A stretch of DNA of 54,698 nucleotides, from NCBI GenBank assembly GCA_047517485.1, contig JAKZSU010000011.1, positions 1-54,698 of the forward strand. The letters are read 5' to 3'. Positions within the stretch are counted from its first letter, which is position 1. Each line of letters begins with the position of its first letter. The position numbers were made by a program, and so were the translations under genes. The notes below the pieces were generated by a model. The model was not told where the DNA came from and did not search any database. It saw nothing but the letters and a program-made list of their open reading frames with translations. The DNA is from Alphaproteobacteria bacterium (lineage in GTDB: Bacteria > Pseudomonadota > Alphaproteobacteria > UBA7887). Shown here in pieces: positions 1 through 54,698 of the stretch.

Positions 1-84
1 CTCCTGGATCGTCTCGTCGCCCCGCAGCGCTTCCAGCGCCACCCGCGCCTTGAAATCTGCCGTGAACCGGCGTCGTGTTACCAT
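1..84 (-). CDS. IS3-family transposase OrfA, N-terminal fragment
   Basis: Own translation: MVTRRRFTADFKARVALEALRGDETIQE, matching the 'RR.F..EFKA.VALEAL.G..T..E' HTH start of IS3 OrfA; not in the ORF track. Confidence 0.85.
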   Translation of the reverse strand, partial: MVTRRRFTADFKARVALEALRGDETIQE

Positions 85-152
85 CGTCGTACTCCTCCAT
101 TATCTGGCGGAATACACCTTAGCAACCTGTCCGATTTTCCAGGACCAGCTCA
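1..152 (-). mobile_element. IS3-family insertion sequence, left end (truncated by window edge)
   Basis: Minus strand begins 5'-TGAGCTGGTCCTGGAAAATCGGACAG (TG terminus typical of IS3-family IRL) at 152, followed by GGAGGAG RBS and an OrfA-like ORF running off the edge. Confidence 0.85.
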
Positions 153-277
153 CAACTCAGTTTGTTATCGACACGCATCGAGGCGAGGCGTTGCCGGATT
201 CCCGCTGTTCACTGTATTCTCATCCTCGATTTCATGCTCCACTACGATGGTATACCAAGATCGCGAGGACCAGGCCG

Positions 278-1216
278 ATGAATGAGATCACCACCGTCAC
301 CGACAAGATTTCCGATGACCGCTTTGCCGCCGGCTGCGGCTTCTCCGACGGCTCCTATAAGCCGATCGGCGAAGTGACGGTCTCGATTCTCGACTGGGGT
401 TTCAACAAATCCGACGTCACCTATGACGTGGTGCACGTGTGGGACGGCGGATTCTTCCGCTTGGCCGACCATCTCGACCGGTTCTGGAATTCGATGGACG
501 GACTGCGGATGTCGATCCCGCATGCCAAGGACGAGGTGGCGGAGATCTTGACCGAATGCGTACGCCGCACGGGCCTGCGCGAGTCCTATGTCGCGATGAT
601 CACCACCCGGGGGGTTCCGGCGCCCGGCATGCCGCGCAAACCCGGACTGCTCACCAACAAGTTCTTTGCTTACGCGCTGCCCTGGATCGATGTCATCGCC
701 AAGGACGTCCAGGAGCGCGGCGCCCATCTGGTGATCGCCAAGACCCAGCGCATCGCCACCGAGGCGGTCGATCCGACAATTAAGAATTATCATTGGGGCG
801 ATTTGATCCGCGCTCAGTTCGAGGCCGACGATCGGGGCGCCGATACCGCTGTCTTGCTCGATGCCGACGGCTTCGTCACCGAGGGTCCGGGGTTCAACGT
901 GTTCGCGATTCTAGACGGCACCGTGGTCAGCCCGGACAAGGGCGCGCTCGAAGGCATTACCCGCAAATCGGTGTTCGAATTATGCGAAGAACTCGGCGTT
1001 GCCGTCGAAATCCGCCCGATGACCGCGCAAGAACTGCTCGACGCCGACGAAATCTTCACCGCTACCACCGCCGGCGGGGTGATGCCGGCGTCGCGCATCG
1101 ACGGTCACATCAAGGGCAACGACCGCCCGGGACCGATTTCCGCCAAGCTAAAAGAGCGCTATTGGCAAAAGCACGACGAGGGCTGGCACAAGACGCCGAT
1201 CGATTACGGCGACTAG
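278..1216 (+). CDS. PLP fold-type IV aminotransferase, (R)-amine transaminase-like
   Basis: GFNKSDVTYDVVHVWDG, catalytic Lys in IKNYHWGDL, EGPGFN, LEGITR, TTAGG. Start set to ATG 278 (GAGG upstream); the track extension to 50 overlaps the IS. Confidence 0.88.
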   Translation: MNEITTVTDKISDDRFAAGCGFSDGSYKPIGEVTVSILDWGFNKSDVTYDVVHVWDGGFFRLADHLDRFWNSMDGLRMSIPHAKDEVAEILTECVRRTGLRESYVAMITTRGVPAPGMPRKPGLLTNKFFAYALPWIDVIAKDVQERGAHLVIAKTQRIATEAVDPTIKNYHWGDLIRAQFEADDRGADTAVLLDADGFVTEGPGFNVFAILDGTVVSPDKGALEGITRKSVFELCEELGVAVEIRPMTAQELLDADEIFTATTAGGVMPASRIDGHIKGNDRPGPISAKLKERYWQKHDEGWHKTPIDYGD

Positions 1217-2184
1217 GCCAGCGCCGCGCGCAAATTCGCCAACATCGTGTTGCGGTCGGCGCGCGCCGCCAAGGCTTGCTCCATGGTCACCGAGATGAAT
1301 TTGCATGGCATGTGCGGCTGCAACTGGCCGATCAGATCCATGTCGGCGGAGATCACCGTGCCGAGCATGAAATAGCCGCCGCCGGAGACCGCGTCGCGGT
1401 GGAGGACGATCGGCTCGGTGCCGCCCGGCACCTGGATCGAGCCGTAGGGATAGCAGCCGTCGACAATATTGCTCGGGTCCGACCCGGCGCCGAACGGCTG
1501 TTCGCGGTCGACGAAATCGAGCGACGCGCCACCGCGGAAGCGATAGCCGATGCGATCGGCCTCGGGCGCGACTTTCCAGGTATCGTTGAAAAATCCGGCG
1601 CCCGATTGCGCGGTGACCCGGTGCCAATAAATCCCGGTCAGCGCGCGCAGCTCGACCGGATTGCCGAGTTGCCGGCGCAAGGCCTCGGGTACGCTCTTGC
1701 CCGGCGTCGCGGGGCCGTCGGTGTTGAGTGCGACCTCGTCGCCGGCTTGGAGCGCGCGTCCGTCGAAGCCACCGAGCGCGCCGAGCGCGTAGGTCGAGCG
1801 GCTGCCGAGCACCACCGGCACATCGATGCCGCCGGAGACCGCGATATAGGCGCGCGCGCCGCCCTTGAGAAAATCGAAGCTGAGCACTTGCCCCGTCTTG
1901 ATCGGGAACGAAGCCCAATTGTCCTGATCGACCCCGTCGACGCGCGGCGTCATGGCGGCGCCGGTGACCGCGACCACCGCGTCGCTGGTGAATTCGAGCT
2001 CGGGGCCGAGGAACGTCGCCTCGAGCACCGCCGCGTCGACTGGATTGCCGACCAACGCATTGGCCGCGGTTAGGGCATAGAGATCCATGCCACCCGAAAT
2101 CGGGATACCGAGATGATAATAGCCCGGGCGACCCTGGTCCTGGACGCTGGTCGACAGGCCGGCTTCGAGAACCTTAATTGCCAT
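1213..2184 (-). CDS. pxpC: PxpC/KipA-like biotin-dependent carboxyltransferase family protein (AHS2 domain)
   Basis: TSVQDQGRPG...GIPISGGMD, GSRST, DRIGYR, GSIQVP, SGGGY motifs. Confidence 0.85.
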   Translation of the reverse strand: MAIKVLEAGLSTSVQDQGRPGYYHLGIPISGGMDLYALTAANALVGNPVDAAVLEATFLGPELEFTSDAVVAVTGAAMTPRVDGVDQDNWASFPIKTGQVLSFDFLKGGARAYIAVSGGIDVPVVLGSRSTYALGALGGFDGRALQAGDEVALNTDGPATPGKSVPEALRRQLGNPVELRALTGIYWHRVTAQSGAGFFNDTWKVAPEADRIGYRFRGGASLDFVDREQPFGAGSDPSNIVDGCYPYGSIQVPGGTEPIVLHRDAVSGGGYFMLGTVISADMDLIGQLQPHMPCKFISVTMEQALAARADRNTMLANLRAALA

Positions 2185-3049
2185 TGAGCGTCTCCAGCAG
2201 TGAGGTGTTGGTGGCGGCCGGGTCCTTGTTGAACTCGTCGAGCGAGAACTTCACCTCGCGAATGCGCGGCTGGAAGCGGTTGGCCTCGACCTCCTCGACC
2301 GCCGCGTCGTAGCCGTCGCGATCGACGGATTTGAACTTCACGAGATCGCCGGGCTTGAAGAAAATCATGAAATCCTTGAGATAATTGATCTCCTGCTTGG
2401 GATCGTAGATCGGCATCGGGGTGATGCCGAACATCTGATAGCCGCCGGCGCCACGCACCGAATAGATGCACCCGAAGCAGCCGCCATAGCCCACCGTGAG
2501 CTTTGGCGTGTCGGTGCGCGGCCGGAGATATTTCGGCACCTCGATCTGCCGCGCGCGTTCGACCGTCTGATAGAGAAACGGCAGCCCGGCGACGAAACCG
2601 ACCATCGAGACGAACCACGGCGAGCCCGAATGCGCCGCGATGAAACTATCGACCGTTGGGTAATTGTTGATCCGCGCGGAATATTCGAGATCGGTCGCGT
2701 TGGGGTCCTGATGGCGTTCGCGAAACCGCATCAAGGTCTCGTGCGTCCACGGGTCGTTGTAGAGCACCGGGATCTCGATGATCCGCGTGTCCAACGTGTG
2801 ATCCGCCGTCTCGGCCTCGGCCTCTAGCTTCTTGAGCTCGGCGAGCATGTCGTCGGGCTTGATCTTGTCGGGATCGAACTTGATCTGGAACGACGCGTTG
2901 GCGGGACAGATCTCGGTCACGCCGTCGATCTGGCTGTCGCGCACCGCGTTGGTCATCGACAGGCTCTTGAAGAAGGCCTCGAGCGACATGCCTTCATCGA
3001 CTTCGCAAAAAATATGCTCGTCGCCGCCGAATGAATAGCGAGTTTTCAT
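2174..3049 (-). CDS. pxpB: PxpB/KipI-like carboxyltransferase domain protein (AHS1 domain)
   Basis: Start at MKTRYSFGGD (GGGAGG RBS upstream); IEIPVLY, VSMVGFVAG, PKYLRPRTDTP, GAGGYQMFGITP, PGDLVKF. Confidence 0.85.
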   Translation of the reverse strand: MKTRYSFGGDEHIFCEVDEGMSLEAFFKSLSMTNAVRDSQIDGVTEICPANASFQIKFDPDKIKPDDMLAELKKLEAEAETADHTLDTRIIEIPVLYNDPWTHETLMRFRERHQDPNATDLEYSARINNYPTVDSFIAAHSGSPWFVSMVGFVAGLPFLYQTVERARQIEVPKYLRPRTDTPKLTVGYGGCFGCIYSVRGAGGYQMFGITPMPIYDPKQEINYLKDFMIFFKPGDLVKFKSVDRDGYDAAVEEVEANRFQPRIREVKFSLDEFNKDPAATNTSLLETLNGN

Positions 3050-3074
3050 GAGCAGTGGGCCTCCCTGGCTCCCA

Positions 3075-4439
3075 TCAGTCGGACGGGATCGGATTGGCCT
3101 CGAGCCATGGCTCGAGGAACTGAGTGTGAAAACGGCCGGCGCGAATATCCGCGTCGCCGGCGAGCTGCTGATGCAGCGGTATGGTGGTATGGATGCCCTC
3201 GACGGTGAGGTCGGCGAGCGCCGCCGCGACCCGGTCCATAGCTTGGTCGCGGCTCTCGGCATGAACAATCAGTTTGCCGAGCAAGGAATCGTAGAACGGC
3301 GGGATTTCATAGCCCTCGTAGAGCATGGTGTCGAACCGCACCCCCGGTCCCTCCGGCGCGCGATAGGCGGTCACCGCGCCGGGGTTGGGCAGGAAATCCA
3401 TCGCCGGGTTCTCGGCATTGATGCGGCATTCGATGGCGTGACCGGAAAGGCGGATATCGTCCTGGGCAATGCCCAAGGGCTCGCCGCCGGCGATGCGGAT
3501 CATCTCGGCAACCAGATCGAAACCGGTCACCATCTCGGTCACCGGATGCTCGACCTGAATCCGCGTGTTCATTTCGATGAAGTAATAGGCGCCGGTAGCA
3601 TCGTCATAGAGAAATTCGAGGGTGCCGGCGCCGCGATAGCCGACCGAGCGGGCTAGCCCGAGGGCGGATTCGCACAGCGCCTGGCGGGTGGCGTCGTCGA
3701 GCGCCATCGACGGCGCCTCTTCCCAAACCTTTTGACGGCGGCGCTGAAGCGAGCATTCGCGCTCGAAGAAATGCACCGCGTCCTTACCGTCGCCGAGGAC
3801 CTGGACCTCGATATGGCGCGCGTTGCGCACCAGTTTTTCGAGATAGAGCCCGCCATCGCCGAACGCCACCTCGGCCTCGGCGCGGGCCTGTGAGATCAGG
3901 GTCGCGAGGTCGTCGGCGTTCTCGGCGACTTTGATGCCGCGACCGCCGCCGCCGGCCGACGCCTTGATCATCACTGGGTAACCGATCTCCTCGGCGCAGG
4001 CGCGCGCGTCAGCGAGATCCTCGACGATTCCTTCGCTGCCCGGCACCGTGGGAACCCCGGCGGCGGCCGCCGCGGCGCGCGCCGCCGCCTTGTCGCCGAG
4101 CCGGGCGATGGTCTCGGGCGTGGGGCCGACGAAGATCAGCCCCGCCGCCTCGACCGCCGCGGCGAATTCCGCGTTCTCGGAGAGAAAGCCATAGCCCGGA
4201 TGCACCGCGTCGGCGCCGCTGGCGCGGGCCGCGTCGAGTATGGCGTCCGCCTTGAGATAGGATTTCGCGGCATGCGGCGGGCCGATCTCCACCGCCTCGT
4301 CCGCCATCCGTACCGCCAGCGAGTCGGCATCGGCCATGCTATGGACTTGCACGGTCGGAATACCGAGCTTTTGCGCCGCGCGGATGATGCGTACCGCGAT
4401 CTCGCCGCGATTGGCGATCAGCAGTTTGGCAATCGGCAT
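3075..4439 (-). CDS. Biotin carboxylase (AccC-like)
   Basis: LIANRGEIA, HPGYGFLSEN, GGGGRG, ERECSLQRR, EMNTRIQVEHPVTE, ECRINAE. Confidence 0.95.
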   Translation of the reverse strand: MPIAKLLIANRGEIAVRIIRAAQKLGIPTVQVHSMADADSLAVRMADEAVEIGPPHAAKSYLKADAILDAARASGADAVHPGYGFLSENAEFAAAVEAAGLIFVGPTPETIARLGDKAAARAAAAAAGVPTVPGSEGIVEDLADARACAEEIGYPVMIKASAGGGGRGIKVAENADDLATLISQARAEAEVAFGDGGLYLEKLVRNARHIEVQVLGDGKDAVHFFERECSLQRRRQKVWEEAPSMALDDATRQALCESALGLARSVGYRGAGTLEFLYDDATGAYYFIEMNTRIQVEHPVTEMVTGFDLVAEMIRIAGGEPLGIAQDDIRLSGHAIECRINAENPAMDFLPNPGAVTAYRAPEGPGVRFDTMLYEGYEIPPFYDSLLGKLIVHAESRDQAMDRVAAALADLTVEGIHTTIPLHQQLAGDADIRAGRFHTQFLEPWLEANPIPSD

Positions 4440-4446
4440 CGGTCGC

Positions 4447-4683
4447 TCAGGCCAAAGTAACCAACGGCTGCCCGGCCATCACCGCATCTTCGTTGTCGGC
4501 ATGAAATTCGGTGATCGTGCCCGCCTTGTCGGCCTTGACCTCGCGAAAGGTCTTCATCACCTCGACCAGGCCGATCACTTCGCCCACCGCGACCTGGTCG
4601 CCGACTTCCTTGAACACCGCTTCTTCCGGCGACGGCTGGCGATAAAAAGTGCCGGGCAACGGCGACATGATTTGACTGGACAC
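4447..4683 (-). CDS. Stand-alone biotin carboxyl carrier protein (78 aa)
   Basis: SPLPGTFY and EVMK biotinylation motif; GTG start. Confidence 0.9.
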   Translation of the reverse strand: MSSQIMSPLPGTFYRQPSPEEAVFKEVGDQVAVGEVIGLVEVMKTFREVKADKAGTITEFHADNEDAVMAGQPLVTLA

Positions 4684-4710
4684 AGGTCTATTCCTGACTT
4701 GAGTGAGAGA

Positions 4711-5448
4711 CTATTCGGCGGCCTCGGCCATGAAGGGCTTGATCGCTTCGCGCACCGCTTGCGCGACCGCGACCGCATTCGGGGTGTCCGAATGGACGCA
4801 GACACTGTCAGCGCCGACCGGCACATCGACATTACCGGTGGACGCGGTCACGCCGGCCTCGATCGCGCGCACCGAGCGCGCCGCGGCATCGGCCGGATCG
4901 ACCGCGTCGTGGACCTGGGTGATGATCAACCCGCCCGAATCGTCGTAGTACAGATCAGCGTAGAACTCGGCGACGAACCGATGGCCGCGCGCTTGGTAGA
5001 TCTCTTCGTGCAGGGTCCCCGCCATGCCGAACAGCGGCACCTGGTAGACGTCCGCCGCGTCGCAGACCGCGTGCGCGATATGCTCCTGGCGCGCCGCCAT
5101 GCCGTACAGCGAGCCATGCGGCTTGATGTGGTTGAGCGCCATCCCTTCGGCGTCGAGAAAGCCCTTCAACGCGCCGACCTGATAGATCAGCAGGTTGGCC
5201 ATCTCGTCGCGGCCCATTTTCATTTCGCGTCGGCCGAAGCCGGCGAGATCGGGCAACGACGGATGCGCGCCGACGGCCACGCCGTGACTTTTCGCGAGCT
5301 GGACGGTGCTCCGCATATGATTGGGATCGGAGGCGTGAAAGCCACAGGCGACGTTGGCGATGGTGATCAGCGGCATCAGGCCTTTATCGTCGCCGATGGT
5401 ATAGAGCCCGAAGCTCTCACCCATGTCGCAATTGATTTCGACGGCCAT
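4711..5448 (-). CDS. pxpA: LamB/YcsF family protein (5-oxoprolinase subunit PxpA-like)
   Basis: NCDMGESFG, NVACGFHA, GAHPS, HIKPHGSLY, CVHSDTP. Confidence 0.92.
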   Translation of the reverse strand: MAVEINCDMGESFGLYTIGDDKGLMPLITIANVACGFHASDPNHMRSTVQLAKSHGVAVGAHPSLPDLAGFGRREMKMGRDEMANLLIYQVGALKGFLDAEGMALNHIKPHGSLYGMAARQEHIAHAVCDAADVYQVPLFGMAGTLHEEIYQARGHRFVAEFYADLYYDDSGGLIITQVHDAVDPADAAARSVRAIEAGVTASTGNVDVPVGADSVCVHSDTPNAVAVAQAVREAIKPFMAEAAE

Positions 5449-5458
5449 GTCTCGTTCC

Positions 5459-7540
5459 CTATGTCTCGGTGCGGGTCAGCACGAAGCTGCCGCTTTCATG
5501 CAGCTCGGCGCGCCAGCCGGGCTCGATGACGATGGTAGTGGTGTCCTCCTCGATCACCGCGGGACCGACCACGGTGGCGCCGGCGCGGAAGCTGCCGCCG
5601 TCATAGACCGGCCCTTCTTTCGCCGTGCCGTCGGCCGAGAAGATCATCGGACGCTTCGCCTTCACGGTCTCCGCCCCGGCACCGCCGTTGGTAATCTTGG
5701 GCAACGGCGGCCGATCGACCCGGCCATAGAGCGTACTTTCCAGATTCACCACCTCGATCGGCGTGTTCTCCTCGCGATAGGTGTAGAGCTGTTCGTGACG
5801 GGCATGGAAGGCGTTGCGCAGGGTGTCCACCGAGTCCGCGTCGATAACGAAATTGTCGATCTCGACGGTGCATTCGTGGACCTGGCCGATATAGCGCATG
5901 TCGATGCTGCGCTTGATCGTGATCCGGTCGCGCTCGAAACCGTCGGCCTCGAGATGCTCGGTGCCGGTCACCTCGACCTCCTCGAAAATGCGGTTGATCT
6001 GGGCGTAGGCCTCGTCGCCCTCGAGCCGCAGCGGACAGGTCGCCATGTAATTATATTTGACGTCGGAAATGATCTGGCCGAAGGCGCAAAGGCCGGAGGC
6101 AAGCTTGGGCACCAGCACGGTCTTGATGCCCATTTCGGTGGCCAACGCGGTGATATGCGCCGGCGCCGCGCCGCCCGCCGCGACCAGGACGAAATCGCGC
6201 GGATCGTAGCCGCGCTCGACGGTCACCCGGCGGATCCCGTTCACCATATTGTTGTTGACGATGGTGAACATGCCGTACGCCGCGCGCTCGACCGAGATCC
6301 CCAGCGGATCGGCGATACGCGCCTTCAACGCCTCCGCCGACCGGTCGCGATCGAGCTTCATGCGGCCGCCGAGCAGGGCGTCGGGATTGAGATAGCCGAG
6401 CACCAGATTGGCGTCGCTCACAGTGGGATCCTCGCCACCCTTGCCGTAGCACGCCGGTCCCGGCTCGGCGCCGGCGCTTTGCGGGCCGACCTGCAACAGG
6501 CCGATATTGTCGATCCAGCCGATCGAGCCGCCACCGGCGCCCAGGGTCTCCACCTGGATCATCGGTACCCCGATGCGGTAACGCAGGAAATCGATATCCT
6601 TGTTGATGTTGGTGCTGCCGCCGGCGGTCAGCGTGATGTCGAACGAGGTGCCACCCATATCGACGGTGATCACATTGTCGAAGCCGAACGGCTCGGAGAC
6701 ATAGAGCCCGGCTTGCGGCGCCGACGCGGGGCCGGAATTGATCGCGTAGACCGCGCGGTCGGTCATCGCCTTGCCAATCGCCAGGCCACCGTTGGACTGG
6801 AAAAAGCGCACCGGATACTCCGCGCCGAGGTTGCGGAAATATGCGTCGATCCCCTCGACATAGCCTTTCAGGATCGGCCCGAGATAGGCGTTGGTGATCG
6901 CCGTCGAGGTCCGGGTGTATTCGCGGATCTGCGGATAAAGCTCGCTGCCGACGGTGAGGAATATGTCGGGCATCATTTCGCGCACGATTTCCGCCGCGCG
7001 GCGCTCATGGTCGAGGTGAAGCACCGACCAGAGGAAGGAGATCGCCACCGCCTCGACCCCCTCGGCGATAAACAGCTCGCAGGCGGCGCGGACATCGGCC
7101 TCGTTGAGCGGGGTCATCACTTTGCCGTTGGAGGCGATCCTCTCGGCCACGCCGCACCGTAAATAGCGCGGCACCAGCATGGTGGCCGGCGGATATTCGG
7201 TATCGTAACGGTAGCCGTCTTCCTTGTGACCGAGGCGGATTTCGATCGAATCCTCATGGCCGGCGGTGCAGATCAAGCCGGTCTTGGCGCCGCGGTGTTG
7301 GATCAGCGCGTTGAGCCCGACCGTCGTGCCGTTAATGCACAAGTCGCATTGCGAGATTATTTCCGCCGGGCTTTCGCCAACCTCCTCGGCGATCAAGGCG
7401 AGCCCGGTGGAAATCGCCTCGGTCGGGTCATGCGGTGTCGACGCGGTCTTGTTGAGCAGCACCGACCCGGTGGCGTCGGTCAAGACAAAGTCGGTAAACG
7501 TTCCTCCGGCGTCCACGCCGAGGCGATATTTGGTGCGCAT
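5459..7540 (-). CDS. capA: Hydantoinase/oxoprolinase subunit A, caprolactamase alpha-like
   Basis: DAGGTFTD, NGTT, SGPAS, DMGGTSFD, GAGGGS, GPQSAGAEPGPACY; directly downstream of a CapB-like gene. Confidence 0.8.
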   Translation of the reverse strand: MRTKYRLGVDAGGTFTDFVLTDATGSVLLNKTASTPHDPTEAISTGLALIAEEVGESPAEIISQCDLCINGTTVGLNALIQHRGAKTGLICTAGHEDSIEIRLGHKEDGYRYDTEYPPATMLVPRYLRCGVAERIASNGKVMTPLNEADVRAACELFIAEGVEAVAISFLWSVLHLDHERRAAEIVREMMPDIFLTVGSELYPQIREYTRTSTAITNAYLGPILKGYVEGIDAYFRNLGAEYPVRFFQSNGGLAIGKAMTDRAVYAINSGPASAPQAGLYVSEPFGFDNVITVDMGGTSFDITLTAGGSTNINKDIDFLRYRIGVPMIQVETLGAGGGSIGWIDNIGLLQVGPQSAGAEPGPACYGKGGEDPTVSDANLVLGYLNPDALLGGRMKLDRDRSAEALKARIADPLGISVERAAYGMFTIVNNNMVNGIRRVTVERGYDPRDFVLVAAGGAAPAHITALATEMGIKTVLVPKLASGLCAFGQIISDVKYNYMATCPLRLEGDEAYAQINRIFEEVEVTGTEHLEADGFERDRITIKRSIDMRYIGQVHECTVEIDNFVIDADSVDTLRNAFHARHEQLYTYREENTPIEVVNLESTLYGRVDRPPLPKITNGGAGAETVKAKRPMIFSADGTAKEGPVYDGGSFRAGATVVGPAVIEEDTTTIVIEPGWRAELHESGSFVLTRTET

Positions 7541-7572
7541 GGCGCCCTCACTTCTTCAGAAGTTGTCGTTGA

Positions 7573-9330
7573 CTATTCCGCCGCCATCGGGGTGCCGCGC
7601 AGTGAAGCGGTCGCCGCTTCGTCGACCTCGAGCGATTTGGCGTCGCTGATCACCACGCCATAGTCCTCGCTCGCGCCCTCGATCGAGACCAGGCGGTTTT
7701 TCACGTCCCACACCACCGCCGCGACATCGCGTTGATAGGCGTCGCCATAGCCGCCGCCGCCAGGAGTCATATTGGCGGCGCGTTCGCCGGGCTGAATGGT
7801 CCGGATGATGTTGGTCTTGATCGTCTCGACACCGTTTTCGCGACTGATTTCTATACGCCCGACCTTGGGTTCGATCATTTTCGATTTGGCCCCAGCGGCG
7901 CCGGTGGCCGGTATCCGGCGACCTTCGCCGAAGGTGATGAATTCCATCGGCTTGTCGAGCGGTTCGACCTCCCAACACGTCCCCGAACCACCGCGATATT
8001 TTCCCGCGCCGGCGGAATCGGTCATCAGGCTGTAGCGGTGAATGACGATCGGATAGGAATATTCGAGCAACTCGACATCGCCCGAGGTCAACGCGCCAAA
8101 GCAGCATTCCGGCCCGCAGGCGTGCCAGCCGTCCTGCACCGGGGTCGCGCCGGCGCCGGAGATGATCGAGGCGAGGATCATCGACACATATTCCTCGTCG
8201 TGCCGGGTGTCCCAGCCGGCGATATTACAGCCGTTGGCGTGGCCCCAGCCGGCCGAGACCTTGTCCGGCGCCGCTTCCTCGAAAGCCAGGCGCACGGCGT
8301 CGGTGAGCGTCTCCATCGGCGTCGTCGTCGAGTTCACGTGCGGCGCCGGCTCGACCGCGTTGCACAAGGTGCCCTTGGGGCCCATGTCGACGTCGAAACA
8401 ACGGTACAGCCCTTCGTTATAGGGCGGCGGCAATTGGGCGAACATCATCACCCCGAGATAGACCCCGGAATACGAGTTACCCTCATAGGAATTGATGAAG
8501 TAGGGAATTTGCGGCGGGCTGTCGATGCGGATCGCGCATTGGTCGTCCGCGATGGTCACCGTGGCGGTAATCTCGAGATCGCCGAAGCCGTGGCCGGCGT
8601 CCTCGACCAGCGCGCGGCCGGTATAGGTGCCATCGGGCACTTCCTTGATCAACGAGCGCATATGGGCGTCGGCCATGTTCATCAGCTCGGCGATGCACGC
8701 CTGGACCTGCTCGACGCCGTACTTGTCGAGCAGCGCGATGAGATTGCGCTCGCCGACCTGGACCGCGCCGAGTTGGGCGTTGAAATCGCCTTCCTGGTCG
8801 CGCCGCGCGCGCATGTTGGTGTGCAGCAGATTGCACACGTCATAGCGCTTGACCCCCTTGTCGAAGACCTTGATCGGCGGAATCCGCAGACCCTCGGCGT
8901 AGATCTCGGTGGCATCGGGATTGTAGCCCGCCGGCACCGGCCCGCCGATGTCGGTCAGATGTCCTTTGCAGACTGTCCAGAATACCAATTCATCGTTGTA
9001 GAACACCGGCTTATACATACAAACGTCGATGATATGTGAGCCCATATACGCCGGATCGTTGTGCAGCATGACGTCGCCCGGGTGGATATCGTCGGCGAAA
9101 TATCCGGCGACGCATTTCATCGCCGGGATCAGCGAGCCCAGGTGAATCGGGATGTCCTGGCCCTGCATGATCATCTCGGGCACATGATTGAACAGCGCGT
9201 TGGAATAATCATGCGCGAGGTTGAACACGCTCGAGCGCGCGGTCTTCTCCAGCGCCTGAGTCATCTCGCGTTGGGTGGTCTCCAGCACGCCGCGAACGAC
9301 GGACAGGGTGATCGGATCGACGTTGGACAT
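7573..9330 (-). CDS. capB: Hydantoinase B/oxoprolinase subunit, caprolactamase beta-like
   Basis: VDPITL, RSSVFNLAHDYSNALF, QGQDIPIHLGSLIPAMK, GSHIID, KGHLTDIGG, PGGGGYGD; closely resembles Pseudomonas jessenii CapB as recalled, not aligned. Confidence 0.8.
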   Translation of the reverse strand: MSNVDPITLSVVRGVLETTQREMTQALEKTARSSVFNLAHDYSNALFNHVPEMIMQGQDIPIHLGSLIPAMKCVAGYFADDIHPGDVMLHNDPAYMGSHIIDVCMYKPVFYNDELVFWTVCKGHLTDIGGPVPAGYNPDATEIYAEGLRIPPIKVFDKGVKRYDVCNLLHTNMRARRDQEGDFNAQLGAVQVGERNLIALLDKYGVEQVQACIAELMNMADAHMRSLIKEVPDGTYTGRALVEDAGHGFGDLEITATVTIADDQCAIRIDSPPQIPYFINSYEGNSYSGVYLGVMMFAQLPPPYNEGLYRCFDVDMGPKGTLCNAVEPAPHVNSTTTPMETLTDAVRLAFEEAAPDKVSAGWGHANGCNIAGWDTRHDEEYVSMILASIISGAGATPVQDGWHACGPECCFGALTSGDVELLEYSYPIVIHRYSLMTDSAGAGKYRGGSGTCWEVEPLDKPMEFITFGEGRRIPATGAAGAKSKMIEPKVGRIEISRENGVETIKTNIIRTIQPGERAANMTPGGGGYGDAYQRDVAAVVWDVKNRLVSIEGASEDYGVVISDAKSLEVDEAATASLRGTPMAAE

Positions 9331-9437
9331 CGTATGGACTCCCTACACTCTTGGCGGCGCGGCTTGGTTTACCGCCGCCGTGATCTCAGCTTCGCAGTTT
9401 ACGGACTTGTCGGTCATATTTCACCCGCTAAAAGGCA

Positions 9438-11510
9438 TCAACCCGCGGCCGGAACGATCGCCAGGCTGCCGGATGGTTTGCGGCTGACCGTCGCGCCGGG
9501 CCCGACGACCACGGTGGTGAACGAATTTTCGATAATCGCCGGCCCGGCCAACGCGCTATCGGTCGCGAGCTGATCGAACTGACGCACCGTGGCGTCCAAC
9601 CATCCGACATCGGCGAAATAGGCCTGGCGCCGGGTCGCCAGATCGGTGGCGGCGGCGCGTTCCGACAATCCGGCCATCGGCCGATCGCGCAAGCGGCAGC
9701 TGATCCGCGCCGACCAACCGACCACCTCGATCTCCGACAACGGATCCTTGATCGCGAATACTTCTTCATGGGTATCATGAAAATCAGACACCAAGTCTTT
9801 AATATCTTGTTCGTTTTTGAATTCATGCCCGCGCAACGGAACTTCGATCTCCCAGACCTGATGGGGATACCGCGCCTCGGCCATGAACTCGATCGTCTGG
9901 GCGCTCGAGCCGGCGCCCGGGCCATCGGCGAACGCCCGGCAACGGGCGAGCAGATCGGCGAGCAACGTATTGACGGCGGCGCTGTCGAAGGCGTCGCTGG
10001 CGGTGAATTGGGTGGCGCGGAACTGCTGCGTCAGATCGGACATCAGCGCGCCGCCGGCGCTCAGTGCCGCGCCGACATCGGGGATCAGCACCAGCGGACA
10101 GTCGAGCCGCGCGGCGATGCGCTCGCAATTCAACCCGGCGGCGCCACCGCCGCCGATCAACACCGCGCCCGACGGGTCGATGCCCTGATTGATAGTGATG
10201 TCCATGATCGCCTGCACCATGTTCTCGGTGGCGATCTTGACGATCGAGAGCGCCGCTTCCTCGACGCCGAGGCCCATTGTTGCCGCCACATGCTCGGCGA
10301 TCGCGGCACGCGCCGCGTCCACATCGAGCCGCATGCTGCCGCCGAGGAAAAACGCCGGGTCGATATAGCCCAAGGTCAGGCACGCATCGGTCAGGGTCGG
10401 CGCGGTGCCGCCGCGGCCATAGGCCACCGGCCCCGGCACCGCGCCCGCCGATTGCGGCCCGACATGGAGCAGCCCGCCATCATCGATCCACGCCATCGAG
10501 CCGCCGCCGGCACCGATCGAGCGCACCCCGACCGAGGGAAACCCTGTCATGTGGCCGCGATATTCGCCGCCGATCCAGGTCTCGCGCGTCCACGGGATGC
10601 GGCCGCGCCTGACCAGGCTGAGATCGTAGGTCGTCCCCCCGGTGTCGGCGACGATCGCGGTCGAGGCGCCGGCATCGATGGCGGCGAAATGACGCCCGGC
10701 GACCGGCGCCATCGACGGCCCGGAATTGATCAGATGGATCGGCTCGTTGGCCGCGTCGGTGGCGTCGATCACGCCGGCGGCCGAGGTGACGATGAGCACC
10801 CGGCCGCCATAGCCAGCCTCGCTAAGACGCGCCGTCAAGTTGCGCATATAGGCTCCCATCAGCGGCTTGAGCGAGGCGTCGATCGCTGTCGACGAGGCGC
10901 GGCGGTATTCACGTAATGACGGATTGAGGCGGTGCGACAGCGTGTACGGGACTCCCGGCAAATGGTCCTCGAGCAGTTCGCCGATCCGCAATTCATGCGC
11001 CGGATTGACGATCGACCATAGCAGGCAGACCGCGACCGCCTCGACCTCGTTCGGTTTGAGCCGCGCGATGGTCTGGATAACCGCGTCTTCATCGAGAGCG
11101 CGGCTGACAGTGCCGTCCGCCAGCACCCGCTCGGCCACTTCAAAGGTCAGCGCGCGCGGCACGTAGGGGTCGGGATAAGGCACGGTGAAATTGAACACGT
11201 CGGTGCGCCCGCCTTCGCGCAGCACCAGGATATCGGGATGGCCCTCGGTGGTGAGAAACGCGGTGCGCGCGGTATTGCCGGTAATGATCGCGTTGATCGC
11301 CCGCGTCGTGCCGTGAATGAACAGCGAGCCCTCAGCCAGCAGATCGGCCAGATCCTTGGCCATGCTGTCGGCGGCGATTTGCAGACTGTCGAGCACGCCC
11401 AGGATCGGATCGTCTGGAGTTGTCGAGGCCTTGAACATCGAGACCGTGCCGTCGTCCTGCTCGATCAACAAGTCGGTGAAGGTACCGCCGGTATCGACCG
11501 CGAATCTCAT
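9438..11510 (-). CDS. Second hydantoinase/oxoprolinase subunit A (HyuA-like, ATP-binding)
   Basis: DTGGTFTD, HGTT, SGPS, DTGGTTYD, GAGGGS, GPQSAGA. Confidence 0.92.
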   Translation of the reverse strand: MRFAVDTGGTFTDLLIEQDDGTVSMFKASTTPDDPILGVLDSLQIAADSMAKDLADLLAEGSLFIHGTTRAINAIITGNTARTAFLTTEGHPDILVLREGGRTDVFNFTVPYPDPYVPRALTFEVAERVLADGTVSRALDEDAVIQTIARLKPNEVEAVAVCLLWSIVNPAHELRIGELLEDHLPGVPYTLSHRLNPSLREYRRASSTAIDASLKPLMGAYMRNLTARLSEAGYGGRVLIVTSAAGVIDATDAANEPIHLINSGPSMAPVAGRHFAAIDAGASTAIVADTGGTTYDLSLVRRGRIPWTRETWIGGEYRGHMTGFPSVGVRSIGAGGGSMAWIDDGGLLHVGPQSAGAVPGPVAYGRGGTAPTLTDACLTLGYIDPAFFLGGSMRLDVDAARAAIAEHVAATMGLGVEEAALSIVKIATENMVQAIMDITINQGIDPSGAVLIGGGGAAGLNCERIAARLDCPLVLIPDVGAALSAGGALMSDLTQQFRATQFTASDAFDSAAVNTLLADLLARCRAFADGPGAGSSAQTIEFMAEARYPHQVWEIEVPLRGHEFKNEQDIKDLVSDFHDTHEEVFAIKDPLSEIEVVGWSARISCRLRDRPMAGLSERAAATDLATRRQAYFADVGWLDATVRQFDQLATDSALAGPAIIENSFTTVVVGPGATVSRKPSGSLAIVPAAG

Positions 11511-11563
11511 GCTACCATTCCTCTAGACTCGAATATTCGCATCGCCACCGGGGAGACCGACCG

Positions 11564-12469
11564 ATGACCAAGACACTCGCGCCGCTGCCGATCGCCATGT
11601 TGGTCGCGGCGGCGGTCGTCTATGGCCTGGTGTTCTCGTTCAACAAGCTCGCCGCCGGTGCCGGCGCGAGCTATCTCGGCCACGCCTTTTGGCAGACCCT
11701 GATCGCCGGCTTGGCGCTCTACGCGGTCTCGCTGGCGCGCCGCCAGACGGTGAGTTTTCGTTGGCCCTATTTCCGCGCCTACATCGTCGTCGGCGCCACC
11801 GGATTCGGCCTGCCGATGGCGTTGGTGACCCTGGTCAGCACCGAGTTGCCGACCGGCTATGTCTCGCTCGCCTTCGCGCTGTCGCCGACCTTCACCTACT
11901 TCGCCAGTGTGCTGTTTCGCCTCGATCGATTGTCGGGGTTCGGCCTTGCGGGCATCGGGCTCGGATTCGCCGGGGTGGTCATCGTGGTGACCGCGGCGGA
12001 CGCGCTCACCGGCGAGGGCGCGACCGGCTGGTTCCTGCTCACCTTGATCATTCCGGTGATGCTCGCGATCACCAACGTCGCCGCCGTGGTTCTTCGTCCG
12101 CCGGACACCAGTTCGACGGTGATGGGCGCGGGCTTCCTGCTCGGCGCCGCGTTGTCGCTGCTGCCGCTGATGATCGTCACTGGCCAATTTTACGTTCCGA
12201 GCGATCCCGCGACCCTCATACCGACGCTCGGCGCGGCCGCCGTCAATGCGGTCTTTATCGTCTTGTTCGCCGAAATCGTGCGCCGCTGGGGACCGACGTT
12301 CTTCGCCCAGTTCAACTATCTCACCGTGATCGCGGCGATCGGCTGGGCGTACTTGATCTTCGCCGAGCCCCCGGCGCTCATCGTGCTGATCGCACTCGCC
12401 TTGATGGCCGCCGGCGTGGTGATTTCGGAGTTGCGCCACCGCAAGACTAGCGACGAAGCCGCGCCGTAG
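11564..12469 (+). CDS. DMT/EamA family transporter, antisense to flanking genes
   Basis: About ten hydrophobic segments in two repeats; ALSPTFT, GIGLGFAGV, FAQFNYL...W..LIFAE; GGGAGA RBS. Confidence 0.88.
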   Translation: MTKTLAPLPIAMLVAAAVVYGLVFSFNKLAAGAGASYLGHAFWQTLIAGLALYAVSLARRQTVSFRWPYFRAYIVVGATGFGLPMALVTLVSTELPTGYVSLAFALSPTFTYFASVLFRLDRLSGFGLAGIGLGFAGVVIVVTAADALTGEGATGWFLLTLIIPVMLAITNVAAVVLRPPDTSSTVMGAGFLLGAALSLLPLMIVTGQFYVPSDPATLIPTLGAAAVNAVFIVLFAEIVRRWGPTFFAQFNYLTVIAAIGWAYLIFAEPPALIVLIALALMAAGVVISELRHRKTSDEAAP

Positions 12470-14216
12470 CCGCCGCATCGACCGAGCCGTCGGCGGCGAC
12501 CGCCACGCCATAAACATCCGCCGCGCGGTCGCGGCTGACCCAGCCCTCGACGACATCGCGCGCGACCTTCTCCGGCTCGCGGCTCAGCGGGTCGCCGTAA
12601 CCGCCGCCGCCGCAACAGTGCGAGACGATGGTCTCGCCGGTCCGCAAGGTCACCACGGCGCAGTTTTCGGTCGGCGTAAGGTCTCCATTGGCATCGCGTA
12701 TACCCTGATAAGCCGCGCCGCCAAGCCCGCCGCCGCGCACCCCGCGCGCCGGGTTCAAAGTGCCGTCGGAGACGAACGCGACTTCCATCTCGCCGCGCGT
12801 CGGGCCGAACTCGACGAGCATGCCGGGGCCGCCCTTGTGCCGCCCGGCGCCTTCCGAATTCTGAATGAAACGGCGCTGGTGTACGTGCAGCGGATGGCGC
12901 ATTTCGTCGAGCTCGATACTGTCCTGGTAGCACAGCCCGGCGTTGCCGACATGGCCGAGGGTGACCCAGGCATCGGCCTCGGGCGCGCCGGCGCCGCCGG
13001 TCATCGCCAGGAACAATTGATTGACGTAGCGCTCGTCGCGCACCGGATCGTACCCCGAAACCACGCCGACCGACGCCGGCAGGATCGCCCCCGCCTCGGC
13101 CAGGCCGATGCCGTCGTCGAGCTCGGCGATCGCCGCCTGGACGGCGTTGGCCACCCGATCGGCGACGTTGGTGGTGGCGACTGAGCAACTGGTCGGATGC
13201 CGGGGGATGCCGCACACCGCGTTCTCGCGCAGCTTGACGTCGAGGCGGCGGAACGCGCCGGCGTTCTTCGGCACGCTGGGATCGATCGAATTGAACACGC
13301 CGATCATCGCCGCGGTCCGCGCGCACGCCTCGGACAGGTTCAACCCGCACGGCAGCGCGTCCATATTGTCGGTGAGATCGACCGCTATGCGCCCCCGGTC
13401 GGCATCGACATCGACCTTGACGGTAATCGGAATGCCGTCGTCGGGGGTCCCGGGCACCGGGTCGTGGCAGCTGGTCCAGGTCGCTCTCCCGCTGGGGATC
13501 TTGGCCACCGCGTTGACCATCCGGCTTTCGGAATAATCGAACCACTGCCCGGTGAAACGCTCCAGCGTGTCCCAACCGACTTCGTCGGCGAGGCTGAGCA
13601 GTTCGCGCTCGCCGATGCGCGCCGCGCCGACCATCGCCAGATAATCGCCCCACCATTGCTCGGGCACCCGGATGCGGACCATGCACATGCGGATGACGTC
13701 GCCGATATTCTCGAAATTCTCCTGCACCTTGACCGCCGGAAAGATCAGCGCGCCTTCCTCGTAGACGTCGCGCGCCGCGCCCATGTAGGTGGTCGGCTGC
13801 GAATTGCCGCAATCGGCCTGATGCGCCTTGGCGAGCACCGTGTAGCGATGGCGCCCCTCGGCGTCCATCACCGGCACCAACAGGGTATGATCGGCGGGGT
13901 GCGAGCAGCCGTGATACGGCGAATTGTGCAGGTACGCATCGCCGCGCTTGGGGTCGGGATGAAACTCGAGCATCGATTTCGCCATCAGATCTGGCCCGCT
14001 CAATACGTGGATCGGCAGACTTTCCGCGGTCGCCAGCAACTGCGCGTCGGCGGTGATGATGCAGCAGGAAAAATCGCGGGCGATATTGAGCACCCCCGAG
14101 CGCCCGGTGCGCAGCAGGGTGTTCGCCATTTTGCGGGCGATCCCCTCGAGCCGATTGTTCAGGATCGACAATTGCACGCCGTCGATCGGTTTCGCCGCCG
14201 CCTGGCCGTCCATCAT
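12447..14216 (-). CDS. Second hydantoinase B/oxoprolinase subunit (HyuB-like)
   Basis: RTGRSGVLNIARDFS, NSPYHGCSHPAD, AHQADCG, YEEG, GAGRHKGG, GGGGYGDP. Confidence 0.92.
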   Translation of the reverse strand: MMDGQAAAKPIDGVQLSILNNRLEGIARKMANTLLRTGRSGVLNIARDFSCCIITADAQLLATAESLPIHVLSGPDLMAKSMLEFHPDPKRGDAYLHNSPYHGCSHPADHTLLVPVMDAEGRHRYTVLAKAHQADCGNSQPTTYMGAARDVYEEGALIFPAVKVQENFENIGDVIRMCMVRIRVPEQWWGDYLAMVGAARIGERELLSLADEVGWDTLERFTGQWFDYSESRMVNAVAKIPSGRATWTSCHDPVPGTPDDGIPITVKVDVDADRGRIAVDLTDNMDALPCGLNLSEACARTAAMIGVFNSIDPSVPKNAGAFRRLDVKLRENAVCGIPRHPTSCSVATTNVADRVANAVQAAIAELDDGIGLAEAGAILPASVGVVSGYDPVRDERYVNQLFLAMTGGAGAPEADAWVTLGHVGNAGLCYQDSIELDEMRHPLHVHQRRFIQNSEGAGRHKGGPGMLVEFGPTRGEMEVAFVSDGTLNPARGVRGGGLGGAAYQGIRDANGDLTPTENCAVVTLRTGETIVSHCCGGGGYGDPLSREPEKVARDVVEGWVSRDRAADVYGVAVAADGSVDAAATARLRR

Positions 14217-14226
14217 CCGAGATCTC

Positions 14227-14985
14227 CTACCAAGCCCGCCAGCCGCTATCGACGGGGAGAATTATGCCGTGCACCGCGCGCGCGTCATCGGAGGCGAGAA
14301 ACACCACCGCGCCGGCCATGTCGGCGGCGGGAAGAAAATCCTCGCCGGTCGGCGTGCGCGCGCGCATTTTCGCCGCCCAGTCCGGATCGGCGCGCAAATC
14401 GGCGTTCATCGGGGTCACCACATTTCCCGGCGCGATGGCGTTGACGTTGATGCCGAACGACGCGAGCTCGAGACATAGCGATTTGGTCAAATTGTTGAGC
14501 CCGCCTTTCGATGCGCAATAGGCCGCCGAGTTGGGGAAACCGCCGCTGCCGGCGATCGACGTCACGTTGATGATCTTGCCCCAGCCCTTGGCCTTCATGT
14601 CGGCAACCACGGCGCGGCTGAGGAAAAAGCATCCTTTCAAATTGGTGTCGAGCTGGCGGTCCCAATTGGCCTCGTCGACCTCCTCAATGGGGCGCGGCTT
14701 GAACACGCCGGCGTTGTTGACGAGGATATTGATCGGCCCCAGCGCGGCCTTGATTTCGCCGGTGACCCGGTCGATTTCGGCGACTCTAGCGAGATCTGCT
14801 TGAAACGCGGCGGCGCGGCCCCCCGCGCTCTCGATCTCGGCGACCACCGTGGCGGCGGTGGCGAGGTTACTGCGATTGACGATGGCGACGATCGCGCCGG
14901 CGGCCGCCAGCGCCTTGGCGATTTCCGCTCCGATCCCTTGCGCACCACCGGTCACGGCGGCGACACGTCCGTCAAGCGTGGTCAT
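14227..14985 (-). CDS. SDR family NAD(P)-dependent oxidoreductase
   Basis: TGGAQGIG, NNAG, YCASK, NAIAPG. Confidence 0.93.
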   Translation of the reverse strand: MTTLDGRVAAVTGGAQGIGAEIAKALAAAGAIVAIVNRSNLATAATVVAEIESAGGRAAAFQADLARVAEIDRVTGEIKAALGPINILVNNAGVFKPRPIEEVDEANWDRQLDTNLKGCFFLSRAVVADMKAKGWGKIINVTSIAGSGGFPNSAAYCASKGGLNNLTKSLCLELASFGINVNAIAPGNVVTPMNADLRADPDWAAKMRARTPTGEDFLPAADMAGAVVFLASDDARAVHGIILPVDSGWRAW

Positions 14986-15002
14986 TGAATACGTCCCACA
15001 AA

Positions 15003-15043
15003 TGAAGTCTCCGCCCCGGTGTGAGCCGGGACGGAGGGCTTCA
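15003..15043 (-). terminator. Stem-loop downstream of the SBP gene (partial terminator or mRNA stabiliser)
   Basis: TGAAGTCTCCGCCCCGG / CCGGGACGGAGGGCTTCA imperfect inverted repeat between the SBP stop and the SDR start. Confidence 0.6.
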
Positions 15044-15057
15044 AAACAAACTCTCGG

Positions 15058-16275
15058 TTAGCGCGCGATGTAGGTGTAGCGCTTACCGAACAGCACATCC
15101 ATCGGAACCGGCTCCGAGATCGTGTGCTCGCCGGCGACAGCGGGTATGCCGTTCGTGGTCTCGACGATCAGATACGGGGCGTAGTTCTGATGATGCAAGG
15201 TGTTGGTGAAGGTCCGGGTGCCGATCAGGAAGGGCTCGTCTACGAACTTCTCCATCTCCGCGACCACCGCCTCGGTATCGAACGTGCCGGCACGTTCGAC
15301 CGCGCGCGCCCACATTTCGATCAACACATAGCCGGGATAGGTGTATTGACTGTTCGGACGCTCGCCGAACTTGTCCTCGTATTTGTCGTTGAACGCCTCG
15401 ACTTCGGGGCGCGGGTCGTCGCCGTAGATCGACGCCTGTTCCGGCACATAATGACCGGTCAGACCAGGCACGGAATCGAGCCAGTAGGTGCCGCTCATCG
15501 AGCTTCCGCCAAGCAGCGCGCTTTCGATGCCCGCGGCACGAATCTGGCGCAGCGCCGACGCACCACCGGGAACGTAGGAGCAGCTCATGATCACATCCGG
15601 CGGGGCGGCAAGATTTTTGATCCGGGTGATCTGCGCGGCGATCGACGGATCGCCATTCAAGTAAACGTCATGACCGAGAATTTCGAGGCCGAGCTTCTCG
15701 CGCCACATCCAATCGAAGCCGTAGCAGATGCCCTTGTTATATTCGATAGTGGTATCGAGCAGGATATAGGCGGTTTTCCAGCCTTTGTTTTGGGCTCCCC
15801 ATTCGGCCAGGCTCGCGCCTTGAACGGCGGCCAGGACGGAGGCGGAAAACGCGTTGGTGCCAACGCCTTGGATCCCCGCGAGCACGCTTTCCGCGCACAG
15901 GAAGATGGCGATCTTATTGGCGTTCTTCGCGGCCAGCGCCGCCGGCGCGCCAAAATCATAGTCACAATCGACGGCCAACATCTGCGCGCCCTCGTTGAGC
16001 ACGTGCTGGCCCGCCTTGGCGCCTTCGACACGATCGGTCTTGGCATCGGCCTTGACCCAGGTCAGCGTCTTGCCGAGCAGACCGCCGGCGGCGTTGATGT
16101 CTTCGATGGCGATGATCGCGGCATTGGTCGGCGGACCGCTGTAGGCGGACATCCATCCCGAATACGATGCCGCAAATCCAATGACCACTTCGTCGTCGGC
16201 GGCTTGCGCGGCGAACACGCCCAAGGCGCTCGCGCCGAGCACGCCCGTGAGCACGGTAGCTAGAATTTTCTTCAT
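15058..16275 (-). CDS. ABC transporter substrate-binding protein, Liv/HAAT (PBP1) type
   Basis: Sec signal MKKILATVL...AQA; AIEDINAAGGLLGK; GAGG RBS. Confidence 0.9.
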   Translation of the reverse strand: MKKILATVLTGVLGASALGVFAAQAADDEVVIGFAASYSGWMSAYSGPPTNAAIIAIEDINAAGGLLGKTLTWVKADAKTDRVEGAKAGQHVLNEGAQMLAVDCDYDFGAPAALAAKNANKIAIFLCAESVLAGIQGVGTNAFSASVLAAVQGASLAEWGAQNKGWKTAYILLDTTIEYNKGICYGFDWMWREKLGLEILGHDVYLNGDPSIAAQITRIKNLAAPPDVIMSCSYVPGGASALRQIRAAGIESALLGGSSMSGTYWLDSVPGLTGHYVPEQASIYGDDPRPEVEAFNDKYEDKFGERPNSQYTYPGYVLIEMWARAVERAGTFDTEAVVAEMEKFVDEPFLIGTRTFTNTLHHQNYAPYLIVETTNGIPAVAGEHTISEPVPMDVLFGKRYTYIAR

Positions 16276-16677
16276 CGAACCAGACCCCTCATTTTTTTAT
16301 CCGTGAACTGCCGTAATTTCACCGCCGCATTCGGCTTGACCCAGTTGCGCCAAACCTCTTTTTTCGCGCGCGATGTCTCTCCCATTTCGGCCCACACTAG
16401 CCAATATTATCGCCCGTGCAAGCGTCGCCACATTTGGCCGCGCCATCGCGCATCGACCAGTCGGTCCAACATCACCCGACCGCGTCCATCGACATCGCTT
16501 GCCCGAGCCGACCCCGGCGACTACCCTCCGCGCCGAGTCTGGGGGATTTAGACGACAGCTCAACGGTGGACGCGAAGAAATCTGTCGCCGTTGGTACGAC
16601 AGCCCAGTAGGGTGCTGCCCGCGCGTCTCGCGATGGGACGTGGGCGAGGGAGGACCGAGGCGTGCAACCGCTCAAAT

Positions 16678-17433
16678 ATGAGCTCCGACGGCATGACTGA
16701 GGCGTCGGGGACGGAGACCTCGTCGCTGGTCGCGCGCGGTGTCACCGTGCGCTTCGAGGGTCTGACCGCCGTCGATACCGTGGACGAAGTGGTTCATCCC
16801 GGCGAGATCGTCGGTCTGATTGGCCCCAACGGGGCCGGCAAAACCACCCTGGTCAACGCGATGACCGGATTTCAGCGCCCCGCCGCGGGCGACGTTTTGC
16901 TCGACGGGCGGTCGGTGGCCAAGGTCAAGCCGCACAAACTGCGGCGCCAAGGCGTGGCCCGGACATTTCAAGCCGGTCGGCTGTTCCGCGAAATGACGAT
17001 CTCGGAGAATGTCGAGGTCGCGGCGGTCGGGCTCGGCATGAGCCGCCGGCGTGCGCACCGCGAGGCGATGGACCTGTTGGACTGGATCGGTCTCGCCGAC
17101 CGCGCGAACGTCCTCGCCGGCGCGCTGCCCTATACCGACGAACGCCGCGTCGGCATCGCCCGGGCGCTGGTGCGGTCGCCCAAATTCATTCTGCTCGACG
17201 AGCCGGCGGCCGGGATGTCCGACCTCGAATGCGACGAATTAATGCAACTGGTCGATAATATGCGCAAGCGGTTCGGCTGCGGGGTGATCCTCATCGAGCA
17301 CAATATGCGCGTCGTGATGGGGGTCTGCGAGCGCATTCATGTGCTCGATAGCGGCCGCACGATCGCCCAAGGCACGCCCGCCGAGGTGCAAAAAAATCCC
17401 GCCGTCATCGAAGCCTATCTGGGCAAGGGCTGA
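16678..17433 (+). CDS. Branched-chain-type ABC ATP-binding protein (LivG-like)
   Basis: GPNGAGKTT, ARTFQ, LLDEPAAG, IEHNM, VIEAYLG. Start uncertain (16678 or 16693). Confidence 0.9.
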   Translation: MSSDGMTEASGTETSSLVARGVTVRFEGLTAVDTVDEVVHPGEIVGLIGPNGAGKTTLVNAMTGFQRPAAGDVLLDGRSVAKVKPHKLRRQGVARTFQAGRLFREMTISENVEVAAVGLGMSRRRAHREAMDLLDWIGLADRANVLAGALPYTDERRVGIARALVRSPKFILLDEPAAGMSDLECDELMQLVDNMRKRFGCGVILIEHNMRVVMGVCERIHVLDSGRTIAQGTPAEVQKNPAVIEAYLGKG

Positions 17434-17436
17434 GCG

Positions 17437-18180
17437 ATGTTGCTGGAAGTCGAAAATCTGCATGTCCATTACGGCCGGCTCGCCGCGCTGCGCGGGATTT
17501 CGCTTGCCGTCGCCGAAGGCGAAATCGCCTGTATCGTCGGGCCCAACGGCGCCGGCAAATCGACCACGTTGCTGGCGATATCGAGCATCCTCGCGCCGTC
17601 CCAGGGCACCATCATCTTCGACGGCGCATCGATCGGCGGCACCCCGGCGGAGAACGTCGCCGCGCTCGGTATCTCGCAAGTCCCCGAGGGCCGGCACATT
17701 TTCACCTCGCTGTCGGTCGACGAAAATCTCCAGGTCGGCGCCGCCACCCGCAAGGACAAGGCCCGCATCCGCGCGGATTACGACCGCGTCCTCGAGCTGT
17801 TTCCGATCCTTGGTGAACGGCGCCGGCAGTCGGCCGGTAAATTGTCCGGGGGCGAGCAACAAATGTTGGCGATCGGCCGCGCGCTGATGTCCAATCCGCG
17901 CTTTCTGACGATCGACGAGCCGTCCCTGGGCCTGGCCCCCAAAGTTGTCGACCAAGTGTATGAAGTGCTGATCGACTTGCGCAAATCGCGCGGGCTGACC
18001 CTGTTGCTCGTCGAACAGAGCTCGGAACGCGCGTTGAATGCCGCCGACCGCCTGTACGTGCTACGCAACGGCGAAATTCAGCTCAAGGGCAAGACCGCCG
18101 ATCTGCAGGACGGCAAGGCGGTTCACAAGGCTTATTTCGGGTTTACCCATGAGCATGACGAGGACGAGGTGGAGTTCTGA
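17437..18180 (+). CDS. Branched-chain-type ABC ATP-binding protein (LivF-like)
   Basis: GPNGAGKST, VPEGR, LSGGEQQM, DEPSLGLAP. Confidence 0.92.
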   Translation: MLLEVENLHVHYGRLAALRGISLAVAEGEIACIVGPNGAGKSTTLLAISSILAPSQGTIIFDGASIGGTPAENVAALGISQVPEGRHIFTSLSVDENLQVGAATRKDKARIRADYDRVLELFPILGERRRQSAGKLSGGEQQMLAIGRALMSNPRFLTIDEPSLGLAPKVVDQVYEVLIDLRKSRGLTLLLVEQSSERALNAADRLYVLRNGEIQLKGKTADLQDGKAVHKAYFGFTHEHDEDEVEF

Positions 18181-19097
18181 TGGCATATGCGTTCCAGGTC
18201 ATCATCGACGCGCTCAGCCTCGGCAGTTTCTATGCCCTGGCGGCGCTCGGTATCGGCCTGTTGTTCGGGGTCTTGAAACTGATCAACTTCGCCCATGGCG
18301 ATTTCATCACCATCGGCGCCTATGCCATGATCATCCCCTCGGCGGCGACCCAGGCAACGCTGTTCATCGGCGACTTCCACCCCTTGATTCTAGTGCCGTC
18401 GATCGTCGGCATCGTCGTCGTGATCGCCTTGATTGCCGAGTTCGCGGTGTTCCGACCCTTGCGCGATGCCTCGCCGGCGACCTTGATGATCGGCTCGTTC
18501 GCGCTCGGCTTCATCCTGCAGAATCTGACCATCATGATTTACGGCGGCCGACCGAAAGCGGTCGGCATCTGGTCCGAACTGAACTACGGCATTCAGCTCG
18601 CCGAAGGGGTGCAGGTGCCGGCGCTGCAGCTCATCATCATCGGCACCACGTTGATCCTGATGACCCTGCTGGTGCTGTTTCTGACCCGCACCAAACACGG
18701 CATTCACATGCGCGCGGCGGCCGAGGATTTCCGCATGGCGCGGATGTTGGGGGTCAAGGCCAACCGGGTGATCATGCTGGCGGTGGCGACCAGCGGCATG
18801 CTGGCGGCGGCGGTCTCGATGCTGTTCGTCGTCCAGACCGGCATTCTCGATTTCCGCATGGGCGTGTCGTTGATGCTGTTCGCCTTCATCGCCACCGTGA
18901 TCGGCGGCATGGGCAGCCTGGTCGGCGCGGTGGTCGGTGGCTTCACCGTCGGCGCGGTCAGCATATTGCTACAGACATTCCTGCCGTCCGAGATGCGGGT
19001 GTTTCGTGACGTGTTTGTCTTCGCCATCGTCATCGTCATCCTGGTGGTCCGCCCGCAAGGGTTGATCGTATCGCGCGCCGCGAAGGAACGCGTCTAA
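18180..19097 (+). CDS. Branched-chain-type ABC permease (LivH-like)
   Basis: INFAHG, MRAAAED...ARMLGV, IGGMGS, RPQG. Confidence 0.92.
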   Translation: MAYAFQVIIDALSLGSFYALAALGIGLLFGVLKLINFAHGDFITIGAYAMIIPSAATQATLFIGDFHPLILVPSIVGIVVVIALIAEFAVFRPLRDASPATLMIGSFALGFILQNLTIMIYGGRPKAVGIWSELNYGIQLAEGVQVPALQLIIIGTTLILMTLLVLFLTRTKHGIHMRAAAEDFRMARMLGVKANRVIMLAVATSGMLAAAVSMLFVVQTGILDFRMGVSLMLFAFIATVIGGMGSLVGAVVGGFTVGAVSILLQTFLPSEMRVFRDVFVFAIVIVILVVRPQGLIVSRAAKERV

Positions 19098-20161
19098 TGG
19101 AACCGAAGACGCCGTTCACCCGGTTTCTGCGCGAGATTTGGCCGCTACTGATACTCAGCGTCGGCTTGTTCCTCATCGTCGCCGGGTTTCAATCGTTCGA
19201 CGATTTGATCATCAAGCAGTCGGTGACCGAGGCGCTAATCCGCCTGGTGGTGGTGGTCGGGCTGTTCATCTTCATCGGCAACTCGGGACTGATTTCGTTC
19301 GGCCACATCGGTTTCATGATGATCGGCGCCTACGCCACCGCGTGGCTGACGATGTATCCGATGACCAAGGACATCTTCAGCCCCGGCCTGCCCGAGTATC
19401 TGCTGACCCATTCGCATCACTGGATCCCCTCGACGATTGCCGGCGGCCTGCTCGCCGCCGTGGTGGCGTTTATCTCCGGGCTCGCGCTGATGCGGCTTTC
19501 GGGGATCGCCGCGTCGATCGGCACCTTCGCGCTGTTTATGAGCTTCTATTCCTTCTATCTGCAATGGAGCACCTGGACCGCCGGGCAAAGCTCGCTGGTC
19601 GGTATCCCGGTGACGACGACGCCGTGGGTCGGGCTGATCTTCTCGCTGATCGCCATCGCCGCCGCCTTCCTCTACGCGCGCTCGCGGTTTGGCCTCGCGC
19701 TGCGCGCGTCGCGCGACGACGAAGTCGCGGCCAAGGCGGCGGGGGTGAGCGTGACCGGCGAACGCATTATCGCGTTCACCATCAGCGCCTTTTTCGTCGG
19801 CATGGCGGGCGGCCTCTACGGCCACTTCCTCGGTCTGTTGACCGTCGACACCTTCTATCTGCCGATGACCTTCATCACCTTGGCGATGCTGGTGGTCGGC
19901 GGCATGAACAGCCTGTCGGGCGCGGTGGTGGGCGTGGTGGTGATGTCGGCGTTGATCGAATTCCTGCGCCGCTGGGAAGCCGGCTTCGATCTCGCCGGGA
20001 TCACCTGGGACCTGCCGGCAAGCTCGGCCGAGGTCGGCATCGGCATCGCCATGCTGCTGATCCTGATCTTCCGCCCCAAGGGGCTGACCGGAAACGTCGA
20101 GATCTATTGGCCGTGGAAGCCGAAAACGGTGACCACCAACGTCACCAAGCGGCAGTCATAG
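19097..20161 (+). CDS. Branched-chain-type ABC permease (LivM-like)
   Basis: GLISFGH, LRASRDDEVAA, VVGGM, RPKG. Confidence 0.92.
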   Translation: MEPKTPFTRFLREIWPLLILSVGLFLIVAGFQSFDDLIIKQSVTEALIRLVVVVGLFIFIGNSGLISFGHIGFMMIGAYATAWLTMYPMTKDIFSPGLPEYLLTHSHHWIPSTIAGGLLAAVVAFISGLALMRLSGIAASIGTFALFMSFYSFYLQWSTWTAGQSSLVGIPVTTTPWVGLIFSLIAIAAAFLYARSRFGLALRASRDDEVAAKAAGVSVTGERIIAFTISAFFVGMAGGLYGHFLGLLTVDTFYLPMTFITLAMLVVGGMNSLSGAVVGVVVMSALIEFLRRWEAGFDLAGITWDLPASSAEVGIGIAMLLILIFRPKGLTGNVEIYWPWKPKTVTTNVTKRQS

Positions 20162-20171
20162 ACCACCTGCG

Positions 20172-22463
20172 CTACGCGGTCAGGCGGAAATAGAGCATCG
20201 GTAACTGCTCGGGCAGCCTTTCCAGCTTGTCGAACTGCATCACGTTGCGCCGGCCGAAGATGCGGCTGAGGTAACTATCGCCGCCGGAATCCAAGCCGAC
20301 GCAGAACACGTCGATGCCATCCTGCGCGAGACCATGGATGACCCGGCGGGCATCCTCGACCAGATAGGTTCGATCCTGCACGTCGATGTCGGACGGCTCG
20401 CCGTCGGTGATCACCAGAAGCAGCCGGCGATGGGTCTGTTGGCGCTTGAGATCCTGGGCGGCATGACGCATCGCCGCGCCGATACGGGTGGAATAGCCGC
20501 CGGTCAGGCCGGCGAGATACGACCGCGCGGTCTCGCCGTAGGGCTTGTCGAAATCCTTGATGCGATAATAGCGAACGTCGTCGCGCCGATTCGAACAAAA
20601 CGCCGCGATCGCGAACGGATCCCCCAGGCCCGCCATGGCGTGGGCGAGCAGGGCGGTGGCTTGGCGCTCCATATCGATAACCGTCTCGGAAGATCCGATG
20701 ATCTTGTCCTTGGTCGATTCCGAGACGTCGAGCAAGACCTGGACCGACAAGTCGCGATGGCGCCGTTCGAAACGGCCATAGATCCTTGTATCGGGGGTCT
20801 CGCCGATGCGCCGGCTGATCATCGCGCTGATCGAGGCATCGATATCGAGAAAATCGCCTTCCTGTTGGCCGCGTAGGCGTTGCGGCCGGCTTACTTTTGC
20901 CGAGGTGATCAGCGCCTTGATGCGATTCACCACATAGGCGTGGCGGTCCAGGATATCGTCGATCCGATGGGCCGGGCCTTGCGTCGGCGGGTACTCGACC
21001 ACGGTGCTCCACTCGGGTCGTTCGCGACCGCTGGCGTAATCATATTCGGGATAGCGGGCGACCGGGATGCCGTCCTGCTCGGCAAGGTCCACATTGACCC
21101 GCCTGGCGTCGTCCGCGTCGCTTTGTTGGTTTTCCTCGCGCTCGCGATCAGGCGGCGTCGGATCGTCGTCATCCTGTTCCTCGATGTGAACGGAATCGAA
21201 CAATTGTTCGGCGTCCATGACCTCTGGGGGAACATCGTCGCCAAAATCCCACAGCCCCAGATTATCGTCGCGATACGCCGGTTCGACGATATAGGCCCGG
21301 GCGTTGAACTGCACCCGCATCTGACCGATATCGTTGCCTAGAAGATTACCCACCTCACGGCTTATGCCAGGATCGTCCCAGCGATCCCGGCAGCTATGGA
21401 ACATGTCCCGACCCTTGCTGATCCAACCGTCGACATCGCTGAAATCAGCGTCGATCAACGCGTGCGACAGGCGCGCCAATAGGCTGGGCGCCGTCATCAG
21501 ACCGGTCGACTGGGCGATATGGAACGGCAGCCACAGCCGGCGAAGACCGGGGAACCGGTGCATGGCGAGCTGTTCGACCCGCGCGTCCTCGATCAGCGAC
21601 ACCAGTGCGACCTGGACCGGTTTGAGTTTGGCGATCGGGAATTGCGGCCCGCCAAAGGTCATATGGGCGCCAATATGGGCGAGTGCGGCGCGGTAAAGAT
21701 CTTTTGCCTGCTCACCGCGAAATCCCGGGTAGGCGGTGGGAATGCGGATGATCCCGGTCGAATACCCGGCGCGCCGGCGAATATAATCCGGCGCCGTCAC
21801 CGGCGGCTCGCGCAACGGCAGCCGGATGCCCCAAAGGGCATTGAGAAAGGCCTTCAGCTCGACCGCCAAATCGGCGTAGACGACTTCGTTCGACTCGCGT
21901 TCCAGCCAAACCTCGGCCTCCGGATCGGCAAACGAGAAGTACTCCAGCCGCCGTTCCTTATCGGTTCCCGACAGACGGACGCCGGCCATGATCCAAGCTT
22001 CCAGGCGCGACACGTTGAGTTTCGCCAACAGGGCATCCATCTGGGCCAGAACCGGCGGTACCGATTCCGGTGCCAGATCGGCGAACCGTTCCATCAACCC
22101 GAGCCAGGACCCGAAGCGGCTGGCGTCGCCGTCAAGGCGTCGCGCGGCGACAACCGCGGCGGCGGGCAAATGTTCCGCCGCCCCGACCCCGGCCTTGATG
22201 GCAAAAGAGGAGACGATGTCGGCTAAGGAAAATGCCCGCTCGGGACCCACCAAGCGCGCCACTTCGGGGGAATAGCGGATAAAGGACTGCACCACGGCCG
22301 AACCGTACCCCGCCTGATCGAGCTTGCGGCAAGCCCGCAGCCAGGGCGCGCCGAGGGGTTCGGGAAAATGGCGCAGGGCCGCGCCAGTCAATTGGCTGTC
22401 GCCGTCCAGCGCATCACCCGGGGCGACGATTTTGAGAAAGTCCTTCGATTCCTTGTCGGCCAT
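20172..22463 (-). CDS. CbbO/NorD-like vWA-domain adaptor protein
   Basis: SLIEDARVE, YRDDN, RYPEYDY, MIDAS LLDVSES...T...TDGEP, YLVEDAR. Start at MADKES; the track extension to 22679 runs through a MITE. Confidence 0.88.
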   Translation of the reverse strand: MADKESKDFLKIVAPGDALDGDSQLTGAALRHFPEPLGAPWLRACRKLDQAGYGSAVVQSFIRYSPEVARLVGPERAFSLADIVSSFAIKAGVGAAEHLPAAAVVAARRLDGDASRFGSWLGLMERFADLAPESVPPVLAQMDALLAKLNVSRLEAWIMAGVRLSGTDKERRLEYFSFADPEAEVWLERESNEVVYADLAVELKAFLNALWGIRLPLREPPVTAPDYIRRRAGYSTGIIRIPTAYPGFRGEQAKDLYRAALAHIGAHMTFGGPQFPIAKLKPVQVALVSLIEDARVEQLAMHRFPGLRRLWLPFHIAQSTGLMTAPSLLARLSHALIDADFSDVDGWISKGRDMFHSCRDRWDDPGISREVGNLLGNDIGQMRVQFNARAYIVEPAYRDDNLGLWDFGDDVPPEVMDAEQLFDSVHIEEQDDDDPTPPDREREENQQSDADDARRVNVDLAEQDGIPVARYPEYDYASGRERPEWSTVVEYPPTQGPAHRIDDILDRHAYVVNRIKALITSAKVSRPQRLRGQQEGDFLDIDASISAMISRRIGETPDTRIYGRFERRHRDLSVQVLLDVSESTKDKIIGSSETVIDMERQATALLAHAMAGLGDPFAIAAFCSNRRDDVRYYRIKDFDKPYGETARSYLAGLTGGYSTRIGAAMRHAAQDLKRQQTHRRLLLVITDGEPSDIDVQDRTYLVEDARRVIHGLAQDGIDVFCVGLDSGGDSYLSRIFGRRNVMQFDKLERLPEQLPMLYFRLTA

Positions 22464-22471
22464 CGGCTCTA

Positions 22472-22733
22472 GAGCACGTCTTGCCTTGATGGAATCGGAT
22501 TGACCGCGTTCCCGCATCCCGTGGCTAGGCGCGCGGCGCCGCACGATGTGGGTGGGCACGCTAAGCCGCGCAACAACGCCACGGGATGCGGGATCGCGGC
22601 CTTCGGTGGGGAATATTGGCTTTTCGTGGGCGTTGCGACCGTCGGCCGATGCGCCGCATCGCCCGTCGCGCCGCGCCACCTCGAAAAGCCAATTTGTCCC
22701 ATCAAACCGTTCCCATCAAGGTAACACGTGCTC
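22472..22733. mobile_element. MITE-like palindromic element, 262 bp
   Basis: 32-bp terminal inverted repeats (22472-22503 vs 22702-22733; 27/32 by manual alignment) enclosing two internal hairpin arms (22504-22599, 22615-22693). Confidence 0.8.
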
Positions 22734-22738
22734 CGGCG

Positions 22739-23548
22739 TCAGGCGCAGGCGGCGATCGCCGAGCCGAGGGCCCGGCGGATGTCGGGGTCGTCGGTGATCG
22801 GCAACACCAAGCCGATCTCGCACGCCTCGCCCAGCGGGATACCGCGTCCCACCAATTGGCCGACATGGATCAGCATGCGGGTCGAGGCGCCTTCATCGAG
22901 TCCGTGTCCCTTGAGATTGCGCGACCGCTCGGCGATCGAGACCAGTTTGGCGGCCAGGGGTTTTTCGACGCCCGCTTCGTGGGCGATAATCTCGGCCTCG
23001 AGGTCAGCCGCCGGATATCCGAAATCGATGGCGCCGAACCGTTGCTTGGTCGACTCCTTCAAGTCCTTGAGGACGCTCTGATATCCCGGGTTATAGGAAA
23101 TCACGAGCTGAAAATCCGGGTGCGCCTTCAAGACTTCGTTCTTCTTTTCCAGCGGCAATATTCTGCGATCATCGGTCAGCGAGTGAATGACCACCGTGGT
23201 ATCCTGTCTCGCTTCGACGATTTCATCGAGATAGCAGATCGCGCCGTGGCGCACCGCCAAGGTCAGCGGACCGTCGTGCCAGACCGTGCCGTCGGCATCG
23301 AGCAGGTAACGGCCCACCAGATCGGACGCAGTCATGTCCTCGTGGCACGACACGGTGATCAGCGGTCGTTCGAGACGCCACGCCATATGCTCGACGAACC
23401 GGGTCTTTCCGCAGCCGGTGGGTCCCTTGAGCATGAGCGGCATGCGGTCTTGATAGGCCGCCTCATAATGCGTTGTTTCGTTACCGATCGGGCGATAATA
23501 GGGCTCGTCGGCAATCAAATAGTCTTTTAACGGCATCACGCGAATCAC
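22739..23548 (-). CDS. cbbQ: CbbQ/NirQ/NorQ family AAA+ ATPase (MoxR group)
   Basis: EPYY, Walker [23 protein letters not shown], Walker [21 protein letters not shown]. Start may be 23536. Confidence 0.9.
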
Positions 23549-23616
23549 GATCCTGGTATGGACGCGGAGAAAGAAGCTTATCGCCCTAGCGATCCGAGGA
23601 CCACGGGATTGATTGC

Positions 23617-23666
23617 CGACGGCGCCGGGGAAGCCGGGACAATGGCCCTGCCTCCCCGCGCCGTCG
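23617..23666. terminator. GC-rich stem-loop between amiE and cbbQ
   Basis: CGACGGCG-C-CGGGGA...TCCCCG-CGCCGTCG; no clear U-tract, so read-through into cbbQ is plausible. Confidence 0.55.
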
Positions 23667-23674
23667 CCGTAAGT

Positions 23675-24715
23675 TTATCGATGGGTACCGGTTTTTTCGT
23701 TCGGAATGCCATCCATTTCGCATTCCTCGGTGCCCACCGTACTGCGGGTGATCCCCTCGACCATCTCGCGAGTGCCATCGGGATCGGTGATCCACTTCTT
23801 GTAGAAGTCGAACGGGCATTCGGCGACGCCCTGATCGCCTTCGCCGGAATTGATCAGGCCGGTGTAGCCGCGATGCAGAAGCTTGAACAAATGGTTCTCG
23901 GATTGTCCGTTCTTGCGGGCGTCGCGGATCGCCGACGTCGAAAGCTGGGCGTATTGGATGCCCATCTCTTCCTCGGCACAGGCGCCCAGGGTTCGACCGT
24001 CGAAGCCGATGATGGAGGAATATCCGAAATACGAATAGACACCGTCAAACCCGGTCGCATTGGCCACCGCGACATAGACGTTGTTCGACCAAGCCATGGC
24101 CTTCGCCATCGTCACTTGTTGTTCCTTAGCCGGGTACATATAGCCCTGGCAGCGGATAATCAGCTCGGCGCCCTTCATCGCGCAGTCGCGCCAGATCTCC
24201 GGATAGTTTCCGTCATCACAAATGATCAGGCTGATCTTCAAGCCCTTGGGACCATCGCTGACGTAGGTGCAATTGCCGGGATACCAGCCCTCGATCGGCA
24301 CCCACGGCATGATCTTGCGATACTTCTGCACGATCTCGCCTTGATCGTTCATCAGTATGAGGGTGTTGTAGGGCGCCTTGTTGGGATGTTCCTCGTGACG
24401 TTCGCCGGTCAGCGAAAAAACGCACCAGACCTTGGCTTTGCGGCAGGCTTCGGCGAAAACTTCGGTTTCCGCGCCGGGGCATTCCGACGCGGTCTCGTAC
24501 ATTTCCTTTTCGTCGTACATGATCCCGTGGGTGCTGTATTCGGGAAAGATCACCAGATCCATTCCGGGAAGGCCAACCTTCATCCCTTCCATCATCTCGA
24601 CAATCTTTCGGCAATTGTCGAGAACGTCTTCCTTGGTGTGCAGCCGCGGCATCTTATAATTGACGACCGCTACGCCAACAGTGTCTTTACTGCTGGAAAT
24701 ATCGCCGTGATACAT
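23675..24715 (-). CDS. amiE: Aliphatic amidase (nitrilase superfamily)
   Basis: N-terminus [24 protein letters not shown]; catalytic E (FPEYS), K (YRKI) and C ([13 protein letters not shown]); GGAGG RBS. Confidence 0.96.
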
Positions 24716-25362
24716 GGTTGCCTCCGTTATTCATATGATGCTTGGGGTTCATTTTCTCGTTCATCCAAACCGCCGTGGGCGGACCAACGAGTTCGTCTGT
24801 TGAATCACCGTCCTAGCCATTCGCCGCTATCGGGTGATCGAAATGCGGCGCGATCAGTGATCCCGCCGCTATCAAAGCCCTTCTCCATTGCGGTCGACGC
24901 GCCACGCAAACGCGTGCCGCCGGTAACCGCCAGAAAATCGAAAAGTGAAACTAAAGACGCCCACTCGCTGCGGCTGAGCCGCATTTGATGGCTTGGACAC
25001 TCGCTTAACTCCGGTCAACGGGCAAGAAGTGTCGGCGCTGACGCCCTACCCCATCAAAATTTTCATAGCAAATCTTGAATCGTGTGCCGTTAATTTAAGA
25101 TCACAAAGCGGATCGTGTCAATTTCGAAGTCGCGCGCGCACTCGACGCTCTCCTCGCATCGCTCATGCCATGATGACGCCTCGGACGGCGCGGCGCTGTC
25201 GGGCCAGCGGTACCGAACCTGGCACATTTTCAATTTCGTACAACCCATGGATATCATGATATAGTTTATGAAATTGGGGGATGCACGCCTTTGTAAGAAG
25301 TCGGGAAAACGAGAAAACGCGGGCGCGCGGATACAAGCTAGGTAGTGCAGAGAGAGACTGTC

Positions 25363-26484
25363 ATGGCGAGGGAACTCCAGGGAAGCGAGCCTTGGCGCGT
25401 TGGGGCGCTGTGGTCCCAGACCGGCGTGACCGCTGTCATTGAGGAGAGTCAACTTAAGGGCACGCTGCTGGCGATCGGAGAGATCAACGAAGCCGGCGGA
25501 ATCAACGGCCGCGAACTGGTGCCGGTGATTTACGATCCACTGTCGGAGCCGACAAATTTTGCCCGTTTGGCGGACCGCCTGCTGACCGAGGACGACGTTA
25601 CCACAATTTTCGGTTGCTACACGTCGAGCAGCCGCAAGGCGGTGCTGCTGGTGGTTGAGCGCCGCAATGGCCTGCTGTGGTACCCGACCCTGTACGAGGG
25701 CTTCGAGTATTCCCCGAACGTCATCTACACCGGCGCGGCGCCGAACCAGAACAGCATCAAACTGGCCGAATACATGATGGAGCTTTACGGCCCGCGTTTC
25801 TTCTTCGTCGGCTCCGATTACATTTATCCGCGCGAATCCAACCGCATCATGCGCGAGCTTCTGGACGCGCGCGGTGGGACCGTGGTGGGCGAGCGTTATC
25901 TCGATCTTCTCGCTGGACCGGAAGATTTCCGACCGGTCATGCGCGACATAGACCAGACCCGACCGGACGTCGTCTTCTCGACCGTGGTCGGCCAGGCGAC
26001 CGCCCATCTTTACCAATGTTATGCCGATGCGGGGCTCGACCCCAAGGTGACGCCGATCGCCAGCTTGACCACCACAGAAGCGGAAATTGGACTAATGGGC
26101 GCCGATGTCGGCGAGGGGCACATCACCGCCGCCGCCTATTTCGAAGGTGTGGAAACCGAAGCCAACAGCGCGTTTGTCTCCAAATATAAGAAAAGATTCG
26201 GCCCCGGCGAGGCCACCAACATGTGCGTCGAGGCGGCGTATTTCCAAGTCCACATATTCGCCAAGGCCTTGGCCGCGACCAACACGATGGATACCGACAT
26301 TCTCCGGCCGATGGTGCTGGGCAGCGAGTTCAACGCCCCCCAGGGCCGCATCAGTATCGACGGCTCCAATAGCCATACCGATCTATGGACCAGGGTCGGC
26401 AAAGCGAACCGGCGCGGACACTTCGATATCGTCAGCGAGTCGCAAATGGCGGTGAAGTCGGATCCCTACCTGATTAGTCTTTGA
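25363..26484 (+). CDS. amiC: AmiC-like cytoplasmic amide sensor / negative regulator (PBP fold)
   Basis: VGALWSQTGVT, GCYTSSSRK, YPTLYEGFEYS, APNQNS, GSDYIYPRESN; no signal peptide; adjacent to amiR. Confidence 0.88.
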   Translation: MARELQGSEPWRVGALWSQTGVTAVIEESQLKGTLLAIGEINEAGGINGRELVPVIYDPLSEPTNFARLADRLLTEDDVTTIFGCYTSSSRKAVLLVVERRNGLLWYPTLYEGFEYSPNVIYTGAAPNQNSIKLAEYMMELYGPRFFFVGSDYIYPRESNRIMRELLDARGGTVVGERYLDLLAGPEDFRPVMRDIDQTRPDVVFSTVVGQATAHLYQCYADAGLDPKVTPIASLTTTEAEIGLMGADVGEGHITAAAYFEGVETEANSAFVSKYKKRFGPGEATNMCVEAAYFQVHIFAKALAATNTMDTDILRPMVLGSEFNAPQGRISIDGSNSHTDLWTRVGKANRRGHFDIVSESQMAVKSDPYLISL

Positions 26485-26500
26485 GGGAGATCGAGCGAAA

Positions 26501-27076
26501 ATGCCTTCTCTGGAAAGTTTGCGGCAGCTTCGCGTTTTGGTCGTCCATCCGGCCGATCGCGACGGCGACGGCATCATTCGTCATCTCCAAGGTATCGGTT
26601 GCCGGGTCGAGGGGATGTGGCCGCCCCCAGCCCGGTTGCCCGACAGTCTCGATGTCGTGTTCTACTTGATCGACGACCAGACCCGGCGCTCGCTCCCCTG
26701 GTTCGCCGACCTGCCGCCCGCCGCCATCGTCGCTATCGTAGACCATGGCACGGCCGACGTGCTTGGCCTGCTTTCGGACTGTAGTCCCCAAGCGGTGGTG
26801 AGCAAGCCCGCCGACTCCTTCGCGATTTTGTCCAGCTTGATCTTGGCCCGGCGCATTTATCGCTACGAGGATCGGTTGCAAAACAAACTCAGAAAGCTCG
26901 AAGAAACCATCCGCTCGATACGCACCGTGGAAAAGGCGAAGTCGATCCTCATGAAAAGCAAAAACATCGCGGAAAAGGAAGCATACGAGCAAATTCGAAC
27001 CCACGCGATGAACCGGAGATTGCCCATAGGCAAGGTTGCGTCTACGATTATTGATGCAAGCGATTTAATAGTTTAG
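26501..27076 (+). CDS. amiR: AmiR-like ANTAR-domain antitermination regulator
   Basis: Pseudo-receiver N-terminus (LR.LRVLVVHP..DG), coiled coil, ANTAR VEKAKSILM...E.EAY..IR..AMN.R. Confidence 0.9.
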   Translation: MPSLESLRQLRVLVVHPADRDGDGIIRHLQGIGCRVEGMWPPPARLPDSLDVVFYLIDDQTRRSLPWFADLPPAAIVAIVDHGTADVLGLLSDCSPQAVVSKPADSFAILSSLILARRIYRYEDRLQNKLRKLEETIRSIRTVEKAKSILMKSKNIAEKEAYEQIRTHAMNRRLPIGKVASTIIDASDLIV

Positions 27077-27146
27077 TGTTTTTTGTAAAGAACCAAGTGA
27101 TGTACCCACTTTTGTCCTGGTTACGCGCCGGGACAGACCCTATAGG

Positions 27147-27213
27147 CGGCAGCGGCGCCGTTAATTGGAACGGGCAAGGAAGCCCTACGTGTTGACGAAG
27201 CGTGGGGCTTTTC
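27147..27213 (+). promoter_or_regulatory. ANTAR-binding dual-hairpin leader with overlapping intrinsic terminator
   Basis: P1 CGGC-AGCGGC-GCCG (27147-60), 11-nt linker, P2 GGGC-AAGGAA-GCCC (27172-85); both hexaloops have A1/G4. P2 overlaps terminator AAGCCCTACG...CGTGGGGCTT-TTC (27180-27213). Confidence 0.85.
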
Positions 27214-27278
27214 GTGTGCGCTCCGTCTAAAACCAGTCGTTGTAATCAAAAAAAGCCAAGCTGAGGGAGGACGTTGTC

Positions 27279-28550
27279 ATGAAAATCGAAAGACGGTCGT
27301 TTCTGAAGGGCACTGCCGCGGTCGGCGCCGGTGCGGCGGCCTTGTCGGTTACCAAGGCTCCTTACGGGTTTATACGCAATGCCGCCTTTGCGGCCACCGA
27401 TACGGTTGAGGTCGGGGTCCTGTTTTCGCTGACCGGCGGCCTGTCGATCATCGAGAAATCGCTTGCCGACGCGACGCTCATGGCGATCGCCGAAATCAAT
27501 GACGCTGGCGGCGTGCTGGGCAAGCAAATCGTACCGATCCTCGAAGACGGCGCCAGCGACGCCAAGACCTACAACGAAAAAGCCAACAAGCTGGTCATTC
27601 AGGACCGGGTTCCGACGGTGTTCGGGTCCTACACATCGGCCAGTCGCAAAGCCGTGCTGCCGGTTTTCGAGAAGCGCAAGAACCTCTACTTCTATCCGAC
27701 CTATTATGAAGGCTTCGAGTGCTCGAAGAACGTCGTCTACACCGGCGCGGTTCCCAACCAGCAGCTCAGCAATTACATCCCTTGGATTATCAAGAACTTG
27801 AACAAGAAGAAGTTCTTCATCGTCGGGTCGAACTACATCTACCCGCGCGAGATGGCCAAGGTCTGCAAAATCCTGGTCGAACAAGCCGGTGCCGAGTGGA
27901 TCGCCGACGAATATCTCGAACTCGGGCATTCCGAGTGGGGCGCGATGGTCAAGAAGATCAAGGACAGCGGCTGCGACGCGGTTTTGTCCAACGTGGTTGG
28001 CGACTCGGTTGTCGCGTTCTACCGCGAGTTCGGCAACCAGGGCCTCAAACACGACCAACTGCCGATCTGCGCGACGGTGACGTCGGAGATCGAGATCGCC
28101 GCAATGGGCGCGGAATACGCGGCGGGCAGCTTTACCTCGTTCCCGTATTTCCAAGCCATCGATACCGACGCCAACAATTCGTTCATCGAACGCTATCGCA
28201 AGTACGTCAACGATTCCAACGCGGTGACCCATCACGCGCTGGAAAGTTCGTATTTCCAAGTCTTCCTGTGGGCGCAGGCGCTCGAGAAGGCCGGCGAGGA
28301 GACCCCGGCGGCGATCCGCGAGGGTGTGAAGGGGCAAGAATTCGACGCCCCCAACGGCCACGTCAAAATCGACGCGGAAAACCTCCATGCCTGGCTTACG
28401 CCGCGCATCGCGCAATGGGATTCGAATGGCCAGGGCGTGATCATCGACGAATACCCGGCGCCGATCATGCCGCTACCATACGTCGCCTACGGCGAAACCG
28501 AATCCGATCTGTTCTGTAAGGAAGGCGGACTCGACACCAGTAAGCTCTAG
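27279..28550 (+). CDS. urtA: Urea/short-amide ABC transporter substrate-binding protein (UrtA/FmdD-like), Tat-exported
   Basis: Twin-arginine RRSFLK; VGVLFSLTG, EDGASD, TSASRKAVLP, YEGFECS, GSNYIYPR. Confidence 0.88.
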   Translation: MKIERRSFLKGTAAVGAGAAALSVTKAPYGFIRNAAFAATDTVEVGVLFSLTGGLSIIEKSLADATLMAIAEINDAGGVLGKQIVPILEDGASDAKTYNEKANKLVIQDRVPTVFGSYTSASRKAVLPVFEKRKNLYFYPTYYEGFECSKNVVYTGAVPNQQLSNYIPWIIKNLNKKKFFIVGSNYIYPREMAKVCKILVEQAGAEWIADEYLELGHSEWGAMVKKIKDSGCDAVLSNVVGDSVVAFYREFGNQGLKHDQLPICATVTSEIEIAAMGAEYAAGSFTSFPYFQAIDTDANNSFIERYRKYVNDSNAVTHHALESSYFQVFLWAQALEKAGEETPAAIREGVKGQEFDAPNGHVKIDAENLHAWLTPRIAQWDSNGQGVIIDEYPAPIMPLPYVAYGETESDLFCKEGGLDTSKL

Positions 28551-28560
28551 CCAATAAAGT

Positions 28561-28597
28561 GCCTCCGGCCGGGGAGTAAGCTCCTTGGCCGGAGCGC
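28561..28597 (+). terminator. Stem-loop after urtA
   Basis: CTCCGGCCGGGGAG-TAAG-CTCCTTGGCCGGAG. Confidence 0.6.
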
Positions 28598-28631
28598 CTA
28601 AGAAAACGAATAGGGCAAGGCTGGGTTCACC

Positions 28632-29525
28632 ATGTGGGAGACAGTTTTCATTGGATTGAGCGTGGGTTCGATCCTGCTCCTCGTCGCGCTTGGCCTGACC
28701 ATCACCTACGGCGCCATGGGCGTGATCAACATGGCGCACGGTGAGCTCGTCATGGTCGGCGCCTACACGACGGTGATGATGGGGACTTATTTTGGCCTGA
28801 ATATATTCTTTGCCATTCCCGCCGCTTTTCTGATGGCCGCCTTCGTCGGGTTGATCATCGAGCGGCTGGTGGTGCGCAATCTTTACGGGCGTCTGCTCGA
28901 TACATTGTTGGCCACCTGGGGCGTGGCGATCCTGATCCAGCAAGCGGTGCGGCTGGAATTCGGCCTCGCGTTCTTCGGCATTCATATCGATGGTCTTGGA
29001 GTTGGCCTACAAAGAGTGGATGTGCCGACGATCCTGCGTGAAACGTTCGAGGTTGGGGGCGTCGTCGTTCAGCCCTACCGTAGTTTCATCATTCTGTTGA
29101 CCGTCGCCCTGGTCGGCCTGACCTGGCTGTTGATGTACCGGACCTCGTTCGGCACCCAGGTCCGGGCGATTATGCGCAATCCGAAAATGGCCGCCGCCTG
29201 CGGCATTGACGTCACCCGGATCAACGCCTTGACCTTCGCCTACGGCTCCGGCCTGGCCGGGGTCGCGGGGGTGATGATGTCGGGCTTCAAGACCGTCAGC
29301 CCGGGCATGGGCACGTCGTTGGTGGTCGATGGATTCATGGTCGTCGTGGTCGGCGGCATCGGTAGCCTGTTGGGTTCGGTGGTGTCGGCGGGGTTCCTGG
29401 GACAGCTCAACGGGATATTCGCGACCTTGTCGAACGACATCCTCGCGCGCGCCGTGGTGTTCGGCGCGGTCATCCTGATTATCGTCTGGCGCCCCAACGG
29501 GCTATTCAATTTCCGGGGACGGTAG
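28632..29525 (+). CDS. urtB: Urea ABC transporter permease UrtB
   Basis: GVINMAHGE, LYGRLLDTLLATWG, VDGFMVVVVGG. Confidence 0.9.
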   Translation: MWETVFIGLSVGSILLLVALGLTITYGAMGVINMAHGELVMVGAYTTVMMGTYFGLNIFFAIPAAFLMAAFVGLIIERLVVRNLYGRLLDTLLATWGVAILIQQAVRLEFGLAFFGIHIDGLGVGLQRVDVPTILRETFEVGGVVVQPYRSFIILLTVALVGLTWLLMYRTSFGTQVRAIMRNPKMAAACGIDVTRINALTFAYGSGLAGVAGVMMSGFKTVSPGMGTSLVVDGFMVVVVGGIGSLLGSVVSAGFLGQLNGIFATLSNDILARAVVFGAVILIIVWRPNGLFNFRGR

Positions 29526-29528
29526 GCG

Positions 29529-30665
29529 ATGTCGACCAAGAGAAAACTCGAATTCTTGGCCTACGCCATCTTCATTGTGATTACCTTCCTGATGCCGTTG
29601 TTCCTCGACGTGTTCTGGCTGAACCGTATCGCCAAGTACCTGGTGTACGGCATGCTGGGGGTCGCTATTTCGCTGTCCTGGGGCTATGCGGGCATCCTGA
29701 ATTTGGGCCAAGGGCTGTTTTTCGGCGCCGGGGCTTATATGCTGGCGATGTCGCTCAAGCTCGCCAGCGCGACCAGTTTGCAACAGGGCTCCGACACCCC
29801 GGTGCCCGATTTTATGTTGTGGAACGCCGAGCCGGGATCGCTCACCGACCTCTGTTGCATTACCAAGGTGTCTTTCCTGTGGATCCCGTTTCAGGCGCAG
29901 TGGTTCGGCATCTTCATGGGGTTCGTCCTACCCGTGGCCCTGGCCTTCATTCTGGGGAACATCATATTCCGCAAGCGTATTTCGGGCGTTTTTGTCGCTA
30001 TCATTACCCTCGCGACAGTGCTCTTGGTGCGTCTCTTGATGATCGATTTCCAGCCCTTGACCAATGGATTCAATGGCCTGACCGATCTCGGATGGTTCAC
30101 CATGGGCGGGATAGAATTCGACCCCTATATGGTCGAGACCTATTACGTAGTCGCGATTTCGCTTGCCGTGGTGCTGATCGCGACGCGCTGGCTGGTCAGT
30201 ACCCGCGCCGGTCTGGTCCTGCAAGCGGTGCGCGATGACGCCAACCGGGCGCGCTACCTCGGCTTCGACGTATCGTCGTATCAAATTTTCTTCTTCTGCG
30301 TATCGGCGCTGATCGCCGGCTTTGCCGGAATGCTTTACGTGATCGCGGCCGAGTTCGCCTCGCCGACTTTCATGGACCTTGCCTTCAGCATCACCATGGT
30401 GGTTTGGGCCGCGGTGGGCGGGCGGTCGTCTCTGCTCGGCGCCTGCATCGGGGCGATACTGATCAATCTTATCGAAGCGACAGTCAGCGAGACCGAAATG
30501 TTCGTCGAGGCGTGGCAGGCAATTATCGGATTGCTGTTCGTCGGCGTCGTGCTGTTCCTGCCCCGGGGCTTGGCGGGGTTGGCGAGCGACATCACCGACC
30601 GGGTGCTCGGCGCTGGCAGACAATCGAGACGGACTCTCGAACAAGAAGCGCCGGCGGGAGAATAG
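29529..30665 (+). CDS. urtC: Urea ABC transporter permease UrtC
   Basis: WGYAGILNLGQG.FFG.GAY, PDFMLWN, WAAVGGR. Confidence 0.9.
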   Translation: MSTKRKLEFLAYAIFIVITFLMPLFLDVFWLNRIAKYLVYGMLGVAISLSWGYAGILNLGQGLFFGAGAYMLAMSLKLASATSLQQGSDTPVPDFMLWNAEPGSLTDLCCITKVSFLWIPFQAQWFGIFMGFVLPVALAFILGNIIFRKRISGVFVAIITLATVLLVRLLMIDFQPLTNGFNGLTDLGWFTMGGIEFDPYMVETYYVVAISLAVVLIATRWLVSTRAGLVLQAVRDDANRARYLGFDVSSYQIFFFCVSALIAGFAGMLYVIAAEFASPTFMDLAFSITMVVWAAVGGRSSLLGACIGAILINLIEATVSETEMFVEAWQAIIGLLFVGVVLFLPRGLAGLASDITDRVLGAGRQSRRTLEQEAPAGE

Positions 30666-30673
30666 GTGGCGCC

Positions 30674-31417
30674 ATGGAAGCTTTGAAACTCGACGGACTC
30701 GGGGTTGGATTTGGTGGCTTCAAGGCCGTCGATAATTTCAGCATGACCGTCGCGGAAGGCGAGCTGCGGGTTCTGATGGGGGCCAATGGCGCCGGCAAGA
30801 CCACCTTGATCGATCTGATCAGCGGCAAGACGAAATCAACCGAAGGCAAGGTCTTCCTGCACGACAAGGACATCACCAACTGGCACGAGCATAAGATCGC
30901 GCGCGAGGGGGTCGGCCGCAAATTCCAAATTCCCACGGTGTTCCGCGAACTTACGGTGCGGGAAAATTTCGAGGTCGCGGGATTTCGCAATCGTGGGGTG
31001 CTCATGAATGCGGGGCCGCGCCACAGGAAAGTATCCGCCAAGCGAGTCGAGGAAGTCATCGACTTGGGCAATCTTCGCGAAAAGGAAAGCGACCGGGCCG
31101 GCAATCTTTCGCACGGCGAAACCCAATGGCTCGAGCTCGGCATGGTGCTGGTGCAGGATCCCAAGGTCATCCTGCTGGATGAACCCTCGGCCGGGATGAC
31201 GGTGCAAGAGACCTTGAAAACATCGCAAATTATCAATGACCTGAAAGGGCAGCGCACCCTCGTCGTCGTCGAGCACGACATGGCGTTCGTGCGCCAGATC
31301 GCCGAAATGATCACGGTGATGCATCTCGGCAAGGTGCTGGCCGAGGGAACGATCCAGGACATCGAGAAAAATCAGGCGGTGAAGGATGTCTATCTCGGCC
31401 GCGGGGGCATCGGCTGA
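30674..31417 (+). CDS. urtD: Urea ABC transporter ATP-binding protein UrtD
   Basis: FGGFKAV, GANGAGKTT, GVGRKFQ.P, LSHGETQWLE.GM, VEHDM. Confidence 0.9.
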   Translation: MEALKLDGLGVGFGGFKAVDNFSMTVAEGELRVLMGANGAGKTTLIDLISGKTKSTEGKVFLHDKDITNWHEHKIAREGVGRKFQIPTVFRELTVRENFEVAGFRNRGVLMNAGPRHRKVSAKRVEEVIDLGNLREKESDRAGNLSHGETQWLELGMVLVQDPKVILLDEPSAGMTVQETLKTSQIINDLKGQRTLVVVEHDMAFVRQIAEMITVMHLGKVLAEGTIQDIEKNQAVKDVYLGRGGIG

Positions 31418-32112
31418 TGCTCACGTTCGATCGCCTCAACAGCTTCTATGGCGGCAGCCACATCCTGCACGATCTCAGTTTCACGATCGAAAAAGGCACC
31501 ATTCTCACGGTCATCGGTCGCAACGGCGTCGGCAAGACGACGCTGCTGAAGACCATCCTCGGGCTCACCGACTCGTCGACCGGCAGCATCAAGCTCAACG
31601 GCGAGGAAATTGGCGGCAAGCCGACTTTCGAACGCGCCCGCATGGGGATCGGGTATGCACCGCAGGGGCGCGAAATTATTCCCGATTTCACCGTCCGCGA
31701 GAATATTTTAATGGGCGGCTTCGCGCGTGGAAACGGGTCGCCCAGCATCCCCGATGTAGTGCCCGAACTTTTTCCCTATCTGATGGAGAATCTCGGCCGC
31801 GCCGGAGGGCTATTGTCGGGCGGACAGCAACAGCAACTTGCAATCGCCCGCGCGCTCGCGGCCGAGCCGAGCTTGCTTTTGCTCGACGAACCGACCGAGG
31901 GCATTCAACCGAATATCGTCGAGCAGATCGAGGAAACCATCCAGGTGCTCAATCAAAAACTCGATTTGACCATCATCCTGGTCGAACAGAACCTCGAATT
32001 CGCGCGCTCCGCCAGTCATTCGTTCGTGATGATGGAAAAAGGCCAAATCGTGGCGAACGGCGACACCGATGCCCTGACCGACGATGTCGTGGCGAAGCAC
32101 ATGACGATCTAA
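31417..32112 (+). CDS. urtE: Urea ABC transporter ATP-binding protein UrtE
   Basis: YGGSHIL, GRNGVGKTT, PQGREI, LSGGQQQQLAI, DEPTEGIQP. Confidence 0.92.
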   Translation: MLTFDRLNSFYGGSHILHDLSFTIEKGTILTVIGRNGVGKTTLLKTILGLTDSSTGSIKLNGEEIGGKPTFERARMGIGYAPQGREIIPDFTVRENILMGGFARGNGSPSIPDVVPELFPYLMENLGRAGGLLSGGQQQQLAIARALAAEPSLLLLDEPTEGIQPNIVEQIEETIQVLNQKLDLTIILVEQNLEFARSASHSFVMMEKGQIVANGDTDALTDDVVAKHMTI

Positions 32113-32144
32113 ATCCACCGGCCGTAGCGTTTAGGGCAGCAGCA

Positions 32145-32597
32145 ATGGAGCTGAGGATCACCGAGGTTATCGGTTTCGCCAACGACCCCGCCCTGGCAGC
32201 GCGGTTGCACGACATCGGACACGCCGGCCGCATCGAACACCTGGTTCTCGATCCCGACGACGTGCATCGCCGCCGCTTGCGGGCACGGAGCGACAAGGGC
32301 ACCGACTGCCTGATCGCTCTGCCCATGGACCAACCGCTCGGCGACGGCGCGGTCCTGGCGCTCGAGGAAGAGTGGGCGATCGTCGTCCGCCTGGCCGAAC
32401 AGCGCTGGCTTAAACTCGCGCCCCGTGACCCGCCGGCGGCGCTTCAGCTCGGCTACTTCGCGGGCAACCTGCACTGGCGGGTCAAGTTCGAGGGCGAGCG
32501 CCTGCTGGTCGCCCTGGAGGGTCCGAAAGAGGATTACCTCGCGCGGCTGGGTTTGTTTCTCGACGACGGTCGCGCCACCGAGGTGAGTGATGGCTGA
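32145..32597 (+). CDS. ureE: Urease accessory protein UreE-like (no His-rich tail)
   Basis: RRRLR...D.G...I.LP....L.DG.VL and GY.AGNLHW; C-terminal part of track ORF 31386..32597. Confidence 0.8.
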   Translation: MELRITEVIGFANDPALAARLHDIGHAGRIEHLVLDPDDVHRRRLRARSDKGTDCLIALPMDQPLGDGAVLALEEEWAIVVRLAEQRWLKLAPRDPPAALQLGYFAGNLHWRVKFEGERLLVALEGPKEDYLARLGLFLDDGRATEVSDG

Positions 32598-33270
32598 TCC
32601 GGCGATTGACCTTATCCTGCTGCAGCATGGTGACAGTTTTTTCCCCTCCGGCGGAGTCTCGTTTTCCTGGGGCTTGGAAACCCTGGCCGAGGATGGCCAT
32701 GTCGGCTCCCCTGCCAGCGTTTCCGATTTTCTGGTCAACCAAATACGCTATCGCTGGGCGACCAGCGATCGCGCCGCGTTGGCGGCGACCTATCAAGCCG
32801 GTGACGACGTTGAGGCGATTGTCGCGATCGATTTGCTGGTCGACGCCCAGACCTTGGCGGCCGAGTTCCGCGAAGGGTCACGGCGTGCCGGCCATGCCTT
32901 GTTGTCGGTGCACGAGAAGCTCGGGACGCCGCTGGCGGCGGACTTTCATGACCGGGTGCGGGCCGGCGACTCCCCAAGCCATGCCGCGGTCGTACAAGGC
33001 CTGGTTTGGCGCGGCGTCGGGCTCGACCTCGAACAGTCGGAACTCCTGTCCGCCCACACCTATTCGATCGGTATTTTGGGAGCGGCGGTGCGGCTTGGCG
33101 TCATCGGCCATATCGACGCCCAGCGGACGCTCGCGACCGCCCGGAACGCTGTCGTCGAAATCCTTCGCCAAGCGGCGCCTTCGGTGGGCGAGATGTCCGC
33201 CTTCACGCCGGCGGCGGAGATCGCGGTGATGCGCCACGAGACCGCCGAGACGCGGCTGTTCGCGAACTAA
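32590..33270 (+). CDS. ureF: Urease accessory protein UreF
   Basis: DSFFPSGG.SFSWGLE, AAVRL, C-terminal HE....RLF.N. Confidence 0.9.
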   Translation: MADPAIDLILLQHGDSFFPSGGVSFSWGLETLAEDGHVGSPASVSDFLVNQIRYRWATSDRAALAATYQAGDDVEAIVAIDLLVDAQTLAAEFREGSRRAGHALLSVHEKLGTPLAADFHDRVRAGDSPSHAAVVQGLVWRGVGLDLEQSELLSAHTYSIGILGAAVRLGVIGHIDAQRTLATARNAVVEILRQAAPSVGEMSAFTPAAEIAVMRHETAETRLFAN

Positions 33271-33308
33271 CAATAAATGAGCACGCTGGTTATGAGGGAG
33301 GTTGAATT

Positions 33309-34007
33309 ATGATTCTGGTACCCACGGAACTCGAGCGATTGACGATCTTCACGGCAGCGGAGCTGGCGCGCAAGCATCGCGCCAAGGGCTTGCTGCTCAA
33401 CCATCCCGAGGCGGTGGCGATCATCGCCGACGAGATCCTCGAAGGGGCGCGCGAGGGCCGGGGCGTGGCCGAGCTCATTGCCTTTGGATCGACCATTCTC
33501 ACCACCGACGACGTGATGCCCAACGTCGCCGACCTGATGCCGATGATCCAGGTCGAGGGCACCTTTCCCGATGGGACCAAACTGGTGACCGTCCATGACC
33601 CGATCCGCCCCGGCAAGAACAAGGCGGAGGCGGACGCGGTGCGACCGGGCGAGATCATCGCCGCCGAGGGCGAGATCGAAATCAATGCCGGGCGTGCCAA
33701 GGCCGAGATCAAAGTCGTCAATACCGGCGATCGGCCGATCCAGGTCGGCAGCCATTATCATTTCTTCGAGACCAATAAGGCGCTCGATTTCGATCGCGCC
33801 GCCGCCTTCGGGATGCATTTGGACATTCCCGCCGGCACCGCGGTGCGTTTCGAGCCGGGTGAAAGCAAATCGGTGGTGCTCACCGAATTCGGCGGCACAG
33901 GCGAGTTGTTCGGCCTCAACAATCTTACCGACGGCGCGTCGCGTAGCGCGGTGCGCAAGGACGCGGCGCTACGGCGCGCCCGCGAACGCGGCTTCAAGGG
34001 GGCATGA
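33309..34007 (+). CDS. ureAB: Fused urease gamma/beta subunit
   Basis: Gamma: [23 protein letters not shown]; beta: [29 protein letters not shown]; one ORF. Confidence 0.93.
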
Positions 34008-34010
34008 ACC

Positions 34011-35723
34011 ATGGCTAAGATGACCCGCCGCGACTACGCGCAAATGTACGGCCCGACCACCGGCGACGCGGTGCGCTTGGGCGACACCTCGTTGCTCGCC
34101 GAGGTCGAGCACGATTTTGGCGTACCCGGTGACGAATGTTTGCATGGCGGCGGCAAGACCTTGCGCGACGGCCTCGGGCTGACCCCGGGTTACGACAGCG
34201 CCATGGGATCGCTCGACATGCTGCTGTGCAACGCCCTGGTGATCGACCCGGTGCTCGGCATCGTCAAGGGCGATATCGGCATCAAGGACGGCCGCATCGC
34301 CGGGGTCGGCAAGGCCGGCAACCCGGCCACCATGGACGGCGTCGACACGAATTTAATTTGCGGCGCGGCGACCACCGCGCGCGATGCGGAGGGCCTGATC
34401 GCCACCCCGGGCGGTATCGACGTGCATGTCCATTTCGATTCCGCCCAGCTGTGCGAGCACGCGATCTCGTCCGGCATCACCACCATGATCGGCGGCTCGC
34501 TCGGCCCGATCACCGTCGGCATCGACTGCGGCGGCGCCTGGAACGTCGGCAAGATGCTGCAGTCGGCGGAGCACTGGCCGATCAATTTCGGCTTTCTCGG
34601 GCGCGGCAATTCGTCGAAACCGCGCTCTCTGCTCGATCAGATCGAGGGCGGGTGCGTCGGGCTCAAGATCCACGAGGATTGGGGCGCCATGCCGGCGGTG
34701 ATCGACACCTGTCTCGGGGTCGCCGACGAGTTGGACTTCCAAGTGCAACTCCACACCGACACCTTGAACGAAAGCGGCTTCGTCGAGGACACCCTGGCGG
34801 CGATCGACGGCCGTACCATCCACATGTATCACACCGAAGGCGCCGGCGGCGGCCACGCGCCGGACATCATCCGCGTTGCCGGCGAACGCAACTGTCTGCC
34901 GTCGTCGACCAATCCGACCAATCCCTTCACCGTCAACACCTTCGACGAGCACCTCGATATGACCATGGTGTGCCATCACCTGAGCCCGTCGATCCCCGAA
35001 GACGTGGCGTTCGCGGAAAGCCGGATCCGCGCTCAAACCATCGCCGCCGAGGATGTCCTGCACGATTTGGGCGCGATCTCCATGCTGGGCTCGGACAGCC
35101 AGGGCATGGGGCGGATCAACGAGGTGATCTGCCGGGTCTGGCAGCTCGCCTCCAAGATGAAAGACCAGCGCGGCCGCCTCGACGAGGAAACCACCACGCT
35201 TGGCGACAACGAGCGGATCAAACGCTTCATCGCCAAGTACACCATCAACGCGGCGCGGACTTTCGGCATCGACCAGCACGTGGGATCGCTGGAGAGCGGC
35301 AAGCTCGCCGACGTGGTGCTGTGGCGGCCCGCCTTCTTCGGCATTAAGCCGGAGCTGATCATCAAGGGCGGCTTCATCGTCTGGGCGGCGATGGGCGACA
35401 GCGCGGCGTCGCTGATGACCTGCGAGCCGCTGCAGATGCGGCCACAATGGGGCGCCTTCGGCGAAGCACGAAAGGCCTTGAGCGCCAGCTTCGTCAATCC
35501 GCTGGCGATCGACGGCGGGCTGGCCGGCGCGCTCGGCCTGACCAAGGCCCTGCTGCCGACCGCAGGGACACGCAAGCTCAACAAGCAGCACATGATGCAC
35601 AATTCCGCGTGCCCCAAAATCACCGTCGATGCGCAGACCTTCGACGTTTTCGTCGATGGCGAATTGGCGACCTGCGAGCCCGCCGAGGTGCTGCCCTTGG
35701 CGCAGCGTTACATGTTGCGATGA
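34011..35723 (+). CDS. ureC: Urease alpha subunit, divergent substrate loop
   Basis: Ni-site motifs [29 protein letters not shown], flap MVCHH, SDSQ. Confidence 0.93.
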
Positions 35724-36349
35724 GCGCGGATTCGGGCGCACCGGCACCGGCGCGGATCGGCATTGGCGGCCCCGTCGGCTCGGGCAAGACCGCCTTGATC
35801 GAGCGTCTGATTCCGAGCTTGGAGGCGCGCGGTCTGAGTGTCGGCGTGGTCACCAACGACCTGGTGACCCGGGAAGACGCCGAGCGGTTGCGGGGCAGCG
35901 GCCTGATCGCGCCCGAGCGGGTGCTCGCGGTGGAGACCGGCGCCTGCCCGCACACCGCGATTCGCGAGGATCCGACGATGAACTTGGCCGCCATCGATCG
36001 CCTTGTCGAGAGCTTCCCCGACCTGACGGTTATCCTGTTGGAAAGCGGTGGCGACAATCTGGCGTCGACATTCTCGCTCGATCTCGTCGATTATTGGCTG
36101 TTCGTCATCGACGTGGCGGGCGGCGACGACATCCCGCGCAAGAAGGGCCCGGGAATAGTGCGCTCGGACCTGCTGATCATCAACAAAACCGATCTCGCCC
36201 CCTTGGTCGGCGCCGATCTCGATCGCATGATCGAGGAAGCGCTAGCGGTGCGCGGCGGCAGGACCGTGCTGACCACCAACTGTGCCACCGGCGACGGTAT
36301 CGACGCTTTGTTGGCGCAACTATCGCACGACGTCCTGTTCGATGGATGA
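35720..36349 (+). CDS. ureG: Urease accessory GTPase UreG
   Basis: [26 protein letters not shown]; ATGA overlap with ureC. Confidence 0.93.
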
Positions 36350-37223
36350 CGTGACGCCGGCGGCCGCGATCACCGCACCGGGCTCGACGCCGCGGCGGAC
36401 CGAAGGTCGGCTGGAGCTTGTCTTCGCGCCGGATGCGGATGGGAAAAGTTTCCTGGAGAAACAATTCGCGTCCTATCCGTTTCACGTCTGTCGGGTCCAA
36501 TATCTCGACTCGAAGGTGCCGAATATGGCGAGTCTGTATCTGCAATCGAGCGCCGGCGGCGTGTTCGCCGGCGATCGGCTCGCCACCTCGATCACCTGCA
36601 AGGCCGGTGCGATGGCGCATGTCACGACCCAAGCCTCGACCGTTGTCTATCGCATGCCCGACGGCGAGGCCGATCTACAAACCGACCTGGAAGTCGCGCC
36701 CGGCGGCCTTCTCGAGGTCCTGCCCGATCCGGTGATCCTGTTTCCCGAAGCACGGCTCAACAACCGGCTGAGCGTGAAATTGGCCGACAATGCCACGGCG
36801 ATCGTCGCGGATGCTTTCCTATCCCACGACCCGGACGGCGAGAATAGACCGTTCGGATTTTATCGCAGCGAGACCGAGATTACCGACACCGCCGGGCGAC
36901 GTCTGGTGCGCGACCGATTCCACACCACCGGCGAAGGGTGTCGCGCGCAACGCGCCGGCATCATGGGTGCCTTCCGCATGCAGGCGACGATAATGGCGGC
37001 GAGTACCGTGGTGCCGGCGACGACATTGCTCACCGCTTTGCGCGACGGTCTGGCGGCCACGCCGTCGGTCTATGCGGCGGCCTCGACCCTGCCCAACGCG
37101 TGCGGTGCCTGGGTGCGCTTGCTGGCGGCGGACGGCGCCACGCTCAAACACGCGATGACAGAAGTTTGGATCGCGCTGCGACGCGGCATTACCGGGAATG
37201 TTCCTGCCCTACGGCGTAAATAG
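36342..37223 (+). CDS. ureD: Urease accessory protein UreD
   Basis: YPFH, S.AGG...GD, TTQAST.VY, PDPVI.F, C-terminal LRRK. Confidence 0.88.
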
Positions 37224-37276
37224 AACCGTGGTGAGCGGTTATACCAAACCGCGATGAGCAAGACTCATCACGGTTC
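37223..37276. repeat. Short palindromic element / bidirectional terminator between ureD and mutL
   Basis: GAACCGTGGTGAG...CTCATCACGGTTC outer stem with internal GCGGTT/AACCGC stem. Confidence 0.6.
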
Positions 37277-37383
37277 GTAGTGCGTTCAAGCGCCACGCAG
37301 GCTTGCCTCACATAAGCTCGGGCGCTCGGGCGCGCGGTCGCGCTTGCCAAGTTGCTATGAGTTTCACTCAAAGCAGCTTGGTA

Positions 37384-39192
37384 TTATCTCCGGCCGAACA
37401 GGCGCTCGATATCGGCGAGTTTGAGTTCGACGTAGGTCGGCCGGCCGTGGTTGCATTGGCCGGAATGCGGGGTGGTTTCCATTTCGCGCAACAGCGCGTT
37501 CATTTCGGCGCCGCTCAGCCGACGGCCGGCGCGAACGCTGCCGTGGCACGCCATGGTGCCACAGACGTCTTCGAGTCGTTCGCGCAAGCTGAGCGCTTGA
37601 TCGAGCGCGGCGATATCGTCGGCGAGATCCTGCACCAGGCCGCGCACGTCGATTTCGCCGAGTAGCGCGGGCACCTCGCGGACCACTACCGCGCCGTCGC
37701 CGAAGGCCTCGATCACCAGGCCGAGGTCGGCGAACTCCGACGCGCGGGCGACCAGCGCCTCGGCCAGCGCCGGATCGAGTTCGACGACTTCGGGGATCAG
37801 CAGGATCTGGCGGGCGACACCGGAGGCGGCGAGGCTCGCGCGCATGCGTTCGAGCACCAGGCGTTCGTGCGCCGCGTGTTGATCGACGATAACGATGCCG
37901 TCGGCGGTCTGGGCGATGATGTAGGTCTCGTGCAATTGGCCGCGCGCGGCACCGAGCGGCCAGCGTGCATCGGGCGTGTCGTCGCGGACCGACTCGACCC
38001 GCGCCGCTGGCGCGACGCCGTGCACCGGCGCCTGGTAAATCGCCGCCGCCTCGGCAAGACCGGCGGACGGGCGGTGCGGCACCTGCCACTGGCCACCACC
38101 GCTCCCGCCGCTATGGGCGAAGATATGTCCGGTCATCGGCTCGACCCGCGCCGCTCCCAGCGCCGCGTCGGCGACCGTGGTCGCGGCGCGATGGCCGGCC
38201 TGGTCGAGGGCGTGACGAAGCGCGCCGACGATGAGACCGCGGATTACCGCCGGCTGGCGAAACCGCACCTCGGCCTTGGTGGGATGGACGTTGACGTCGA
38301 CCTCGCCCGGCGCAAGGGTGAGGAACAGGGCGACCAGCGGATGGCGGTCGCGCGCGAGCAGGTCCTGATAGGCGCCGCGCACCGCGCCATAGAGCAGACG
38401 ATCGCGCACCGGGCGTCCGTTGACGAAAAGATACTGCTGGTTGGCGCGGCCGCGGTTGAAGGTCGGCAGGCCGGCCCAGCCGGTGAGCTGGACACCGTCA
38501 CGCTCCGCCGCGACGGGAAGCGCATTGTCGATGAAGTCGCGCCCCATCACCACGCCGAGGCGATGGCGCCCGGCTTCGAGCAGATCGCCTTGCGCGATGT
38601 CCGCGTTCAAGCGCTTGCGGCCGTCGACGTTTACGGTGAAGGCGATTTCGGGATAGGCCATGGCAATCTGGTTGACCATATCGAGCGCGGCGGAAGTCTC
38701 GGCGCGATCCGACTTGAGAAACTTGAGCCGCGCCGGGGTGGCGAAGAACAGATCGTGCAACTCGACGCGGGTGCCGCGATCGAGCGCCGCCGGGCGCGGC
38801 GCGGCAACCACGCCGCCCTCGACCGAAAGCATCCACGCCTGATCCGTGCCGCGCGCCCGACTGGTGATCGACAGCCGGCCGACCGCGCCGATCGACGGCA
38901 AGGCCTCGCCGCGAAAACCGAGCGCGCGAATGTCGCCGAGATCATCGCCCGGCAGCTTCGACGTGACGTGGCGCTCGACCGCGAGGGCGAGTTCGTCCGG
39001 GGTCATCCCGGCCCCGTCGTCGACCACCGAAATCAGAGTCTTGCCGCCGTTGGCGAGGGCGACGTCGATGCGGGTGGCGCCGGCGTCGACCGCGTTCTCG
39101 ACGAGTTCCTTGAGCGCGTTGGCGGGACGTTCGATCACTTCGCCAGCGGCGATGCGATTGACCAGGCCTTCGGGGAGCCGGCGCAGGGTCAT
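37384..39192 (-). CDS. mutL: DNA mismatch repair endonuclease MutL
   Basis: [39 protein letters not shown]. Confidence 0.98.
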
Positions 39193-40478
39193 GTCCGGCC
39201 CGCCAGATAGTCGCGGGCGCGGATCTTGCCGCGCTCGACCGCCGGCTGATCGAACGGGTCGACCCCCAACAGCTCACCCGCGATCACCGTCTCGAGCATG
39301 AAATGCATCATCAGACCACCGAGGACGCGCTCGTCCAATTCGGTGATGCGCACCAGGCGCACCGGGCGCTTCTGCTCGATCAGCGTGTCCGCGGTCGCAT
39401 TTTGCTCGGCATCGTACAAATCGCCAATGGTGCGGCCCGACAAATACGCGAGGTCGGGCTCGTCGGCGACCAGGACGGGCTCGACGCGGCGCCCGGTGCC
39501 TTCGGTCTCGAGCATGATCAGGGTGAAGAATTTATCGGCGGGGCCGTCGAGATAGAGCTGCAGCTGGCTGTGTTGATCGACCGCGCCGCGCGCCTGGATC
39601 GGGGTACTCCCTTTGCCGTCCTTGCCGAGCGATTCGGCCCAGAGTTGGCGATACCACGACGCGAATGGCGCCAACCGGTCGCAATAGGGCATCATGACGG
39701 TGGCGGCGATGCCGTGGACCTCGGCAAGCCCGACCGCGACGGCGGCGCCGAGCGCGGGGGCGCAGTCGGCGGGATCGGTGGCGCTCATCGCGCGCTCCAG
39801 GACCTCGGTCGCGCCGACGCGGACCGCGGCGCCGTCGACACCGGCGAACATCGCCGGCATCAGACCGACCAGCGACAACGCGGCGTAGCGGCCGCCGAGA
39901 TCAGGGTCATGATCGACGACGGCGAGCTCCCAGCGTTGGGCGAGCCGGCGCAGCGGCGACTCGCCGGGATCGGTCACGATCATGAAGCAGGCGCGCGCCT
40001 CGTTCTCGCCGACGGCGGTCGTCACCGCGTCGTAGGCGATGAGAAACTGGGTCAAGGTCTCCGCCGTGCCGCCGGACTTCGAAATCACCAGAAACAGCGT
40101 GTGCTTATAGTCGATACCGTCGATCAGCACGCCGAAGTCGTGGGGGTCGACATTGTCGACAAAATGCAGCCAGGACCGGCTGGCCGGCGGGACCGGATGT
40201 GACTTGATCGCCGCCAGCGCCTGGCCACCGAGGCTGGAGCCGCCGGTCCCCAACACCACCAGGTCGGAGAAGGTGCGGCTCGCCTTGTCGACTAGGGCGC
40301 CGAGCATCGCGAGATCGTCGCGCCGCCGGGCGATGGCGATAAACGGCAGATTGCCGGCGCGCAAGCGGTCGAGCGCCGGCGCGGACCGGTGCAAGAGGTC
40401 GGCCAGCTGGGCGGGCGAAAGGCCGGCCGCGCCGATCGAGTCCGTCAGGCAAGCGGAAATGTCGTGCTCATAAACCAC
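39189..40478 (-). CDS. pgi: Glucose-6-phosphate isomerase
   Basis: [48 protein letters not shown]. Confidence 0.95.
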
Positions 40479-40533
40479 GCTGGAGAAGCTATCAGAGCAG
40501 CATTAGTGTCGGAAGCGGCGCCGCGAAACGCCG

Positions 40534-41907
40534 CTATTCACCGGTCATTGCGCTCGGTTCGATCGACACCGGGTCGCCGACCACGACGATGGTGAACGAA
40601 TCGGGGTCGATGAGCGCACCGGCGACCCGGCTGATGTCTTCGCGGGTGATCGATTCGATCAGGCCCTGGCGGCGTTCGAGATAATCGATGCCGAGTTTGG
40701 CGATCTGCATGCCGACCAGCATGCTGGCGATCTCCGCGTTGCTGTCGAGTCGAAGCGGGAACGAGCCGGTGAGATAGGTGATCGCATCGGCGAGTTCCGC
40801 CTCGCCAACGCCGTCGTCGCGCATGCGAGCGAACTCGGCGCGAATGACTTCGATCGATTCCGCGACCCGCTCGTTCTGCGTCGCCACCCCGCCGAGATAG
40901 AGCGCGGCATGCTCACGCGGCGCGAGATAGCTGTAGACTCCGTAGGCGAGTCCGCGTTTTTCGCGCACCTCCTCGGTCAGCCGCGAGGAGAACCCGCCGC
41001 CGCCCAGGATGTGATTCATCACATAGGCGGCGTAATAGTCCGGGTCGTCGCGCATGAGACCGCGTTGGCCCCACATCACCACGCTTTGCGGCTGCGGCAT
41101 GCGCTCGACGAGCAGCGCGCCGGAAGCCTGGGGGATCGCATCGGCAATCGCGAAAGACGGACCGGTCGCGGGCAGCGCGCCGAAGGTGCGATCAAGCAAT
41201 TGTCCGAGGGTCGCGGCGTCGATATCGCCGGCGACCCCGATGATCAAGGACTCGCGTGTCATCCGGTCGCGAACGAAGCCGTGCAAATCGTCGGCGGTCA
41301 GGGCCTCGACACCGGCGATGGTGCCGCCCGGCGAGCGGCTGTAGGGGTGATCGCCGAACACCGCGCTGTGCCATAGGCGCTGGGCCACGGCATTGGGATT
41401 CTTCGCCTCGCGCTCGAGGCCGCTGATCAGCTGCGCGCGGACCCGTTCGAGCGGTGCGGCATCGAAGCGCGGCACGGTCAGGGCGAGCGCCAGCAGTTCG
41501 AAGGCGCGGTCGCGCCGCGCGGTCAAGGTTCTGAGCGTGCCGGCGAACTCGTCGAGGCCGGCGTCGAACCCGAGACCGATGGCGTTGTCCTCGATCGCCT
41601 TTTGGTAGGCCAGCGCATCCATGTCGCCGGCGCCCTCGTTGAGCATGCCCGAGACAAATTGGGCGAGGCCCTGCTTGTCATCGGGATCGAGCGCGGCGCC
41701 GCCGCGAAAGGCGAAGCGCAAGGAGAGAAACGGGATGCCGTGTTCCTCGACCAGCCAGGCCTCGATGCCGCCCGGGCTGGCCACGCGTTGGACCTCGACC
41801 GCGGCGCGCGCGGCGCTCGGATCGAAGGAGAGATAAGTGGCCGCGAGGAGCGCGAACGCCGTCGTCAGGCCGGCCGCCGAGCGGATCATCGATACCACCG
41901 TCATCAT
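40534..41907 (-). CDS. M16 (pitrilysin) family protein, non-catalytic partner
   Basis: Signal peptide; lacks HXXEH; GGGGFSSRL..EVREKRGLAY. ATGA overlap with the upstream M16 gene. Confidence 0.9.
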   Translation of the reverse strand: MMTVVSMIRSAAGLTTAFALLAATYLSFDPSAARAAVEVQRVASPGGIEAWLVEEHGIPFLSLRFAFRGGAALDPDDKQGLAQFVSGMLNEGAGDMDALAYQKAIEDNAIGLGFDAGLDEFAGTLRTLTARRDRAFELLALALTVPRFDAAPLERVRAQLISGLEREAKNPNAVAQRLWHSAVFGDHPYSRSPGGTIAGVEALTADDLHGFVRDRMTRESLIIGVAGDIDAATLGQLLDRTFGALPATGPSFAIADAIPQASGALLVERMPQPQSVVMWGQRGLMRDDPDYYAAYVMNHILGGGGFSSRLTEEVREKRGLAYGVYSYLAPREHAALYLGGVATQNERVAESIEVIRAEFARMRDDGVGEAELADAITYLTGSFPLRLDSNAEIASMLVGMQIAKLGIDYLERRQGLIESITREDISRVAGALIDPDSFTIVVVGDPVSIEPSAMTGE

Positions 41908-43271
41908 CCGGCCTCCTCCTTGGGCGGCAACAGCACTCCGGTGACCGATCCTTCGAGTAGCAGAACCGCGCGTGCCGCGGCGACCACATCGTCGGCGGTG
42001 ACCGCTTTGATGGTCTCCGGCCAGGCTTCGATCTGCGCCACCGTGGCGCCGGCGGTCATCGAAACGCCGATAATGCGCGCCATTGTCGACAGACTGTCGC
42101 GCGAATAGACCGCGAGCGACAGGATGCCGAACTTGGCGCGCCCGAGCTCCTCGTCGGTGACGCCGTCGGCGATCAGGCGCGCGATCTCGGCATCGACCGC
42201 CGCCTCGACATCGGCGAGCGCCACCCCGGGGCCGGGCCGCGCGTAAATCGTAAACCGTGTGTCGTCCCACGATGCACCGGAATAGTAAGCCCCGGCGTTG
42301 AGCGCCAACCGCTGATCGACCACCAGCGATTGGTAAAGCCGGCTGGTCGGGCCGTCGCCGAGAATGGTCGACAGCAAGGTGAGCGAGACCGCGCGGTTGC
42401 CCTCGTCGGTGCGATAACTCGGCGCGAGATAGGAGCGCATCCATTCCGCGCTCGCCACCCGCTCGTCATGCATGGTGACCCGGCGCGCGGCACGGTGCGG
42501 CGGCTCGCTCGGGCGCACCCGCTCGGGCACTGGGGTGGCGGCAATACGGCCGTAGGTCTGCTCGGCCAAAGCCTTCAACGCGTCGAGCTTGACGTCGCCG
42601 GTGACGATAAGAATTGCGTTGTTGGGGGCGTAGTGGCGACGGTAAAAGTCGAGCGCGTCGTCGTAGGTATAGGCGGCGATCTCGTGCTCCCAACCGATCG
42701 TCGGCAGGCCATAGGGATGGCTGAGGAATTGCGCCGCGGCGATTTGCTCGGTGAACTGGCCTTGCGCCCGGTTGTCGGTGCGCGATCGCCGTTCCTCGAG
42801 CACCACGTCGCGCTCGGTGAGAAAATCCTGCTCGCCGAACGACAGATCGGTCATGCGGTCGGCTTCCATCTCCATCACCAGAGCAAGGCGGTCGGCGGCG
42901 ATGTTCTGGAAATAGCCAGTGTAATCCTGGCTGGTAAACGCATTGTCGCTGCCGCCGTTGCGGGCGACGATCTTGGAAAACTCGCCGACCCCAATCTCGT
43001 CGGTGCCCTTGAACATGAGATGCTCGAGCATGTGGGCGATGCCCGATTTGCCCGGCGGCTCATCCGCCGCGCCGGTGCGATACCACACCGAATGATGGAC
43101 CACCGGCGCGCGATGGTTGGAGATCAGCACCACCTGCATGCCGTTGTCGAGGGTGAAGGTCTCGGTGCCGAAAGTGCTACCAGGCTCGGCAAGCGCGTGG
43201 CCACCGAGGGTAAATACCGACAACGTCACCAAGAGGCTTGCAACGCTGAGCGAATTCGTCTGATGAGACAT
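41904..43271 (-). CDS. M16 (pitrilysin) family zinc peptidase, catalytic subunit
   Basis: GIAHMLEHLMFKGT, NAFTS.D.T.Y, VVLEERR. Confidence 0.93.
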   Translation of the reverse strand: MSHQTNSLSVASLLVTLSVFTLGGHALAEPGSTFGTETFTLDNGMQVVLISNHRAPVVHHSVWYRTGAADEPPGKSGIAHMLEHLMFKGTDEIGVGEFSKIVARNGGSDNAFTSQDYTGYFQNIAADRLALVMEMEADRMTDLSFGEQDFLTERDVVLEERRSRTDNRAQGQFTEQIAAAQFLSHPYGLPTIGWEHEIAAYTYDDALDFYRRHYAPNNAILIVTGDVKLDALKALAEQTYGRIAATPVPERVRPSEPPHRAARRVTMHDERVASAEWMRSYLAPSYRTDEGNRAVSLTLLSTILGDGPTSRLYQSLVVDQRLALNAGAYYSGASWDDTRFTIYARPGPGVALADVEAAVDAEIARLIADGVTDEELGRAKFGILSLAVYSRDSLSTMARIIGVSMTAGATVAQIEAWPETIKAVTADDVVAAARAVLLLEGSVTGVLLPPKEEAG

Positions 43272-43384
43272 ACCGGGGGATTCCGTTGGGCCAAATACAA
43301 CAGCGGCCGCGACGCGCGGCGACGCTCAATAAAACACTATGGGTCGGTGCGTGGCGAACACAAGGGCGGGTCCGCGCGAAGCGA

Positions 43385-43975
43385 CTAGAAGATGTTCAAA
43401 TCTTCGAGCGGCGCCTTTTGCTTGCGCACGATCACCGGGGTTGCGCCGAAGGTCACCGGCCGGCCCTCGGCCACGTTTTCGTTCAGGCGCTCGGCCTCGG
43501 CGACGGGATCGATGACGGTGCCTTTCGGATCGGGGCTCTGCCAGAACATCAGATCGTCGACAAAGCCCTGATCATCGGCCGCCAGGATGCCATTCTCGCG
43601 GTTGATGATTTGACGAATGCCGGGATCGGCCTCGGTCGCGCCAACGATGTTGAGGAACGCGAGTTCGCCGGGGGTGCGTGGTTCGGCGTCGCCGCTCGAC
43701 GCGTCACTGTTGGGCCCCAAGAGAATTTCCGCCGCCTGATCGCGGACGTCCTCCTCTTGCGGGCGCGGCGCTCCGGGCGCCGGCGGCCGGAGATGAAAAT
43801 CCGGCGGCAAGGCAAGCGGCGCCTGCTCGACGACGCGATATTCGTCGGGCGGCGACTTGCCGAGCCCCAAAGACTGCTTGACGGTGTCGCTGCAGCCGGT
43901 GAGTCCAGCCAAGGCGAGGACGGCGACCGCGACCATTGCCGCGGGTGACCGTGTGAGCGTGCGATGAATCATCAT
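43385..43975 (-). CDS. DUF3035-type lipoprotein
   Basis: Lipobox LTGC; PDEYRVV...PL.LPPDF.LRPP.PG; position downstream of lspA. Confidence 0.8.
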   Translation of the reverse strand: MMIHRTLTRSPAAMVAVAVLALAGLTGCSDTVKQSLGLGKSPPDEYRVVEQAPLALPPDFHLRPPAPGAPRPQEEDVRDQAAEILLGPNSDASSGDAEPRTPGELAFLNIVGATEADPGIRQIINRENGILAADDQGFVDDLMFWQSPDPKGTVIDPVAEAERLNENVAEGRPVTFGATPVIVRKQKAPLEDLNIF

Positions 43976-44454
43976 GATTGGTCTAATTTAGTGCCTTGCC
44001 GCGTTCCAAGCAATGATGTCAGCAGCAATCCGGCCACACCGATCGAAATCGCTGAATCGGCGACATTGAACGCCGGCCAATGCCAGCCGAAGGCATGAAA
44101 GTCGAGAAAATCGAAAACCGCGCCGAATCGCAGCCGGTCGATGATGTTGCCAACCGCGCCACCGATGGTCAATCCGAGGGCGCAAGCCAGCAATCGGGTA
44201 TCGGCGCGCGCCAGCCAAACCGCGAGCACGGCGGAGACGACGAGCGCGAATCCGCTGAGCAGCCACGGCCCAATCGTCGGGTCCGACTGTAGCAGCCCAA
44301 AGCTCACCCCGCTGTTGCGGACATGAACGAGATTGAAAAAACTGGTTATCGTGATCCCGGTGCCGAGATCGGGCAACAGGTCGAGCATCACCGCCTTGGT
44401 CAGCTGGTCGAGCAAGACCGCCGCGACGGCGATGATGAGACCGAGCCGCAGCAT
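43972..44454 (-). CDS. lspA: Lipoprotein signal peptidase II
   Basis: DQLTK, N.GVSFG, GGAVGNIIDR, DFLD, PAFNVADS. Confidence 0.96.
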   Translation of the reverse strand: MLRLGLIIAVAAVLLDQLTKAVMLDLLPDLGTGITITSFFNLVHVRNSGVSFGLLQSDPTIGPWLLSGFALVVSAVLAVWLARADTRLLACALGLTIGGAVGNIIDRLRFGAVFDFLDFHAFGWHWPAFNVADSAISIGVAGLLLTSLLGTRQGTKLDQS

Positions 44455-44459
44455 AAGTC

Positions 44460-47264
44460 TTACGCCGGCACCGTGGCGCCGACTACGCTGGCGCAGCGGC
44501 CGCACACCCCGTCTTCTTCGGGCACTTCCGGCAACACGCGCCAGCACCGCTGGCATTTGCCGCCATCGGCGAGCGCCGCGACGACGCCGATCTCGGGCTC
44601 GTCGGGAAGGTTGAAAGCCGCGTCCGGCGGCACCCCCACGGTGACGGTGATCGACGAGGTGATCGCCAGTTCGGCGAGATCGATTGTATCGAGATGCGCC
44701 GCGTCGTCCGGTGTCAGATACACCGTCGGGTGGGCCTGAAGACTGGCGCCGATGCGCTTCTCGCGGCGCTCGACCTCGAGCGCGCCGGTGACCACCCGGC
44801 GGATGGCGCGCAACCGGGTCCACTTGTCCGCCAGTTTTTGGTCGCGCCAGGCCTCGGGCGGCGCGGGGAATTGGCGGAGATGAACGCTGTCGTCATCGGA
44901 GGGGTAGCGCGAGAGCCAGGCTTCCTCGGCGGTGAACGACAGGGCCGGCGCGAGCCAGGCGGTGAGCGCGTTGAACAAATTGTCGAGCACGGTGCGCGCG
45001 GCGCGCCGGCGCGCCGACTCGAGACCATCGCAATAGAGCGCGTCCTTGCGGATATCGAAGTAGAACGCGGACAGCTCGGTGGCGCAGAAATTATGCAGCG
45101 CGCCGTAAAAGCGGTGATATTCGAAATCGGCGAAACTTTCGGCGCGCAGATCCTCGAGCTCGCACAGACGATGCAGCACCCAGCGTTCGAGTTCGGGCAT
45201 GTCGGCGACGGGCCAGCGCTCGGCCTCGGAGAAATCGGCGAGATTGCCGAGAACGTATCGCAAGGTGTTGCGCAGGCGGCGGTAGGAATCGACCAGACCC
45301 TTGACGATCTCGGGGCCGATGCGGAGGTCGTCGGTATAGTCGGTCAGCGCCACCCAAAGCCTGAGGATGTCGGCGCCGTGGTCCTTGATGATTTGCTGCG
45401 GCGCGACGACGTTGCCGACCGATTTCGACATTTTCCGCCCCGCGCCGTCGAGCACGAAGCCGTGGGTGAGCACCGCGTCATAGGGCGCGCGGCCACGGGT
45501 GCCGCAGGATTCGAGCAACGAGGAATGGAACCAGCCGCGATGCTGGTCCGAGCCTTCGAGGTAGAGCGACGCCGGCCACGCCTGGGTTTCGTCGTCCTCG
45601 ATGACGAAACTGTGGGTCGAGCCCGAATCGAACCACACGTCGAGAATGTCCTGGACCTGATCGTAGTCCTCGGGGTCGCGCCCCGGGGCCAGGAACGCGG
45701 CGGGATCGGCGGTGAACCAAATGTCGGCGCCGTGCTCCTCGACTGCCGCGGCGACGCGGTCGATCACCCCCTGGTCGCGCAACGGCTCGCCGGTTTTCTT
45801 GTCGACGAAAACCGCGATCGGCACCCCCCAGGCGCGTTGCCGCGAGACGCACCAATCGGGCCGCTCCTCGACCATCGAGCGAATACGCCGGTGGCCCGAT
45901 GCCGGCACCCAGCGGGTCGCGTCGATCGCCGCCAGCGCGGTATCGCGCAAACCGTTGGTGTCCATGCTGATGAACCATTGCGGCGTATTGCGAAAAATCA
46001 CCGGCTTCTTCGAGCGCCACGAATGGGGATAGGAATGGAGATATTGTTCGGACCCGAGCAAGGTGCCATACCCGGCGAGCGCCTCGGTCACATCCGGGTT
46101 GACTTTGTAGACATGCTTGCCGGCGAACAGCGCGACGTGGTCGTAGAACTTGCCGTCGTCGGCGACGGTCGCCGGGATTTCGATGCCGTGCGCCTGGCCG
46201 AGCTCGTAATCGTCGGCACCGTGGCCCGGCGCGATGTGGACGAACCCGGAGCCTTGCTCGGTGGAAACGAAATCGCCGGCATAGAGCGGCGAGTCAATGC
46301 GGTAGTGCTCGCCAGCGAGGGGATGCCGCGCGACGCTGCCCGTGAGCGCGGACCCGGCGAGCGTGGCCAGCTTATCGACACCGCTCAGGCGACATTTATC
46401 TTTGACCGCGGCCTCCAGCTCGGTGGCGAAAACCACCTTGTCGCCGACCTTGGCGTGCGCGCCCTGGTCGACCGCGGTGACCTGGTAGACGCCATATTCG
46501 ATGCCCGCTCCGAAAGCGATCGCGCGATTGCCCGGGATGGTCCACGGCGTCGTCGTCCAGATCACGATGTCGGCGCCTTCGAGCACCGAATCGGACGCGT
46601 TGACGATCGGAAAACGGACAAATATCGCGGTCGAGGTGACATCGTGATACTCGACCTCGGCCTCGGCGAGCGCGGTTTTCTCGACCGGCGACCACATCAC
46701 CGGCTTGGCGCCCTTGTAGAGCCCGCCATTGAGCAGGAACTTGCCAAGCTCGCGGACGATCTGCGCCTCCGCCGCATACGACATGGTGAGATAGCGCCGC
46801 TGCCAATCGCCCTGCACGCCGAGGCGAATGAACTCGGTCATCTGGGTGTCGATCCACTTGTCGGCATAGGCGCGGCATTCGCGGCGAAACTGATCGACCG
46901 GCACCTCGTCCTTATCGCGTCCCTTCTTGCGATATTCCTGCTCGATCTGCCATTCGATCGGCAACCCGTGACAATCCCAGCCGGGAATGAAATGGGCGTC
47001 CTTGCCGTCCATCTGCGCCGCCCGATTGACCATGTCCTTGAGGATCTTGTTGAGCGCATGACCGATATGGATCGCCCCGTTGGCGTAGGGCGGGCCATCA
47101 TGGAGGATGAATTTTTCGCGGCCCTTCGCATCGGCGCGCAAGCGGTCCCACAGACCGATCGTCCGCCAGCGGTCGAGCATATCGGGTTCGCGCCGCGGCA
47201 AGCCGCCCTTCATTGGAAAGTCGGTGCGCGGCAAAAAGATCGTCGCTTTAAAGTCCGTCGTCAC
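44460..47264 (-). CDS. ileS: Isoleucine--tRNA ligase (IleRS1 type)
   Basis: DGPPYANG, HIGH, WTTTPWT, KMSKS, C-terminal CQRC...CGRC zinc finger. Confidence 0.98.
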   Translation of the reverse strand: MTTDFKATIFLPRTDFPMKGGLPRREPDMLDRWRTIGLWDRLRADAKGREKFILHDGPPYANGAIHIGHALNKILKDMVNRAAQMDGKDAHFIPGWDCHGLPIEWQIEQEYRKKGRDKDEVPVDQFRRECRAYADKWIDTQMTEFIRLGVQGDWQRRYLTMSYAAEAQIVRELGKFLLNGGLYKGAKPVMWSPVEKTALAEAEVEYHDVTSTAIFVRFPIVNASDSVLEGADIVIWTTTPWTIPGNRAIAFGAGIEYGVYQVTAVDQGAHAKVGDKVVFATELEAAVKDKCRLSGVDKLATLAGSALTGSVARHPLAGEHYRIDSPLYAGDFVSTEQGSGFVHIAPGHGADDYELGQAHGIEIPATVADDGKFYDHVALFAGKHVYKVNPDVTEALAGYGTLLGSEQYLHSYPHSWRSKKPVIFRNTPQWFISMDTNGLRDTALAAIDATRWVPASGHRRIRSMVEERPDWCVSRQRAWGVPIAVFVDKKTGEPLRDQGVIDRVAAAVEEHGADIWFTADPAAFLAPGRDPEDYDQVQDILDVWFDSGSTHSFVIEDDETQAWPASLYLEGSDQHRGWFHSSLLESCGTRGRAPYDAVLTHGFVLDGAGRKMSKSVGNVVAPQQIIKDHGADILRLWVALTDYTDDLRIGPEIVKGLVDSYRRLRNTLRYVLGNLADFSEAERWPVADMPELERWVLHRLCELEDLRAESFADFEYHRFYGALHNFCATELSAFYFDIRKDALYCDGLESARRRAARTVLDNLFNALTAWLAPALSFTAEEAWLSRYPSDDDSVHLRQFPAPPEAWRDQKLADKWTRLRAIRRVVTGALEVERREKRIGASLQAHPTVYLTPDDAAHLDTIDLAELAITSSITVTVGVPPDAAFNLPDEPEIGVVAALADGGKCQRCWRVLPEVPEEDGVCGRCASVVGATVPA

Positions 47265-47290
47265 CCGAGCCTCACAGGATATGCAAAGGT

Positions 47291-48268
47291 TTATTGATTG
47301 AACGCGGTGCGGCCCATGCTGCGCGGCGGAGTCGAGCCCTCTAGCATGAACCGCGCGTTATAGCAGTCCTCGTCCATTTTCTTGACCAAATCATCGACGT
47401 TGTCGAATTTTTCCTCCGGCCGGATCCAATTCACGAAGGCGACGCGGAGATATTTGCCGTAGAGATCGCCGTCGAAGTCGAAGAAATGCACTTCGAGCTT
47501 GAGCTGCGAGCCGCCGAACGTCGGTCGCACGCCGCAGCTGGCGACCGCCGGGTGCCACTCGGTTTCGTCGCCTTTGACGATGCCGGCCCACACCGCGTAA
47601 ATGCCGAACGCCGGCTCGACATGTTCGTCGAAATGGAGATTGGCGGTGGGAAAGCCCAACTCTCGCCCGCGTTTGTCGCCGTGCAGGACGCGCGCCTCGA
47701 CTTCCCACAGATGGCCGAGGATCGCCGCCGCCAGGCGCGGCTTGCCGCGCTGCAGATAAGTGCGCACCCGGGTCGAGGAATAGATTTCGCCGGCGTTGCC
47801 GATCGGCTCGACCGGGGTCACCCCGAACCCGTGGCGTTCGCCGCCGGCGCGCAAGGTTTCGAAATCGCCCATCCGCCGCTGGCCGAAGCGAAAATCGTGG
47901 CCGACGACGATGTGGCGCAAGCCCAAGCCCTTCGCCAGCACGTCGTCAACGAAGGTATCGGCGGGGATCGACGCGAAAGCGCGGGTAAACGGGATGCAGA
48001 AGAACCATTCGACACCGCATTCGCTAAACCGCCGCACTTTGGCGCGGAACGGGGTCAGGCGGTGCGGCGCACCGCCGGGCCGCAGCACCTTGACCGGATG
48101 CGGCTCGAACGACACCACGCCCAAGGGCGCGCCGGCCTGCTCGGCGATGTTCGCGGCATGACCAATGACGCCACGGTGCCCGAGATGGACGCCTTCGAAA
48201 TTGCCCAACGCGACCACCGCCCCTCGTCCCTCGGCCGGGAGTTGGGCATAATGTCGGCATATACGCAT
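47291..48268 (-). CDS. ribF: Bifunctional riboflavin kinase/FAD synthetase
   Basis: GNFEGVHLGH, SSTRVR, GRELGFPTAN, RPTF, LEVH. Confidence 0.96.
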   Translation of the reverse strand: MRICRHYAQLPAEGRGAVVALGNFEGVHLGHRGVIGHAANIAEQAGAPLGVVSFEPHPVKVLRPGGAPHRLTPFRAKVRRFSECGVEWFFCIPFTRAFASIPADTFVDDVLAKGLGLRHIVVGHDFRFGQRRMGDFETLRAGGERHGFGVTPVEPIGNAGEIYSSTRVRTYLQRGKPRLAAAILGHLWEVEARVLHGDKRGRELGFPTANLHFDEHVEPAFGIYAVWAGIVKGDETEWHPAVASCGVRPTFGGSQLKLEVHFFDFDGDLYGKYLRVAFVNWIRPEEKFDNVDDLVKKMDEDCYNARFMLEGSTPPRSMGRTAFNQ

Positions 48269-48399
48269 GGCCGGCGCATGTACCGTATATGCCGGGTGCT
48301 GGCAACCGGAGCGGGACAAATCGTCGCATTGCGAAGCGCCATGACGACAGGCCATAATCGCTCGGAAGCAAAATCATCGATTTGGGAGACGCAACGACC

Positions 48400-49167
48400 A
48401 TGGCCGAGAAAGAATTCGAAAAACGCACGGCGCTGGTGACCGGCGGCTCGCGCGGCATCGGCCGGGCGATTTGCCTGCGCCTGGCCGAGGCCGGCGCGAA
48501 AGTGGCGATCAATTATGCCGCCGACGCGGATGCCGCGCGCGAGACCCGCGAGTTGGTCCGCGCGACCGGCGCGGCAGGGCGGATCTACAAGGCCGACGTC
48601 TCCGAACGCGATCAATGCGAGGCGATGTTCGCCGAGATCAAGGACGAACTCGGCCCGATCGATCTGCTGGTCACCAATGCCGGGATCGCCAGTTTCCAGG
48701 ACAATGTCGATATTACGCCCGAGCTGTGGGACAAGATCCTCAAGGTCAATATCAACGGGACGTTTCACCCGGTATGGCTCGCCAAGGATGGCATGGCCGA
48801 GCGCGGTTTCGGCCGCATCGTCTGCATCGCCTCGGTCAATGGACTCGCCTCGTCGCGGATCCACCGCGGCCGGCTGATCGCCTATGGCACGTCGAAGTCG
48901 GCGGTGATTGGATTCTCGCGCAATTGCGCCGATGCGTTGGGGCCGGAGATCCGCGTCAATTGCGTCGCGCCGGGGTTGATCGAGACCGATATGACCAAGG
49001 ACATGACCGATGAGGTTCGCGAAAAAGTCTATGCGATGACGCCGCTCGGGCGCGCCGGCCAGCCGGCGGAGATCGCCGAGTTGGTGCATTTTCTGCTGAG
49101 CGAGAAATCGAGTTTCACCACCGGCCAGACCTATGTCGCCTCGGGCGGCCTGGTGAACCTGCCATAA
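48400..49167 (+). CDS. SDR family oxidoreductase (FabG-like)
   Basis: TGGSRGIG, NAG, YGTSK, VAPGLIETDM. Confidence 0.92.
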   Translation: MAEKEFEKRTALVTGGSRGIGRAICLRLAEAGAKVAINYAADADAARETRELVRATGAAGRIYKADVSERDQCEAMFAEIKDELGPIDLLVTNAGIASFQDNVDITPELWDKILKVNINGTFHPVWLAKDGMAERGFGRIVCIASVNGLASSRIHRGRLIAYGTSKSAVIGFSRNCADALGPEIRVNCVAPGLIETDMTKDMTDEVREKVYAMTPLGRAGQPAEIAELVHFLLSEKSSFTTGQTYVASGGLVNLP

Positions 49168-49175
49168 GACAGTCA

Positions 49176-50186
49176 ATGCTCAAAATTTCCATACTCGACC
49201 AATCGATCGCCACCGCCGGGCGGCCGCACGGCCAGGCGATCCAGGATACCCTGGCCTTGGCGCGCTATTGCGAGGCGCTGGGCTATCACCGGTTCTGGCT
49301 GTCCGAACATCACAATCACCCGACCATCCTCGGCACCGCGCCGGAAATTCTCATCGCCGCGGTCGGCGCGACCACCGAACGCATCCGGGTGGGCAGCGCC
49401 GGGGTGATGTTGCCGCACTATTCGCCGTTCAAGGTCGCCGAGCAATTCCGTGTGCTCGACGCCATCGCCCCGGGGCGCATCGACCTCGGCCTGGGCCGCG
49501 CGCCGGGCTCCGACGGGCGCACCGCGTTCGCGCTCAACCCGATGGCCAACGAGCGCCCGGCGCAGTTCCCCGCCGACGTGCGCGATCTGCAAGCATGGGT
49601 CACCGGCGGCGCGCTGCCGCCGGAGCACCCGTTCGCCAGTCTGCGCGCCTACCCGCAAGGCGACACCGCGCCCGAGCTCTGGATTCTCGGCAGTTCGAAC
49701 TATGGCGCGCAGATCGCCGCGCATTTCGGCCTGCCCTATTGCTTCGCCTGGTTCTTCACCGATGGCCGCGGCGGCATCGAAGCGCTGAAAATCTACCGCG
49801 AGACCTACCAGCCAAGCGAAGCGCATCCGGAACCGCACGCCGCGCTGTGCGTCTGGGCGTTGGCCGCCGACACCATGGAAGAAGCGCAGCATCACTTCAC
49901 CTCGCGCGCGGTGTGGCGGGTGTTTCGCGACCGCGGCCAATTCACCGCCATCGAGGCGCCGGAGACCGCCGCCGCTTACGACCTCACCGCCGCCGAGGCC
50001 GCCAATGTCGCGCGGCAACGCGAAGATGCCTTCGTCGGCACCGGCGACGGCGTCGCCGCACGAATCAAAGAGCTGGCTATCCAATGCGCGCTCCGCGAAG
50101 TCGCGATCGTCACCTGGACGTTCGACGAAGACGTGCGGCGGAAGAGTTACGCGCTGTTGGCGGCGGCGTTTGGGATGGCCACCTAA
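49176..50186 (+). CDS. Luciferase-like (LLM class) flavin-dependent oxidoreductase
   Basis: SILDQS, RFWLSEHHN, GSAGVMLPHYSP, GRIDLGLGRAPG. Confidence 0.92.
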   Translation: MLKISILDQSIATAGRPHGQAIQDTLALARYCEALGYHRFWLSEHHNHPTILGTAPEILIAAVGATTERIRVGSAGVMLPHYSPFKVAEQFRVLDAIAPGRIDLGLGRAPGSDGRTAFALNPMANERPAQFPADVRDLQAWVTGGALPPEHPFASLRAYPQGDTAPELWILGSSNYGAQIAAHFGLPYCFAWFFTDGRGGIEALKIYRETYQPSEAHPEPHAALCVWALAADTMEEAQHHFTSRAVWRVFRDRGQFTAIEAPETAAAYDLTAAEAANVARQREDAFVGTGDGVAARIKELAIQCALREVAIVTWTFDEDVRRKSYALLAAAFGMAT

Positions 50187-50198
50187 CCACCACCCCCA

Positions 50199-51101
50199 TC
50201 ACCCCTTCCGCCAGGTCTCTAGTAGCGCCCGTAATGCCGCGACGAACGCCAGCGGTTGGTCGAGGAGCAGGTGGTGTTGGGCGCGGGGGATTTCGATGAT
50301 CGGGGCGTCTGGGCCCATCAACGAGGCGATGTAGGCGGCGCGGTCGCGCGAGACCAGTTTGCTGGCCTCGCCGAAGATCAGCGCCGCGCGGCAGCGCAAC
50401 GCTTGGAGGTATTCGTGGAACGGTTCGCCGAAGCGGCGGGTGCCCATGGCGTGGGGGTCGAACTTCCAGGTCCAGCCCCCCTCGACCTGGCGCAGAGAAT
50501 GGCGGCCGGTGAATTCGACGAGGAAATCATTGTCGCAAGGCTGCGCGGGCATCAGCCGGAACCGTGCCAGCGCGTCCTCGAAATCGGCATACACCCGCGT
50601 GGTGGTCATCGGCGTCTTGCGGCGGAAGGTGGGGCGCTCTTCGTCGGGTGCGAAGATCGGCGTGTCGACGATGACCGCGCCGGAGATTTCCTCGCCATAG
50701 AGCGCGCCGAATTTGGTTGTCATGAAGCCGCCGAAGCTGTGGCCGACCACGGTGCAGTTGCCGCCGAGCCCGGCGTCGGCGATCACCGCGCGCATTTCCT
50801 TGGCGCGAATGTCGGAGTCGTAGCGCTCGCGGCGGCCGCTGTCGCCCATGCCCGAAAGATCCATCGCCGCGACGCGATAGTCGCGAGCGAGAAAGGGCGC
50901 GATAAAGGTCCACCAATTGGCGTGCGCGCCGCCGCCGTGAACGAGCAATAGACCGCCGCGGTTGGCGGCGTCACCCGGCCACAGCAGATAATGGATGGCG
51001 CAACCCTCGACCTCGACGGTGCGCGCCTCACGCGGCTGGTCGAGTGCCCAGTCGAACCAGTCGGGGGTAGCGGCGCGGACAGTGAGTTCGTCCGCGCTCA
51101 A
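50199..51101 (-). CDS. Alpha/beta fold hydrolase
   Basis: HGG oxyanion motif, GHSFG nucleophile elbow, C-terminal HH.LLDQP; TTG start overlapping the upstream stop (TTGA). Confidence 0.88.
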   Translation of the reverse strand: MSADELTVRAATPDWFDWALDQPREARTVEVEGCAIHYLLWPGDAANRGGLLLVHGGGAHANWWTFIAPFLARDYRVAAMDLSGMGDSGRRERYDSDIRAKEMRAVIADAGLGGNCTVVGHSFGGFMTTKFGALYGEEISGAVIVDTPIFAPDEERPTFRRKTPMTTTRVYADFEDALARFRLMPAQPCDNDFLVEFTGRHSLRQVEGGWTWKFDPHAMGTRRFGEPFHEYLQALRCRAALIFGEASKLVSRDRAAYIASLMGPDAPIIEIPRAQHHLLLDQPLAFVAALRALLETWRKG

Positions 51102-51910
51102 TCGAAGAACGCGATGGTGCGGGCCTCGATGCTCTCGCGCGGGATGGCGTCGGCGGCGCTGGTCGGATCGACAAACGCGCTGTGCATGGTGTAGCGGCAG
51201 CGCCCATCCTCGGCGGAGTCGAAACATTTGAGTAGCACCGACTCGTCGGGACGCATGCCCGACAAATAATGCCATTGGTGATTCGGATTGTGGCGCGCGA
51301 AATAGACTTGGCCGTCGCGATCTTCATATCGCAACGCCAAGGTGACGAAATCGCTTTGCTCGACCGAGGTCGCGGAGCAGATCGCGAGCGGCGATTCCTC
51401 GACCGGCCGGGTCACCGGACGCCACAGATTGATGAAGCAGTAGCGCTTGGCCAGCAGCTCGTCGGCGCGGTCGGGGAGCAATTCGCGGATCCGCCGCGGC
51501 GCCGATTTCTCGGTGTAATCATTGTGCACCCAGACCACCGGCAGCCGGTCGGAGGTGCCCGGGTTGGTGACGCTGTGACTGCGGAAATTATGGTCGAAGA
51601 CGTGCACCTCGGCGGCGCCGACCGCCCGTTTGACGTGCTCGGCGACCGCTGGATAGTAGCGCGCCTTGACGTCGTCGGGGTCGCTGAACGCGGCGACTTC
51701 GACATCGATGTCGATATATTCGAACCCGTCGGCGTCGAAAGTGATGGCGCCCTTGCGACCCCGTACATCGTGAATCCGCACCGCGCGCCGATCCGGGATC
51801 GGCTCGTGTTTCACCGTGCCGTCCGCCGGTTCGTAGAGATAGAACTCGGGCTCGACGTCCATCGGCGCGGTGTATTGCAGCTCGCTCACGACATAGGGGT
51901 CGCTAGACAC
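51098..51910 (-). CDS. CmcJ/NvfI family oxidoreductase (putative Fe/2OG enzyme)
   Basis: FDHNFR, VHNDYT, NLWRP, PLAIC, LKCFDS, HSAF, RESIEAR. Confidence 0.82.
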   Translation of the reverse strand: MSSDPYVVSELQYTAPMDVEPEFYLYEPADGTVKHEPIPDRRAVRIHDVRGRKGAITFDADGFEYIDIDVEVAAFSDPDDVKARYYPAVAEHVKRAVGAAEVHVFDHNFRSHSVTNPGTSDRLPVVWVHNDYTEKSAPRRIRELLPDRADELLAKRYCFINLWRPVTRPVEESPLAICSATSVEQSDFVTLALRYEDRDGQVYFARHNPNHQWHYLSGMRPDESVLLKCFDSAEDGRCRYTMHSAFVDPTSAADAIPRESIEARTIAFFD

Positions 51911-51929
51911 GGTCTTGTCTTCTCGATGG

Positions 51930-52580
51930 TTAGAGCAGTTTCGCGAGCATTTCCGGCGGCAGATGCGGCGCGGGATTGGTCGCCTCCCAACACGGTAAGG
52001 CCTCGACCCGGGTCATCCAGGCGCTCAGATTGGGATAGTTTTCGAGCGGCAGTTTCTGGAAAGTGTGGAGATGCATCGGCGCCGCGATCGCGATGTCGGA
52101 CAGGGTTGCCTGGTCGGCCGACAGCCACTGACGTCCATTGAGACGATCGTCGAGAATTTTCGCCAAGGCATGGAAAGTCGGCGCGCCGGCATCGATCGCC
52201 GCTTGATCGGGAGTCTGGTCGAGCATCGGCTTGACCACGTTCTCGACGAGATAGACGTAGCACGCGCCGAACCACTTGCTCGACTCCCAAAGGTGCCAGC
52301 GGTGGATGTCGGCACGGATCTTGGGGTCCGACGGATAGGCGTCGGTCTGGCCGAGCGTGTCGGCGGCGTAGACCATGATCGCGTTCGATTCCCAGAGCTT
52401 CAAGTCGCCGTCGACCAGCGCCGGCAGTTCGCCATTGGGATTGATCGCCAGGAACTCGTCGTTCTTGTGACCGCCGGCGAAATAGTCGACGTAAATGTTC
52501 TCGAAGTCGGCGCCCATCAGCCCGAAGCCGGCGGCGACCTTGCGGCAGTTGACTGTAATCGGGTCAAAGTAGAGTTTCAT
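51930..52580 (-). CDS. Glutathione S-transferase family protein
   Basis: INPNGELPAL, LWESNAI, TLSDIA. Confidence 0.92.
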   Translation of the reverse strand: MKLYFDPITVNCRKVAAGFGLMGADFENIYVDYFAGGHKNDEFLAINPNGELPALVDGDLKLWESNAIMVYAADTLGQTDAYPSDPKIRADIHRWHLWESSKWFGACYVYLVENVVKPMLDQTPDQAAIDAGAPTFHALAKILDDRLNGRQWLSADQATLSDIAIAAPMHLHTFQKLPLENYPNLSAWMTRVEALPCWEATNPAPHLPPEMLAKLL

Positions 52581-52672
52581 ATCACCCCCCTGTGTCTCTG
52601 TTTGTTTCGTTGTGCTCGGGCGCGATGATCGCCGCGAAACGCCCTTCTGGCAAGAGAGAGATCGTGGCGGCG

Positions 52673-53149
52673 CTAATCTTTACGCGACGGAACCAGCATC
52701 ACCGCCTCGCCATCGATCACCACGCGTCCAGCGACGGTGCAGGTGGTCTCCAGTTTGGCGCGGGTCTTTTCCACCACCAGCTCGGTCACGGTGGCCCGCG
52801 CGACGACCGTATCGCCGGCGCGCACGGGGGCGCGAAACAGGCAGTTCTGGCTGATATAGATCGCGCCCGGACCGGGCAGTTTAGTGCCGAGGACGGTGGA
52901 AATCAGCGACGCCGACAGCATACCGTGGGCGATGATGCCGCGAAACCGCGTTCGCGCGGCGTATTCCTTGTTGAGATGGATCGGGTTGGTATCGCCGGAA
53001 ATGCCGCAAAACAGCACAATATCGCTTTCGGTGATGGTCCGGCTGTAGACCGCGGTCATGCCGACCGCGAGATCCTCGAAATAATGCCCGTCGAGTTCGC
53101 TATCGAGCGCTTCGGCGAGGTCGGCATCGGCGGTTATGTCGCGCGGCAT
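52673..53149 (-). CDS. MaoC family dehydratase ((R)-specific enoyl-CoA hydratase, PhaJ-like)
   Basis: SGDTNPIH, IAHGML, LPGPG, F.APV. Confidence 0.9.
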   Translation of the reverse strand: MPRDITADADLAEALDSELDGHYFEDLAVGMTAVYSRTITESDIVLFCGISGDTNPIHLNKEYAARTRFRGIIAHGMLSASLISTVLGTKLPGPGAIYISQNCLFRAPVRAGDTVVARATVTELVVEKTRAKLETTCTVAGRVVIDGEAVMLVPSRKD

Positions 53150-53247
53150 GAGGCGGGTCTCCGGGTGTGTTGCGGTGCAGAATCAATGCTGCAGCGCAAT
53201 ATATTGTTCGGAGACCGCGTCGGCAAGCCCGCGCCCAATGGCGCGCC

Positions 53248-53703
53248 TTAGTCGTCGATAATCGTCGGCCAGATCTCGTCGGCCTTGGCGATGTAGCCAG
53301 GAATGTCTTTCTCCCAGCGGCCCTGAATTTCCTTGCTCAAATTGAGGTACAGCGTGCCGTCGACGATCTTCCAGGCCTCGGGATCGATGCTCGGCTTGGC
53401 GCCCAGGGACACGCCGTAAGCGCAATAACCGCCGTAGGCCGGGGCATATTGTTCCGGATTGGCGGCAAACAGTTGGCGATTTTCGTCGCTCGCGAATCGC
53501 CAAGTCGAGTCCATCCATTCGAACTCGAAGGCGTCGGACCCTTCGACGGGGCGGCTTTCGGTGTGGTAGGCGACCGCATCGTAGCCTTCGATCGCGTTGC
53601 CGAGCCACGTCTCGTTGATCGGTCCGGCGACGGCGGTCGAGGCGCCGAGGACCGCGACGGCGGCACACAGCATCGCAAACAGACTTGTGACGTGACGGAA
53701 CAT
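53248..53703 (-). CDS. Secreted YHS-domain protein
   Basis: Signal peptide; GYDAVAY, W.FAS..N...F..NP..YAP.YGGYCA, DP.AW.IVDG.LYLN; GAGGAG RBS before ATG 53703. Confidence 0.85.
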   Translation of the reverse strand: MFRHVTSLFAMLCAAVAVLGASTAVAGPINETWLGNAIEGYDAVAYHTESRPVEGSDAFEFEWMDSTWRFASDENRQLFAANPEQYAPAYGGYCAYGVSLGAKPSIDPEAWKIVDGTLYLNLSKEIQGRWEKDIPGYIAKADEIWPTIIDD

Positions 53704-53843
53704 TGCACGTTCTCCTCGATGTCCTACACGCCGCCGATTGACGGGTGCACCCCGCCGCGAAGGGTATGCAGCGGCCACCGCCACGGCAAGCATCGGTCAC
53801 TTCATTGTGTAGATCGGTGTGGGGAGGTGCTCTAGTGGATGGC

Positions 53844-53897
53844 CTATTTTAGATCGTCGAGCAGCACCTTCGTGTCCTTGGTGTTTGCGGCATCGAA
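53844..53897 (-). pseudogene. Possible C-terminal remnant of an AAA/TPR adenylate-cyclase-type gene
   Basis: Reads FDAANTKDTKVLLDDLK*, resembling the recalled 'GFDT.DL..AKALL.EL' C-terminus of such proteins; only 17 codons. Confidence 0.35.
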
Positions 53898-53914
53898 GCG
53901 AACTTTGTTGGCAA

Positions 53915-54496
53915 TTAATAGCAAGGCTTCAGCGCTACGAGATTTTTTGTGACGCCCGTGAGATCGAAACAATAATCGTATGGGGCATCGTTGTAATCAA
54001 AGACTCGAACCACAGCTGTTGTGCCTTGAGCGAAGTCGGTTACGAATTGGTCCTCGATTTTTTTTCGCCAGGCCTGGTGTTCGTTTGAACTGGCTTGATC
54101 GCTAGGCTCGGGCCCATATCTATCCTCATATATATGTCCATATCCAATCCAAAACTGACCTGATCTAAGGTCGGGATTGGCCATGAAATAATGCTCGGTC
54201 TTTGGTTTGGTATCGATCCGATAATCGAGTTGAAAAATCTCTCCCGATGATGTCAAGAAATCGTTGTGCTGGAATCGCACAGTGACCCGGGAACGTCCCG
54301 ACATGCAGACGAAACTAATCCTCGCATTGGTGTCTCTTGACCAAATCTCCATACCTGAATAGTTCGTGTCGTTCTTGGGGTCGCTGCCCGATATTACATA
54401 AACGTCGGCGCTCGCGTGAGATGACACCGTCACCCCTACCAAGGACGCCGCAAGAGACGTCATCCCAAAGCGTCTAAGGATTTTACGTGTGGCCAT
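53915..54496 (-). CDS. Hypothetical secreted protein, lower GC
   Basis: 193-aa ORF with basic N-terminus and SHA-SA signal-like end; visibly more AT-rich than neighbours; no family recognised. Confidence 0.7.
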   Translation of the reverse strand: MATRKILRRFGMTSLAASLVGVTVSSHASADVYVISGSDPKNDTNYSGMEIWSRDTNARISFVCMSGRSRVTVRFQHNDFLTSSGEIFQLDYRIDTKPKTEHYFMANPDLRSGQFWIGYGHIYEDRYGPEPSDQASSNEHQAWRKKIEDQFVTDFAQGTTAVVRVFDYNDAPYDYCFDLTGVTKNLVALKPCY

Positions 54497-54698
54497 GACC
54501 TAACCCAACAAACGTACGGTAACTCAAAGTTGCAGAATCCGATAAAAACAGCGTTGGCACTGACCTGCGCCCCAAGGCCCCCGCATTCATAAGGAGAGTC
54601 CTGTTTCTGCATAGCGCATTGTTGATGGGTTGGCACGCGCGCCGTGCGTGGAGCCCTCAAGTCGCTCAAGCGCGCGGCGCGCATTTGCGGGCGTGTCT

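Follow-up and report, generated by a model that had tools for sequence, protein, structure and literature searches.

To our knowledge, the AAA+/vWA system CbbQO has been known only as an activase of Rubisco. According to Tsai 2015 (PMC4660213), activation by CbbQO is lost when the H-K/R motif at the C-terminus of the Rubisco large subunit is deleted or displaced, and also requires the MIDAS residues of CbbO and one acidic surface residue. A different AAA+ gene, amiB, is found in amidase operons. AmiB is said to have been described as Clp-like by Wilson in 1995. In the account of the P. aeruginosa amiEBCRS operon given in PMC12591593, AmiB is called ‘poorly described’ and is hypothesised to be a chaperone. 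Here we describe an alphaproteobacterial locus in which the two genes that follow amiE are likely to encode a MoxR AAA+/vWA remodeller of the CbbQO type that has the amidase itself as its client. The pair probably serves to repair or activate a second enzyme, one unrelated to Rubisco.

The amiE locus

The window analysed is a stretch of 54,698 nucleotides (assembly GCA_047517485.1, contig JAKZSU010000011.1). Its minus strand carries amiE (23675..24715), a gene for a CbbQ-type MoxR AAA+ ATPase (22739..23536) and a gene for a CbbO-type adaptor (20172..22463), referred to below as Q and O. All three are intact, with open reading frames at the expected coordinates. The proposed client, an aliphatic amidase of 346 aa, matches NF009802 with 704.6 bits (cut-off 427) and CN_hydrolase with 168 bits, and all of the nitrilase-type catalytic residues E59, K134, E142 and C166 are found, in a numbering that we take to follow P. 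aeruginosa. It matches PDB 2plq with 642 bits, the aligned part stopping at residue 341, and the last five residues, including the His-Arg that ends the C-terminus ...EKTGTHR, therefore lie beyond the alignment. This terminus is of the H-K/R form seen in the client of CbbQO-type activases.

The Q open reading frame spans 22739-23548, with a GTG at 23548; the ATG at 23536 is the likely start and gives a protein of 265 aa with AAA_5 (121 bits) and CbbQ_C (103 bits) domains, a Walker A motif GPTGCGKT and a Walker B motif CYLDE. Scores against solved structures are 412 bits for CbbQ 5c3c, 380 bits for CbbQ 6l1q and 310 bits for NorQ 9qh4, and identity to solved CbbQ is approximately 70%. The O open reading frame spans 20172-22679, and the ATG at 22463 is the most likely start, since the alignment of relatives begins there. 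The resulting protein of 763 aa (VWA/VWA_2) is predicted to comprise a helical N-region, a conserved alpha domain, an acidic disordered linker, a beta-hairpin ‘finger’ and, C-terminally, a vWA domain that carries a MIDAS. In the AlphaFold model (mean pLDDT 83.6) residues 1-22 and 413-462 are disordered, the strands are at 466-491 and the vWA domain at 499-762. The MIDAS residues, D579-x-S581-x-S583, T659 and D687, are invariant in 34/34 aligned homologues, as are residues of the N-domain. The co-oriented amiE-cbbQ-cbbO arrangement with intact Walker A/B and MIDAS motifs that had been read from the DNA is borne out by these reading-frame, domain and motif checks. Q and O had also been taken to abut, which is wrong: 275 bp lie between them (22464..22738), occupied by a structured, MITE/REP-like repeat with a predicted fold of -172.7 kcal/mol (z -10.8) and with 73 matches in the source genome, of which no fewer than 40 are close to full length (78-92% identity). 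In relatives the gap between Q and O is only about 30 bp.

Upstream of amiE lies a leader and divergent promoter region (24716..25344, minus strand for amiE), in which no Rfam family was matched. Beyond it, on the plus strand, are a gene for an AmiC-like cytoplasmic amide sensor (25345..26484; 379 aa; Peripla_BP_5, 458 bits), whose match to the UrtA model falls below that model's cut-off, and amiR, encoding an ANTAR antiterminator (26501..27076; 191 aa; AmiR_N 99.7 bits, ANTAR 54.9 bits). An AmiC-type binding protein and AmiR thus stand beside amiE as in an amidase regulon; an amiC-like gene at 45% identity or more is present at 43 of the 80 closest amiE loci. There follows a urea/short-amide ABC importer (27279..32112, plus strand) consisting of a binding protein (Peripla_BP_5, 481 bits) with a TAT signal, two BPD_transp_2 permeases and two ABC_tran ATPases.

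The leader region contains a promoter-like site, TTGACA-18-TAAATT (25121..25092, minus strand), although such sites are no commoner here than in shuffled sequence. One RNA-library contig of 2405 nt, of a kind that can contain DNA, ends within this region and spans the leader, amiE and cbbQ (22680-25084). Coverage of amiE and of some of cbbQ is also given by three more RNA runs, which belong to the same two studies, with the same proviso that contigs can contain DNA. Contigs on O come from only one of the four runs, and it is the structured repeat that separates O from Q.

Relationship to Rubisco and NO reductase systems

The top Foldseek match of O is NorD's vWA domain (9qh6_G, E 2.3e-18), and Rea1 MIDAS domains are among its structural matches. 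NorD matches only residues 431-761, the C-terminal half (159 bits). With Rubisco-linked CbbO, by contrast, O aligns along its entire length, the identity being 25-35% across the N-terminal 370-480 aa (tblastn), and an AHxxAH / EDARVE / H motif in the N-domain is common to O and Rubisco CbbO and absent from NorD. In trees of both Q and O the amidase type groups with the Rubisco type to the exclusion of NorQD (100% SH-aLRT in the O tree), and CbbQO linked to Rubisco branches next to or within the amiE-linked group. A clade of 24 rows with 100% support unites the Rubisco-linked O proteins and does not include the protein from the window, and the Q tree agrees. Nesting of the pair within Rubisco-linked CbbQO had been named at the outset as a result that would speak against an amidase role; the pair lies outside that clade in both trees. 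In the best tree the Rubisco type is nested inside the amidase type, and a separate amidase clade is also compatible with the AU test (p 0.29).

The original prediction had noted no cbbLS/cbbM or norCB in the window, and a search for possible clients across the source genome (3.69 Mb, 262 contigs, 92.5% complete) agrees. RuBisCO_large, a match to which had been named beforehand as an adverse result, gave none in this genome, and neither did NorB, the same query having matched eight loci elsewhere; the single CbbQ_C match is the gene at 22739-23536, so that no second Q was found.

Recurrence of the pair beside amiE

Linkage of the pair to amiE recurs in Alpha-, Beta- and Gammaproteobacteria and is not unique to this genome; uniqueness had been named beforehand as a result that would speak against the amidase reading. 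The pair is present at 65 of the 80 closest amiE loci: in 41 the order amiE-Q-O runs directly downstream on one strand, in nine the pair is farther downstream on the same strand, in 13 it is convergent, and in two O alone is seen at a contig end. The remaining 15 have no pair. An unbiased 400-genome sample of the phylum contained 23 genomes with amiE, and in six of these the pair lies directly downstream. All six of these AmiE end in H-R. The remaining 17 carry different tails, with no Q gene closer than 1.5 kb, and any Q/O-like match in their genomes is to a NorD-type (C-terminal half) or a Rubisco-adjacent O. In public annotation such genes appear as CbbQ/NirQ/NorQ/GvpN family and VWA domain proteins.

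It had been proposed that the pair is a non-orthologous replacement of AmiB, and the sampled loci support this. In seven of the 17 without the pair an ATPase with AAA_2 and ClpB_D2-small domains directly follows amiE; these AmiB-like proteins are 320-356 aa long and have no vWA partner, and the AmiE beside them lack the H-[KR] tail. With six followed by Q and seven by an AmiB-like gene, 13 of the 23 sampled amiE precede an AAA+ gene, and the other ten have no AAA+ gene next door. Since many AmiE work without such a neighbour and the solved AmiE of other organisms are active enzymes, a helper is not generally required.

The C-terminal tail of AmiE

Sequence comparison of AmiE itself offers independent support for the amidase as client, in that its C-terminal H-K/R tail tracks the pair. 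All 72 AmiE with the pair inside the retrieved locus end in H-[KR], and 10 of the 15 without it there do not. As the tail rule predicts, each of the five H-[KR] exceptions has a full-length O of the amidase type at another site in its genome (5/5, or 4/4 when G405, an unpublished genome, is set aside). Among five genomes with an NY-tailed AmiE, four have no O match; in the fifth there is another amiE copy, HR-tailed and placed immediately ahead of Q-O. In total the tail is found in 77/77 AmiE with the pair in the genome and in 0/27 others, with no discordant case, pair status having been checked genome-wide for the five exceptions, the five NY genomes and the 17 sampled genomes, and from flanks of 1 to 8 kb for five loci without the tail (L044, L045, L060, L076 and L081). 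The background frequency of H-[KR] ends is about 3 in about 875 non-amiE ORFs, and as a control 19 of 20 Rubisco large subunits encoded beside cbbQ end in H-[KR].

The AmiE compared are 73-92% identical overall, and the last two residues are the sole alignment columns that separate the groups (90% vs 20%). On an AmiE tree from which these two positions were omitted there are at least seven changes of tail state, four of them forced by supported branches, and each coincides with a change in pair status; as the sequences are related, the well-supported independent contrasts number four and the p value of a sign test is no lower than 0.125. A link between the AmiE tail and the pair was not found in print, and the pair itself is mentioned in passing by a 2026 paper that suggests ‘assembly/activation’ (PMC13209695).

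Function of the pair

From the analogy with CbbQO and NorQD we infer a complex, with its contacts and chemistry, in which a CbbQ hexamer would bear one O adaptor, the vWA/MIDAS site of the adaptor would grip an acidic side chain of hexameric AmiE, and the exposed His-Arg at the AmiE C-terminus would offer the machine a further contact. ATP hydrolysis would loosen AmiE, and the most likely outcome would be reactivation of enzyme stuck in a dead end at Cys166, as urea-like amides or others that are poorly released might cause; urea-type inhibition of AmiE has been reported. The operon would be turned on together with amiE under AmiC/AmiR control. As a near alternative, the outcome may be a role in AmiE assembly.

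Such a different job on the same client, whether folding or assembly of the hexamer, its regulation or disassembly, or a maturation-like role as in NorQD and RavA-ViaA, seems to us rather unlikely. The linkage and tail evidence fits it equally well, its close relative NorQD is a maturation factor according to PMC9976466 and PMC13036017, and ‘assembly/activation’ is what PMC13209695 suggests. However, by tree and N-domain the closest relatives are the Rubisco CbbQO, repairers of a finished enzyme, and not NorQD; if a dipeptide at the C-terminus is recognised, the chain should already be complete; and AmiE has no cofactor to insert, PMC10781810 reporting that neither amidase contains metal ions.

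On another reading the client would be a different product of the locus (AmiC/AmiR, urease or the ABC importer for amides and urea), with amiE a mere neighbour. Urease and two Urt-like transporters do lie within 12 kb in the window, and in eight betaproteobacterial loci urease genes separate amiE from Q-O. This is nevertheless very improbable, and the nickel enzyme, put forward earlier as an alternative client, fares poorly: UreC is found at only 15 of 65 pair-bearing loci (a sample drawn via amiE and so biased towards it), and in sampling from the CbbQ side 6/6 pairs that the tree places with the amidase type directly follow amiE. Furthermore, the urease subunits (ending LR and GA), AmiC, AmiR and the binding protein lack H-[KR], and AmiE alone has a tail that covaries with the pair.

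Still less credible is that tail and pair occur together only through co-inheritance in one mobile cassette for amide utilisation, the tail not being physically recognised. The cassette occurs on plasmids (34 PLSDB records) and its phylogeny departs from taxonomy, so joint transfer is common, and the statistical independence of the tail changes is limited as noted above. Against this, only two residues discriminate among otherwise highly similar AmiE, in a single genome the HR copy is accompanied by the pair and the NY copy is not, and the dipeptide is experimentally required by the sister machine on Rubisco (PMC4660213). That the genes are an ordinary CbbQO or NorQD pair beside amiE by chance is suggested by their family annotation and the identity of Q to solved CbbQ, but is already contradicted by the recurrence across three classes, the position outside both the Rubisco-linked and NorQD clades and the lack of matches to Rubisco large subunit, NorB or a second Q in the source genome, which is 92.5% complete.

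Implications

If AmiE is indeed the client, a sister of the Rubisco machine would act on an unrelated, cofactor-free hydrolase through the same dipeptide, so that the mode of recognition would be transferable; as amidase has a simple colorimetric assay, this second AAA+ client would be easily assayed. A 30-year-old loose end, the presence of an ATPase (AmiB) in amidase operons, would also be explained, with two types of AAA+ protein filling the slot. We tentatively suggest that H-K/R may be a portable tag for CbbQO clients, that ATP-driven repair of blocked active sites may be general and extend to a hydrolase, that Rubisco CbbQO may share a recent ancestor with, or have been recruited from, amidase repair in heterotrophic proteobacteria, and that AmiE may have gained an AAA+ helper twice and independently, once as Clp-like AmiB and once as a MoxR/vWA pair. 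The finding bears on the origin of Rubisco activases. It would also correct annotation, as labels such as CbbQ/NirQ/NorQ, NorD-like and generic vWA can be misleading when autotrophy or denitrification is inferred from genomes. Since aliphatic amidases serve as biocatalysts in industry, a factor dedicated to reactivating them could be relevant to that use.

Comparison with known systems

AmiB of P. aeruginosa is, like Q, encoded by an AAA+ gene directly after amiE and accompanied by AmiC/AmiR regulators, although in the locus described here the latter are divergent from amiE, in contrast to the amiEBCRS order given in PMC12591593. The AmiB-like genes of other loci, compared by domain type only, are AAA_2 plus ClpB_D2-small, as against AAA_5 plus CbbQ_C in Q. 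Rea1/midasin and RavA-ViaA, further remodellers of the MoxR/vWA kind, are similar in that an AAA+ ring works with a MIDAS domain that grips a carboxylate of the client, but they have other clients and another domain organisation, and no C-terminal dipeptide rule is given for them in the discussion of Tsai 2015 (PMC4660213). NorQ/NorD, which insert FeB into cNOR (9qh4-9qhg), are likewise a MoxR AAA+ protein with a vWA partner, and the vWA domain and ‘finger’ of the NorD structure match those of O. They differ in forming their own clade, in lacking the N-domain motif and in the norCB neighbours that are absent here. The nearest known system is the CbbQO Rubisco activase (Acidithiobacillus ferrooxidans Q1O1/Q2O2 and Halothiobacillus CsoCbbQ/O; 5c3c, 6l1q), in which Q is also AAA_5 plus CbbQ_C and O, as here, is about 760-770 aa long with a homologous N-region, an acidic linker and a C-terminal vWA domain bearing the full five-residue MIDAS. 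The Rubisco and amidase types are mutual nearest relatives in both trees and their clients both end in H-K/R; CbbQO is encoded beside Rubisco, whereas here the neighbour and presumed client is an amidase of the nitrilase superfamily.

The amiE-Q-O locus and its genome

The amidase gene lies on the minus strand of the window (amiE, 23675-24715, 346 aa) and its product scores 704.6 bits against the family model NF009802, for which the cut-off is 427. The catalytic residues, which we take to be E59, K134, E142 and C166, are all found in its sequence. On the same strand are the CbbQ-type AAA+ gene (Q, 22739-23536), which encodes AAA_5 and CbbQ_C domains with the Walker A motif GPTGCGKT and the Walker B motif CYLDE, and the vWA gene (O, open reading frame 20172-22679). 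The start of O was set at the ATG at 22463, giving a protein of 763 aa, because alignment with its relatives begins there. The MIDAS residues D579, S581, S583, T659 and D687 of O are invariant in 34/34 homologues. The three genes are therefore co-oriented with intact Walker and MIDAS motifs, as the original prediction had it, although the spacing between Q and O differs from that first read, being 275 bp. This spacer (22464-22738) is one copy of a strongly self-pairing repeat of ~265 bp (fold -172.7 kcal/mol, z -10.8), of which at least 40 near-full-length copies with 78-92% identity are found elsewhere in the genome on other contigs. The relatives have a gap of ~30 bp where the window has the 275-bp repeat copy, which looks like a MITE/REP-like element inserted within the operon.

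Divergent from amiE are an amiC-like gene and then amiR (AmiR_N and ANTAR domains), after which come genes for an amide/urea ABC importer and urease. The region upstream of the locus (window 1-14216) holds two hydantoinase/oxoprolinase A/B pairs together with biotin-carboxylase and carboxyltransferase genes, and forms an additional neighbourhood for nitrogen-compound catabolism. The genome (3.69 Mb in 262 contigs, 92.5% complete) has a single CbbQ_C match, the Q gene of the window, and no match to RuBisCO_large or NorB, so that the lack of Rubisco and NO reductase genes noted in the window extends to the genome at that level of completeness. A second nitrilase-family amidase of this genome, encoded on a different contig (G000:C79:2267-3145), is formamidase-like and scores 216 bits against the amiE model, below the cut-off.

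Metatranscriptome runs from two studies contain this stretch of the locus. One contig of 2405 nt in run X1 spans 22680-25084, covering the leader, amiE, a gap of 138 bp and cbbQ together, and contigs in runs X2, X4 and X5 take in amiE and a portion of cbbQ; such contigs are not proof of a single transcript and may stem from DNA. Contigs over O occur in X1 only (1/4 RNA runs), a pattern in which missing contigs do not show absence. The X1 contig ends at 25084, ~7 nt past the -10 hexamer of the sole strong promoter-like site upstream of amiE (window 25084-25121), and the leader that this leaves, about 370 nt long, is the probable location of the AmiR target. Rfam gave no match over the whole window, amiE leader included.

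Recurrence of the linkage

The 80 closest amiE loci, with one genome per species, were searched with the proteins of the window. The order amiE-Q-O, directly downstream and on one strand, was found in 41 of these; the pair lies farther downstream on the same strand in nine (with urease genes intervening in 8/9) and is convergent in 13, O alone is present at a contig end in two, and the remaining 15 loci yielded neither Q nor O. Carriers of the pair include Alpha-, Beta- and Gammaproteobacteria, as well as a Pelagibacter MAG and one MAG that bears the label Verrucomicrobia; among the culturable carriers are Pelagibius litoralis DSM 21314, which has the locus most closely related to that of the window, and Ancylobacter spp. 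As this sample was drawn via amiE, both Q and the amiE model were also run against a second sample, blind to amiE, of 400 genomes from the phylum. Besides the genome of the window, 23 of these contain amiE; Q directly follows it in six, and in the other 17 there is no Q within 1.5 kb of amiE. Linkage to amiE is thus not unique to the genome of the window but recurs in both samples. From the side of Q, the 49 loci examined among the matches listed (68 further Q matches lie outside this count) comprise six linked to amiE, 20 linked to Rubisco, seven with short flanks that fall in the same clade as the Rubisco-linked loci, eight linked to norB and eight of an 'orphan' clade.

The conjugative plasmid pRsp8C3a of Rhizobium etli 8C-3 (L195, 316507-330663) carries a cassette in the order urtBCDE - amiE - Q - O - acs which, with acs (acetate-CoA ligase), covers every step between acetamide and acetyl-CoA. 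In its annotation Q is assigned only to the 'CbbQ/NirQ/NorQ/GpvN family', and O appears as a 'VWA domain-containing protein'.

The C-terminus of AmiE varies with the pair

In work on Rubisco, removal of one or two residues from the large subunit's C-terminus abolished both activation by CbbQO and stimulation of its ATPase, as did the appending of one alanine, and activation also depended on the MIDAS residues of CbbO and on one acidic residue at the Rubisco surface (Tsai 2015; PMC4660213). Among the Rubisco large subunits encoded beside cbbQ in the loci examined here, 19/20 end in H-[KR]. The AmiE of the window ends in ...EKTGTHR. Among 87 AmiE sequences examined, an H-[KR] end is present in each of the 72 whose fetched locus contains Q or O, and the 15 with no pair in the fetched locus divide into ten with other ends (nine NY, one HA) and five with H-[KR]. 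If tail and pair go together these five exceptions should hold the pair elsewhere and the NY genomes should not. A full-length amidase-type O with Q beside it was found in 5/5 of the exception genomes (4/4 without G405, which is flagged unpublished), the O proteins being 39-46% identical over residues ~30-762 (four genomes) or 194-762 (the fifth, G404). A search for O gave no match in 4/5 of the NY genomes searched; the remaining one carries an additional amiE copy that ends in HR and lies directly upstream of Q-O.

The same rule is seen in the blind sample, where 6/6 amiE products followed by Q end in HR and 17/17 others end otherwise. Five of these 17 genomes, searched with O, gave only NorD-type matches (C-terminal half), Rubisco-adjacent CbbO and short C-terminal fragments (G323), and in eight others no Q-like gene is present. 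When pooled, there are 77 AmiE with an H-[KR] end and the pair, 27 with neither and none discordant, the pairless status of five non-H-[KR] loci (L044, L045, L060, L076 and L081) being read from no more than 1 to 8 kb of flanking sequence. Pair-linked and other AmiE are separated by just two columns of the AmiE alignment, those of the last two residues, and this alignment contains no acidic residue specific to the pair-linked enzymes that might be a candidate MIDAS contact. When these two residues are left out of the AmiE tree, at least seven changes of tail state are needed on it, four of these changes being forced by well-supported branches (four contrasts, for which the floor of a sign test is p = 0.125), and each coincides with a change of pair status. 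As a control, an H-[KR] end was found in about 3 of ~875 non-amiE ORFs of the same loci.

AmiB-like ATPases at other amiE loci

In 7/17 of the pairless blind-sample loci amiE is directly followed by a gene for an ATPase of 320-356 aa with AAA_2 and ClpB_D2-small domains (L148, L152, L153, L155, L157, L163 and L164, at about 2550-3680 in each locus). AmiB has reportedly been described as Clp-like, and the domain content of these proteins fits that description. AmiB itself has been called 'poorly described' and is a hypothesised chaperone (PMC12591593). The AmiE of these loci have tails of the ...GKEKxAx type and a third class, ending in NY, is found beside fmdA and without an ATPase. The tail classes differ by neighbouring ATPase and thus AmiE tails sort by helper context. 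An AAA+ gene of one of the two kinds follows 13/23 blind-sample amiE genes, Q in six and the AmiB-like ATPase in seven, which supports the earlier proposal of a non-orthologous replacement of AmiB by the pair. One locus (L181; G136:C10:136000-148500) brings together, in about 9 kb, amiE (tail TA) and an AmiB-like gene with Rubisco (tail HR), cbbQ and cbbO, placing the two client types and the two helper types next to one another.

Architecture of O and a possible mechanism

In an AlphaFold model of O from a 34-row alignment (mean pLDDT 83.6), residues 20-211 form helical repeats and residues 226-410 a conserved alpha domain. An acidic, disordered linker (413-462) leads from there to a beta hairpin (466-491) and the vWA domain (499-762). 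The predicted vWA domain matches that of NorD in the cryo-EM structures of NorQD (Foldseek E 2.3e-18) and also the MIDAS domains of Rea1. A 'finger' of the hairpin kind is read by Kahle et al. (2023; PMC9976466) as a part that enters the AAA+ ring. Residues 212-412 in isolation (window 21228-21830) are confidently predicted to fold as an alpha domain (pLDDT 92) with the invariant residues H263, H267, E292, D293, R295, E297 and H315. This domain is common to Rubisco CbbO but absent from NorD, and is a candidate for the tail-recognition site. It has no counterpart in the PDB (best Foldseek E 0.3), which leaves a zincin-like peptidase fold for H263/H267/E292/D293/E297/H315 unsupported; a weak resemblance to CobT N-domains (protein atlas score 0.91) is a lead only. 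Complex predictions for AmiE, O 212-763 and Mg scored 0.02 and 0.00 (mark 0.32) and weigh neither way on binding.

In nitrilase-family amidases the C-terminal arm wraps the neighbouring subunit near the active site, and Pseudomonas AmiE is reported to show slow inhibition of the urea type. The alignment of AmiE to solved amidases stops at residue 341 of 346, short of the tail, which may be an extension of this arm. If the tail were pulled, the active-site pocket could open and a dead-end species at Cys166 could be freed. Only the presence of urea/amide importers and urease, here and in 15/65 other loci, suggests that urea-type inhibition is relevant, and the main alternative is that the pair acts in the assembly of AmiE. 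For the sister systems the literature describes one O per Q hexamer, binding of a client carboxylate by the MIDAS, a required C-terminal dipeptide and loosening of the client by ATP.

Full-text searching turned up one paper in which the amidase-linked pair is mentioned (PMC13209695). The word 'amidase' is absent from the CbbQO and NorQD papers that it listed, save for an unrelated genome survey (PMC11585279), and no publication was found that deals with the H-K/R tail common to both clients, with a sister relation to Rubisco CbbQO or with the alternation of the pair with AmiB (supplements and Tsai 2020 (PNAS) being outside its scope).

Relation to CbbQO and NorQD

Compared with solved structures, Q scores 412 bits to CbbQ 5c3c, 380 to CbbQ 6l1q and 310 to NorQ. 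Solved NorD is matched by O over residues 431-761 only, whereas the alignment of O with Rubisco-linked CbbO extends over the N-terminal 370-480 aa too, and the motif AHxxAH ... EDARVE ... H is common to these two and absent from NorD. Trees were inferred by maximum likelihood from 109 Q and 97 O sequences and rooted on NorQ/NorD; these were quick searches with SH-aLRT support only and long-branch warnings, the O tree using LG+G4 and no mixture model. Amidase-linked and Rubisco-linked proteins form one clade (100% in the O tree). Between this and NorQD branches the 'orphan' clade (L128-L133, L135 and L136), with O proteins mostly of about 690-708 aa; within 6 kb its loci lack amiE, Rubisco and norB, and a screen of their neighbours for H-[KR] tails gave none that was consistent. 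The Rubisco-linked O proteins group in a clade of 24 rows (100%), and the proteins nearest to it are amidase-linked ones from Betaproteobacteria (99%), a placement with which the Q tree agrees (99%). In the best trees of both proteins the Rubisco type is nested inside the amidase type, but an AU test does not reject a tree with all amidase-type O together (ΔlnL 15.5, p 0.29), and therefore we claim only that the two types are each other's closest relatives. Taken with the tail that AmiE shares with the Rubisco large subunit, the comparative evidence gives good support to the view that Q and O would constitute a CbbQO-type machine with a new client, AmiE.

Follow-up and report, generated by a model that had tools for sequence, protein, structure and literature searches.

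We found that the ureC gene at 34011..35723 on the forward strand of the window, the analysed stretch of 54,698 nucleotides from an alphaproteobacterial contig, encodes a urease alpha subunit of 570 aa which, as judged from sequence comparisons, is probably a true, Ni-dependent urease of a distinct subfamily, here named 'Ure2'. It was assigned to this short-loop clade from profile scores, the clade signature, and an AF2 model. The retained Ni ligands and catalytic residues with a full accessory set, the genomes in which Ure2 is the sole copy, and its links to DmgH-type ureohydrolases all favour a true urease. The sequence, the clade, the gene contexts, and the RNA motif described below are observations. 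That urea is the substrate of Ure2 we infer from gene context, and the AmiC ligand and any kinetic difference are likewise matters of inference.

The window UreC contained the PF00449 and PF01979 domains, and passed both TIGR01792 ('urease subunit alpha'; 816 bits, cut-off 680) and NF009686 (864.6 bits, cut-off 354). The canonical copies of relatives scored 950–990 in the same family-profile test. UreC from Klebsiella aerogenes matched with an E of 2e-207 and 57–58% identity, and the alignment placed the di-nickel ligands at H139, H141, K219, H248, H274, and D362 (H134, H136, K217, H246, H272, and D360 in K. aerogenes). The catalytic and substrate-orienting residues were found at H221, D223, H322, and R338 (His219, Asp221, the flap His320, and Arg336). 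A sequence-only reading made before our analysis had described the metal and catalytic motifs as intact; in agreement with this, the whole set from H139 to D362 was invariant in a 22-sequence alignment. The AF2 model, for which a 22-row alignment served as input, showed the urease fold (mean pLDDT 80.5; TM 0.93–0.95 against solved ureases), with pLDDT values below 50 precisely at the clade-specific segments 44–51, 164–173, and 464–475. Solved ureases retrieved from the PDB were 48–57% identical to the modelled UreC, and PDB searches with the window UreC and with the deep short-loop sequence P0124 returned nothing nearer than canonical ureases.

Urease active-site loops are commonly treated as invariant. 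In the window UreC, alignment to K. aerogenes and to a set of 128 sequences revealed HVHFDSAQL where canonical ureases have H[IV]H[FWY]ICPQQ, and a different 17-letter segment in the loop after barrel strand 2 in place of GGGTGPAxGTxATTCTPGPW (14 versus 17 residues after GG). In addition, SDSQGMGR replaced SDSQAMGR and the flap read DMTMVCHH instead of DMLMVCHH. These changes had all been noticed in the sequence-only reading. The shortened loop and the loss of the SDSQAMGR alanine proved to be common to all 88 clade members examined, as opposed to the 22/22 canonical sequences, but the flap change, although correct for the window, is not a clade trait, since 81 sequences from 80 loci carried DMTMVCHH (41) or DMIMVCHH (38). 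In total, 28 positions were fixed in at least 95% of the 88 clade sequences with another residue fixed in at least 90% of the 22 canonical ones, and A167G, T168I, T169D, G158S, T159L, I138D, C139S, and A363G were each present in 88/88; such a pattern does not arise by chance. Short loops and the glycine also occurred in deeper urease-like families of the 128-sequence alignment; the canonical loop is a mark of the canonical clade, not of catalysis as such.

Among these replacements, I138D and T169D introduce two aspartates into the pocket, and A363G removes a Cβ which in Sporosarcina pasteurii urease is reported to touch a Ni-bound water (Mazzei et al, 2020; PMC7433671). The same paper states that Ala170 and Ala366 (S. 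pasteurii numbering) bind the urea nitrogens through their backbone carbonyls, in line with the sequence-only reading. That reading went on to propose that the altered contacts indicate a different substrate. We found little support for this step: an alanine-to-glycine change preserves the backbone, so both replaced urea contacts are kept, and the same pocket was found beside urea-releasing or urea-related genes and in genomes with Ure2 as their sole UreC homologue. Indeed, the pocket motifs were the same in DmgH-linked (14) and AmiE-linked (19) members.

As judged from the tree and gene order, the short-loop UreC, together with a fused UreAB and the order ureE-F-AB-C-G-D, defines a distinct and horizontally mobile subfamily. 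Its members were 78–100% identical and were found in Alpha-, Beta-, and Gammaproteobacteria and on plasmids, including those of cultured Aminobacter, Methylobacterium, Shinella, Ancylobacter, and Acinetobacter, whereas canonical ureases reached at most 60% identity. Cultured carriers include Methylobacterium radiotolerans JCM 2831 (pMRAD01), Aminobacter aminovorans KCTC 2477 (pAA01), and Acidithiobacillus ferrianus MG. Phylogeny, one of the checks put forward with the sequence-only reading, recovered Ure2 as a separate clade (SH-aLRT 99–100) with short branches within it; this, together with the high identity across three proteobacterial classes, indicates one conserved function. At least 80 species-representative genomes carried Ure2 at 81% identity or more, and the full gene order was present in 52 of the 61 related loci with enough flank. 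The suspicion that similar 'second ureases' are stored under a plain urease label was borne out, as this is how databases label the clade; a cluster look-up returned 'urease subunit alpha' and a single taxon. A library clustered at 50% identity lumps Ure2 with canonical ureases (best representative 60% identical), and therefore supplied outgroups and no fine structure. In the open-access literature searched, supplements aside, we found no description of the clade or of its loop. Sister paralogues, which we call Ure2-like, were 62–69% identical, fast-evolving, and often encoded as bare UreAB–UreC pairs; six of their loci had six versions of the pocket loop, and a Pfam search of their neighbours gave no clear pathway.

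In the window, all urease genes lie on the forward strand. The accessory genes ureE (32145..32597, 150 aa; NF009752, 174.7 bits, cut-off 162) and ureF (32587..33270, 227 aa; PF01730, E 5e-29) are followed by ureAB (33309..34007), whose product of 232 aa is a fused gamma/beta small subunit (NF009671 'bifunctional urease subunit gamma/beta', 352 bits, cut-off 243). This gene sits immediately 5′ of ureC, as it does in related loci. Downstream of ureC are the GTPase gene ureG (35720..36349, 209 aa; PF02492 CobW/HypB/UreG, E 2e-30) and ureD (36342..37223, 293 aa; PF01774, E 2e-43), and thus the small subunits and UreD, E, F, and G are all encoded alongside ureC. Upstream of ureE, profile matches identified a whole Urt-like ABC transporter on the same strand (27279..32112), with a binding protein bearing a TAT signal (27279–28550; PF13433), two permeases (28632–29525 and 29529–30665), and two ATPases (30674–31417 and 31417–32112). 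The binding protein scored 398 bits on the UrtA profile TIGR03407, under the cut-off of 492.75, and its closest solved chain was 8tg1, ahead of urea-binding UrtA proteins. For this reason we refer to the transporter only as 'Urt-like', with urea, short amides, or both as candidate ligands.

On the reverse strand, divergent from amiC, the window encodes an aliphatic amidase, AmiE (23675..24715, 346 aa; NF009802, 704.6 bits, cut-off 427), and downstream of it a CbbQ/NorQ-type AAA ATPase (22739–23548; PF07728 and PF08406) and a VWA/NorD-like protein (20172–22679; PF00092). A plasmid amiE operon with the same CbbQ/VWA pair and no urease has been described (PMC13209695), which assigns the pair to the amidase module. 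We also considered CbbQ/VWA as a urease activase and rejected the idea, since the pair travels with amiE, including on that urease-free plasmid.

Between amiE and the transporter, on the forward strand, are an AmiC-like cytoplasmic ligand sensor (25345..26484, 379 aa), whose best solved match was Pseudomonas aeruginosa AmiC (1pea, 308 bits) and which stayed below the cut-off of the UrtA profile (347 bits), and AmiR (26501..27076, 191 aa), an antiterminator with PF21332 AmiR_N and PF03861 ANTAR domains. The window therefore pairs an ANTAR-domain regulator with a ligand sensor. Sequence, fold, and a covariance model located a leader RNA element downstream of amiR (27145..27212, forward strand), made up of a dual-hexaloop ANTAR site and a terminator that overlap. 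Its P1 hairpin (27145–27162, loop AGCGGC) and P2 hairpin (27172–27185, loop AAGGAA) precede a terminator stem (27182–27208), with GCCC common to P2 and the stem and a U-run at 27209–27212; the fold had an energy of −56.8 kcal/mol and a z of −2.58. According to the published ANTAR consensus, position 1 is A, position 4 is G, and the second hexaloop overlaps the terminator (PMC8934654); the leader fits this description. The same architecture was seen at four other loci (L017, L018, L024, and L065), and the covariance model picked up sites outside its seed in L065, L018, L082, L006, and L026, ahead of Urt-like or AmiC genes, although covariation among the five sequences was weak and not significant. 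The only ANTAR site that the model found in the window was the one in front of the transporter–urease operon, and it gave no site in the amiE leader. An Rfam search of the window and of six DmgH- or NMT1-linked loci returned only tRNAs, with no riboswitch or other family and hence no link to a guanidine riboswitch. These data support a putative control of the transporter–urease operon by AmiC/AmiR. The sequence-only reading had invoked AmiC/AmiR control and the adjacent amidase as clues to the substrate: the control is backed by the leader, but the amidase is a poor guide, because AmiE was present in only 19 of the 61 Ure2 loci with enough upstream DNA, where amidase and AmiC/AmiR form one neighbourhood among several.

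Another of these neighbourhoods points to urea. Tandem arginase-family (DmgH-like ureohydrolase) genes were found directly upstream in 14/80 Ure2 loci, accompanied in 10 of them by HypB; HypA/HypB occur with DmgH-like ureohydrolases at some Ure2 loci. The tandem proteins shared 65% identity with the ureohydrolase encoded on metformin plasmids of Pseudomonas, had no NCBIfam equivalog, and scored below the agmatinase and HutG cut-offs. DmgH is reported to yield dimethylamine and urea, with a urease encoded downstream and growth on dimethylguanidine (PMC11399263). Of 13 DmgH-type genomes searched, 12 had no canonical-type copy (Ure2 alone in 10, accompanied by short-loop paralogues only in two) and one had a canonical copy; urea carboxylase above the cut-off was absent from four of the five such genomes tested. 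In cultured hosts, the neighbours of Ure2 also included genes for the catabolism of urate and allantoin, and others with a urtA annotation.

As for the co-occurrence of both types, the window's own genome carries a further urease cluster, of the canonical type, which answers a question raised by the sequence-only reading. Pseudomonadota genomes sampled at random included four Ure2 carriers, the window's genome among them, and each of the four also had a canonical urease. A canonical urease is nevertheless not a constant companion of Ure2, contrary to what this sample had suggested: among the 60 host genomes reached via the loci, 25 (3/5, 5/5, and 17/50) had no UreC homologue other than Ure2 at a threshold of E ≤ 1e-60, although in MAGs a missing canonical copy may reflect incompleteness. 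A further UreC homologue was present in 14/18 AmiE-linked genomes. In the two such loci examined (G480 and G477), some 10 kb separate the Urt–AmiE–Ure2 operon from a canonical ureABC that has a Urt-like transporter to itself; this arrangement looks like a division of labour between two urease systems side by side. In Burkholderiales-type genomes with both a canonical copy and Ure2, the sole ureG was located in the Ure2 operon (5/5), and the canonical copy was a bare ureABC in the two loci examined; the Ure2 maturation set thus looks like a general urease set.

Taken as a urease system, the window operon would serve nitrogen scavenging, with the Urt-like ABC importer encoded before ureE-F-AB-C-G-D, which come last. 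Binding of a ligand to the AmiC-like sensor would free AmiR, which could then hold the dual-hexaloop RNA (27145–27185) and so block the overlapping terminator, letting transcription enter the transporter and urease genes. Urea, either imported or, in other hosts, released by neighbouring enzymes, would be converted into ammonia and carbamate at a di-nickel centre with a carbamylated lysine. The clade-fixed changes would represent an alternative build of the same urea pocket, and may tune affinity or inhibitor sensitivity.

A different reading, which we regard as rather unlikely, is that Ure2 is a nickel amidohydrolase preferring a compound other than urea; short amides, substituted ureas, and similar compounds taken up through the Urt-like transporter would be the candidates. 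The clustering of the clade-fixed replacements in the β1 and β2 loops and at A363G, parts of the pocket that hardly vary among canonical ureases, would fit with it, as would variation at the same positions in the sister paralogues. So would a canonical urease coexisting in the window's genome and in 4/4 random-sample carriers, an operon shared with AmiE and a binding protein below UrtA grade, and a sensor whose best match detects acetamide in P. aeruginosa. However, Ure2 is the sole UreC homologue in 25/60 host genomes; some of its loci adjoin genes for urea-releasing ureohydrolases, and four of the five such genomes tested yielded no further gene for urea degradation; its pocket is identical in all contexts and the replaced contacts are backbone atoms; and the clade is strongly conserved and adjoins urtA-annotated and purine-catabolism genes in cultured hosts. 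One may also picture the whole short-loop, fused-AB branch as having radiated into nickel amidohydrolases whose substrate is dictated by the loops of strands 1 and 2. Ure2 would then take an analogue of urea or a small amide delivered by the Urt-like importer, the sister paralogues would take still other compounds, and the label 'urease' would conceal them all. We find this unlikely. If specificity has changed anywhere, the rapidly evolving Ure2-like paralogues are likelier cases than Ure2 itself.

Ure2 might instead be a specialised urea-hydrolysing isozyme, with a higher affinity or unaffected by inhibitors that arise alongside amide metabolism, and kept beside the canonical urease for that reason. 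This proposal overlaps with that of a true urease. Two adjacent urease systems each with its own transporter, a separate AmiR-type control, and pocket changes that are fixed while catalytic residues are retained would suit such a role, but the many hosts with Ure2 alone make specialisation unnecessary as an explanation, and we hold it to be improbable. Finally, second urease clusters with no detectable activity are on record (PMC2868824, PMC2492869), and Ure2 could in principle be an inactive or non-enzymatic relic like the structural genes reported for Brucella ure2. The invariance of all ligands and catalytic residues, the 78–100% identity across classes, the complete accessory set in 52/61 loci, and the sole-copy genomes speak so strongly against this that we deem it highly improbable.

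Ure2 thus represents a second, widespread urease clade, and every solved structure falls in the other one; numerous bacteria from the sea and from soil have no urease-family gene besides Ure2. If Ure2 is a true urease, it reveals which pocket features are dispensable, would fill a gap in guanidine-type degradation clusters by consuming the urea, and bears on ureC-based surveys and on inhibitor design. If it is not, it would represent new Ni-enzyme chemistry.

Compared with the canonical UreABC/UreDEFG systems of K. aerogenes and S. pasteurii, Ure2 shares the fold, the Ni ligands, the carbamylated lysine, the catalytic residues, and the four accessory proteins, but differs in a loop after strand 2 that is three residues shorter, 28 clade-fixed replacements, a fused gamma–beta subunit, the order E-F-AB-C-G-D, and its separate clade. 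Fused gamma–beta small subunits are also found in Helicobacter pylori UreA. Helicobacter mustelae UreA2B2, an iron urease (the title of entry 3qga names an iron-containing urease), is a second urease beside a first one, as Ure2 can be, and is not known to need accessory genes, whereas Ure2 keeps a full Ni maturation set. Helicobacter alpha chains were 52–55% identical to the modelled UreC, and therefore fall outside the Ure2 clade. In Brucella ure2, ureA, ureB, and ureC are separate genes. This second alphaproteobacterial cluster is tied to urea and nickel transport and is reported to be inactive as a urease (PMC2868824). It is a second cluster, as Ure2 is in the window's genome; the reported inactivity and the unfused genes set it apart. 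The DmgH/MefH clusters of Aminobacter and Pseudomonas, which encode Ni-dependent heteromeric ureohydrolases with HypA/HypB, have urease genes downstream of DmgH, like 14/80 Ure2 loci; the window has no DmgH/MefH-type genes. Instead, it resembles the P. aeruginosa amiEBCRS operon in its AmiE, CbbQ-type ATPase, AmiC-like sensor, ANTAR-type AmiR, and dual-hexaloop/terminator leader, with the difference that the genes under control in the window include a urease.

The gene at 34011–35723 (+ strand) encodes a 570-residue urease alpha subunit, UreC, which scored 816 bits against TIGR01792 (cut-off 680) in profile searches and 865 bits against NF009686 among the curated family models, and which aligned over its whole length with Klebsiella aerogenes UreC (E 2e-207). 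The sequence-only reading had described an intact di-nickel site in a remodelled substrate pocket, and both parts of this description held. No metal ligand or catalytic residue is missing (H139, H141, K219, H221, D223, H248, H274, H322, R338 and D362, window numbering), and all were unchanged throughout a 22-row alignment. In the K. aerogenes alignment and in a 128-row alignment, the canonical loop GGGTGPAxGTxATTCTPGPW is replaced by a segment of 17 residues, three shorter, H-x-H-[FWY]-ICPQQ by HVHFDSAQL, SDSQAMGR by SDSQGMGR, and the flap DMLMVCHH by DMTMVCHH. The flap residue varies within the short-loop clade to which this protein belongs, here called Ure2 (T in 41 and I in 38 of 81 sequences). 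His166 is Val in the window UreC, and Ure2 gains two aspartates (I138D and T169D). An AF2 model resembled solved ureases (TM 0.93–0.95), with pLDDT below 50 at 44–51, 164–173 and 464–475, exactly the clade-specific stretches, where it is unreliable; PDB searches returned no solved urease more than 57% identical to the window UreC.

The sequence observation is confirmed, and it defines an uncharacterised urease subfamily. Each of the best 120 protein-database relatives was at least 86% identical to the window UreC and, as had been anticipated, the named ones carry the plain label 'urease subunit alpha'. A one-genome-per-species scan with peptide patterns from this protein returned at least 587 relatives, of which the best 80 (top-scoring, not randomly sampled) are 81–90% identical and span the Alpha-, Beta- and Gammaproteobacteria, almost all of them MAGs, plus Acidithiobacillus ferrianus. 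Copies 76–80% identical lie on plasmids of cultured Aminobacter, Shinella, Ancylobacter, Methylobacterium radiotolerans, M. bullatum and an Acinetobacter. Among 401 randomly sampled Pseudomonadota genomes, 150 had a UreC match and four (the window's own, G099, G088 and G252) had a copy at least 78% identical; the remaining matches listed were at most 60% identical. Phylogenies placed Ure2 on one branch (SH-aLRT 99–100) and the canonical ureases on another (99–100), the closest kin of Ure2 being other short-loop sequences. Twenty-eight positions are fixed in Ure2 and fixed otherwise in canonical sequences (at least 95% of 88 and a different residue in at least 90% of 22, respectively), concentrated at 138–142, 158–172, 363 and 462–476 (K. 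aerogenes numbering). Since deeper urease-like families in the 128-row alignment also combine short loops with the Gly of SDSxGMGR, the long loop may be the derived state, depending on an uncertain root. Branches within Ure2 are short and classes intermingle, which points to horizontal spread. One record titled 'uncultured Bifidobacterium sp.' (locus L079) has the amiE-cbbQ-VWA-amiC-amiR-Ure2 layout typical of Proteobacteria and falls among Betaproteobacteria and Acinetobacter in the tree; it looks like a wrong taxon label or a contaminated bin.

Among these best-scoring 80 loci, the full ureE-F-AB-C-G-D order is kept in 52 of the 61 whose flanks suffice. Upstream gene neighbourhoods were counted in the 61 that have 6 kb or more ahead of the cluster. 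A Urt-like transporter occurs in 22, AmiE in 19, an AmiC-like gene in 18, AmiR in 11 and tandem arginase-family genes in 13 (14 of all 80), while 19 have none of these. The arginase-family proteins are 65% identical to 'agmatinase family' proteins of Pseudomonas metformin plasmids and are accompanied by HypB in 10 loci, often by HypA, and by an NMT1-type ABC importer. Directly upstream of ureE we found this importer, a glutamine-synthetase-like gene, HypB, HypA and the two arginase-family genes (L016, 4423–7832; L032, 2441–8088; the same cluster type in L003, L012, L015, L022, L023, L034, L041 and L071), the last two being 65% identical to subunits of metformin/dimethylguanidine hydrolase. According to Sinn et al. 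(PMC11399263), heteromeric Ni-dependent ureohydrolases require HypA and HypB, Aminobacter DmgH converts dimethylguanidine to dimethylamine and urea, and a urease encoded downstream was suggested to complete the pathway. Our clusters are probably guanidine-compound degradation operons ending in urease. Of 13 such DmgH-linked genomes searched, 10 had Ure2 alone, two added only short-loop paralogues and one had a canonical copy; urea carboxylase above the cut-off was not found in four of five tested. In these organisms Ure2 is the sole visible route for urea use. In cultured hosts, further urea-related genes adjoin the Ure2 operon: Aminobacter has allantoinase, allantoate amidohydrolase and HupE/UreJ, M. 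radiotolerans has urate catabolism genes together with a gene annotated urtA, and Acinetobacter likewise has one annotated urtA. An amidase-signature enzyme (PF01425), a predicted further amide- or ureide-cleaving partner, is encoded immediately before ureE in Arenicellales MAGs and close to it in A. ferrianus (L019, L026, L031 6576–8093; L049 3874–5415, with 758 bits against NF005565 in L049).

The weight of this gene context favours ordinary urea hydrolysis as the probable, predicted activity of Ure2, and the new Ni-amidohydrolase proposed by the sequence-only reading is not established. Its literature premise was correct: in S. pasteurii urease, as described in PMC7433671, the Ni(2)-side urea nitrogen donates hydrogen bonds to the backbone carbonyls of Ala170 and Ala366, and Ala366 and Gly280 hold the distal one. 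Both contact alanines are glycine in Ure2, so the carbonyls are kept; what is dropped is the Cbeta that, in the same source, touches Ni-bound water. An altered or broadened specificity seems unlikely to us. The pocket motifs are identical in 14 DmgH-linked and 19 AmiE-linked members, and a single specificity across the clade would be the simplest reading.

That Ure2 is a specialised isozyme appears more doubtful still. A second, canonical urease is present in the window's genome (ureD-A-B-C-E-F-G on a different contig; 58% identical to the window UreC, every canonical motif present), and both types occurred in all four Ure2 carriers of the random sample. A division of labour is best argued from Burkholderiales-type MAGs, in which amiE sits inside the operon between transporter and ureE; roughly 10 kb away is a canonical ureA-ureB-ureC that lacks accessory genes and has a Urt-like transporter of its own (L120, G480:C213:6000–25900; L121, G477:C16:4000–23900). 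In five of five such genomes the only ureG is that of the Ure2 operon, and a single maturation set therefore probably serves both ureases. Ure2 was the sole UreC homologue (E ≤ 1e-60) in 25 of 60 genomes reached via the loci (3/5, 5/5 and 17/50 by set), mostly MAGs of unstated completeness, which affects absence counts; three of the five in the first set are records titled as chromosomes, and 19 of the 80 loci (L014 and 18 others) were not used to reach genomes.

Some hosts carry additional paralogues, 62–69% identical and also with fused UreAB, many without adjacent accessory genes (for example L114 7391–9100, −; L115 8049–9758, +; L117 7733–9442, +). They form a long-branched sister group of Ure2 and coexist with it, in some cases beside a canonical urease as well, which makes three urease-family systems in a single genome. 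In the strand-1 and strand-2 loops they depart from Ure2 and from one another, with six versions in six loci (L114–L119). If any 'urease' here takes a new substrate, these would be better candidates than Ure2.

In the window, genes for a VWA/NorD-like protein (20172–22679, −), a CbbQ/NorQ-type ATPase (22739–23548, −) and the aliphatic amidase AmiE (23675–24715, −; 704.6 bits, cut-off 427) precede an amiC-like sensor gene (25345–26484, +), amiR with its ANTAR domain (26501–27076, +), the Urt-like transporter (27279–32112, +), ureE (32145–32597, +), ureF (32587–33270, +), fused ureAB (33309–34007, +), ureC, ureG (35720–36349, +) and ureD (36342–37223, +). The binding protein of this ABC transporter scores below the UrtA cut-off. 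The CbbQ–VWA pair accompanies amiE across loci, and PMC13209695 describes the same pair in a plasmid amiE-amiC-amiR operon without urease. G+C is 0.57–0.59 across 24–32 kb (amidase, regulator and transporter genes) versus 0.62–0.70 in the flanks, and none of 22 relatives from the family of the window's genome carries Ure2, although all of them have a UreC model match, mostly canonical; both observations fit horizontal acquisition of the region. Next after the cluster is mutL (37384–39192, −), which also adjoins a Ure2-like UreAB-UreC pair in another Rhodospirillaceae MAG (L117, 5117–6958, +); this may reflect a common insertion site or coincidence.

The AmiC-like sensor is closest to Pseudomonas aeruginosa AmiC and is homologous to urea-binding proteins as well. 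The stretch from amiR to the binding-protein gene contains two + strand hairpins with hexaloops AGCGGC (27145–27162) and AAGGAA (27172–27185), and a terminator (27182–27208, U-run 27209–27212) whose 5' arm is the 3' arm of the second hairpin. This layout is kept in L017 (20469–20514, −), L018 (2783–2829), L024 (10765–10810) and L065 (2306–2352 and 229–274), where it also precedes an amiC-like gene. A covariance model built from the five, the window and these four loci, found further sites before Urt-like or AmiC genes in L065, L018, L082 and L006, weakly in L026, and in the window only 27145–27212 apart from a weak match at 49578–49622 (E 0.78). Covariation was too thin to count (two compensatory pairs, a number attained in 56 of 500 shuffles). 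The model found no dual-hexaloop site in the window's amiE leader, suggesting that AmiR here may control the transporter–urease operon and not the amidase. As described in PMC8934654, each loop of the ANTAR target begins with A and carries G at position 4, and the second loop overlaps the terminator. The window leader matches this target, so that the predicted AmiC/AmiR control of the transporter–urease operon, already proposed from the sequence, is well supported.
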